From the NCBI RefSeq assembly GCF_900232105.1, contig NZ_LT934425.1, positions 3,390,001 through 3,422,000 on the forward strand: a DNA stretch of 32,000 bases, given 5' to 3'. Of this stretch, positions 1 through 32,000 are shown in pieces. The notes below the pieces were generated by a model that worked only from the letters and a program-made list of their open reading frames with translations, was not told where the DNA came from and did no database searches. Within the stretch, counting starts at the first letter, position 1, and every line of letters starts with the position of its first letter. Source of the DNA: Candidatus Kuenenia stuttgartensis. Its GTDB lineage: Bacteria; Planctomycetota; Brocadiia; Brocadiales; Brocadiaceae. A program made the position numbers and the translations under genes.

Positions 1-476
1 ATTATGACATACAGGAGGACATCCGAAAATCTTTTTTTATATTTTATCGTACTATTCTTCATGTACCCGCTCCTGAGACATAATTATAATATTGACACTA
101 AACGTATGTTTGATATAATTTCTTTTCGTTACCAAACCTGCCGAAAAATTCAATTATTTGCATCTCTTAGTGAACAATCTTCAAAACAAATTGACGCATA
201 TTAATGACACAAAACAACTGATTATTGTTAAAAAAATTGTGCAGAGGATAATATTCCAATGCCACAATTCCTGCCCTGTACGGAAAAATGTCAGCATTAA
301 AGAACAGCGTTTTTCTCTTTTTCCTCATTTTAAGCAATATTTTATATAATACTGGTTTGTGCATGGAATTTCAAAGGAATCGTAAGATGCCCTCCCTCAA
401 AGGGAGGATTCGTAAATTTAAAATCGTAAATGGATTTTTATAAAATACTTAACAATTTTAACGGGCTTATAGATAA

Positions 477-1904
477 ATGGGTTACATAAAAGAACATTGT
501 GGTTTGTTTGGTGTTTACGGCTGTGAAGATGCTGTTGAGAAGGTGTATTATGGGTTATATTCTTTACAGCACCGTGGGGAGGAAAGCGCCGGGATTGCCT
601 CAACGGATGGCAAAGATATCATTTGCCGTAAAGGAATGGGGTTGATCAGTGACGCCCTGGATGCCCGTATGCTTAAATTCTTAAAAAACCCCGTTGCGAT
701 CGGGCATGTGCGATATTCTACTTTTGGTTCGAGCAATATTGAAAATGCACAGCCTATGCTGGTGGATTATTATCGGGGGAAAGTGGCAATTGCCCATAAT
801 GGACAATTGACTAATGCAAAAAAACTGCGGGATGAGTTTGAAGGAAATGGGTCGATATTCCATACAACTTCTGACACTGAAGTAATTGTGCACCTGATGG
901 CGAAGCCTTCGGTTTCAAGGCAAAGCGGGCTGCCAGGCGTATTAAATCAACTGAAAGGGGCATTTTCATTGTTGATTTTAACCCCAAATGAGATGATTGG
1001 AGTACGTGATCCGTATGGCTTCAGGCCGCTTTCTTTGGGAAAACTTAATAACGGATATGTTTTTGCTTCTGAAACATGTGCCCTTGACCAGATCGGCGCA
1101 GAATACGTTCGGGATGTGCAGCCGGGGGAAATAGTCTCTATAAGTAAAGGCGGCCTTCGCAGTGAATTTTATAGTAATCAAAAAAAACATGCCTTCTGTA
1201 TATTTGAATTGGTGTATTTTTCCCGACCCGATAGCAGCGTGTACGGGGAAAGCGTCCATTTGTTCCGTAAGAAATTAGGCGCGAAGCTTACGGAAGAGTC
1301 GCCTGTTGATGCTGACGTGGTAATTTCCGTGCCGGAAGGGGGAAATTCCGCAGCAATTGGATATTCGCACGCCGCATCAATACCTTTTGACAGAGGTTTT
1401 ATCAGAAACCATTATGTTGGAAGGACTTTCATCCTGCCTCAGCAAGATATGAGACATCGTTTTGTCGAGCTGAAATTAAATCCGCTGAAAGAGACAGTGG
1501 CTGGGAAACGTGTTATTGTAATAGATGATTCGATTGTGCGGGGTACTACCTCGAAATCCAGGTTTGGTTTATTAAGAAAAGCAGGTGCGAAGGAAATACA
1601 CGCGAGGATTAGTTGTCCGCCCCACAGGCATCCCTGTTATTATGGAATTGATTTTCAGCAAAAAGGCGAACTTATTGCAGCCAATAAAACGGTTGAAGAG
1701 ACAAGAAAATTTTTGAATGTAGAGAGCCTGAGTTATCTTAGCGTGGAAGGAATGATGAGCTGTACCACACAGCCGAGGCAGAATTTCTGCAACGCTTGTT
1801 TCACCAGTGATTATCCAACAAACGTTAATGAAGAAATGGATAATGTAACGGATAGTTTTTCCGTTGATGAAGCGGAAAGATTGAGCCGATGTGTAATTAA
1901 ATAA
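477..1904 (+). CDS. purF: amidophosphoribosyltransferase (glutamine PRPP amidotransferase)
   Basis: 475-aa ORF. N-terminal ...EHCGLFGVYG places the Ntn catalytic Cys of class II amidotransferases. PRTase loop VIVIDDSIVRGTTS. C-terminal Cys residues (CPPHRHPCYYGID, CNACF) fit Fe-S type PurF. Confidence 0.95.
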   Translation: MGYIKEHCGLFGVYGCEDAVEKVYYGLYSLQHRGEESAGIASTDGKDIICRKGMGLISDALDARMLKFLKNPVAIGHVRYSTFGSSNIENAQPMLVDYYRGKVAIAHNGQLTNAKKLRDEFEGNGSIFHTTSDTEVIVHLMAKPSVSRQSGLPGVLNQLKGAFSLLILTPNEMIGVRDPYGFRPLSLGKLNNGYVFASETCALDQIGAEYVRDVQPGEIVSISKGGLRSEFYSNQKKHAFCIFELVYFSRPDSSVYGESVHLFRKKLGAKLTEESPVDADVVISVPEGGNSAAIGYSHAASIPFDRGFIRNHYVGRTFILPQQDMRHRFVELKLNPLKETVAGKRVIVIDDSIVRGTTSKSRFGLLRKAGAKEIHARISCPPHRHPCYYGIDFQQKGELIAANKTVEETRKFLNVESLSYLSVEGMMSCTTQPRQNFCNACFTSDYPTNVNEEMDNVTDSFSVDEAERLSRCVIK

Positions 1905-1913
1905 ACTCCCCCC

Positions 1914-2921
1914 TTGGATTATAGGCAAATGTATTTCATAAATCCCCTCTATCTGGTAAAAGGTATATTTGGCAGAACATTTTATATCTTTCCGGAACGA
2001 CCGGAACGTATTCAGATAGAAATTACCAACCGCTGTAATTATAGCTGCGGTATGTGCCCGAGAGAGACATTCAACCTGCCGGAAAAAGACATTCCTTTTG
2101 ACCTCTTTAAACATATCATTGACAGGATTGATTCCCGTTATAACGTTACGCTTACCGGCTGGGGAGAACCTTTGTTGCATCCGCAATTAATGGAAATGAT
2201 TGCCTATACAAAAAACAAAGGGCATAAAGTCGGATTAACGACGAATGGTTTATTGCTGGCGCAATATACAGAAAAATTCATAGAAATACGGTTAGATAAA
2301 CTTACCATTTCGTTGGATAGTATCGATGATGAATCTGGCGCAAAAGAGGGACATCCGTCCAGCAAGGTAGTGCAAAAGAATATAGAGTCGCTTGTTAAAC
2401 TGCGGGGTACAAAACCCATTCCTGTTGTTACCATACAAATTACCATGCACGATGAGAAACAGTGTTTGGATGCCGTTCGTTTGGCGGGAGAAATTGGCGC
2501 AGACCGTGTTTATTTAATACGGTTAAATATGCCTATGGATAAAAGCGGTTTTAAAAGGCCTGGCTTAAAAGAAGAACTGGAAATTTATGAGAAATCGGAG
2601 CAAATAGCCAGTGAATATGGATTACAGGTGGACAACAATTATACCGCATTTGACAATATTTTGTTCCGTTTCCTCTATAAAAAAATGCGTCCGGCAATGT
2701 ACCGGTTTGATAAATATTGCCCTAAGCCATATGATTACTTGTATATTAACATTGACGGCAGGGTTACGCCATGCTGCGACCTTCCCAGGCATGAAGTCGG
2801 CAATATTTTAAAAGAAGACATTGACGAAATCTGGAATAGTGAAAATATGCAGTATTTTCGCAAAAACCAGAATGATATTTGCGGCAATTGTGACGCATTG
2901 CGGCTGAAACAAATTGGATAA
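1914..2921 (+). CDS. radical SAM protein with C-terminal SPASM/twitch-like Cys-rich domain
   Basis: CX3CX2C cluster motif in IEITNRCNYSCGMCPRE. C-terminal CPKPY...GRVTPCCD...CGNCD auxiliary-cluster pattern. Begins 9 nt after the purF stop. The 1914 start is TTG; an in-frame ATG lies at 1929. Confidence 0.85.
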   Translation: MDYRQMYFINPLYLVKGIFGRTFYIFPERPERIQIEITNRCNYSCGMCPRETFNLPEKDIPFDLFKHIIDRIDSRYNVTLTGWGEPLLHPQLMEMIAYTKNKGHKVGLTTNGLLLAQYTEKFIEIRLDKLTISLDSIDDESGAKEGHPSSKVVQKNIESLVKLRGTKPIPVVTIQITMHDEKQCLDAVRLAGEIGADRVYLIRLNMPMDKSGFKRPGLKEELEIYEKSEQIASEYGLQVDNNYTAFDNILFRFLYKKMRPAMYRFDKYCPKPYDYLYINIDGRVTPCCDLPRHEVGNILKEDIDEIWNSENMQYFRKNQNDICGNCDALRLKQIG

Positions 2922-2934
2922 TGATAAATTGAAT

Positions 2935-3129
2935 ATGGTTAAAAATAGTAAACTACTCCAGCAGTTTGAACGAAGCCTTAAAAAAGAAAAACCTGACTAT
3001 CAGAAAAACATGGAAATCTTTGAAGGAATGTATAAGGAGGCGGTTTATCTCAACGCAATCCCTTTGAAAGACCCGCTGGATGGGCTGGAAGTAGATATAA
3101 AAATTGCCCGAGTGAGCAATAGTGTTTAA
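2935..3129 (+). CDS. small hypothetical protein, likely the upstream partner of a now decayed nucleotidyltransferase gene
   Basis: ORF in the track (2914..3129); first in-frame ATG at 2935. C-terminal ...PLKDPLDGLEVDIKIARVSNSV. It overlaps the start of a truncated NTase-like frame, an operon-style arrangement. No family confirmed. Confidence 0.45.
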   Translation: MVKNSKLLQQFERSLKKEKPDYQKNMEIFEGMYKEAVYLNAIPLKDPLDGLEVDIKIARVSNSV

Positions 3130-3380
3130 AGAACTTATTGAAAGAATTGCTGTGAGTTTGGATCAGGATATGATCCCTTATATGATCATCGGCGGGCAGG
3201 CGGTTCTTTAAAAAATCCTTTGCTACTGTATCAAATCGGGAAATATGGTGAACCTGTCTATGAGAAAGATGAAGAAGTTTACATTTGCTTCTTAAACTGG
3301 GCACGGTTTACCTACGAGGACAATATGAGGTTTCACAAGGGATTGGACGAATTAATCATGGAAGACCTGAAAAAGCTATG
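3122..3380 (+). pseudogene. decayed nucleotidyltransferase-like fragments
   Basis: GTG at 3122 opens VFKELIERIAVSLDQDMIPYMIIGGQAVL and stops at 3209-3211, i.e. only the N-terminal strand/helix of an NTase-like protein. A second frame reads ...GKYGEPVYEKDEEVYICFLNWARFTYEDNMRFHKGLDELIMEDLKKL*, which resembles the C-terminal helices of MNT-type proteins such as 20941..21345. Confidence 0.4.
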
Positions 3381-3417
3381 ATTATTCCTGACTGGATTAA
3401 CTGGAAAAATTGGGTGG

Positions 3418-3468
3418 CACAGACAAACCCTGTTCCTGTGCGCTTTGAACAGGAATTGTTTGTCTGTG
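3418..3468. repeat. interrupted 18-bp stem hairpin (CACAGACAAAC-CCTGTTC / GAACAGG-aatt-GTTTGTCTGTG)
   Basis: Inverted repeat read directly: 3418-3435 pairs with 3447-3468, with a 4-nt bulge. The outer arm recurs at 24816..24840 with a compensatory change. Confidence 0.7.
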
Positions 3469-3530
3469 TTTAGTGAAAATAGTTCTTATAAAGAGAAATA
3501 TGTCAATAAGTGAAATTTTTAAAGTATCAT

Positions 3531-4040
3531 ATGAGTGACGACAATAAATCACACATCCCTAAACTCATTCTTGCTGGTGTCATTGGAGTGCTTGCTGGAA
3601 GCTGGTGGAAATCTGCTAAGATTGCAGAAAGTAAGAAAAGTAGAGCCGAATGTGAAAGCCCGGATTTTGTGAATGAGGCATGTTACAAAATTAATGAGCT
3701 ATTGAATGAATTAGAGATTTTAGATGAAATGGAAGATGAAGATGATTTCCGTGATGTTTTGGCTGAATATTTAACTAAATATACAGATTTTGAAATTGAA
3801 CTTACACCAAATACTTTAATTGGGCAACCAGATATTTTGATTGGTGGTGTGTTAGCCCTTGAAGTAAAGTATAATCCCAACAAATCTGAAATGGATCGTT
3901 GTATTGGTCAATGTGCTGGTTATTCAAGGGAATGGGTAACATGGATAATTCTTTATGATACACCTCCTAGTCGAATCAATTATATATCTGAAGTATTAGT
4001 CGATAAAGGGTTGGACTATATTCCAATTATTTCGTTTTAA
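3531..4040 (+). CDS. membrane-anchored PD-(D/E)XK nuclease-fold protein (hypothetical)
   Basis: One N-terminal hydrophobic helix (IPKLILAGVIGVLAGSWW), an acidic linker, then E (LAEYL), GQPDILIGG and LALEVKYN followed by a helix with Q (CIGQCAGY). That is the alpha-beta-beta-beta-alpha-beta order and D...E-x-K spacing of restriction-endonuclease-like folds. The track start 3510 is GTG; ATG at 3531. Confidence 0.55.
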   Translation: MSDDNKSHIPKLILAGVIGVLAGSWWKSAKIAESKKSRAECESPDFVNEACYKINELLNELEILDEMEDEDDFRDVLAEYLTKYTDFEIELTPNTLIGQPDILIGGVLALEVKYNPNKSEMDRCIGQCAGYSREWVTWIILYDTPPSRINYISEVLVDKGLDYIPIISF

Positions 4041-4292
4041 GAAGATAACTTGTTATTTGTAAATTCTTTATCCTTTTCAGAAACGAGATAGTTCACTCTT
4101 ACGATGTGAATATTTACTTGGTCAGGAGTAAAAGAAATATAAATGTGATAATTCGGTTTTATAAGAAGTACGTGGAAAAGATTTAATTACTGTTGTGGGA
4201 GTCGCTTTGATTTAAAAGTTGGAAATTGATGCGTAATAAAATTGTAAGGCGGGTGGGTATTTATAAGTCTCAAACTATACATCCAAACCAGT

Positions 4293-5072
4293 ATGGGTAC
4301 ACATAATAAGATGGATTTTTATGATTCTTTAGCTGTATTGGGGGCTTTAGCGTGGCTTGTTCCATTGATTTCTTGGATAAGAAATTTATTGTTAAAGCCT
4401 AATTTGTCTATAATTTCCCATAAAGAATTAGAGATAGGATATTCCATAGATGGGCCAATATTAAATATAAACTTGGCATTTTCTGTTGAAAAAAAAGAAG
4501 CTTTAATTAAAAAAATTGATATTATTTTAAGACACGAAAACAACGAAACGCATCAATTTTTATGGGATTGGTTCGAAGAGCAATTTCTTCAAATGGAAAT
4601 ATCAGATCCAGATTTGGGTTCAATGCCGTTTAAAAAAACCCAAAAGGCAATAGCTATCAAAGTTCTAACAGATACATTAATAGAAAGGAAATTTGGATTT
4701 CAAAAAGAAGAATTTAAAGAGGCATATAACAAATTATTTAATTCCACTAATGAAATTTACAATAATATTTATCAAAGTAGCGCGGGCATTGATAGTTTTA
4801 AAATATCAAAGGAGTATAATGAATTTTTGGATTACTTCAAAAATTCATTCATCTGGAAGGTTGGAAAGTACTCGGCGAAAATTAAAGTATATATAGAACA
4901 TGTCGTAAAACCTTTTGAACATGACTTAAATTTTCAACTTACAAATTTAGAACTGAAAGGTCTAGAAACTAATATTAATACTTGCCAAAAAACTATAAAA
5001 AACCACTATACAAAAGAAGACCCTGATTATAAAGCAGATTGGAAATTAGTAAATCCTTATAAAATTGAATAA
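4293..5072 (+). CDS. hypothetical protein with single N-terminal TM helix
   Basis: 259-aa ORF in a very AT-rich stretch. Hydrophobic segment FYDSLAVLGALAWLVPLISWI, then a Lys/Glu/Asn-rich soluble part with no motif I recognise. Confidence 0.55.
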   Translation: MGTHNKMDFYDSLAVLGALAWLVPLISWIRNLLLKPNLSIISHKELEIGYSIDGPILNINLAFSVEKKEALIKKIDIILRHENNETHQFLWDWFEEQFLQMEISDPDLGSMPFKKTQKAIAIKVLTDTLIERKFGFQKEEFKEAYNKLFNSTNEIYNNIYQSSAGIDSFKISKEYNEFLDYFKNSFIWKVGKYSAKIKVYIEHVVKPFEHDLNFQLTNLELKGLETNINTCQKTIKNHYTKEDPDYKADWKLVNPYKIE

Positions 5073-5137
5073 AAATGAGGTGCAACTAATTAAAATGACG
5101 CACGTAATTATATTCATAGCTGTAAAAGGTGGTATAT

Positions 5138-5461
5138 ATGTCCCAATTTCCAATTAAAGGTTGGCCTGCCGATGTGGTAAATAATCTCAATAATTTGATT
5201 TCGGATATTATCAGGAGACGAGAAATTAAAGAGTTTTATATTGGACGGACCAATGATTGCAATGCTACCCAATCGAGGCATGGTTGTGATGATATTTTTG
5301 CATTGTACGAAACTAATAGTTCCGAAAATGCTATTACAGTTGAGGATACCTTGATAAGAAAATTTTTTGGCCATCCGAAGTGTAATAATGATAACAGTCA
5401 TGGAGGCGGTGGAGTATCGAGCGAGTATATATATTATGTTTATCTGGCATCTTGGTACTAA
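5138..5461 (+). CDS. small hypothetical protein, tentatively GIY-YIG-like
   Basis: ATG 5138 follows AAAGGTGG. The sequence EFYIGRTND..QSRHG...ALYE...VEDTLIRKF...NNDN...YIYYVYLA carries YIG, R, H, E and N in the order of the GIY-YIG/Uri core. The first GIY strand is absent at the N-terminus. Confidence 0.45.
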   Translation: MSQFPIKGWPADVVNNLNNLISDIIRRREIKEFYIGRTNDCNATQSRHGCDDIFALYETNSSENAITVEDTLIRKFFGHPKCNNDNSHGGGGVSSEYIYYVYLASWY

Positions 5462-5574
5462 TGATTGTGAGTTGAATAGATTGAGTGAAGCAAAGCATCT
5501 CTAACAAAAACGTGCATTTGCCAACGGACAAGGAATGATAATGATGGGTTTGCTTCACTTAACTCATCCTTGAC

Positions 5575-5599
5575 CATTTGACATCGAAAATGTCAAATG
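5575..5599. promoter_or_regulatory. perfect 10-5-10 palindrome, candidate operator of the downstream TA operon
   Basis: CATTTGACAT-cgaaa-ATGTCAAATG ends 14 nt before ATG 5613. It overlaps TTGACC/TTGACA -35-like hexamers. Confidence 0.45.
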
Positions 5600-5612
5600 A
5601 AAGTATTTAGGA

Positions 5613-5897
5613 ATGTCTAAAATACAAAAGATACGGCAGAAGATTATTGATAAGGACTATTACATCTCATCCCATGCTGAAGATGAAATGTTAGACGATA
5701 AATTGGAACGTGCAGATATTAAGAATGCTATTCTTAAAGGGAAGATTGTAAAGAAATTTACAGAAGATGTAAGGGGGACAAGGTATCGAATAGAAGGAAC
5801 TGCCAGAGACGATAGAATAATTCATATCATTTGTAGGTATAGAGAAGATGGCAGCCTTATTATAATAACGGCATATGCTTTAACGGAGGAGATATGA
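5613..5897 (+). CDS. DUF4258-family putative toxin
   Basis: 94 aa. ...YYISSHAEDEMLDDKLERADIKNAIL.G.I...RYRIEG...RIIHIICRY...LIIITAYAL matches the DUF4258 pattern. A zinc-ribbon antitoxin-like gene follows after 3 nt. Confidence 0.75.
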   Translation: MSKIQKIRQKIIDKDYYISSHAEDEMLDDKLERADIKNAILKGKIVKKFTEDVRGTRYRIEGTARDDRIIHIICRYREDGSLIIITAYALTEEI

Positions 5898-5900
5898 GAT

Positions 5901-6122
5901 ATGATATGTGAATTTTGTAAAGGCAATACGGTAAAGAAAAAAGTAAAAAGGCAACACTGGCTTCATGGCAAGTTATATATTGTAGAAAATGTTGAGGCTG
6001 AGGTTTGTCCTGAGTGCGGTGAGCGTTATTTCCATGCTAAGGTTCTCGATGAAATAGACCACCTTCTTGAAAAGGAACATGACGTAAAAGAACGAATAAA
6101 TGTGGAAGTCGTTAGCCTATAA
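5901..6122 (+). CDS. YgiT-type zinc-finger protein (MqsA N-terminal-domain-like antitoxin)
   Basis: 73 aa with CEFC...CPECGE zinc ribbon, then YFHAKVLDEID. Tightly coupled to the DUF4258 gene. Confidence 0.75.
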   Translation: MICEFCKGNTVKKKVKRQHWLHGKLYIVENVEAEVCPECGERYFHAKVLDEIDHLLEKEHDVKERINVEVVSL

Positions 6123-6277
6123 ATTATGATTACTTTCTCGTAATTTGCTGATACATACAGTTTGTCTGACTTCCAGGATAAGACAAAAGAAGCAAGTTTT
6201 GAGGTCGAAACTAAGTCTAAGACTATGTATTACGCAGTGGATAAAAAAAAGACCAATAATAAATCGGAAGATAAACT

Positions 6278-6502
6278 GTGGAAATAGCCACAAGAATTGG
6301 TGTCGATGAGAAAGTGCGTTTTGGTAAACCTGTCATTACAGGGACACGAGTTCCTGTTGATCTTATCCTCGGTAAATTGGCAGGGGGGATGACTTACGAA
6401 TAAGTTATGGTTGAGTATGAGATTACACGCGAGGATATACTGGCGACTCTCGATTATGCGGCCAAAACATTGGCAAGTGAAGAAATCAGGGCAGTAAGTT
6501 AA
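6278..6502 (+). pseudogene. DUF433-like gene with an in-frame TAA
   Basis: GTG 6278 reads ...VRFGKPVITGTRVPVDLILGKLAGGMTYE, then TAA (6401-6403), then in the same frame VMVEYEITREDILATLDYAAKTLASEE...*. Together the two halves reproduce the DUF433 pattern (G.PvI.GTRipV..il..l..G.s.eeil.ey..lt.edI.aal.yA). Confidence 0.6.
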
Positions 6503-6612
6503 CATGCTGTAGTGTTAATTATTTGTTGGAGGATTTTTAGGTATGAGAAAAATAGTTACCTATGGAAAATATAGAAAAGTTAATATGATATAAAATATGG
6601 AAAGTATATATC

Positions 6613-6861
6613 ATGGACAAAATAGAAAAAGCTATTGAAACAACTGCTACTATTAATGCAAAAAGACAACTTGTATTAGATGAACCATTACCTGTTGCTG
6701 GTCCCCAAAAAGTTCGTGTTATTATATTATTGCAAGAAGAAACAGACATAGATGAAAAGGAATGGCTCAAGTTGGCAAGTGTGAATAATGCGTTTGATTT
6801 TTTAAAAGAACCTGAAGAGGATATTTATACTTCTTTTGATGGAAAACCATTTCATGACTAG
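6613..6861 (+). CDS. putative antitoxin of the adjacent MazF/PemK toxin
   Basis: 82 aa with an acidic C-terminus (...FDFLKEPEEDIYTSFDGKPF). Overlaps the toxin start by 8 nt. Confidence 0.6.
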   Translation: MDKIEKAIETTATINAKRQLVLDEPLPVAGPQKVRVIILLQEETDIDEKEWLKLASVNNAFDFLKEPEEDIYTSFDGKPFHD

Positions 6862-7198
6862 GGGTAAAGTAGTATTAGTTAATTTTCCTTTCGACGACCT
6901 TTCAACATCAAAAGTACGACCAGCAGTATGTTTGACGAATCCAATTGGTTCACACTCTCATGTTATACTTGCATTTATAAGTAGCAGAATTCCATCAGAT
7001 TTACTCGAAACAGATTTAATAATAGATACATCACACGAAGGCTTTAGTGGAACTGGTTTAAAGGTGGCTTCAACTTTGCGATTGCATCGTTTAATGACGG
7101 TAACGACTTCACTGTGCCAACGTGAATTGGGAGAGTTATCTCCCAAATTTCTGAGTGAAGTAAATAATAAACTAAAGAAGTTGTTTTGTATAAGATGA
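6854..7198 (+). CDS. mazF: MazF/PemK-family endoribonuclease toxin
   Basis: MTRGKVVLVNFPFDDLSTSKVRPAVCLT...HVILAFISSR... matches the PemK/MazF N-terminal signature (RG.iv.v.fp.....K.RPavvl). ATG 6854 preferred over the track start 6836. Confidence 0.8.
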   Translation: MTRGKVVLVNFPFDDLSTSKVRPAVCLTNPIGSHSHVILAFISSRIPSDLLETDLIIDTSHEGFSGTGLKVASTLRLHRLMTVTTSLCQRELGELSPKFLSEVNNKLKKLFCIR

Positions 7199-7238
7199 AG
7201 ATAACCATTATTCCTGAATTTGATTAATAAATACAATT

Positions 7239-8660
7239 ATGAAAATTACTTTTCTAGTACCACCACCCATTGATGGAAATATCCCGGAGCGGGTTGCCGG
7301 GTGTGCATACCTGCTCTATTATGTCCCGAATATCTTCCTCCTCAGCGCAGCGGCTGTTCTGGAAAAGGCAGGTTGCGAAGTTCGATATATTGAAACTACC
7401 ATTAAAAAATGGGACCGAAGACAATTCCGGACGTTCCTCAGGGAAGATTTGAGTGATATTTACAGCTTCTACTCAGTCAATCTCTCACAAAAGACCGATA
7501 TGCAGGCATTGCATGACATCCGTGAGATAAGGGGAGATATACCGGTTGTATTTTTTGGCCCTGCACCATCAGACAGACCGCTGGAATTTGTTGCAGACGA
7601 CGATACCTATGCCGTCAGGGGTGAACCGGAATACACGATGCTTGAACTGGTAAATGCATTAGAGGATAAATCAGCCATTAACGGTATCAAAAGCGTGTCT
7701 TTCAGAAGCAATAATGGAATTATCAATAATGATACCAGAGAGCCAATAGAAAATCTGGACGAACTTCCCTTTCCCGCAAGACATCTTTTGGAAGAGAAGG
7801 ACGTCTATTATAATCCCAAACTGGGGATGCGGCCGTTTACTGCCGTTTGTACTTCACGGGGTTGTTCCTACCGCTGCATTTACTGTGTTCCTTCTTCACT
7901 GAGCTTCTCAAGAGAACTTGAATACAAGCATTACTTTGACAAAAAACCGCCCGTAAGGAAGCGGTCGTCTGAGAATATCATTGGGGAATTTGCCTTATTG
8001 AAATCGCAGGGGTATAAGGCAGTGAATATGCAAGATGACCAATTCGTGTGGGGAGAAGAAAGGACTATTAAAATTTGCGAGGGCATTAAAGATTTAGACA
8101 TAGTATGGGGGTGTTCCGCAAGGTCGGATCATCTGACGGAACCCATAGTAAGGGCAATGGCTGCGGCAAATTGTAAATTTATTGATCTTGGCGTGGAATC
8201 ATTTAACCAGGAAATACTGGATTATGTGAAAAAGGATATTGACGTTAAAAAGAATGAAGAGGCGATACGACTGGTAAAAAAATATGGCATATCTGCAAAA
8301 ATAAATATTATGTTCGGGGCTTCTCCATTAGAAACAATGGAAACCATAAGAAAAAATACAGAAGAAGTGAAACGGTTAAAGGTAGATCAGGTAATGTATA
8401 ATATCGCAAATCCATTTCCCGGGACTGATTTTTATAAAACGGCGAAAGAAAACAATTTATTTGTTTATGGTGACTATAAACCGGTGAATGTGGCAAAGGA
8501 AGCCAACATAGCCTATCCCCATCTGAGCAAGACAGACCTTGAAAGAGCGGTGCGCAGTGCCAATTTTGCATTTTTCCTTTCCCCCCGTTTTGTTCTTAAA
8601 AATATCAGAAGAATCGGTTCGCTTGATGCTTTGAAAGCGATGTTTCGAAAGCTTTTCTAA
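7239..8660 (+). CDS. B12-binding-domain radical SAM protein
   Basis: 473 aa. The N-terminal about 150 aa look Rossmann-like and are followed by the CX3CX2C motif in TSRGCSYRCIYCVPS. Size and layout fit class B radical SAM enzymes. Confidence 0.85.
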   Translation: MKITFLVPPPIDGNIPERVAGCAYLLYYVPNIFLLSAAAVLEKAGCEVRYIETTIKKWDRRQFRTFLREDLSDIYSFYSVNLSQKTDMQALHDIREIRGDIPVVFFGPAPSDRPLEFVADDDTYAVRGEPEYTMLELVNALEDKSAINGIKSVSFRSNNGIINNDTREPIENLDELPFPARHLLEEKDVYYNPKLGMRPFTAVCTSRGCSYRCIYCVPSSLSFSRELEYKHYFDKKPPVRKRSSENIIGEFALLKSQGYKAVNMQDDQFVWGEERTIKICEGIKDLDIVWGCSARSDHLTEPIVRAMAAANCKFIDLGVESFNQEILDYVKKDIDVKKNEEAIRLVKKYGISAKINIMFGASPLETMETIRKNTEEVKRLKVDQVMYNIANPFPGTDFYKTAKENNLFVYGDYKPVNVAKEANIAYPHLSKTDLERAVRSANFAFFLSPRFVLKNIRRIGSLDALKAMFRKLF

Positions 8661-8662
8661 CA

Positions 8663-9691
8663 ATGAAATTTTCAATCCTTATACCCGCTTATAACGAAGA
8701 AAAATCCATTTCCACCTGCCTTGATTCTCTTCTTTCCGTGACTTATCCCGACAAAGAAATTATTGTTATTGACGACGCCTCTTCGGACCATACCGTAAAA
8801 GAAGTCGAAACGTTTGCAAGCAGGGGCGTTATATTGGTAAAAAGAGAAAAAAACGGCGGGAGGGCTGCCGCCTTGAACTCGGGATTATCCCGGGCTACCG
8901 GAGAGATTGTCGTCACAACCGATGCGGATACCGGCGTTTCTCCCCATTGGTTAACCCTGTTTGAACGTCATTTTGCAGATGAAGAGGTTATTGCGGTTGG
9001 GGGCGCTTATAAAGCGCAAAACAAGGGTAATCCGCTGGCAAATGCAACAAGTGTATTAGATCAGATTTTGAACGGCACATTCAGAAAAACGTTTATTCCG
9101 AACAAAGTATCCGGAGTAAACTCTGCGATACGCAGGGATACATTGCTGGATTTGGGAGGGTTTAATGAAAGCGCATGGTGGAGCGAAGATTCCGAATTAG
9201 GATGGAAACTGGATAAAACCGGCAAGGTCATTTATGATCCGGAGAATGTTGTATATACACAATATCCTGATACATGGGAAGGCATATGGAGGAGGAAGTT
9301 TTACTGGGGATATGCGATGGGATTGAAATTCCGTCAGCATATGCCTTTCAGACTGAAATTATGGATACGTCCCACCGTATTTATGGCACTTTTTGTGAGC
9401 CTGGTTGTGTTTTTGGCAACGATACCCTGCGGAATGAGGGTATACTTTGTACCCGGATTATTTTTTGGAACATTATTGAGTGCATTAACATTAGTATATG
9501 TCCCGATAGGCGCAATCGTTATGATAAGAACGGGGGATACCGGTTTGGCAAAAACATTGCCGCTACTGGCAATCCTGCCTATTTTTCGGGAATTTGCGTA
9601 TGTGTACGGCATGTTTCTTGGTTATTGTAAAGGTAAGCCATCCGCCTTGAAACCTTCATGGAAGAGGAAACAGGGAAAGAAAAAATTATGA
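8663..9691 (+). CDS. family 2 glycosyltransferase with C-terminal membrane helices
   Basis: ILIPAYNEE...IIVIDDASSDHT, TDADT, WSEDSELG and RRKFYWG (Q/RxxRW-like) motifs, with about 3-4 hydrophobic helices in the last 120 aa. Starts 2 nt after the radical SAM stop. Confidence 0.85.
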   Translation: MKFSILIPAYNEEKSISTCLDSLLSVTYPDKEIIVIDDASSDHTVKEVETFASRGVILVKREKNGGRAAALNSGLSRATGEIVVTTDADTGVSPHWLTLFERHFADEEVIAVGGAYKAQNKGNPLANATSVLDQILNGTFRKTFIPNKVSGVNSAIRRDTLLDLGGFNESAWWSEDSELGWKLDKTGKVIYDPENVVYTQYPDTWEGIWRRKFYWGYAMGLKFRQHMPFRLKLWIRPTVFMALFVSLVVFLATIPCGMRVYFVPGLFFGTLLSALTLVYVPIGAIVMIRTGDTGLAKTLPLLAILPIFREFAYVYGMFLGYCKGKPSALKPSWKRKQGKKKL

Positions 9692-10758
9692 AAGAAAAAA
9701 CAAAAAAGAGTGTTTCATATAAAGATGCCGGTGTTGATATTGATACGAAAGGTTGTTTTACGTCGAATATCTATTCGAAAATGCAAACAACATTTGACGG
9801 CAGGGTAATTGAGAACCCAGGGGGATTTGGCGGGTTGTTTGCATTAAATTCAAGGCTGAAAAAATATCGACAGCCCGTTCTTGTTTCTTCCTCCGATGGC
9901 GTGGGCACAAAATTAAAAATAGCCTTTATGATGAATAAGCATGACACCATTGGCATTGATTTAGTGGCCATGTGTGTGAACGATGTTGTAGTGTTGGGTG
10001 CCGAGCCTTTGTTTTTTCTGGATTACCTTGCAAGCAGCAAAATCATACCTGAAGTTCTTCATGAAGTTATAGATGGTATCGTTGAAGGGTGCCGCCAGGC
10101 CGGTTGTTCACTCATTGGAGGTGAAACACCTGAAATGCCGGGATTTTACCAAAAAGGAGAATATGACATCGCTGGTTTTGTTGTGGGGGTGGTAGAAAAA
10201 GACGAGATTATTAATGGTAAAAACATTACACCGGGAGACGTTGTATTGGGGTTAGGTTCCAACGGCATTCACAGCAACGGGTATTCACTTGTTCGAAAGA
10301 TTTTTTTTGAGGAAGCGGGAATGAAGCCTTCCCGGAGTTTACGGAAATATGGGTTGAAAACAACCCTGGGAGAGGAGATTCTTAAGCCTACCAGGATTTA
10401 CGTAAAAGCAATTCTCAAAATATTAAATAAATATAAAAATAAAACTGTTATTAAGGGGATGGCGCATATCACCGGCGGCGGTTTGCTGGAAAATATACCG
10501 AGAATCCTGCCGGAAGGGTGCTCGGTGAAAATAGACAAAACCAGGTGGGACATTCCGGCAATATTTAAAATAATGCAGGATATCGGCAATATTAATGAGC
10601 GGGAAATGTTTCGTGTTTTTAATATGGGGATAGGTATGGCGCTGATTGTTTCTGCGTTGGATGTGAAAAAAATAATGAATGACCTAAACGCTGCCGGTGA
10701 ATCAGTATCGGTTATTGGCGAGGTAACTGAGGGGGAAAGAAGCGTACAGGTTATTTAA
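9688..10758 (+). CDS. purM: phosphoribosylformylglycinamidine cyclo-ligase (AIR synthetase)
   Basis: MKEKTKKSVSYKDAGVDID..., SSSDGVGTKLKIA, VAMCVNDVVVLGAEPLFFLDY, MAHITGGGL. ATG 9688 overlaps the GT2 stop (ATGA); the track start 9658 is upstream in frame. Confidence 0.93.
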   Translation: MKEKTKKSVSYKDAGVDIDTKGCFTSNIYSKMQTTFDGRVIENPGGFGGLFALNSRLKKYRQPVLVSSSDGVGTKLKIAFMMNKHDTIGIDLVAMCVNDVVVLGAEPLFFLDYLASSKIIPEVLHEVIDGIVEGCRQAGCSLIGGETPEMPGFYQKGEYDIAGFVVGVVEKDEIINGKNITPGDVVLGLGSNGIHSNGYSLVRKIFFEEAGMKPSRSLRKYGLKTTLGEEILKPTRIYVKAILKILNKYKNKTVIKGMAHITGGGLLENIPRILPEGCSVKIDKTRWDIPAIFKIMQDIGNINEREMFRVFNMGIGMALIVSALDVKKIMNDLNAAGESVSVIGEVTEGERSVQVI

Positions 10759-10820
10759 CGGAATCAATTAAATAATAGAGGAATTTTCGTTTTATGTAAA
10801 AACGAAATACCAGCAAAAGA

Positions 10821-10855
10821 AAAATCCCCCTGAACCTTATGTTCAGGGGGATTTT
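10821..10855. terminator. bidirectional rho-independent terminator between purM and the convergent OMP gene
   Basis: AAAATCCCCCTGAAC-cttat-GTTCAGGGGGATTTT: a GC-rich stem with an A-run on one side and a T-run on the other. Confidence 0.7.
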
Positions 10856-10896
10856 CATTTATCATTAGCAATAATTGAATTCCTTTGTTTTTAAAC

Positions 10897-12165
10897 CTAG
10901 AATAAGTATTCTACGCCTGCCCCTACAATTACCTCTTCGTCAGCGCTGTCATCACCGGCAAAATTAATATACCTGAATTCAGGCCTGAATAAGAGATTTT
11001 CTCTCACCTTTATGTTTGCAGTGACGGTTACGTCCCATACTGAAGTATCAAACCATCTTACACCATCGGTATCGTCGAGGTATTCGTATCGAACAACACC
11101 CTGGAACCAGTCGGTAAAATCATATAAACTATATCCGGCAACGCCCCACCAATGGCCGGTAGTACCAGTGGCCATACCGCTGGAAATATCCATTGCGGCA
11201 TCTTCTGCAACACCCCAATCTCCATTGAACATTAACTTCAACTTGTTTGTTAACTGGTATGATGCTACCAGGTCAAACATTTGAGTTAAACCACCGGTAG
11301 AACTGCTTCGTTGAGCATCGCTCGCAATCGGCCCCTTTTCCTGATCCCAACCTTCAGCGCCGTGAATACCTGCTAAGGAAACAAAGGTCTTTTCTGATGG
11401 TGAAGTATAAGAAATGTACCATCCGAGAGACTTTGCGGAGTTGTTATCGATGAAAGAGTCCCATCCGTTCACCAAATAAAGTGCGGCATAAACATTGTCC
11501 GTTAAATCATATCCTGCCTTAATTCCGGTGTGGGTAAAAGGGATTGCATTGTTATAAAGCGTGCCGTGCTGATAATTAGGGTTCCCTATGTTTTCAACCA
11601 GCTCTAATCCAATCCATGTATACATCTTACCTGCGGTAATGGTTAATCCTTTACCTATTGGCGCAATCCATGAAATATTTGCTGTGGCTACGGTAAAAAT
11701 ATCGTCTCTGTCGGGATCATTCGTACCCCGGGGAGTTGCTTCTCCCAAGAAAGTAATTCTTTTCGCCTTTTCACCAAAATAGGTATGTAACTGCCAGCCT
11801 ATAGGGTGTTCTTCAGTGGCTTCCTTATCTAAGAAAAGGGTAAAGCTCTCGAAGGTTAATGAATTATTTTCGTTTTCACCAATAAAGTTCAAGCCACTCG
11901 CAAGTTCATCCTGTTGAGGAGAATTGCTATGTTTCTTGAAACTGTAAAAATAATTCACATCCAAAAATCCGCTCAAAGAAACGTTTTTTAGGCCACCTAA
12001 TAAGGGTGAATCCCACACGGTTTCGTTTACCTCTGCTAATATTTCCTCTTTTAACTCTGCCTTTAATGCTTCTCTGTCAAAATCCTGTGCAAAAGTAGTT
12101 TGACTTGCTAAAAAAATTCCTGCAGCAAGCAGTGGAAGCATAAAAGAAAACTTTTTATGTATCAT
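10897..12165 (-). CDS. outer-membrane beta-barrel protein (putative porin)
   Basis: Signal peptide MIHKKFSFMLPLLAAGIFLASQTTFAQ. Alternating aromatic/Gly-rich strands. C-terminal ...GAGVEYLF with the terminal Phe typical of OMPs. Confidence 0.7.
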   Translation of the reverse strand: MIHKKFSFMLPLLAAGIFLASQTTFAQDFDREALKAELKEEILAEVNETVWDSPLLGGLKNVSLSGFLDVNYFYSFKKHSNSPQQDELASGLNFIGENENNSLTFESFTLFLDKEATEEHPIGWQLHTYFGEKAKRITFLGEATPRGTNDPDRDDIFTVATANISWIAPIGKGLTITAGKMYTWIGLELVENIGNPNYQHGTLYNNAIPFTHTGIKAGYDLTDNVYAALYLVNGWDSFIDNNSAKSLGWYISYTSPSEKTFVSLAGIHGAEGWDQEKGPIASDAQRSSSTGGLTQMFDLVASYQLTNKLKLMFNGDWGVAEDAAMDISSGMATGTTGHWWGVAGYSLYDFTDWFQGVVRYEYLDDTDGVRWFDTSVWDVTVTANIKVRENLLFRPEFRYINFAGDDSADEEVIVGAGVEYLF

Positions 12166-12572
12166 AATTACTTTTCTCCTATTCTTGTAAGATTGTTAAA
12201 AACCAATTCTAACGAAACGTAAGATTGTTGTAAAATATCCCTCCTTTCCTCTTCCTCTTTTTTACTATTAAAAGATTTTTACATAAAACACACAATACTA
12301 CGTACGAAATAGACGAAAGACCCAAACAACACTTCTTAGTTCCGTGAAAATAATAAGCGAGCAAAGAGAGTGCCTTTGCAATAATATATCATTATATATG
12401 AATAATTTATTATTATTAAACTTATTTTTGCAAAAAAATTAATACAACTACTTATAAAATAACACTATATGGCATAGGTATACAAAAGAGGTTAAAATGA
12501 AAAATCTTGCATACATTTATAAAGTAAGCATATAATTGGTCATTTTTTATAAAATGGGATATATTTGCCATT

Positions 12573-12634
12573 AAGAGTGGCCGATATGCTCCATTAACAC
12601 TTCAAGAGTGGCCGATATGCTCCGTTAACACTTC
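12573..12634. repeat. 31-bp tandem direct repeat x2 (one A/G difference)
   Basis: AAGAGTGGCCGATATGCTCC[A/G]TTAACACTTC occurs at 12573-12603 and 12604-12634 in the porin/fhs divergent intergenic region. Confidence 0.9.
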
Positions 12635-12646
12635 ATACGTGTTATA

Positions 12647-12655
12647 GGGGGGGGG
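12647..12655. repeat. homopolymeric G9 tract
   Basis: Read directly: ttataGGGGGGGGGtatttt, 12 nt after the tandem repeat. Confidence 0.9.
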
Positions 12656-12724
12656 TATTTTACAGTTATTGACTTTTTTGTAAACAAAATTCGCAGGAGG
12701 GTATTGATTAGGGAATCATTTTTC

Positions 12725-12752
12725 TTGACCTTAACAGTTTTACAAGTATAAT
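12725..12752 (+). promoter_or_regulatory. sigma70-like promoter candidate for fhs
   Basis: TTGACC (12725-12730), 16 nt spacer, TATAAT (12747-12752). It would give a leader of about 140 nt ending in AAAGGAGG before ATG 12896. Confidence 0.4.
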
Positions 12753-12895
12753 CGAGCGATTTATATGCCGCAGAGACCATAATACCACGATAGTGAGTGA
12801 TAAGAGAGACACTTAGGTATGTATCTTAGATAGCAAAAATACTTTTTTAATTTATTACAAATGTAAAATTTACATTAAAAGGAGGCGTTAATATT

Positions 12896-14659
12896 ATGTC
12901 ATTAGATCCTACCAAATTTGCGGATTGGCAGATAGCGGAAGAAGCAGAAAAGGGGATGAAGACTGTATATGAGTTAGCGGATAAATTAGGTCTTGCGAAA
13001 GAAGAGCTGCTTCCTCATGGGCACTATGTAGCCAAGGTTGATTACAAGAAAATATTGAAGCGATATGAAGGCAAACCTGACGGCAAATTTGTCGATGTAA
13101 CCGCCATAACTCCTACGCCACTTGGTGAAGGCAAATCAACAACCACGATAGGGTTGGTGCAGGGACTAGGGAAAAGAGGCAAGAACGTTATAGGTACAAT
13201 ACGGCAGCCGTCCGGCGGCCCTACGATGAACATAAAAGGGTCGGCAGCCGGAGGAGGTCTTTCGCAGTGCATCCCCCTCACGCCATTTTCTTTGGGGCTT
13301 ACCGGTGATATTAACGCGATAATGAATGCGCATAATTTGGCGATGGTGGCGCTTACCTCAAGAATGCAGCACGAATTTAATTATGACGATGCGACACTTG
13401 CCAAAAAAAACCTGAGGCGGTTGAATATTGACCCCCACAGGGTTGAAATGAAATGGATCATAGACTTTTGCGCCCAGTCGCTTCGCCAGATTGTGATTGG
13501 ATTGGGGGGCAAGATGGACGGGTTCATGATGGAGTCCGGATTTGCCATAGCAGTTTCTTCAGAAATCATGGCAATTCTCTCTGTTGCCAAAGACCTGAAA
13601 GACATGCGTGAACGCATGGGAAAGATCGTAGTGGCGTATGACAAATCAGGAAAGCCTGTAACAACGGCTGATCTGGAAGTAGACGGCGCAATGACGGCAT
13701 GGATGGTGGAGGCTCTCAATCCGAACCTGATGCAAACTATTGAAGGTCAGCCGGTCTTTGTGCATGCTGGTCCTTTTGCCAATATTGCTATCGGGCAGTC
13801 TTCAATTGTGGCGGATAGGATTGCTTTGAAACTAGGGGATTACGTGGTTACCGAATCAGGATTTGGCGCGGACATCGGATTTGAGAAATTCTGGAATCTG
13901 AAGTGCCGTTTTTCTGGCAGCAAACCGAATGCTGCTGTATTGGTTGCTACTGTGAGGGCGCTCAAGTGTCATGGGGGTGCGCCTGTGCCGGTGCCGGGAC
14001 ATCCGCTTGATCCGTGCTATAAGGAGGAGAATGTCGGGTGGGTGGAAAAAGGGACGGAAAACCTGACCCATCTTATTAATGTTGTGAAAAAGGCGGGGAT
14101 TAATCCGGTAGTGTGTATTAATGCATTTTATACGGACACAGAGCCGGAGATTAATGCTGTAAGGAGGCTTGCGGAGCGGGCAGGGGCACGCGTTGCGTTG
14201 TCAAAGCATTGGCTAAAGGGGGGAGATGGTGCGGTGGAACTTGCTGATGCAGTAATTGATGCCTGCAATGAGCCAAATGACTTTAAATTTCTGTATGAAC
14301 TCAGCACGCCGCTAAGAACGCGTATAGAGTTAATTGCGGAGCAGGTGTATGGTGCGGACGGCGTGGATTACAGTCCGGACGCTTTAGCAAAAGTAAAGGC
14401 CATGGAAGCTGATCCTGAAACTTCAAAGCTTGGAACATGCATGGTGAAGACGCATCTTTCACTCACGGATAATCCCAATATAAAGGGAGCGCCAAAGAAC
14501 TGGAGGCTGAGTATCCGGGATATTCTGACATTTAAGGGTGCGGGGTTTGTGGTGCCCATTGCGGGGAATATTAAACTGATGCCGGGAACATGTTCCGATC
14601 CGGCGTATCGCCGCGTTGATGTTGATGTGGAAACCGGAAAAGTAAAAGGGCTTTTCTGA
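12896..14659 (+). CDS. fhs: formate--tetrahydrofolate ligase
   Basis: 587 aa. ...[17 protein letters not shown]..., [10 protein letters not shown], ...THLSLTDNP..., PGLPxxPA-like tail [16 protein letters not shown]. Full-length FTHFS pattern. Confidence 0.95.
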
Positions 14660-14719
14660 TATATTTTATTATTTTTTTCAACATGATTTAAAAGGCTGCA
14701 CATTTCAGGGCAAAAGAAG

Positions 14720-14760
14720 AAGGCTGGCGGATGATAATGAAGTCCACAGCCTTTTTTTTT
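14720..14760 (+). terminator. rho-independent terminator after fhs
   Basis: AAGGCTG...CAGCCTT stem followed by a T9 run (14752-14760). Confidence 0.6.
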
Positions 14761-14781
14761 GAGTGCCTTGTTAACAATGCC

Positions 14782-14811
14782 TTGACATAAACATTCATCT
14801 TCGCTTAAAAT
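14782..14811 (+). promoter_or_regulatory. sigma70-like promoter candidate upstream of secA
   Basis: TTGACA (14782-14787), 18 nt spacer, TAAAAT (14806-14811). Implies a 5' leader of about 235 nt before secA. Confidence 0.4.
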
Positions 14812-15053
14812 GAAATGCCTGTTACCTTTGGTTACTAAGGAGCGCGAAAATACCCCTTCGGCAGTCGTTCCTGACAGAGAGGGAAATCTTAAGATTTGGA
14901 ACAAGGATTTCCCCGCCGTCTGCCCTGAGCGGAAGATTTCTTGCTATTTCTTTTCCTGAAATGATAAAAGCGAGGGGGGGCGAAATAACAATTACAGGTG
15001 AAATCTGTCGTTGTTTAATTATAAAAATTCTTTTTTAGCATTATTTTGAAATT

Positions 15054-17696
15054 ATGATAACAAAATTATTCGGGACATCGAACGATCGGGTATTAAAAAA
15101 GATATACCCAATTGTAAAGCAAATAAATTCCCTTGAACCAAAAATGAAGTCTTTGACTGATTCCGAATTACGTCAAAAAACAGATGAATATAAGGAAAGA
15201 TTGTCAAAAGGCGAAACGATGGATAATATTTTGTCGGAAGCATTTGCCACGGTAAGAGAAGCAAGCAGAAGGATTCTTGTGGTTCCAAATGCGGATAGTC
15301 CGGACAAGACGATGAGGCATTTTGATGTTCAGCTTATAGGTGGCATTGTGTTGCATCATGGTAAAATTGCTGAAATGACCACTGGAGAAGGTAAAACGCT
15401 TGTCGCGACTCTGCCTGCATATCTAAATGCTTTATCGGGAAAAGGCGTCCATGTAGTGACGGTCAATGATTATTTGGCAAAGCGTGACAGAGACTGGATG
15501 TCTCCATTATATGAATTTCTGGGATTAAAGGCAGGGGCTATTCAGTCACATCAGGCCTATGATGAAAAAAAAGAGGCATATTTATGCGATATAACCTATG
15601 GTACAAACAATGAATTTGGTTTTGATTATCTTCGCGATAATATGAAAGTGAGACTGGAGGAGCAGGTACAAGTTAGCTGTGGTTTAAATTTTGCTATTGT
15701 TGATGAGGTGGACAGTATTCTTATTGATGAAGCACGTACACCTTTAATCATTTCCGGGCCTGCGGAAGAATCTACGGAGAAATATTATGTAGCAGATAAA
15801 ATAGCAAGGAGATTAAAACGGGGAGAGCATTTCGAAATAAAAGAAAAAGAACGCATGGCGCATCTTACCGAGGAAGGCATTGAAGAGGTTGAAAAGTTTT
15901 TAAATGTGGAAAGTCTTTATACAGGCACAAACATGGAATGGCCTCATTATATTGAACAAGCGTTGCGCGCCCATTACCTGTTCAGAAATGAAACAGATTA
16001 TATCGTAAAAAATGGTGAGGTTATTATTGTTGACGAATTTACCGGAAGATTGATGGAAGGAAGACAATGGAGTGACGGATTGCATCAGGCGATACAAGCG
16101 AAAGAACATCAGCGTATTAAGGAAGAAAATCAAACACTTGCCACCATAACCCTTCAGAATTTCTATAGATTATATGATAAACTTTCCGGAATGACAGGTA
16201 CTGCTTTAACAGAGGCTGCGGAATTTGATAAGATTTACAAACTGGAAGTGGTCACTATCCCCACGAATAAGCCTTTGCAACGTAAGATTTTCCCGGACAG
16301 GGTTTATAGAACGGAAAAAGAAAAATACGATGCTATTGTCCGGGAAATTGTCGAAGTGCATAAACAGGAAAGGCCGGTATTGGTCGGGACAGTGTCTATT
16401 GAAAAATCAGAATTTATAAGCGAGAAGCTCCGAAGGGAAGGTATCGAACACGAGGTGCTGAATGCAAAACATCATGAGCGGGAAGCTCAGATAATTGCAA
16501 AGGCAGGGCAGCGGGGCAATGTTACCATTGCTACGAATATGGCAGGCAGGGGTACTGATATTGTTTTAGAAGAAGGCGTCGCTTCCCTGGGTGGACTTCA
16601 TATCATAGGCACTGAAAGGCATGAAGCGAGGCGTATTGATAATCAGCTTCGCGGACGTGCAGGCAGGCAGGGCGATCCGGGATCATCACGCTTTTACGTC
16701 TCATTGCAGGATGATTTAATGCGCATTTTTGCTTCCGAACGTGTGAGTTCTCTGCTAAAAACATTTGGCATGGAAGAAGGCATGGCTATCGAACACTCGA
16801 TGGTCTCTAAATCTATTGAAAGGGCGCAGAAAAAAGTAGAAGCGCATAATTTTGAAATACGTAAACACTTGCTTGATTATGATGAAGTAATGGACCATCA
16901 GCGAAAAACAATATACAGTCTTAGACAAAATGTGCTTGAGGGAAAATACTTATACGATTATATCACACAAATGATAGAAGACAGCATTTGCGAGATGGTA
17001 GGCCATGCATTTGAAACAAAAAGCATCGGGAGTGAAAAAAACTATGAGGATGATGATGACTACCCTGAAGAATATTTTGATTTGGCTGGATGGTTTGAGC
17101 AAAAATTCGGCATACCGGTTGATCTAAATGAAGTTGGGGAGAAGACCCGCCAGAATATTGAGGAGTTCCTGACGCAAAAGGCATTTGATGCTTACAAGGA
17201 AAAGGAAAATGCTATTGGCAAATTCGGAATGGAAAAAATAGCGCAAATCCTTTTGTTGGAGAAGATTGATACAAAGTGGAAAGACCATTTATATGCAATG
17301 GATCACTTGCGGTCCGGCATAGGATTAAGGGGATATGCCCAGATTGATCCAAGGATAGAATATAAGCGGGAAGCGCTTGGCATGTTTGAAAATATGAATA
17401 TGTCCATAAAAGATGAAGTGACAAGTCTTATTTTTAAACTGCAGAAGGTAGAGGAATCGGAGATAAAGGAAGTATTGCGTCCGGAAACATACATACATAA
17501 GGAAGTTTCCGGACGGGAAAGAATACAGGGACCTCCAGACCCAATAACTGCTCCTGTTCGGGAAAATAATGCAAGAGCGGAAGAACGGGTGGAAAGAAAA
17601 GTGGAACCGATAAAAGTCGGTGTTAAAGTCGGGAGAAACCAGCCTTGCATATGTGGCAGTGGCAAAAAATTTAAACAGTGTTGCGGCAGGGCATGA
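15054..17696 (+). CDS. secA: preprotein translocase ATPase SecA
   Basis: 880 aa. MITKLFGTSNDRVLKK..., Walker A MTTGEGKTLVA, DEVDSILIDEARTPLIISG, TNMAGRGTDI, and the C-terminal zinc site CICGSGKKFKQCCG. Confidence 0.97.
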   Translation: MITKLFGTSNDRVLKKIYPIVKQINSLEPKMKSLTDSELRQKTDEYKERLSKGETMDNILSEAFATVREASRRILVVPNADSPDKTMRHFDVQLIGGIVLHHGKIAEMTTGEGKTLVATLPAYLNALSGKGVHVVTVNDYLAKRDRDWMSPLYEFLGLKAGAIQSHQAYDEKKEAYLCDITYGTNNEFGFDYLRDNMKVRLEEQVQVSCGLNFAIVDEVDSILIDEARTPLIISGPAEESTEKYYVADKIARRLKRGEHFEIKEKERMAHLTEEGIEEVEKFLNVESLYTGTNMEWPHYIEQALRAHYLFRNETDYIVKNGEVIIVDEFTGRLMEGRQWSDGLHQAIQAKEHQRIKEENQTLATITLQNFYRLYDKLSGMTGTALTEAAEFDKIYKLEVVTIPTNKPLQRKIFPDRVYRTEKEKYDAIVREIVEVHKQERPVLVGTVSIEKSEFISEKLRREGIEHEVLNAKHHEREAQIIAKAGQRGNVTIATNMAGRGTDIVLEEGVASLGGLHIIGTERHEARRIDNQLRGRAGRQGDPGSSRFYVSLQDDLMRIFASERVSSLLKTFGMEEGMAIEHSMVSKSIERAQKKVEAHNFEIRKHLLDYDEVMDHQRKTIYSLRQNVLEGKYLYDYITQMIEDSICEMVGHAFETKSIGSEKNYEDDDDYPEEYFDLAGWFEQKFGIPVDLNEVGEKTRQNIEEFLTQKAFDAYKEKENAIGKFGMEKIAQILLLEKIDTKWKDHLYAMDHLRSGIGLRGYAQIDPRIEYKREALGMFENMNMSIKDEVTSLIFKLQKVEESEIKEVLRPETYIHKEVSGRERIQGPPDPITAPVRENNARAEERVERKVEPIKVGVKVGRNQPCICGSGKKFKQCCGRA

Positions 17697-17778
17697 TAAT
17701 TTAGATGCGTTATCATTGTATTAATGAACCGGTTAGAAGCAGCGCTGTGTATTTATTATAAAATCCTTTCCTATTTGC

Positions 17779-19095
17779 ATGCCTACAATTTTTGATGCTT
17801 TTTATATAATAGCACTTACCTTTGGTTTTCCCTATTTTCTCCTGAAAATTTTAATAAATAAGCGGTTCCGCACTGGTTTATTACAACGTTTTGGCTTTAT
17901 TCCGGCAAAAGCCGGCAAAAAACCTTGTATATGGATTCATTGCGCTTCGGTTGGAGAGGTTCTAGCCGCAAAGACTCTTATAAAGTCCATAGAAAAAGAG
18001 TTCGACGGGTTTGAAATAGCGTTGTCTGTTAATACAAATACGGGGTTTTCTGTTGCAAAAAAATATTTTGAAGGAAAGAGGATTTTTTATTTTCCGCTTG
18101 ATTTGAGCTGGGTGGTCAATAAAGCATTCAACAGAATAAAGCCGCAATTAATACTATTAATAGAACTGGAAATATGGCCGAATTTTATAACTGCCGCTGC
18201 AAAAAAACAAATTCCCGTTGTTTTGGTAAATGCAAGAATATCTGCTAAATCAGCGAAGTGGTACCGGTTGTTTTGCCGGATTTCGTGCATGTTTTCAAAA
18301 AGTTTGCTTAGAAAAGAAAACCTTTTTTGTGCGAGAACGCAGGCTGACGCCTTCCGCCTTAAAGAGCTGGGCATATCGGAGACTCAAATAAAGATCACCG
18401 GTAACATGAAATACGATAATATTGTCACCGATATTCCCGCAAACACAAGAGAACGTTTGCTGGAATTGTTTGAAATTGAAGCGGATGAAGAGGTGATCGT
18501 CTGTGGCAGCACTTTTGAAGGCGAAGAAATTATTCTTTTGAGGGTGTTTAAAAATCTTTGTGTAAAATTTGGTAAATTAAGGTTGATTATTGCGCCGCGT
18601 CATATTGAAAGAGTTCCCTATATTATAAAACAGATAGCTTCTCTGGGGTTTGACTATGCAAAAAAGTCATCGCTTGATAAGGGAAAGAAGGGTGCAGGAT
18701 ATAAGGGGAATCCAATTATTGTTGTTGATACGGTAGGGGAGTTGTCTACTATTTATAGCATTGCTTATTGTGTGTTTGTGGGAAGAAGTTTGATTCCCCA
18801 TGGCGGACAAAATATGGTAGAACCTGCTGGTTTGGCAAAACCTGTTATTGTAGGTCCTCATACGTTTAATTTTAAAGAGGAAGTTGATCTGTTAAAAAAG
18901 GCAGATGCGATTTTGATAGTGGATGATGAACATTCTTTGTCAAAAGCGATAACATATTTATTGGAGCATCCGGAAGAATCCAGGGAAATTGGCAGGAGGG
19001 CACAATTAGCGGTAACAAAACAAAAGGGCGTTGTAAATCGTAATATGAATATATTGAGAGAACATTTTTTGGAAGAGAGGACTGTATTGTTATGA
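17779..19095 (+). CDS. waaA: 3-deoxy-D-manno-octulosonic acid (Kdo) transferase
   Basis: 438 aa. N-terminal membrane anchor, [10 protein letters not shown] motif, GT30-like layout (ARISAKS..., GGSL-like ...[17 protein letters not shown]). Confidence 0.88.
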
Positions 19096-20258
19096 GGAGC
19101 GGAAGGTATTTATTTACTTCGGAATCTGTTTCAATGGGACACCCTGACAAAATAGCTGATCAGATATCCGATAGCGTATTAGATGCTATGCTGGAACAAG
19201 ACCCTATGAGCAGGGTTGCTTGTGAAACTTTGGTGACAACAGGGGTTGCTTTTGTTGCGGGTGAATTCACCACTAAGGCGAATGTAAATATACCCGATAT
19301 CGTAAGGAATACGATAAAAGAAATAGGCTATTGCGATGCGTCTATGGGATTTGACTATAATACCTGCGCGGTTCTTACAAGCATTGGCAAACAATCGCCG
19401 GATATTTCACAGGGGGTAAGCGGTGAAGGACTACATAAAGAAGAAGGCGCTGGAGATCAGGGAATGATGTTCGGCTACGCTTGCAATGATACGCCGGAAT
19501 TAATGCCCCTTCCAATTATGCTGGCACACAGGGCAATCATAAAGCATGCCGAATTGAGGCAAAACGGGACATTAAAGTATTTGCGTCCTGACGCTAAATC
19601 CCAGATTACGGTTGAATATGAAGGCCTTAAACCTATCAGAGTACATACCGTTGTTATTTCTACACAGCATGCCCCTGATGTTAAACATGACACTATTAAA
19701 ACGGACATGATCGAGAAGGTTGCCAAACAGGTGATACCGGCAAACTTGCTGGACAGCAAAACGATTTATCATATCAATCCTACAGGGCGTTTTGTAATCG
19801 GCGGTCCGCAGGGGGATTGCGGTTTGACCGGCAGGAAGATTATCGTTGATACGTATGGCGGATGGGGTCGTCATGGCGGAGGTGCTTTCTCCGGAAAAGA
19901 TCCAACAAAGGTTGACAGAAGCGCTTGTTATGCAGCCAGACATATCGCAAAAAATTTAGTAGCAGCAGGATTGGCAGACAGGTGTGAGGCGCAGGTGGCG
20001 TATGCTATTGGAGTGGCAAAACCATTGTCTGTTCACATTACTACAGAAGGTACCGGTAAACTCCCGGATGAAAGGCTTACTCAGATTTGTGAAAAAGTTT
20101 TTGATATGACGCCCAGCGGTATTATCAAGAGATTGAATCTGAGAAGGCCAATTTATAAGATTACCGCCAGACATGGACATTTTGGCCGTACCGAGGATTC
20201 ATTTACCTGGGAAAAGACTGATATGGTGGATACGTTACGTAAGGAAGCGGGTGTTTGA
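19092..20258 (+). CDS. metK: S-adenosylmethionine synthetase
   Basis: [57 protein letters not shown]. Start overlaps the waaA stop (ATGA). Confidence 0.97.
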
Positions 20259-20417
20259 AGTGCGGTAATCGTTTATTACTGAGGGTGCAAAGAACGTTGG
20301 GAAGTAAATACATGAGAGGCTAGAAGTTGGAGAATAGAAACAGTAATCCAGCTTCTGGCTTCCAATACCTACACTATTGATAAGTTTTTGAAGGTGTGAA
20401 TCCTGGAGTGCCATATT

Positions 20418-20624
20418 ATGGTTTATCGCGTATTGATAGAAAAGGGTGAAGACTTTGGTTTTGTAGCCCACTGTCCTGCCATACCTGGATGCCATTCTCA
20501 AGGGGACACTATTGAGGATGCTATAGAAAATATAAAAGACGCCATTAAGGCCTGTTTGGAAGCTTTGGATAAGGATTTGGTAACGCAAACCAAAGAGTTG
20601 GCTTATTTTGAGGTTACAATATAA
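20418..20624 (+). CDS. hicB: HicB-family antitoxin (UPF0150)
   Basis: 68 aa. YRVLIEKGEDFGFVAHCPAIPGCHSQGDTIEDAIENIKDAI... matches the HicB/UPF0150 core. Confidence 0.8.
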   Translation: MVYRVLIEKGEDFGFVAHCPAIPGCHSQGDTIEDAIENIKDAIKACLEALDKDLVTQTKELAYFEVTI

Positions 20625-20625
20625 A

Positions 20626-20856
20626 GTGGCATCAAAACTGCCGGTAATTTCTGGTAAAGAGGCGGTAAAAGCGTTTGAGAAAGCCGGTTGGAAATTTGTA
20701 AGAGTTGGTAGTAATTGTCACATAATACTGAAAAAAGAGGGTGTTATTACAACCCTCTCTATTCCAGCGCATAACACCTTGGATCGTGGTCTATTGCGGT
20801 CATTAATAAGAGATGCATACTTATCTATCGAGGAGTTTAAAAAACTTTTGGAATAA
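20626..20856 (+). CDS. hicA: HicA-family mRNA interferase toxin
   Basis: (V)ASKLPVISGKEAVKAFEKAGWKFVRVGSNCHIILKKEG...LSIPAHNTLDRGLLRSLIRDA matches HicA/YcfA. GTG 20626 lies 1 nt after the hicB stop; the track gives an alternative TTG at 20608. Confidence 0.8.
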   Translation: MASKLPVISGKEAVKAFEKAGWKFVRVGSNCHIILKKEGVITTLSIPAHNTLDRGLLRSLIRDAYLSIEEFKKLLE

Positions 20857-20940
20857 TTGCTAAGTTTGTAACCTGCGCCCAGTAATTAAAACAGATTCTT
20901 GTGTGTTCAGAGTTGTAATCTGAACACATCTTGTAAATCC

Positions 20941-21345
20941 ATGATAACAAAAGATATTATACTCAACAGGGATTATGATGGATTACTGCACCTTACAGGT
21001 GCAGACATAATCTTTTTATTTGGTTCGATCCTTACAGACAGTTTTCATAAAGATAGCGATATTGATATTGGTGTTTATTTTGAAAACCGGCGTTATGATA
21101 AAACCGCTGTTTACGATACCGTCATTGATTTCTTTCAAACTGAAAAAGTAGATGTTGCTTTTTTAAATGAGGCGCCTCCATTGCTCTTATATCAGGTTAT
21201 AAAAAATGGCAAACCTATGGCCTGTGAGAACTATAAAATACTGATGGAATTCAGGCTTCGTAGTATCAAAAAGTATTGGGAGACTAAAAAATTCAGAAAG
21301 ATGAAAGAATATCTATTAAAGAATTATGTCGAAAGAATCAGATGA
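20941..21345 (+). CDS. mntA: MNT-type nucleotidyltransferase (MntA-like antitoxin)
   Basis: ...IIFLFGSILTDSFHKDSDIDIGVYFE... contains the GS...D.D minimal nucleotidyltransferase motif. ATG 20941 follows the hairpin TGTGTTCAG-n9-CTGAACACA (20901-20928); the track start 20899 would begin inside it. Confidence 0.75.
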   Translation: MITKDIILNRDYDGLLHLTGADIIFLFGSILTDSFHKDSDIDIGVYFENRRYDKTAVYDTVIDFFQTEKVDVAFLNEAPPLLLYQVIKNGKPMACENYKILMEFRLRSIKKYWETKKFRKMKEYLLKNYVERIR

Positions 21346-21437
21346 ATTGGCTTCCTGACAATAAAGAGATTTTTATAGGCAAGCTTAATTTCCTTAAGAA
21401 TTATTATGGGGAACTTAAAAGTTTTGTAACAATTTAG
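21342..21437 (+). pseudogene. truncated HepT/DUF86-like toxin remnant (31 codons)
   Basis: ATG overlaps the mntA stop (ATGA), as in mntA-hepT operons. MNWLPDNKEIFIGKLNFLKNYYGELKSFVTI* covers only about the first helix of a DUF86 protein. Assignment rests on position plus weak N-terminal resemblance. Confidence 0.35.
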
Positions 21438-21479
21438 GGTTTTGAAAAATTCCAATAATAGCGATGTTTGTCTCATAGT

Positions 21480-21552
21480 GTAGGGGCTAAGCATTTGCTA
21501 TAAATTGTCATAAATGCGTTCATACCCAAACGGGCAAATGCTTCGCCCCTAC
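21480..21552. repeat. long GTAG-headed inverted repeat (REP/PATE-like hairpin)
   Basis: GTAGGGGCTAAGCATTTGC (21480-21498) pairs with GCAAATGCTTCGCCCCTAC (21534-21552), 18/19 complementary with a 35-nt loop, followed by TTTTT. Confidence 0.8.
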
Positions 21553-21607
21553 TTTTTCAAAAAACTAAAGTGTTACGAAAATTCGGTTTTTATCAGCGTA
21601 TTTAATT

Positions 21608-21653
21608 ACGGAAACTGATGTTGTATAAGAACGGAAACTGATGTTGTATAAGA
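21608..21653. repeat. perfect 23-bp tandem duplication
   Basis: ACGGAAACTGATGTTGTATAAGA occurs twice (21608-21630, 21631-21653), immediately upstream of the RBS and ATG of the DUF1015 gene. Confidence 0.95.
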
Positions 21654-21673
21654 AAGGTGAGTGGTCATAAAAT

Positions 21674-22984
21674 ATGGTAATAATAAAACCCTTTCGTGGT
21701 TTGAGATACAATCATGACATTATAAAAGATTGCTCGGCAGTAATGACGCCTCCTTATGATGTCATATCTCCCGCAGAACAGGAGCGGTATTATAGGAATC
21801 ATCCGAATAATATGATTCGTTTGGATTTGGGAAAGGAATTTCCCGAAGATACGGAAGCGGATAACAGATATACCCGCGCCTCGGAATTTCTTGAGGAGTG
21901 GATGAAGGCGGGCATATTGAAACAAGAGGATGCACCGGCAATTTACATCTATGATCAGGAATTTTCCTATGGCGGTAAGCATTTTATTCGCCGGGGCTTC
22001 ATTGCGTTGGTAAGGCTTGAGCCGTTTGATACAGGATCCATTTATCCTCACGAGCAGACCCTTCCAGGTCCCAAGGCAGACCGCCTGAAACTTATGCAAT
22101 CATGTAAGGCAAATCTCAGTTCAATATTTGCTCTTTTCCCAGATGAAGACAATGCCGCTGATAATTACTTACATTCAATAACCACAACAAAACCGGAAAT
22201 CGATTTTGTTGACGACAGCGGTGTAACAAACAAACTTTGGGTCATTAGAGAAAAAAAGACTATCGATAAGCTCATTGAAATAATGAAGGGAAAAGCCCTT
22301 TTTATCGCTGATGGACACCATCGCTATGAAACATCGTTAGTTTATAAAGAGCAGAAACATAAAGAAAATGGCGGGCAAAATAGGGAATTACCTTCGGATT
22401 ATGTGATGATGGTGTGTGTTTCTATGAATAATCCGGGGCTGCAAATATTCCCTTTTCATCGTGTAGTCCGGCAAATAAAGGACTTTAACCCAGACCATGT
22501 CCTGCATAGTCTTAAAGAGTTCTTTGAGATTGAATATATGGAAAACAGCGGTGGGATTGATGCTATCATGCGAAAACTCAATAGCGATAGTGCTCCCCAT
22601 TGCTTCGTAATGTACGCAGGGCAGGGTGATAGATACAGCCTGTTGCGGTTAAATGATAAAAGGATATTAGAAAAGGTGTTTGCAAATGATCATCCGGAAT
22701 GGAAGCATTTAGACGCAGGCATACTCCATAGCATCGTTTTAAAAAGGATATTGGGAATAAATTCCGACGAAGCAGGTTTGAAAGATTTTATAAAGTATGT
22801 AAAGAATGAAACAGAAGCTGTATCACTCGTACAATCAGGTGCTTTTCAGGCGGCATTTATTTTGCGGCCGACTCTGATAGAACAAGTAAGGGAAATCGCT
22901 CTGGCGCACAAGGTAATGCCGCCAAAGTCAACCTATTTTTATCCCAAATTAATTACCGGTGTTGTGATAAACAAAATTAACTAA
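21674..22984 (+). CDS. DUF1015 family protein
   Basis: 436 aa. MVIIKPFRGLRYN...VMTPPYDVIS..., IADGHHRYETS, FPFHRVV are the characteristic DUF1015 motifs. Confidence 0.85.
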   Translation: MVIIKPFRGLRYNHDIIKDCSAVMTPPYDVISPAEQERYYRNHPNNMIRLDLGKEFPEDTEADNRYTRASEFLEEWMKAGILKQEDAPAIYIYDQEFSYGGKHFIRRGFIALVRLEPFDTGSIYPHEQTLPGPKADRLKLMQSCKANLSSIFALFPDEDNAADNYLHSITTTKPEIDFVDDSGVTNKLWVIREKKTIDKLIEIMKGKALFIADGHHRYETSLVYKEQKHKENGGQNRELPSDYVMMVCVSMNNPGLQIFPFHRVVRQIKDFNPDHVLHSLKEFFEIEYMENSGGIDAIMRKLNSDSAPHCFVMYAGQGDRYSLLRLNDKRILEKVFANDHPEWKHLDAGILHSIVLKRILGINSDEAGLKDFIKYVKNETEAVSLVQSGAFQAAFILRPTLIEQVREIALAHKVMPPKSTYFYPKLITGVVINKIN

Positions 22985-23027
22985 AAGGGGAATCGCACTC
23001 TGATTATTTGGTATTCCAGATTAACGG

Positions 23028-23056
23028 TTGACTGTTTACCTGATTTCAGATAGAAT
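23028..23056 (+). promoter_or_regulatory. sigma70-like promoter for the riboswitch-thrC transcript
   Basis: TTGACT (23028-23033), 17 nt spacer, TAGAAT (23051-23056), about 15 nt upstream of riboswitch P1. Confidence 0.5.
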
Positions 23057-23071
23057 CCTAACTTATACAGT

Positions 23072-23193
23072 ATCTTATCCGGAGTGGCAGAGGGACTGGC
23101 CCTGTGAAGCCACAGCAACCGGCCTGTTCAGATTACGTCTGAACATGGTGCAGGTGCTAATTCCTGTCTCAAGTTTTTGGGAAAAGATAAGAT
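23072..23193 (+). promoter_or_regulatory. SAM-I (S-box) riboswitch aptamer
   Basis: P1 CTTATC (23074-79) pairs with GATAAG (23186-91). Conserved cores are in the canonical order: GGAGTGGCAGAGGGACTGGCCCTGTGAAGCCACAGCAACC, then a P3 hairpin, then GGTGCTAATTCCTG, then AAGATAAG. Confidence 0.85.
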
Positions 23194-23205
23194 AGGAGAA
23201 CAAAT

Positions 23206-23250
23206 AAAAGCCTCATCCTATCTTATTTTTAGGAAAGAGGCTTTTTTTAT
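23206..23250 (+). terminator. riboswitch expression-platform terminator (with competing antiterminator)
   Basis: AAAAGCCTCaTCCT...AGGAaaGAGGCTTTTTTT. TAAGATAGGA (23188-97, sharing the P1 3' strand) can pair with TCCTATCTTA (23216-25), the classic SAM-off switch geometry. Confidence 0.7.
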
Positions 23251-23273
23251 TGCTGAAATATACGGAGAAAGAA

Positions 23274-24518
23274 ATGGGTTATGTAAACGGATTAAAATGC
23301 AGGGAATGCGGAAAAGAATATCCAAAAGAACCATTACATGTTTGCAGTTTTTGTTTCGGGCCTTTAGAGGTAGATTATGATTACGAGGGCATTAAAAAGG
23401 TTATAAACAGAGAAGTTATTCAATCGCGCAGCAATACAATGTGGCGTTACAAAGAACTGCTCCCGATAGACGGCGAACCGACTGTTGGAAGCCAGGTGGG
23501 ATTTACGCCGCTGGTAAAGGCGAATAATCTGGCAAAAATTCTGGGCGTAGAAGAACTCTATGTAAAAAATGATTCGGTAAATTATCCTACGTTTTCCTTT
23601 AAGGACAGAGTGGTTTCAACTGCATTGTCAAAGGCAAAAGAATTTGGCTACAAGATTGTTGGATGCGCAACTACCGGCAATTTGGGAAACTCAGTAGCTG
23701 CACAGGCGGCTCAGGCATGCCTGGAAAGTTATATTATTATGCCAGCAGACCTGGAACAGGGCAAGATTATTGGCACGCTGATATATAATCCTAATGTGAT
23801 AAAAGTAACTGGAAATTATGATCAGGTAAACAGGTTATGTTCTGAAATTGCCGATAAATATGGTTGGGCGATTGTAAACGTAAATATACGACCATATTAC
23901 GGTGAGGGATCAAAGACATTTGGTTATGAAATCATGGAACAACTGGGCTGGAAAGTGCCAAAGCATATTGTCGTGCCCATGGCGGGCGGATCATTAATTA
24001 CAAAGATTGGAAAGGCAATAAAAGAATTTGTACAACTAGGTCTTATTGATGGCGCAGATACAAAATTACATGGTGCTCAAGCCAGTGGAAGTTCTCCGAT
24101 TACTACGGCGGTCAAAGGCAAGACGGATGTGATAAGGCCGGTAAAGCCCAATACCATAGCGCAGTCGATAGCAATTGGAAACCCCGCGGATGGTTTTTAT
24201 TCGGTGAAAAGCATTAATGTTTCCGGTGGATGGGCAGAAGATGTAACGGACGATGAGCTTGTTGAGGGTATTAAATTGCTTGCCAGAACAGAAGGTATTT
24301 TTACGGAAACGGCTGGCGGCGTTACCGTGGCGGTAACGAAAAAACTGATCGAACAAGGAAAGATACCGCGTGATGAATCCATCGTCATTTCCATTACCGG
24401 GAATGGTTTAAAAACACAGGAAGCCGTGATTAACAAATTATATGAGCCAAAAATTATTAACCCTTCCCTTGCCGAATTTGACAAAGTTATGGAAGAAAAA
24501 ATGGCGGCCGTGCGTTAA
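23274..24518 (+). CDS. thrC: threonine synthase family PLP enzyme with N-terminal zinc ribbon
   Basis: MGYVNGLKCRECGKEY...CSFCFGPLEVDYDY zinc ribbon. PLP lysine motif PTFSFKDR. GNLGNSVAAQAA. ATG 23274 has GGAGAAAGAA upstream; the track start 23250 lies inside the terminator. Confidence 0.9.
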   Translation: MGYVNGLKCRECGKEYPKEPLHVCSFCFGPLEVDYDYEGIKKVINREVIQSRSNTMWRYKELLPIDGEPTVGSQVGFTPLVKANNLAKILGVEELYVKNDSVNYPTFSFKDRVVSTALSKAKEFGYKIVGCATTGNLGNSVAAQAAQACLESYIIMPADLEQGKIIGTLIYNPNVIKVTGNYDQVNRLCSEIADKYGWAIVNVNIRPYYGEGSKTFGYEIMEQLGWKVPKHIVVPMAGGSLITKIGKAIKEFVQLGLIDGADTKLHGAQASGSSPITTAVKGKTDVIRPVKPNTIAQSIAIGNPADGFYSVKSINVSGGWAEDVTDDELVEGIKLLARTEGIFTETAGGVTVAVTKKLIEQGKIPRDESIVISITGNGLKTQEAVINKLYEPKIINPSLAEFDKVMEEKMAAVR

Positions 24519-24652
24519 CAGATAATTAATTTGGGAAAACAGAGGTCGGATTCCCAATATCTTTATAATCTTATGTAAATATTTTTTTTGAGTTGTATTC
24601 GCGGAAAACACGTATTCTATACGTATAATATATCTTTCTCTTCCTTAGAATA

Positions 24653-24731
24653 GATTGCTTTGCGGTATGCACATCCGGCAATGATTAGTATCGTATTGTT
24701 TTGCTTCAGTGCAAAACTCCGCAAAGCAATC
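24653..24731. repeat. 13-bp perfect inverted repeat with a nested 7-bp hairpin
   Basis: GATTGCTTTGCGG (24653-65) pairs with CCGCAAAGCAATC (24719-31). Inside is GTTTTGC-ttcagt-GCAAAAC. Confidence 0.75.
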
Positions 24732-24815
24732 CTGAACCTCATAACTCCTGTTTTGTATAGGGATACTTAAGAAGCTCACCATTTGTGATTTATAGACAAT
24801 GTCGTACCAGTTCAA

Positions 24816-24840
24816 CACGGACAAACAAGGTTTGTCCGTG
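24816..24840. repeat. 11-bp perfect stem hairpin, related to the one at 3418
   Basis: CACGGACAAAC-aag-GTTTGTCCGTG. It differs from 3418/3458 (CACAGACAAAC / GTTTGTCTGTG) by a paired A>G / T>C change. Confidence 0.75.
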
Positions 24841-24841
24841 C

Positions 24842-24978
24842 GTAATTATTCAGCTTAAACACGGATTGGCAAAATCACCTGATGAGTGGCTGTATTCCAG
24901 CTTTCATCGCCAGGTAAAGCAAGGCGCTATAATAGCGATTGGGGAGCAGGTACTGAAATGAAATTAAATTTAACGTAA
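24842..24978 (+). pseudogene. 3' remnant of a RayT-type (REP-associated, IS200-like Y1) transposase, copy A
   Basis: ...LKHGLAKSPDEWLYSSFHRQVKQGA, then after a 1-nt frame slip YNSDWGAGTEMKLNLT*. This matches the C-terminal pattern NPVKHGLv..p.dWpySSFHRyV..G.Y..dWG of this family. No N-terminal part is present. A truncated half-REP (TTGTTGGGTTTCGCTTTCAG, about 25008-25027) follows. Confidence 0.5.
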
Positions 24979-25144
24979 AAGTAGAACACGAATAATTTAA
25001 TTTGATTTGTTGGGTTTCGCTTTCAGACTGGGCCAAATGGCCATTTTCCAGAGATTGCTATACAATAAATTAATACCCTTGTGTAATATTGTGGCAAAAT
25101 TGGAATCATCGTTAGTCTCTGCTTATCCCGGAAAGGAGCTAAGA

Positions 25145-25330
25145 ATGCAAGTTGTTTTGAATGCGCCTTAAAGTTTCGAAAACCTGTCAATACAAGAAAA
25201 AGAGCATTTGATTCAAGAATTACAACAGGAATTGATGACTAGATCGGAGATGATTGAGGGCTTCAAAAAACCTGTAGAGGATTTCGAGGATTGGGAAAAA
25301 TTAGGATTTGAGGACGAAGAATGGAACTGA
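25145..25330 (+). pseudogene. decayed antitoxin gene with an in-frame TAA at codon 9
   Basis: ATG 25145, TAA at 25169-71, and the same frame continues ...NLSIQEKEHLIQELQQELMTRSEMIEGFKKPVEDFEDWEKLGFEDEEWN*. It overlaps the mazF-like start by 10 nt. Confidence 0.45.
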
Positions 25331-25660
25331 AAAAAGGCGATATTGTTCTCGTCCAAGCCCCCGCTAACCCTTCAGGCACTGAAATTCAAAAAACACGGCC
25401 AGCCGTCGTTGTTTTCCCCCAAAAGAAATGGCTATACACGGCAATCGAGCCATTGTTATTCCAATTACCGGCAATGTAAGTAAAATCTATCCTTTTGAGT
25501 TCCTGATTAAATCAAAATATTTGTTCAACGAGTCTAAGGGTTGCTGCGACCAAATTCAAACCGTAAGTACAAAGAGAATCATAAAAAATACGGAGACATT
25601 TCAAATTCAGAAATGGAAGCACTTGATAAGGCTTTGAAAAATATCTTACGATTAAAATAG
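25321..25660 (+). pseudogene. MazF/PemK-family toxin pseudogene (at least 2 frameshifts)
   Basis: Frame 1: MELKKGDIVLVQAPANPSGTEIQKTRPAVVV. Frame 2 (track ORF 25428..): ...AIVIPITGNVSKIYPFEFLI...CDQIQTVSTKRIIK. Frame 3: ...SNSEMEALDKALKNILRLK*. Joined they form a complete MazF pattern. The first shift sits in TTTTCCCCCAAAAG runs. Confidence 0.6.
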
Positions 25661-25702
25661 AAAGGCACTTTTTTATTTTCCACTGTTTTTTATCCATTAA
25701 AT

Positions 25703-25819
25703 AAAGCAAGGCGCTTATGATAGCAATTAGGGAGCAGGTACTGAGATTAAATTTGACGTAAACGTAGGGCATGAATAATTTAATTTGTTGGGTCTCGCCT
25801 TACTCAACCCAACCTACAC
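25703..25819 (+). repeat. RayT 3'-end remnant copy B plus REP hairpin
   Basis: KQGAYDSN*GAGTEIKFDVNVGHE* aligns with copy A. Then GTTGGGT (25787-93)-n13-ACCCAAC (25807-13) followed by CTAC, i.e. GTAG directly 5' of the hairpin on the minus strand, the REP architecture. Confidence 0.55.
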
Positions 25820-25849
25820 AACGATAATTAAATCAAAAAGAGATGAAAC

Positions 25850-26146
25850 ATGCTTTTGTTTGATTGGGATCCAATCAAGGCGGGAAGGAATATAAATATT
25901 CACGGCGTATCTTTTGATGAGGCAAGCACTGCTTTCAAAGATATCCTGTCATTAACGATTTATGATCCTTTGCACTCTGACGAAGAGGACCGGTTCATTT
26001 TAATTGGAAATTCCTGTAAAAATCGTCTTTTGGTAATTGTTCATACGGAAAGAGAAGATAAAATCAGAATAATCAGCGCAAGAAAAACAACAAAAAACGA
26101 AAGGAAACAATATGAAGAGAAAGCAAAAAGATCCAGACATGCTTGA
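25850..26146 (+). CDS. brnT: BrnT-family (DUF497) toxin
   Basis: MLLFDWDPIKAGRNINIHGVSFDEASTAF...DEEDRFILIG...LLVIVHTEREDKIRIISARKTTKNERKQYEE is the BrnT/DUF497 signature. Confidence 0.85.
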   Translation: MLLFDWDPIKAGRNINIHGVSFDEASTAFKDILSLTIYDPLHSDEEDRFILIGNSCKNRLLVIVHTEREDKIRIISARKTTKNERKQYEEKAKRSRHA

Positions 26147-26357
26147 AGAGTACGATTTCAGCAAAGGGATTCAGGGAAAATATGCAAAAAAATACAATGA
26201 AGGAACAAATGTCGTGGTTATAGATCCGGATGTTGCAAAGTTTTTCCCTGACCACGACTCTGTAAATGAGGCATTGAGATCATTAACCGAAATTATTAAA
26301 AGGCAAAAAAGGACGTCCAACAAGTCCCCCCATCGGACGGTTGATAGCCGACGCTGA
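26112..26357 (+). CDS. brnA: BrnA-like antitoxin
   Basis: 81 aa overlapping the brnT 3' end. ...MLEEYDFSKGIQGKYAKKY...VVIDPDVAKFFPDHDSVNEALRSL... is the pattern seen in DUF497-partner antitoxins. Confidence 0.7.
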   Translation: MKRKQKDPDMLEEYDFSKGIQGKYAKKYNEGTNVVVIDPDVAKFFPDHDSVNEALRSLTEIIKRQKRTSNKSPHRTVDSRR

Positions 26358-26377
26358 GTTTAATCGTTGAGTGACCA

Positions 26378-26476
26378 ATTCCAGCTTTCATTGCTACTTA
26401 AAACTAAATGTGACGTAAAGGTAGGACATGAATATTTTAATTTGTTGGGTTTCGCTTTACTTATCCCAACCTACAC
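26378..26476 (+). repeat. RayT 3'-end remnant copy C (internally deleted) plus REP hairpin
   Basis: TTCCAGCTTTCAT (SSFH) aligns with copy A. The ...AAATGTGACGTAAAGGTAGGACATGAATATTTTAATTT segment aligns with copies A and B. GTTGGGT (26444-50)-n13-TCCCAAC (26464-70), then CTAC. Confidence 0.55.
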
Positions 26477-26598
26477 AACTTGAACAGATAACATCCGGCT
26501 CGACCCGGCCGGGAATAGCATCTGTGGTTTTTGCAATGGCGGTTGCCCCTGCGTGCCCTCCATTTCGTTTGCTTCTTAAATAACGACAAATATTACTG

Positions 26599-27663
26599 AT
26601 GATAATGGATGATAAGATTATTAATGAAGCCATTCAATTCTTGATAGATGGCGGAGAACAAGAGGCAGCAGATATTCTCAAAATGTGCTCTGTGGAAAAT
26701 TGTGAAGTTGTAGATTCCTGGATGAATGGGAGTAATCAATTGGACGGTTTATCTATAGAACTGCGAGGCCCTCGCACGGCATATGAGATTCTTTCAAGAC
26801 ATGACCATCCATTGGGAGAAGAAATATTATATGCCTTTTCGGCTATCCTTCCTGGCAGCACTTATATTAAGAACTTACGAATACGTGCGGTCACTTTGCC
26901 AGAGGAAACTCGTATGCAGATAAACAATACTATACCTATGCCTGAGTTGAAGGAATTAATTCAAAAGATAGAGTCGCAAAAAGGGTTGATGATTGCAGTT
27001 GCCACCGGAGGTCCTAAGATTAAAGATGTTAATGCCCAGTATAACCACAGACGATTTGAAATTCTGCAAAAATTGCAGGATATGGGGATTGACGCCCCAA
27101 ATCCTTATCATGATCTTTGGGGTTGGTACGGAAAGTGGAGCGACGGTAGTCTCCCCAGTTGGCAAGCAAGAAGAAATTATATTGGCACTCTTTATCAGCC
27201 ATTGTTGGATGCCCTAACGATGAAAAGCAAAACAACTTCGACAGTTCAGCCGCAAGAACCTACTGGTTGGGCGCGGGTTGATCGTAACGTCGATAAGATA
27301 AATAATGCATTAGCCTATGCAGAAAATGAGGAAGATTTTCAAACGGTTGGCTTTTTATGTAGAGAAGCTATTATTTCATTGGCTCAAGCAGTTTACGACT
27401 CAACGAAACATAGCAGTGTTGACAGCATATCGCCTAGTAATACTGATGCAGCGAGAATGCTGGAAAGCTACATAGCCGCAGAGTTAGCTGGAAACTCCAA
27501 TGAGACACACCGGAAGTTTGCCAAAACAACTGTTCAGCTTGCAGTAGGCCTTCAGCATAAGCGCACAGCAAGCTTCCGAGAAGCCGCTCTCTGCGCGGAG
27601 GCGACAAGAGCAATCATCAATACCATTGCGATTATGTCAGGGCAAAGGGATCCTGAGAAATAA
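26599..27663 (+). CDS. uncharacterized 354-aa protein (possible Abi/HEPN-like; unassigned)
   Basis: Long ORF with no competing frame. Central motif HDLWGWYGKWSDGSLPSWQARRNYIGTLYQPLLDAL. Helical C-terminal domain ...CREAIISLAQAVYD...THRKFAKTTVQLAVGLQHKRTASFREAALCAEATRAIIN. No family confirmed. Confidence 0.7.
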   Translation: MIMDDKIINEAIQFLIDGGEQEAADILKMCSVENCEVVDSWMNGSNQLDGLSIELRGPRTAYEILSRHDHPLGEEILYAFSAILPGSTYIKNLRIRAVTLPEETRMQINNTIPMPELKELIQKIESQKGLMIAVATGGPKIKDVNAQYNHRRFEILQKLQDMGIDAPNPYHDLWGWYGKWSDGSLPSWQARRNYIGTLYQPLLDALTMKSKTTSTVQPQEPTGWARVDRNVDKINNALAYAENEEDFQTVGFLCREAIISLAQAVYDSTKHSSVDSISPSNTDAARMLESYIAAELAGNSNETHRKFAKTTVQLAVGLQHKRTASFREAALCAEATRAIINTIAIMSGQRDPEK

Positions 27664-27864
27664 GAAAAGCTAACGAATCATTCAATCCGACCATGAATAG
27701 CGCTCGTTTGAGTTTGGAGAAAATAGGGACAGCGACTGTTAAACAAATGGTCCAAATTCCCGGTTCCCAATTTCTAAGAATAACAGTGGGATTAATTACT
27801 GTCATAAATTATAAATTTGCTTAACGCTATCCAATTATTGATATAATATTTAAAGGAACATGAA

Positions 27865-28137
27865 ATGAAATTCGAATGGGATCCGAAGAAAGCACGCTCA
27901 AATTTGCGAAAGCACAAGGTCTCATTCGAGGAAGCTTCAATGGCGTTGAGTGACCCTATGGCTGCAACTGGCGCTGACCCGGATCATTCTATTGGCGAAT
28001 GCAGATACATTACTTTCGGCGTTTCGGAACGAGGTCGGTTATTAGTGGTCGCACACACCGAGCGAGGCGAGACTATACGAATTATAAGCGCTCGCATAGC
28101 GGGCAAAGGAGAGCGAAAGATTTATGAAGAAGGTTAA
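27865..28137 (+). CDS. brnT: BrnT-family (DUF497) toxin, second copy
   Basis: MKFEWDPKKARSNLRKHKVSFEEA...ECRYITFG...LLVVAHTERGETIRIISARIAGKGERKIYEE. Confidence 0.85.
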   Translation: MKFEWDPKKARSNLRKHKVSFEEASMALSDPMAATGADPDHSIGECRYITFGVSERGRLLVVAHTERGETIRIISARIAGKGERKIYEEG

Positions 28138-28390
28138 ACAGACAGAAAAAGATGAATTGCGTGCGGAGTATAAACGTTCAGACTTCCCAGTCCCTTTGGT
28201 GCGTGGCAAGTATGTAAGTCGCCTGCGTAAGTCATCAAATGTTATTATTCTTAAACCGGAAGTTGCTGAGGCTTTTCCAAACGAAGAAGCCGTTAATACT
28301 GCACTTCTGTCATTGATAAAGCTTGCGCAAAAAACTACACGCTTAACAAAACGCTCAACCGGACGCGTAAAAAAGCTGCATGCCGGTTAG
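28124..28390 (+). CDS. brnA: BrnA-like antitoxin, second copy
   Basis: Overlaps brnT by 14 nt. ...LRAEYKRSDFPVPLVRGKYVSRL...IILKPEVAEAFPNEEAVNTALLSL is parallel to 26112..26357. Confidence 0.7.
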   Translation: MKKVKQTEKDELRAEYKRSDFPVPLVRGKYVSRLRKSSNVIILKPEVAEAFPNEEAVNTALLSLIKLAQKTTRLTKRSTGRVKKLHAG

Positions 28391-28442
28391 CTATGCGTTA
28401 GCCCGCTAAACAACCCTGATCAGAAACAAAGGGATGTTGTAA

Positions 28443-29508
28443 ATGAAACTTACTGATACCGAAAAACGCGAAATACTGAAACTTATTGAAGCGGATAAGC
28501 CGCTACCCGATAAGTACCGCTTTATGCTCTTTGACGACAAGCGTGAGGTGGAACTGGTATGGAACGGCAAAACCAGTGAAGTGACTAATCTCGTTTTGCC
28601 TTTTCAGGTAATCGAACAGGTGGATGAACCTCGTAATTCGAAACCGATAATGGCCGTCAATAAACGCAAATCCGGAAAGGTTATTGGTGATCATTCCCGT
28701 ACCGCCGCAGTTGACAAATATCCTGTTCAACGTCCGCTTTTCGACACAAGAGGCCGTCAGAAATCCGGATGGACGAACAAACTCATCTGGGGCGACAACA
28801 AGCTCATTCTTTCATCCCTGAAAAACGGCCCCCTCCGCGCGGAAATTGAAAAGGAGGGCGGCATTAAGCTCATCTGCATCGACCCGCCATTTGATGTGGG
28901 CGCGGATTTCTCGATGGACATAGAGATCGGCGACGACACCTTCACCAAGAAACCCAATGTGCTGGAAGAACTGGCATACCGCGATACCTGGGGCAAGGGC
29001 GCTGACAGCTTCATCGCCATGATCTACGAACGCCTTGTGCTGATGCGGGATTTGCTGGTGGAAAATGGGAGTATTTATGTGCATTGTGATTGGCGGGTGA
29101 ATTCCTTCATGAGGCTTGTCATGGAGGAAGTTTTCGGTACAAGTGTTTATCGAAATGAAATTCGTTGGAAAAGACAGCCTCCTCGTGGAGCAAAAGCCAT
29201 ATCGCGCCAGTATGCTCGTTCATCAGACAGTATGCTGTATTACACAAAAAGTGATTCATATACATGGAACGCACAATTTAAAGAATACGATCAAAAATAC
29301 ATTCTGTCGAAATTTAACAAGCAAGATAAGGATGGTCGTTGGTATAGAATAGATAACATTGGTGACTACTCTGAAAAGTCGATAGCGGAGTTCCGTAAAA
29401 AAGGACGAATATATGACTATCCATCTGGTAAGGTTGGATTAATTCGTTATCTTGATGAAGCAAAAGGCGAAGCAATTACAGATATATGGTTGGATATTAA
29501 TGAAGTTA
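28443..29508 (+). pseudogene. beta-class N6/N4 DNA methyltransferase (Mod-like), 5' part, cut by IS insertion
   Basis: LPFQVIEQVDEPR..., WTNKLIWGDNKLILSSL, and motif IV ICIDPPFDVGADF. The frame runs ...ITDIWLDINEV and then enters IS sequence, stopping at 29547-29549. Confidence 0.85.
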
Positions 29509-30634
29509 TAGTCAAACAAATCAGATTTTCGAAATTTGCTCGCCAATAATTTGAAAATTTTCAGTTAAAAGAGTAGACAATTCATCTGTATACTCGTTAA
29601 TATTTTTGAAAAAACTTAAACATTTGTTTTTAAACTTCTCATAAGTATCATAATACTTGTTATACAATATTTTTTTGCGAAAGAATTTCCATAATCTTTC
29701 AATGAGATTTAAATTGGGCGAATAGGAAGGGAGAAATTTGATCTTTATTCTCGAATTTGCAAGGTATTCTTTGACCAACTTAGACCTGTAATATTTAGCA
29801 TTATCAGAGATTATGTAAATAGTACCGGCTTGAGCATACCTTGACTCTATTTCATGGAAAAGCTTTATTGTTGATTGAGCATTGATGCTTTCATCTTCCC
29901 GGATTGTTACTTCAAAGGTTTCTATGTCAATAGCCCCGTTTAAATTTATTCTTTTCCTGCCGGTATTAGAGGGTATTTCCTTCTTTTTGCCTTTCTCTAT
30001 CCAGCAATATGCAGACGTAGAATTGTGCTGTGGATGAACTCCATCCATAAAAAGTATCTTATCTCCAGGGGCTTTCTCTTCTTTGAGTTGTTTGTAGTTT
30101 TCGATAAATTCTTTTTGTTTTTCAGGGTTTGCTTTGCCTGGAACTATTGTAGTTTTCTTGTAAGTAAAGCCTAATCTATCGAGGGTATGTACCATTCCTT
30201 CGGGTGTATAGATTTTATTGAATGTCTGTTTTACATATTCAACAATTTCTTTTGCCGCACTATAGTTGTTTTTCCTGATATGATCTTTTAATTGTTCTTC
30301 TTGTTCGCAGGTGAGTTTTGGCACACAGCCAATATAATTGTCAGATAAAAGCCCGTCAAAACCTTTATCTTTGTATAGTTTTTCGTAATTCCTGATTGTT
30401 TGATCGTCTAACAAGAGCGCCTCTGCTACTTCTTCATAACTCCATCCTGAATCAAGAAGAAGTATAGCTTTGATTTGGTCGGCATGACGTCTATGAGGCT
30501 CTTTCTTATGTGCTTTTTTAAATTCTATTCGGGTTTTTTCACTGAGAAATGGATTCATGCAGAATTTAATACTCTAGAAACAATTCAAATGCAAGAAAAA
30601 AACAGGTTCTTCTAAAAATAAATGCTTTTTACTA
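29509..30634 (-). mobile_element. IS630-family insertion sequence (about 1.13 kb) with TA target duplication
   Basis: TA at 29507-08 and at 30635-36 flank the element. Imperfect terminal IRs: TAGTCAAACAAATCAGATTTTCGAA versus the reverse complement of the other end, TAGTAAAAAGCATTTATTTTTAGAA. Deleting the element plus one TA restores the methyltransferase frame (..[21 protein letters not shown]..). Ends are ambiguous by the TA. Confidence 0.85.
29521..30558 (-). CDS. IS630-family DDE transposase
   Basis: 345 aa, intact. N-terminal HTH region (...GWSYEEVAEALLLDDQTIRNY...). DDE-type motifs FMDGVHPQHN, IISDNAKYYRS, LPSYSPNLNLIERLWKFFRKK. Confidence 0.9.
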   Translation of the reverse strand: MNPFLSEKTRIEFKKAHKKEPHRRHADQIKAILLLDSGWSYEEVAEALLLDDQTIRNYEKLYKDKGFDGLLSDNYIGCVPKLTCEQEEQLKDHIRKNNYSAAKEIVEYVKQTFNKIYTPEGMVHTLDRLGFTYKKTTIVPGKANPEKQKEFIENYKQLKEEKAPGDKILFMDGVHPQHNSTSAYCWIEKGKKKEIPSNTGRKRINLNGAIDIETFEVTIREDESINAQSTIKLFHEIESRYAQAGTIYIISDNAKYYRSKLVKEYLANSRIKIKFLPSYSPNLNLIERLWKFFRKKILYNKYYDTYEKFKNKCLSFFKNINEYTDELSTLLTENFQIIGEQISKI

Positions 30635-31049
30635 TAATTCTCAAGCCCTTGAAGATACGAAGTACGCGACCCAAAAGCCCGAAGCCCTGCTCGAACGTAT
30701 TATAAAGGCATCCTCCAACGAAAACGACATCGTTGCGGATTTTTTCTGCGGTTCCGGCACCACGCCGGCTGTGGCCGAAAAACTGGGGCGTAAGTGGATC
30801 GGCGCAGACCTAGGCAAGTTTGCTATCCATACCACCCGCAAGCGCATGATTGGCGTTCAGCGTCAGCTTAAAGAAGATGGCAAGGACTTCCGCGCCTTTG
30901 AGATACTCAACCTCGGTAAGTACGAGCGGGCGCATTACATCGGCGTTTCCTCATTTATTGAACCGCGAATAGACGCTAATGGACGCAAATCAAAACAAAA
31001 AGACATTAGCGTTAATTCGGTACGCCAAGAAGCGTATATATATCAGTTG
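30635..31049 (+). pseudogene. DNA methyltransferase, 3' continuation (motifs X/I), running into a group II intron
   Basis: ..[58 protein letters not shown]... carries the FxGxG SAM-binding motif after the TRD, which is beta-class order. It continues ...[16 protein letters not shown]... The present frame stops at 31071-73, inside the presumed intron. Confidence 0.8.
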
Positions 31050-32000
31050 GTGCAAATCCAACCCGCCAATTGACCGTTCGGGCGGTAGTGAAAGAGGCAG
31101 AAAACCTCACGGGAGAACGTAAACAGCGATGAATACGTTCGAGTCCCCTGTAGCGAGCAGTCAGACCGTAGCGCAAGCGAACACGCAGGCTTCGTTACGC
31201 TAAAAATACGATAGATGAGCCTCCCGGATTGGGCGAAATCTGTAATCGCATAGGTAGAAAGAGACAAACGGTAGAACTATGCGGTGTCGTCGGAGTTGAG
31301 AGTGACGGTATGACTGTAAAAGGTATATATATGAACTTGGGAGGTCTCATTGTTCAGGTTGATGACCGTAACGCATACTATAAGGGAAGCCGAAGGGTAT
31401 AGCGGGATAATGAGAAGTCGGAGATGCCCATAGTAGTGAAGATGGTGAAGACAACATAACTTCACCGTAGCGAAGGGGCATTACTTCAGTTAACGTTTAC
31501 AAAGAAAGGAGGAAATTGTATTGGGAGACCTACAAGCAATACCGAAATCGCAAATGAGCGATGATGAAAGAGTCCGAGACTTTCAGCGTAAACTATATCG
31601 AAAAGCCAAACAGGAAGAAGGATTTCGCTTTTATGTATTGTATGACAAGGTGAGAATGTTGCATTTTTTGAGAGAGGCGTACAAGCGCTGCAAAGCCAAT
31701 GGAGGAAGCGCCGGGGCAGACGGGATTACATTTGAAGATGTGGAGTCATACGGGGTGGAGAAGTTTCTTGGAGAGATAATAGAGGAACTTGAAAACAAAA
31801 CCTACGAACCACAGCCGGTACTGAGAGTGTACATACCTAAAACCAACGGTAAGACACGACCATTGGGAATCCCTGTGATAAAAGACAGGGTAGTGCAGAT
31901 GAGTGTAAAGCTTGTAATAGAGCCGATATTCGAAGCAGACTTTGAAGATAGCTCCTACGGATTCCGACCGGGACGTTCAGCGGGCGATGCTGTGAGGAAA
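31050..32000 (+). mobile_element. group II intron, 5' part (domains I-IV with RT ORF), truncated by the window end
   Basis: An RT/maturase ORF starts at 31521, preceded by about 470 nt of ORF-free, stem-rich sequence. GTGCA at 31050 is the best fit to the GUGYG 5' consensus. The 5' boundary is not proven. Confidence 0.75.
31521..32000 (+). CDS. group II intron reverse transcriptase/maturase (N-terminal 160 codons, partial)
   Basis: Absent from the supplied ORF track because there is no stop in the window. AAAGGAGG lies 8 nt before TTG 31521; an in-frame ATG is at 31554. ...FQRKLYRKAKQEEGFRFYVLYDKV...AYKRCKANGGSAGADGITFEDVE...RVYIPKTNGKTRPLGIPVIKDRVVQMSVKLVIEPIFEADFEDSSYGFRPGRSAGDAV gives RT domains 0-2 of group II IEPs. 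Confidence 0.9.
   Translation, partial: MGDLQAIPKSQMSDDERVRDFQRKLYRKAKQEEGFRFYVLYDKVRMLHFLREAYKRCKANGGSAGADGITFEDVESYGVEKFLGEIIEELENKTYEPQPVLRVYIPKTNGKTRPLGIPVIKDRVVQMSVKLVIEPIFEADFEDSSYGFRPGRSAGDAVRK

Follow-up and report, generated by a model that had tools for sequence, protein, structure and literature searches.

A variable gene hotspot of Candidatus Kuenenia stuttgartensis that probably carries three independent orphan genes

The described systems closest to the locus considered here come from several quarters. Shedu proteins (SduA/DUF4263) and type IV enzymes of the Mrr_cat kind have a core of the restriction-endonuclease fold and an E/D/ExK/Q site and occur solitarily in defence islands, and Shedu proteins also have variable N-terminal regions. 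XPF/Mus81/ERCC1 (nuclease domain), Hjc, T7 endonuclease I, and VRR-NUC are compact, single-domain, structure-specific PD-(D/E)XK nucleases. Members of the GIY-YIG superfamily, such as T5orf172 (PF10544), MUG113 (PF13455), and UPF0213/YhbQ (structures 1ywl and 1zg2), present a YIG strand, an Arg/His helix, Glu, and Asn in a canonical order, and canonical GIY-YIG homing enzymes carry a DNA-binding or targeting domain. Finally, the integron cassettes of unknown function, such as those of the Vibrio cholerae superintegron, include some with a part in phage defence, described from mobile and sedentary integrons alike, and they are compact, self-contained, and AT-rich.

The window (the whole stretch of 32,000 nucleotides of Candidatus Kuenenia stuttgartensis DNA that was analysed) contains a locus with the attributes of a defence/toxin-antitoxin hotspot: conserved core flanks, strain-variable cargo, and cargo more similar between relatives than are the flanks. 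In these respects there is nothing unusual about it. Three ORFs of the cargo are the subject of this study, and their positions, with those of their neighbours, are collected in Table 1. ORF1 shares with Shedu and the type IV enzymes of the Mrr_cat kind a predicted restriction-endonuclease-fold core, an E/D/ExK/Q site, and a solitary occurrence in defence islands. Unlike them, it finds no counterpart among the PADLOC models (SduA included) or the Pfam nuclease families, it is a far smaller protein whose core comprises about 100 aa, and its family has an N-terminal segment of its own with the consensus GxxxGxWW followed by KKSRAE; comparison of its profile with an Mrr_cat protein gave an hhalign Probab of 0.07 (0.07%). 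The XPF/Mus81-type nucleases, to which it is similar in being a compact single domain, provide its best structural matches, but these are weak (PDB E-values of just 0.06-0.5, with no sequence similarity), and ORF1 differs from them in its extra hydrophobic N-terminus and in lying in defence islands rather than repair loci. ORF3 has the canonical order of GIY-YIG motifs and is of a size similar to UPF0213 proteins, but has no DNA-binding extension. The homologues of ORF2 are, like integron cassettes, compact, self-contained, and AT-rich.

Table 1. Features of the hotspot and its core flanks, with positions in the window. Labels beginning with L denote loci fetched for comparison.
Feature	Position	Strand	Remarks
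purF, left core	477-1904		precedes radical SAM/SPASM gene; Pfam
Radical SAM/SPASM gene, left core flank	1914-2921	+	Pfam; 72-73% nt identity in L002, L010, L018
ORF1 mobile unit	3446-4184	+	gene with ~85 nt upstream and 144 nt downstream; 90.5% identical to L018
ORF1	3531-4040	+	169 aa; alternative GTG start at 3510
ORF2	4293-5072	+	259 aa
ORF3	5138-5461	+	107 aa; Shine-Dalgarno AAGGTGG 7 nt upstream
Divergent block, ORF3 body and 3' flank	5177-5535	+	63-80% identical to L001; both flanks 92-100%
Hairpin-forming intergenic element	5470-5574	+	~105 nt, conserved; travels with ORF3
DUF4258 gene of toxin-antitoxin pair	5613-5897	+	Pfam E=2.2e-17
MqsA-like zinc-ribbon antitoxin	5901-6122	+	pair with DUF4258; Pfam E=1.5e-5
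82-aa putative antitoxin and PemK/MazF-like toxin	6613-7198	+	Pfam PemK E=2e-13
B12-binding radical SAM gene, right core flank	7239-8660	+	then GT2 glycosyltransferase, purM; labels (B12-binding, Radical_SAM, then GT2) from precomputed annotation of L001/L002 orthologues, 78-80% nt identity
AIRS/purM	9658-10758		right core side of hotspot

An initial annotation had put the three ORFs forward as a candidate defence module, on one strand, where an insertion is richest in A and T, and in the company of toxin-antitoxin genes. As a description of the site this is accurate. The GC content of the window reaches its minimum at 4001-5000 (0.27-0.31, versus about 0.40 elsewhere), and Pfam recognizes both the DUF4258 gene with its MqsA-like partner and the PemK toxin. 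ORF1 and ORF2 are separated by 252 nt (4041-4292), ORF2 and ORF3 by 65 nt (5073-5137). In place of the PemK pair, L001 and L009 have DUF433, a 78-aa gene, and PIN. Scans for promoters and terminators found sites in numbers no higher than in shuffled sequence, and therefore say nothing about the transcription units of the three ORFs. That the ORFs might be gene debris, a possibility raised at the outset, is ruled out by purifying selection on all of them (dN/dS of 0.10-0.33 against orthologues: 0.10-0.26 for ORF1, 0.30-0.33 for ORF2, and 0.18-0.25 for ORF3). They are real genes under constraint.

Three contiguous, AT-rich genes on the same strand, within an island of toxin-antitoxin/defence type, might constitute one anti-phage or abortive-infection system, with one or more membrane sensors and two nucleases acting together. 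The order of the trio is kept in L001 and L002 and that of ORF2 and ORF3 in L017, and the system would be new, since no known one matches it. Pfam, NCBIfam, and PADLOC (PADLOC-DB 2.0, threshold E≤1) gave nothing for the three proteins, the members of the three families had zero matches to PADLOC models, and searches of PDB sequences with the profiles gave nothing significant. The earlier statement that no named defence system has this composition thus agrees with the lack of any PADLOC match.

The distribution of the genes nonetheless makes a joint system very improbable. When profiles of the three families were compared with 27 fetched loci and the window, the trio was found together solely in the window, L001, and L002, contigs of near-identical synteny. 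ORF1 is present without ORF2 and ORF3 at 10 genome loci, in Acidobacteriota, Spirochaetota, Micavibrio, and a Brocadiaceae MAG (88% identity); in L015 a different gene, which is frameshifted, separates ORF1 from ORF3; and L009-11 have ORF3 at the same hotspot with neither ORF1 nor ORF2. The ORF2 family appears without the other two in L005, L007, and L013. The same kind of search yields families of greatly differing size (137 homologues for ORF1, at 90% clustering, 24 for ORF2, and 10 for ORF3), and when the genes around members of the three families were compared all against all by BLAST, no partner gene proved to be common to them. The proposed module therefore fails for lack of conserved linkage among homologues outside L001 and L002. 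Since the three genes travel separately through genomes, they are better regarded as three independent single-gene passengers than as one immune system, and the region from 3.4 to 7.2 kb is probably a variable cargo hotspot that holds three orphan genes, not a system encoded by an operon. The same-strand adjacency and the short spacing between ORF2 and ORF3, which persist in four contigs (the window, L001, L002, and L017), would allow for co-transcription or cooperation specific to that lineage.

The history of the hotspot is mosaic. Core flanks are 72-80% identical in nucleotide sequence between relatives, as against about 90% for the island. In L018, a Brocadiaceae MAG, synteny ends 144 nt past ORF1, and the flanking core genes are 72-78% identical. 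Synonymous divergence between the window and L001 varies from gene to gene (dS of 0.43 for ORF1, 0.08 for ORF2, 1.10 for ORF3, and 0.09 for the DUF4258 gene), a discordance within one pair of genomes that indicates no co-divergence and so also argues against a three-gene system. The divergent block over ORF3 (Table 1) is sharply bounded and, to judge from the alignment, is an allele swap of ORF3 in which ORF2 was not exchanged. Related strains carry GmrSD, toxin-antitoxin pairs with PIN or PemK, DUF4238, and HNH as cargo. Neither a recombinase nor the boundary of a mobile element turned up at the hotspot. On the preferred reading of independent passengers, small, self-contained, strain-variable genes would occupy the site in this Gram-negative genome between purF with the radical SAM/SPASM gene on one side and the B12-binding radical SAM gene with GT2 and purM on the other, and ORF1, ORF2, and ORF3 would be single-gene units stacked beside toxin-antitoxin pairs.

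The restriction-endonuclease-fold motifs that had been picked out by eye in ORF1 (E, PD, E-V-K, Q) are real. In an alignment of 71 homologues, E70, P100, D101, E111, R123, G126, and Q127 are invariant and K113 is conserved in at least 90%. The AlphaFold model (pLDDT 84.8, pTM 0.81) has the canonical alpha-beta-beta-beta-alpha-beta core, within a nuclease-like region comprising residues 70-169, and the motif residues map to its elements H70-84, E102-104, E108-114, and H118-134. Foldseek, given this model, lists mostly restriction-endonuclease-fold proteins, with E≤1e-3 in two matches only. The matches from the viral library are to restriction endonuclease, PD-(D/E)XK, VRR-NUC, endonuclease I, MmcB, and DUF559 proteins, and those from the PDB, which are weak, to ERCC1/XPF/Mus81, EcoT38I, Can2, and BsaWI. 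Pfam found nothing recurrent across all members of the family. The alignment and the model support ORF1 as a PD-(D/E)XK-type protein, a putative nuclease.

The transmembrane helix assigned to the N-terminus of ORF1 fares less well. A Gly-zipper-like hydrophobic segment (residues 9-26), followed by the KKSRAE motif, is indeed conserved. It is nevertheless weaker than claimed: the hydrophobic stretch consists of just 15-16 Gly/Ala-rich residues, the Kyte-Doolittle value is 1.29 with a 19-residue window (family medians 0.97 and, with a 15-residue window, 1.59), and AlphaFold models no helix in residues 1-24 (pLDDT <50). A membrane anchor is doubtful.

The genes near ORF1 homologues include ThsB with PDC-M50A, SLFN_AlbA_2, TIR_2 with Mrr_cat, a Panacea toxin-antitoxin with PDC-S39, a type III restriction enzyme, BilC/BilD, a methyltransferase with HNH, and a caspase-HamB-like helicase with a STAND NTPase, and one homologue lies directly between the TIR_2 and Mrr_cat genes. 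In several phyla, then, ORF1 without the other two has ThsB, Bil, TIR/Mrr, Avs-like, and restriction genes for company. No ORF1 relatives turned up in the phage records or IMG/VR searched. Any anti-phage role of ORF1, ORF2, or ORF3 would be a matter of guilt by association only; the neighbourhoods of ORF1 make such a role plausible in its case. It would be a small stand-alone PD-(D/E)XK nuclease whose predicted E/D/ExK/Q site is intact, with its nuclease domain in the cytoplasm; through the Gly-zipper segment, which basic residues follow, the protein might be anchored at the inner membrane, associate with it, or self-associate. Its solitary recurrence in defence islands suggests a one-gene anti-phage or abortive-infection nuclease.

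In ORF2, by comparison of hydropathy across the family, the N-terminal transmembrane helix first proposed is robust. The Kyte-Doolittle value is 1.73 (family median 1.91, and at least 1.6 in 21 of 23 relatives), and the AlphaFold model (pLDDT 86.4) has a helix at residues 4-33, with about residues 11-33 as the transmembrane part. Beyond it the model shows a beta-sandwich domain with helical inserts, for which Foldseek returns generic Ig-like sandwiches. Positive charges amount to 3.0 after the helix versus 0.3 before it, and the predicted topology places the sandwich domain on the cytoplasmic side. Pfam found nothing recurrent across all family members, and no relatives were present in the plasmid records or IMG/VR searched.

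The relatives of ORF2 in L005 and L013 are single-ORF cassettes, bordered by attC/VCR-type repeats, in two unrelated integron arrays, and the Vibrio cholerae superintegron is among the places where the family occurs as a single-gene cassette. A gene that stands alone in this way is a further point against a three-gene system. The window itself was considered as an integron and rejected. Unlike the cassettes, the ORF2 of the window has no attC-like hairpin (RYYYAAC...GTTRRRY) in the gaps that flank it, there is no repeat family in the island beside the three genes, and an integrase domain is absent among the window proteins scanned. As an independent passenger, ORF2 would be typical integron-cassette cargo, and might, speaking loosely, be a membrane-level sensor, an exclusion factor, or an abortive-infection factor.

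The ORF3 protein of the window matches no Pfam model at E≤1. Its assignment comes from its relatives, of which the wider family has at least 256 clusters at 50% identity. Pfam applied to 77 family members identified T5orf172 in 19 of the 77, MUG113 in 12, and GIY-YIG in 9 (best E-values of 4e-6 to 8e-5), and one member, P0284, scores 31 bits against MUG113, where the cut-off is 22.3 bits. The motifs described initially (FYIGRT, RH, E69, N84, and C-terminal YVY) are conserved in a 21-sequence subfamily, with N84 invariant and Y34, R37, H48, and E69 at least 90% conserved. R47 is invariant among the 11 sequences closest to ORF3, and conservation of the catalytic residues drops in the wider family. 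These comparisons support membership of ORF3 in the GIY-YIG superfamily, presumably as a nuclease.

The initial annotation had also remarked that ORF3 lacks the first GIY strand and may be circularly permuted. The N-terminal ~30 residues indeed show no such strand; where GIY-YIG proteins have it, ORF3 appears to have a helix of about 30 residues, and a conserved YVYLAxW strand is predicted at the extreme C-terminus. When the profile of ORF3 is aligned with a canonical GIY-YIG protein, the order of the parts is permuted, tandem twofold and threefold forms of the domain exist in the family, and a re-permuted profile ranks the UPF0213 structures 1ywl and 1zg2 first, with E-values of only 0.088 and 0.38, respectively. 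Though weak, these signals suggest that the C-terminus is where the first strand now lies.

ORF3 is found with other partners in L009-12, L015, and L016. In Brocadiaceae-type contigs a gene on the same strand always lies 18-66 nt upstream of it: ORF2 (window, L001, L002, and L017), a 217-aa gene (L009-11 and L015), or an 88-aa gene (L012), all mutually unrelated in sequence. The regular presence of some gene just 5' of ORF3 may point to a pair of genes in which the partner varies. By eye, the 217-aa neighbour in L009 and L015 looks JAB/RadC-like (HNHP...SxxD); Pfam and PADLOC give no match for it. P0163, a relative 43% identical to ORF3 and present on 24 contigs, sits alone between SulP transporter and FG-GAP genes (six places listed), with a gap of about 270 nt on either side.

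A short conserved element 3' of ORF3 (Table 1) has the same position in L001, L015, and L017, and L015 has a second copy upstream of ORF1. It has a predicted outer stem of 12 bp and shows little covariation. As a candidate attC site it was rejected, its GTTRRRY...RYYYAAC cores having the wrong polarity.

ORF3 might form a pair of toxin-antitoxin-like or sensor-effector type with ORF2, or with any gene that precedes it, the partner being exchangeable and ORF1 separate. The regular presence of an upstream gene would fit such a pair, as would the abundance of two-gene toxin-antitoxin pairs in the rest of the island, yet the partners bear no resemblance to one another, P0163 has none at all, the integron relatives of ORF2 lack ORF3, and the allele of ORF3 was apparently exchanged while ORF2 was not. 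I consider this arrangement highly unlikely.

It is somewhat less unlikely, though still improbable, that ORF3 is a selfish, free-standing gene resembling those of homing endonucleases, of no benefit to its host, with ORF1 and ORF2 as unrelated cargo. It would spread through cleavage close to where it is inserted, followed by its being copied in, akin to the T5orf172/GIY-YIG homing genes of phages. Its membership in the GIY-YIG/T5orf172 clan, its varied contexts directly beside different genes, and the precisely bounded replacement of ORF3 and its 3' flank within surroundings that are 95-100% identical are all in keeping with this, and one published study reports T5orf172 nuclease genes in phages at boundaries of genetic exchange (PMC10448857). 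Against it, ORF3 with its 107 aa has no DNA-binding or targeting domain, its relatives are absent from the phage records and IMG/VR searched, and its dN/dS together with the stable chromosomal site of P0163 on 24 contigs fit a gene maintained by the host. As one of three independent passengers, ORF3 would be a minimal GIY-YIG-type nuclease domain, its first beta-strand apparently supplied by the C-terminus, that moves alone and has been replaced allele for allele between close relatives.

A bolder combination, offered tentatively and rather unlikely as a whole, is that ORF1 is an undescribed, widespread one-gene anti-phage system and ORF3 the first natural circularly permuted GIY-YIG domain. 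In that event the conserved glycine zipper of the mini PD-(D/E)XK nuclease ORF1 may keep it at the membrane or make it oligomerise, the permutation of ORF3 may have arisen through the tandem-repeat forms still in its family, and ORF2 could be a membrane protein, carried by integrons, with a new part in defence or exclusion.

The analysis removes a false lead, that of a new three-gene defence system, and puts three separately testable candidates in its place. The ORF1 family, which Pfam, NCBIfam, and PADLOC all lack and which is repeatedly situated between known defence genes in several phyla, presents the usual start for the discovery of single-gene defence. The ORF2 family is an integron cassette of unknown function that an anammox-type genome has in common with Vibrio cholerae and with a further environmental integron, which ties in with current work, as integron cassettes often encode phage resistance. 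The ORF3 family, with its 256 or more clusters, is likely a topological variant of a classic nuclease fold. Current understanding stands: known superfamilies are extended, and the gene-by-gene mosaicism of a defence/toxin-antitoxin hotspot is illustrated.

The region is best read as a strain-variable cargo hotspot, in which three independent orphan genes (ORF1, ORF2 and ORF3, here collectively the trio) lie beside toxin-antitoxin pairs, between purF and a radical-SAM/SPASM gene on the left and radical-SAM-B12, GT2 and purM genes on the right. Anything said of function beyond fold and superfamily is inferred. ORF1 is read as a mini PD-(D/E)XK nuclease and a candidate one-gene defence, ORF2 as a membrane-anchored beta-sandwich protein of cassette type, and ORF3 as a small GIY-YIG-type protein, probably permuted.

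The three forward-strand reading frames proposed in the initial annotation were confirmed. For ORF1 the family alignment prefers the ATG at 3531, because most homologues are 166-172 aa long, and for ORF3 it prefers the ATG at 5138, with ribosome-binding site AAGGTGG. The trio was also said to occupy the AT-richest part of an insertion, and the GC minimum of the window is indeed found there (0.27-0.31, as compared to about 0.40 elsewhere). Against Pfam, NCBIfam and PADLOC at E<=1, the three proteins gave only chance-level matches. A word-indexed search found 137 homologues of ORF1, 24 of ORF2 and 10 of ORF3, and an exhaustive profile search of the ORF3 family found 256 clusters at 50% identity. 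No relatives were found in the phage records searched (ORF1, ORF3), the plasmid records searched (ORF2) or IMG/VR. The genes are real and not fragments of a decayed gene, a possibility raised earlier, since dN/dS values against orthologues are those of purifying selection (ORF1, 0.10-0.26; ORF2, 0.30-0.33; ORF3, 0.18-0.25).

Features of the window and of the loci (L) fetched from other genomes and contigs
Feature	Source	Position	Strand	Remark
ORF1	window	3531-4040	+	169 aa
ORF2	window	4293-5072	+	259 aa
ORF3	window	5138-5461	+	107 aa
GC minimum	window	4001-5000
Left flank	window	1940-2911
71-aa ORF	window	2914-3129		83% conserved in L001
Short broken frames	window	3130-3480
Weak alignment of L018	window	3323-3405
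Similarity to L018	window	3446-4184
Island	window	3458-6555
Divergent block	window	5177-5535
~105-nt element	window	5470-5574
~105-nt element	L015	1119-1231
~105-nt element	L015	2801-2895
~105-nt element	L001	2613-2723
~105-nt element	L017	1429-1540
Palindrome	window	5578-5596		TTGACAT-CGAAA-ATGTCAA, perfect
Right flank	window	7239-8668
MetK	window	19092-20258
SAM riboswitch	window	23072-23193		RF00162, 88 bits
PLP-dependent enzyme gene	window	23250-24518
N6/N4 DNA methylase gene	window	28443-29549	+
345-aa ORF	window	29521-30558	-
Low-GC patch	window	29501-30000		GC 0.31
Canonical GIY-YIG gene	L028	1272-1556		94 aa, UPF0213-like
Chromosomal integron array	L005	1-16753
Groundwater hotspot	L009	68-4007

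The trio had been proposed as a single defence module whose homologues might co-occur in other genomes. Family HMMs for the three proteins were run on every ORF of all loci then fetched, and again on L028-L032, L038 and L039. The full trio was found only in the window and in two ENA contigs of the same synteny (L001 and L002), and the proposal is not borne out: ORF1, ORF2 and ORF3 do not form one module. ORF1 occurs without the other two at ten genome loci, including ones in Acidobacteriota, Spirochaetota and Micavibrio. One of these is a Brocadiaceae MAG (L018), where an ORF1 88% identical follows the same purF and radical-SAM/SPASM genes and both ORF2 and ORF3 are absent. ORF2 relatives occur without ORF1 or ORF3 at L005, L007 and L013, and ORF1 with ORF3 but no ORF2 at L015, the two being separated there by a 217-aa gene that is frameshifted. 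A lineage-specific three-gene system, to which the shared synteny of the window and its two closest contigs would point, has in the face of these separate occurrences a small probability.

The same hotspot in three contigs (L009-L011) carries, in order, the radical-SAM/SPASM gene, a 217-aa gene, ORF3, a 275-aa gene and GmrSD, then DUF433 and PIN genes, with no ORF1 or ORF2. These contigs come from Hainich groundwater; their GmrSD is a type IV restriction enzyme, and the right-hand toxin is PIN, not PemK. By eye the 217-aa protein of L009 is JAB/RadC-like (HNHP...SxxD), and it matched nothing in Pfam or PADLOC.

Comparison with the closest relatives points to a mosaic history. Compared with L001, L002 or L018, the window's core flanks show 72-80% identity; compared with L001 and L002, its island shows about 90%. 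This difference implies recent horizontal exchange of the hotspot's cargo between related lineages. Similarity to L018 spans ORF1 together with 85 nt before it and 144 nt after it, then jumps elsewhere; it stops at 4184, so the 252-nt gap between ORF1 and ORF2 contains a module boundary. Values of dS between the window and L001 differ from gene to gene: ORF1 0.43, ORF2 0.08, ORF3 1.10 and, beyond ORF3, the DUF4258 gene 0.09. In a 60-nt sliding comparison, identity drops to 63-80% over a block with sharp edges at ORF3, against 92-100% on both sides; the allele of ORF3, along with the adjoining 3' flank, was replaced independently of its surroundings. Such a replacement might be expected of a selfish homing-type nuclease, a reading of ORF3 to which I give little probability.

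The E, PD, ExK and Q motif set seen by eye in ORF1 holds up across 71 homologues: none varies at E70, P100, D101, E111, R123, G126, Q127, Y131 or T137, and at least 90% keep K113. In the AlphaFold model (pLDDT 84.8, pTM 0.81; confident from residue 30 on) the conserved residues sit on H70-84, E102-104, E108-114 and H118-134 of an alpha-beta-beta-beta-alpha-beta core of restriction-endonuclease type. Foldseek found no PDB match to the model at E<=1e-3; the weaker matches include many nucleases of this fold class, among them EcoT38I, BsaWI, Can2, Cdn1, I-Bth0305I and the nuclease domains of ERCC1/XPF/Mus81/FANCM. Two predicted viral structures matched at E<=1e-3, and among the named viral matches restriction endonuclease, PD-(D/E)XK nuclease, VRR-NUC, endodeoxyribonuclease I, MmcB-like, DUF559 and YqaJ-like proteins predominate. 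I accept ORF1 as a predicted PD-(D/E)XK protein because of motif and topology, statistical support for the fold being modest.

The N-terminal transmembrane helix claimed for ORF1 fared less clearly. A hydrophobic segment is conserved, followed by a near-invariant KKSRAE motif, with basic residues more numerous after it (4.35) than before (1.21). However, it is short (15-16 Gly/Ala-rich residues, consensus hLxWAxGGxLAGAWW), its Kyte-Doolittle value over a 19-residue window is 1.29 (family median 0.97), and AlphaFold places no helix there. The segment may tether the protein to the membrane, leaving the nuclease on the cytoplasmic side, or it may serve as an oligomerisation zipper.

In most independent contexts, ORF1 homologues adjoin known or candidate defence genes: TIR_2 and Mrr_cat (L006); ThsB, PDC-M50A and SLFN_AlbA_2 (L019); a Panacea toxin-antitoxin and PDC-S39 (L020); a type III restriction enzyme fragment (L021); BilC and BilD (L023); a mad2-like methyltransferase, an AAA_34 helicase and HNH (L025); and a caspase-HamB-like helicase with a STAND NTPase (L026). 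The defence context is weaker or absent at L003/L024 and L022. This is the standard guilt-by-association signature of a stand-alone defence gene, not a demonstration, and it leaves ORF1 a candidate.

The transmembrane helix claimed for the N-terminus of ORF2 is clear. Beyond it, AlphaFold confidently predicts (pLDDT 86.4) a beta-sandwich with two helical inserts, whose Foldseek matches are generic Ig-like sandwiches only: the GH123 N-terminal domain (E=3e-5, yet TM-score 0.33), the KirBac cytoplasmic domain, TMEM106B/LEA-2, Spo0M and ApaG. No catalytic fold is evident in the model by AlphaFold or Foldseek. The homologue in L013, a Vibrio cholerae contig, is a cassette between VCR-type repeats, and the same contig carries DUF3709, DUF645 and acetyltransferase cassettes of the kind usual in the Vibrio cholerae superintegron. 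In L005 the homologue is a single-gene cassette flanked by 128-nt attC-type repeats. The array there is a sedentary chromosomal integron in a 3.8-Mb JGI contig; it counts at least 12 such repeats, each about 128 nt long, and also includes toxin-antitoxin cassettes (ParE, YoeB) and an IS3-type insertion. Recent literature describes integron cassettes whose function is unknown as frequent encoders of phage resistance, and the cassette lifestyle of ORF2 fits that description.

ORF3 had been called GIY-YIG-like. Among 77 diverse members of its family, 19 match T5orf172, 12 MUG113 and 9 GIY-YIG, and one two-domain relative exceeds the MUG113 and T5orf172 cut-offs, but ORF3 itself has no match. Conserved in its subfamily are Y34, R37, R47, H48, E69, N84 and the C-terminal Y100-V-Y102. 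When the ORF3 profile is aligned to the canonical protein of L028, the match splits into two parts whose order is exchanged: the C-terminal strand pairs with the GIY strand, and the YIG strand with its helix falls at the canonical position. Circular permutation classically passes through a tandem repeat of the domain, and ORF3-type domains occur in twofold and threefold tandem within single polypeptides (P0284, 223 aa; P0246, 350 aa). Other relatives have the domain fused to a class I SAM methyltransferase (P0187) or 20 stretches matching it (P0220, 1603 aa). A re-permuted profile (53 members, C-terminal strand moved before the YIG strand, hand-designed junction) ranked two small GIY-YIG proteins, 1ywl (E=0.088) and 1zg2 (E=0.38), first of 177,635 PDB sequences; the best GIY-YIG match of the native profile had E=1.2. 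The permutation suspected in the initial annotation is thus suggested by alignment, tandem forms and ranking, but none of these signals is significant.

ORF3 also keeps varied company. It has other neighbours at L012 and L016. A 43%-identical relative, read on 24 contigs with six of the places shown, stands by itself, a sulfate-transporter gene on one side and an FG-GAP gene on the other, and no sequence similarity was found among the neighbours of each of the three families. A pair of ORF3 with a variable partner I consider improbable, and I retain the reading of independent genes. After ORF3, four contigs have a conserved intergenic element, some 105 nt long, whose outer stem measures 12 bp. 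Since L015 has another copy ahead of ORF1, direct copies there bracket the block from ORF1 through the frameshifted gene to ORF3. The element could act as a substrate for recombination, as a terminator or as a small RNA, covariation being too sparse to choose between them.

The trio's neighbours in the window are the radical-SAM/SPASM gene, a DUF4258 gene with an MqsA-like antitoxin gene, and a PemK toxin gene. The palindrome, spotted by eye 17 nt ahead of the DUF4258 and MqsA-like genes, is plausibly the operator and -35 region of that operon. The gene debris reported near the trio matches the broken frames after the 71-aa ORF, which to the eye look like a nucleotidyltransferase-type gene cut short. 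Elsewhere the window carries bacterial housekeeping functions (SecA, Kdo transferase, OmpL-like porin, FTHFS, MetK, purF, purM and a SAM riboswitch upstream of the PLP-dependent enzyme gene), and the closest genomic relative is a Candidatus Brocadiaceae MAG, from which the host would probably be an anammox planctomycete. The DNA methylase gene, which overlaps the end of the convergent 345-aa ORF in a low-GC patch, may form with it a restriction-modification pair.

The trio, then, adds members or variants to superfamilies already known, within a genomic island of a familiar kind.

Follow-up and report, generated by a model that had tools for sequence, protein, structure and literature searches.

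Why should a gene of the threonine synthase (ThrC) family stand behind an RNA element that senses S-adenosylmethionine (SAM)? The question is raised by the window, i.e., the whole stretch of 32,000 nucleotides of Candidatus Kuenenia stuttgartensis DNA that was analysed. The original prediction was that this ThrC homologue works in methionine/homocysteine synthesis. That view is supported by the presence of a second ThrC in the genome, by the missing homocysteine routes, by the clade to which the protein belongs, and by the linkage to a sulfur carrier. We propose that the gene is a monocistronic metM under a SAM-OFF riboswitch, and that MetM makes homocysteine from O-phospho-L-homoserine (OPHS) and the thiocarboxylate of a carrier protein, MetO. 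Judged from sequence comparisons, this proposal is very probably correct. The role of the protein is deduced from homology, context, and pathway logic.

A SAM-I riboswitch 5′ of the ThrC-family gene had been predicted, and cmsearch bears this out. Rfam model RF00162 matches bp 23072–23193 of the forward strand over its full length (model positions 1–108) with 88.0 bits (E = 7.4e-20), far above the gathering score of 44.4 bits. The match comprises the P1–P4 aptamer of the S-box type, and a whole-genome RF00162 search found it to be the only SAM-I copy in the 4.4-Mb genome. Just 5′ of the aptamer, as had been noted, is a predicted sigma-70-type promoter, TTGACT-17 nt-TAGAAT (bp 23028–23056, forward strand), matching 10 of 12 consensus positions. 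The count of promoter-like sites in the riboswitch region is not above that in shuffles, but in 16–17 of 19 Brocadiales leaders the −35 element, TTGAC(T/A), and the −10 box keep both their sequence and their spacing from the aptamer. Transcription would start about 10 nt 5′ of the aptamer.

The further elements that had been read from the sequence, i.e., P1, a terminator, and an antiterminator that reuses the 3′ strand of P1, are all present on the forward strand and are kept in 19 relatives. The 5′ strand of P1 (bp 23072–23079) pairs with bp 23186–23193, and 97% of the P1 cells are paired across the relatives. The P1 3′ strand and the bases that follow it also form the antiterminator helix (bp 23183–23230, −16.6 kcal/mol), in which approximately bp 23183–23199 pair with bp 23213–23230, in the 5′ half of the terminator. 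When the platform is folded without the P1 5′ strand, the antiterminator is preferred. Its core, bp 23186–23197 with bp 23216–23227, is maintained among the relatives, with one compensatory pair, G-C to A-U, at 23195/23218. The intrinsic terminator (bp 23206–23248) consists of a hairpin at bp 23206–23245 (−16.9 kcal/mol) and a U7 tract. Its outer stem is 95% paired in the relatives and, like the antiterminator, contains one compensatory pair; the U tract does not vary. A ribosome-binding site, GGAG, is read at bp 23264–23267 of the same strand, and a GGAG-type motif 5′ of the start codon is kept in most relatives. The RNA has the structure of a transcriptional SAM-OFF switch. As for the response to the ligand, abundant SAM would bind the aptamer and lock P1, so that the hairpin with its U7 tract forms and transcription terminates before metM. 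With scarce SAM, the P1 3′ strand would engage the terminator's 5′ half instead, and RNA polymerase would read into metM.

The metM-like gene occupies bp 23274–24518 of the forward strand, with its ATG at 23274, and encodes a 414-residue PLP enzyme of the ThrC fold (PALP, 233 bits). In the databases, the protein and all of its named close relatives among the matches listed are called threonine synthase. Its score against TIGR00260, the curated ThrC equivalog model, is 285 bits, above the cutoff of 167, a point against reading it as a MetM. The predicted Schiff-base lysine, Lys110 (codon at bp 23601–23603, forward strand), lies in an SFKDR motif, stands at the position of Lys61 in the T. thermophilus ThrC, and is invariant in the MetM-like and ThrC clades. 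The N-terminal Cys4 zinc ribbon noted earlier is present: the codons for Cys9, Cys12, Cys24, and Cys27 lie within bp 23298–23354 of the forward strand, the segment gives a Pfam NinF-type match of 33 bits, and the four residues are invariant in 44 homologues. The ribbon is not diagnostic, however, because the true ThrC of this genome has a CxxxC...CxxC N-terminus. The metK gene, expected about 3 kb upstream, was found 2.8 kb upstream at bp 19092–20258 of the forward strand (TIGR01034, 583 bits); its product, SAM synthetase, makes the riboswitch ligand. The gene order secA-kdtA-metK-...-DUF1015-metM is also kept in a family-level relative, G089. At the metM locus, a NIL-domain protein and a Met-rich leader ORF, both reported for other MetM operons, are absent.

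A search for related loci, built on an alignment of 13 sequences, places the gene in a wider setting. At 67 of 79 loci, in at least 10 phyla, a carrier orthologue (E values of 1e-18 to 1e-47) is found on the same strand, directly 3′ of the metM orthologue. The operons also contain MetO-E1 or MetO-NIL fusions, E1, JAMM, and CysM-like enzymes. Riboswitches were called by running the Rfam model on whole genomes. A SAM-I element is directly upstream of the metM orthologue at 40 of 80 loci, and of the 45 host genomes with any SAM-I element, 41 have no copy other than the metM-linked one. In many phyla, the single SAM-I riboswitch of the genome is dedicated to the metM operon. Two riboswitch matches that seemed to be near metM, at loci L065 and L097, were rejected since they are located on other contigs. 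A SAM-I element is also found 5′ of a Micromonosporaceae homologue with 50% identity; a search started from that homologue returned only Micromonosporaceae and metagenome proteins. The original prediction had added that ThrC-like MetM enzymes, acting with MetO, occur under SAM riboswitch control in actinomycetes. The unit itself stands, and the limitation to actinomycetes does not, given a riboswitch-metM-metO unit in at least 10 phyla. Adjacency to metO is typical of the MetM family without being strictly defining.

In K. stuttgartensis, the carrier gene is elsewhere. That no ThiS-like ORF follows metM is correct within the window and incorrect for the genome, in which the carrier has been relocated 18 kb downstream of metM and adjoins ahcY. 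A search of the genome for a ThiS-like protein ending in GG had been recommended, and it recovers this 94-residue MoaD-like protein (PF02597, 56.7 bits; C-terminus ...AIAGG-CQL), whose orthologues lie directly 3′ of metM in most other lineages. The stretch separating the two genes, about 18 kb in length, begins at bp 24519, fills the window to bp 32000, and continues past it. Within the window it carries a BrnT toxin gene (bp 25850–26146), a DNA methylase gene (bp 28443–29549), and, on the reverse strand, an IS630 transposase gene (bp 29521–30558). In the Brocadiales, metO is directly 3′ of metM in all 21 relatives from outside the genus and in none of the four genomes from within it; the two genes are split in this genus only. 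No SAH or SAM riboswitch was found at ahcY/metO. Since metO is neither adjacent to metM nor riboswitch-controlled in this genus, there is no case for their co-regulation in this genome. The E1 genes, one of which encodes a protein of 268 residues, are located apart from metM, and the E1 detected gave no rhodanese-type match to MoeZ above the cutoff. A cysM-JAMM-tusA cluster (JAMM, 83 bits) is elsewhere in the genome.

Such an arrangement might suggest that the MetM-like enzyme of this genus works without a carrier, making homocysteine from OPHS and sulfide or another small sulfur donor, with the MoaD-like protein serving CysM, molybdopterin synthesis, and the like. The unlinked, riboswitch-free metO of all four genomes fits this idea. 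So does the competition for carriers: the searches of the genome found only two genes of the ThiS/MoaD family, and CysM-Mec and probably Moco synthesis also need one. With 49.9 bits, the protein exceeds the cutoff of the archaeal MoaD model (49.5), and at 55 bits it is just below the SAMP1 cutoff of 60. The carrier is, however, 82% identical to the metM-adjacent carrier of G089, and its function has therefore probably been kept. Moreover, metM-metO adjacency is near-universal elsewhere, and the mobile/defence island between the genes explains the split without a change of function. We consider a carrier-free MetM unlikely and retain the reading in which the distant MetO supplies the sulfur. 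The genus would then be a natural case of an enzyme still under SAM control whose carrier has escaped it.

The relationship of the protein to the threonine synthases was addressed by phylogeny and active-site comparison. In a tree built with a quick search, the MetM-like proteins form a monophyletic clade (SH-aLRT 95) in which none of the second ThrCs is placed, and the K. stuttgartensis protein does not group with the characterised threonine synthases. There are 12 clade-specific substitutions in active-site motifs, i.e., in SFKDRGM, ASTGNTSA, NSxNPxRxEGQK, and GNxGN. With the residues identical in three solved ThrCs as the reference, the replacements are Thr88Leu, Ser155Asn, Asn157Arg, Arg160Tyr, Gln164Ser, Gly187Ala, Asn188Gly/Ser, and Asn191Leu (T. 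thermophilus numbering). The replacing residues are each conserved in at least 90% of 105 clade members, except for a variable Gly/Ser at residue 238. In the T. thermophilus enzyme, the ThrC residues that are substituted here presumably form the substrate phosphate pocket. The clade-specific residues could serve to tell MetM from ThrC in annotation. The metM-like protein scores only about 176–192 bits against the ThrCs of three bacteria and 102 bits against the Arabidopsis enzyme, 1E5X.

A second thrC, for which a search had likewise been suggested, does exist. It is a bona fide plant-type ThrC, encoded at about 1.05 Mb, that scores 224 bits against TIGR00260, aligns nearly without gaps with the Arabidopsis threonine synthase TS1 (581 bits), and has only 29% identity to the metM-like protein. 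A conventional homocysteine route, by contrast, was looked for and is missing. In this genome, PF01053 (MetB/C/Y/Z) gives only partial matches of at most 38 bits, and MetX and the DUF39/HcyBio route are absent; MetA is absent from all 26 Brocadiales genomes. MetH (PF02574) and MetE (PF01717) were searched for and not found, and a Mes-like candidate, a zinc methyltransferase encoded here at genome positions 2575132–2576181, is conserved in the Brocadiales. The supply of OPHS is provided for by hom, followed directly by a TIGR02535/HomK gene (553 bits, cutoff 446), a family shown to replace ThrB (PMC13759103). On the present searches, the metM route appears to be the sole homocysteine route in this genome.

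Could the protein nevertheless be a second threonine synthase in the true sense, or combine the activities of a threonine synthase and a threonine deaminase, with SAM repression tuning OPHS flux? It passes the TIGR00260 cutoff and retains the PLP lysine and many ThrC motifs. A cyanobacterial member of the clade, assayed without a thiocarboxylated carrier, has threonine deaminase and weak threonine synthase activity in vitro, and there was no in vivo sign of MetM function for it (PMC12172450). TIGR00260 accepts the metM-like protein and evidently cannot tell MetM from ThrC, and MetM-type proteins carry the threonine synthase name with its approval. Against the second-synthase reading, repression of threonine synthesis at high SAM contradicts pathway logic, and the plant-type ThrC is already at hand here, as is a further ThrC-family gene in 25 of 26 host genomes. 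Also opposed are the conserved association with genes for a sulfur carrier, E1, and JAMM, and the remodelling of positions common to the three solved ThrCs. Finally, the genome would be left without any homocysteine route. We regard a second threonine synthase as very improbable. Still less probable is another OPHS γ-replacement in the methionine pathway, such as the plant-like formation of cystathionine from cysteine, needing a later β-lyase: an OPHS branch point and a plant-type ThrC are as in plants, and a full-length PF01053 enzyme is found in 6 of the 26 Brocadiales genomes, but a PF01053 enzyme for the cleavage of cystathionine is missing from this genome, and the gene partner that is conserved encodes a sulfur carrier rather than a lyase.

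The preferred reading, homocysteine synthesis by MetM with MetO, gives the following scheme. Hom and the HomK-type homoserine phosphotransferase would make OPHS. MetO, the 94-residue protein beside ahcY, ends in GG-CQL, and a JAMM peptidase must therefore trim it; the trimmed form would then be adenylated and thiolated by a MoeB/UbaA-type E1. MetM would exchange the γ-phosphate of OPHS for the sulfur of the MetO C-terminal thiocarboxylate, and a Mec-like JAMM hydrolase would free homocysteine from the MetO-homocysteine adduct. The Mes-like zinc enzyme would methylate homocysteine to methionine, and MetK would convert methionine to SAM, closing the feedback loop. As threonine would be made by the separate plant-type ThrC, OPHS would be the branch point of threonine and methionine synthesis, with the riboswitch governing the methionine arm.

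Papers on anammox reactors describe the genomes of Kuenenia, Brocadia, and Jettenia as being without a complete methionine pathway, and methionine cross-feeding from heterotrophs has been proposed (PMC11460484, PMC9909701); a “Met(?)” entry stands for anammox methionine in PMC5460018. All 22 of the high-quality Brocadiales genomes contain metM. Taken with HomK, the carrier system, and the conserved Mes-like candidate, it makes up a complete pathway open to testing and speaks against an obligate auxotrophy. The MetM route probably closes the methionine gap on which the cross-feeding claims rest. It is tempting to go further, to a tentative proposal that we rate as possible, if somewhat doubtful as a whole. 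The anammox methionine route would be non-canonical at every step, with a plant-like logic: Hom, HomK, OPHS, MetM/MetO, homocysteine, and a Mes-like zinc methyltransferase. SAM would control both arms, switching off MetM through the riboswitch and activating the plant-type ThrC allosterically. MetM, CysM, and perhaps the synthesis of Moco would all draw on a single GG-CQL pro-carrier, which in this genus is free of the riboswitch, and the methionine auxotrophy and cross-feeding attributed to anammox consortia would be an annotation artefact.

The closest known system is that of Streptomyces albulus. As related in PMC13759103 and PMC12172450, its MetM and MetO, with Mec and MoeZ, carry out OPHS-dependent homocysteine synthesis (Hasebe et al. 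2024, Appl Environ Microbiol 90:e01247-24). Experimental support is listed for all four proteins (PMC13759103), and metM has a SAM riboswitch upstream and an adjacent metO (PMC12172450). A cyanobacterial homologue beside a metO-like gene is 51.6% identical to the S. albulus MetM (PMC12172450), and the cyanobacterial members with an adjacent metO fall inside the MetM-like clade. The S. albulus protein (A0A059WBP2; its MetO is A0A059W7F4) is compared with ours through such second-hand identity figures, together with synteny, the riboswitch, and the clade, and on these grounds the ThrC homologue is almost certainly a further case of the MetM/MetO system, known since 2024. Both organisms have a ThrC-like PLP enzyme, a SAM riboswitch upstream of it, a ubiquitin-like GG carrier, an E1, and a JAMM hydrolase, and OPHS, the substrate in S. 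albulus, is implied as the substrate here by the pathway context. In contrast to S. albulus, metO in K. stuttgartensis is 18 kb away beside ahcY, is outside riboswitch control, and has a GG-CQL tail; the E1 is without the MoeZ-type rhodanese match above cutoff; and the route is seemingly the only one, with no MetY/MetB alternative. With the bona fide ThrCs of T. thermophilus (1UIM), B. subtilis (6CGQ), Aquifex (2ZSJ), and Arabidopsis (1E5X), the metM-like protein has in common the fold, the PLP lysine, and probably OPHS as substrate. It differs in its separate clade, the 12 substitutions, and the linkage to sulfur-carrier genes.

Sulfur carriers are used in a similar way in other bacteria. In the CysO/CysM/Mec system of Mycobacterium tuberculosis, a PLP enzyme lets the thiocarboxylate of a carrier react with an O-phospho amino acid, and the product is set free by a JAMM hydrolase. 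The chemical logic is that of the metM system, and K. stuttgartensis has a cysM-JAMM-tusA cluster as well. The M. tuberculosis enzyme, however, is of the CysK/M fold and makes cysteine from O-phosphoserine, whereas here the fold is that of ThrC and the riboswitch points to methionine. Krishnamoorthy and Begley reportedly described, in 2011, a thiocarboxylate-dependent homocysteine synthesis by HcyS/HcyD/HcyF/MetY in Wolinella succinogenes. Common to that system and ours would be the removal by a JAMM protease of the pro-carrier residues past GG, activation by an E1, and homocysteine as the product; it uses O-acetylhomoserine and a MetY (PF01053) enzyme, both absent here. In plants, cystathionine γ-synthase competes for OPHS with a SAM-activated threonine synthase. 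K. stuttgartensis and plants would share OPHS as the precursor of both threonine and methionine, a plant-type ThrC, and a partition governed by SAM; in place of cystathionine γ-synthase, the methionine arm here would consist of MetM and its carrier, with SAM acting through the riboswitch.

The leader of the metM-like gene carries a SAM-I riboswitch, as the original prediction held. An Rfam scan of the whole window places RF00162 at 23072-23193 (+), covering the full model with 88.0 bits, far over the gathering score of 44.4. It is the sole Rfam match above gathering score in the window, and a whole-genome search (4.4 Mb, single contig, 41% G+C) found no other SAM-I element. The P1 helix pairs 23072-23079 with 23186-23193, and a terminator hairpin occupies 23206-23245 (-16.9 kcal/mol), with a U7 tract behind it. 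In the alternative, antiterminator pairing, 23183-23199, which includes the P1 3′ strand, pairs with 23213-23230 (-16.6 kcal/mol), and the platform favours this fold if the P1 5′ strand is not free to pair. Folding and an alignment of 19 Brocadiales leaders bear out all three predicted elements, with P1 97% paired, the terminator outer stem 95% paired, and one compensatory pair each in the antiterminator and the terminator. The predicted promoter, TTGACT-17-TAGAAT at 23028-23056, likewise stands: the raw number of promoter-like sites does not exceed that in shuffled sequences, but the -35 and -10 boxes keep their position across the 19 leaders. An RBS, GGAG, at 23264-23267 precedes the ATG at 23274 of the metM-like gene, which ends at 24518 and encodes 414 aa.

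The riboswitch association of the metM-like gene is general and extends beyond Kuenenia. The Rfam SAM-I model was applied to the 80 genomes hosting relatives of the window protein, a set of 80 named loci, their products 56-86% identical to it, drawn from Planctomycetota, Verrucomicrobiota, Thermodesulfobacteriota, Nitrospirota, Nitrospinota, Cyanobacteria, Chloroflexota, Acidobacteriota, and others. SAM-I is present in 45 of the 80 genomes, in exactly one copy in 41 of these 45. After mapping and a motif check, it lies directly upstream of the metM-like gene in 40 of the 80 loci, and further upstream within the operon in two more; no SAM-I was found by this model at the metM-like genes of the Nitrospirota, Nitrospinota, and Cyanobacteria members. 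A Micromonosporaceae homologue, 50% identical to the window protein, has a SAM-I element 10 nt before its start codon.

By family models, the window protein could be taken for a threonine synthase: it scores 233 bits against PALP and 285 bits against the ThrC equivalog TIGR00260 (cutoff 167). Its best solved matches, the ThrCs of Aquifex, B. subtilis, and T. thermophilus, reach only about 176-192 bits. A search for a second thrC found a plant-type gene at about 1.05 Mb (L019:7467-8804, on another stretch of this genome; genome about 1052467-1053804, (-)). Its product shares only 29% identity with the window protein and matches residues 46-475 of the Arabidopsis chloroplast threonine synthase (TS1) nearly without gaps at 581 bits, which indicates that a bona fide ThrC is encoded elsewhere in the genome. 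The N-terminal Cys4 zinc ribbon noted in the original prediction is indeed present, and is invariant in 44 homologues, but a Cys4-like motif opens the second ThrC too, and the ribbon therefore cannot tell MetM from ThrC.

A tree of both ThrC-family paralogues, rooted with CysM, sets the window protein apart from the threonine synthases. The 26 MetM-like sequences group in a single clade (SH-aLRT 95, stem 0.81) that takes in the anammox, cyanobacterial, and actinomycete members. Of the 26 host genomes, 25 have one or more additional ThrC-family genes that score above cutoff; every second ThrC falls outside this clade, the Kuenenia paralogue within a plant-type subclade. Comparison of 105 MetM-like sequences with 24 ThrCs identified 12 positions that are conserved differently. 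Among them, in T. thermophilus numbering for ThrC, are Gly64-Met65 to Val-Val, Thr88 to Leu137, Ser155 to Asn204, Asn157 to Arg206, Arg160 to Tyr209, Gly187 to Ala237, and Ala194 to Lys244; a looser criterion adds Gln164 to Ser213, Asn188 to Gly/Ser238, and Asn191 to Leu241. The ThrC-type residues are found in all three solved bacterial ThrCs, and several are, we presume, the substrate phosphate binders of the T. thermophilus structures. The substrate phosphate in ThrC directs water addition; a phosphate pocket remodelled in this way would fit a sulfur γ-replacement.

The pathway genes point in the same direction. Searches of the genome for the conventional homocysteine route found no MetX, no DUF39 route, and no full-length PF01053 enzyme (MetB/C/Y/Z), with partial matches of at most 38 bits only. 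MetA was not found in any of the 26 Brocadiales genomes searched, nor a full-length PF01053 enzyme in 20 of the 26, the window's genome included. Five Brocadiales genomes (G083, G093, G094, G095, and G104), one of them from the window's genus, do carry a full-length PF01053 enzyme (~383 aa, ~545 bits), which may stem from horizontal gain or from contamination. Canonical thrB was not found in the genome either, the sole match being IspE. Directly after hom lies a TIGR02535 protein (553 bits, cutoff 446), a HomK-type homoserine phosphotransferase, followed by gpmA; the row of three genes spans L024:196-3471 (another stretch; genome about 278867-282142). The HomK family replaces homoserine kinase, on experimental evidence (GapMind 2026, PMC13759103), and hom and HomK together would supply O-phosphohomoserine (OPHS). 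Given this supply and the lack of a MetA, MetX, PF01053, or DUF39 route, the riboswitch-controlled ThrC paralogue is the only candidate enzyme for turning OPHS into a methionine precursor. Plant threonine synthase is SAM-activated. Since the second ThrC is plant-type, SAM might here control the threonine as well as the methionine branch from OPHS.

The original prediction that no ThiS-like ORF follows the gene holds within the window but not for the genome, which has two ThiS/MoaD-family genes. One is a true ThiS; the other, about 10.7 kb past the window end, encodes a MoaD/SAMP-like carrier of 94 aa ending in AIAGG-CQL (L018:10703-10987, on a further stretch; genome 3432703-3432987). The three-residue tail beyond GG implies JAMM processing. 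The carrier gene follows ahcY at a distance of 338 nt; a 15-bp hairpin stands between the two, and the carrier gene has an RBS of its own. No riboswitch was found ahead of ahcY or metO. The carrier is orthologous to the MetO encoded behind metM in other lineages: at 67 of 79 loci of the relatives, an orthologue (E 1e-18 to 1e-47) shares the strand of the metM-like gene and ends no more than 1.5 kb downstream of it. Other conserved partners are a ThiF-type E1 at 22 loci, a JAMM peptidase at 9, and CysM/K-like PALP enzymes. In other phyla, MetO is fused to a NIL domain (seven loci) or, in an Actinomycetota MAG, to a ThiF-type E1 (L030:7275-7787, L065:7235-8299, and similar loci). The rest of the toolkit is in the Kuenenia genome, yet scattered: two MoeB/UbaA-type E1s, and a cluster of DsrE-like, CysM-like (TIGR01138, 373 bits), JAMM/desampylase-like, and TusA-like genes (L108:1147-3302, another stretch; genome about 4115970-4118130, (-)). 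This cluster is carrier-dependent cysteine synthesis machinery without its own carrier gene, and thus may share the MetO-like carrier. Neither a NIL-domain protein nor a leader ORF was found here.

By its relatives, the window's genome belongs to Brocadiales, the anammox order, and 25 of 26 genomes of that order carry the metM-like gene (22/22 high-quality ones). In 21 of 21 relatives from outside the window's genus, metO directly follows it; in the four genomes of the genus itself, it never does. A family-level relative, syntenic with the window, reads secA-kdtA-metK-(AhcY-like)-DUF1015-metM-metO. In the window, metK and the DUF1015 gene are separated by an inserted gene (20899-21345) for a nucleotidyltransferase antitoxin of the MntA family (NF047752, 77 bits). 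The metM-metO interval of ~18 kb (24519-32000 plus L018:1-8600, then ahcY) holds a BrnT toxin (25850-26146), a DNA methylase (28443-29549), an IS630 transposase (29521-30558, (-)), a BPTD_3080-family restriction enzyme split over two ORFs (L018:5123-7830), and a GNAT. This island is not at this position in the family-level relatives. Adjacency outside the genus and the content of the interval argue that the split is a recent, genus-specific rearrangement involving mobile and defence DNA.

For the final step, neither MetH nor MetE was detectable in the genome, and MetE was undetectable across Brocadiales. A 350-aa protein (L190:2132-3181, another stretch; genome 2575132-2576181, (-)) matches the archaeal core methionine synthase model NF002119 weakly (E 1.3e-8), keeps the pattern H225-x-C227...C321, and occurs in 22/22 high-quality Brocadiales genomes; it may be a Mes-type methionine synthase, a class tied to the Wood-Ljungdahl pathway (PMC7857596).

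With a second ThrC, no alternative route found, and carrier linkage, we judge correct the prediction that this ThrC homologue serves methionine/homocysteine synthesis. Anammox bacteria are repeatedly said to be unable to make methionine and to rely on cross-feeding (PMC11460484, PMC9909701; PMC5460018 has "Met(?)"), claims on which the finding bears. Streptomyces MetM, MetO, Mec, and MoeZ count as experimentally supported (GapMind 2026, PMC13759103), and S. albulus metM has a SAM riboswitch upstream and metO adjacent (PMC12172450, published in 2025). The main published evidence against a MetM reading is the assay of Microcystis "ThrC", 51.6% identical to MetM, which without a thiocarboxylated carrier had deaminase and weak synthase activity (PMC12172450). 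Its gene lies beside a metO-like gene, as do those of the cyanobacterial members of the MetM-like clade, and ThrC-family genes number two or three per cyanobacterial genome. Membership of the window protein in the MetM family is strongly supported but indirect. The MetM/MetO system has been known since 2024; the Kuenenia case adds a genome in which no alternative homocysteine route was found, a carrier that in this genus alone is no longer coupled to the riboswitch, and the anammox lineage.
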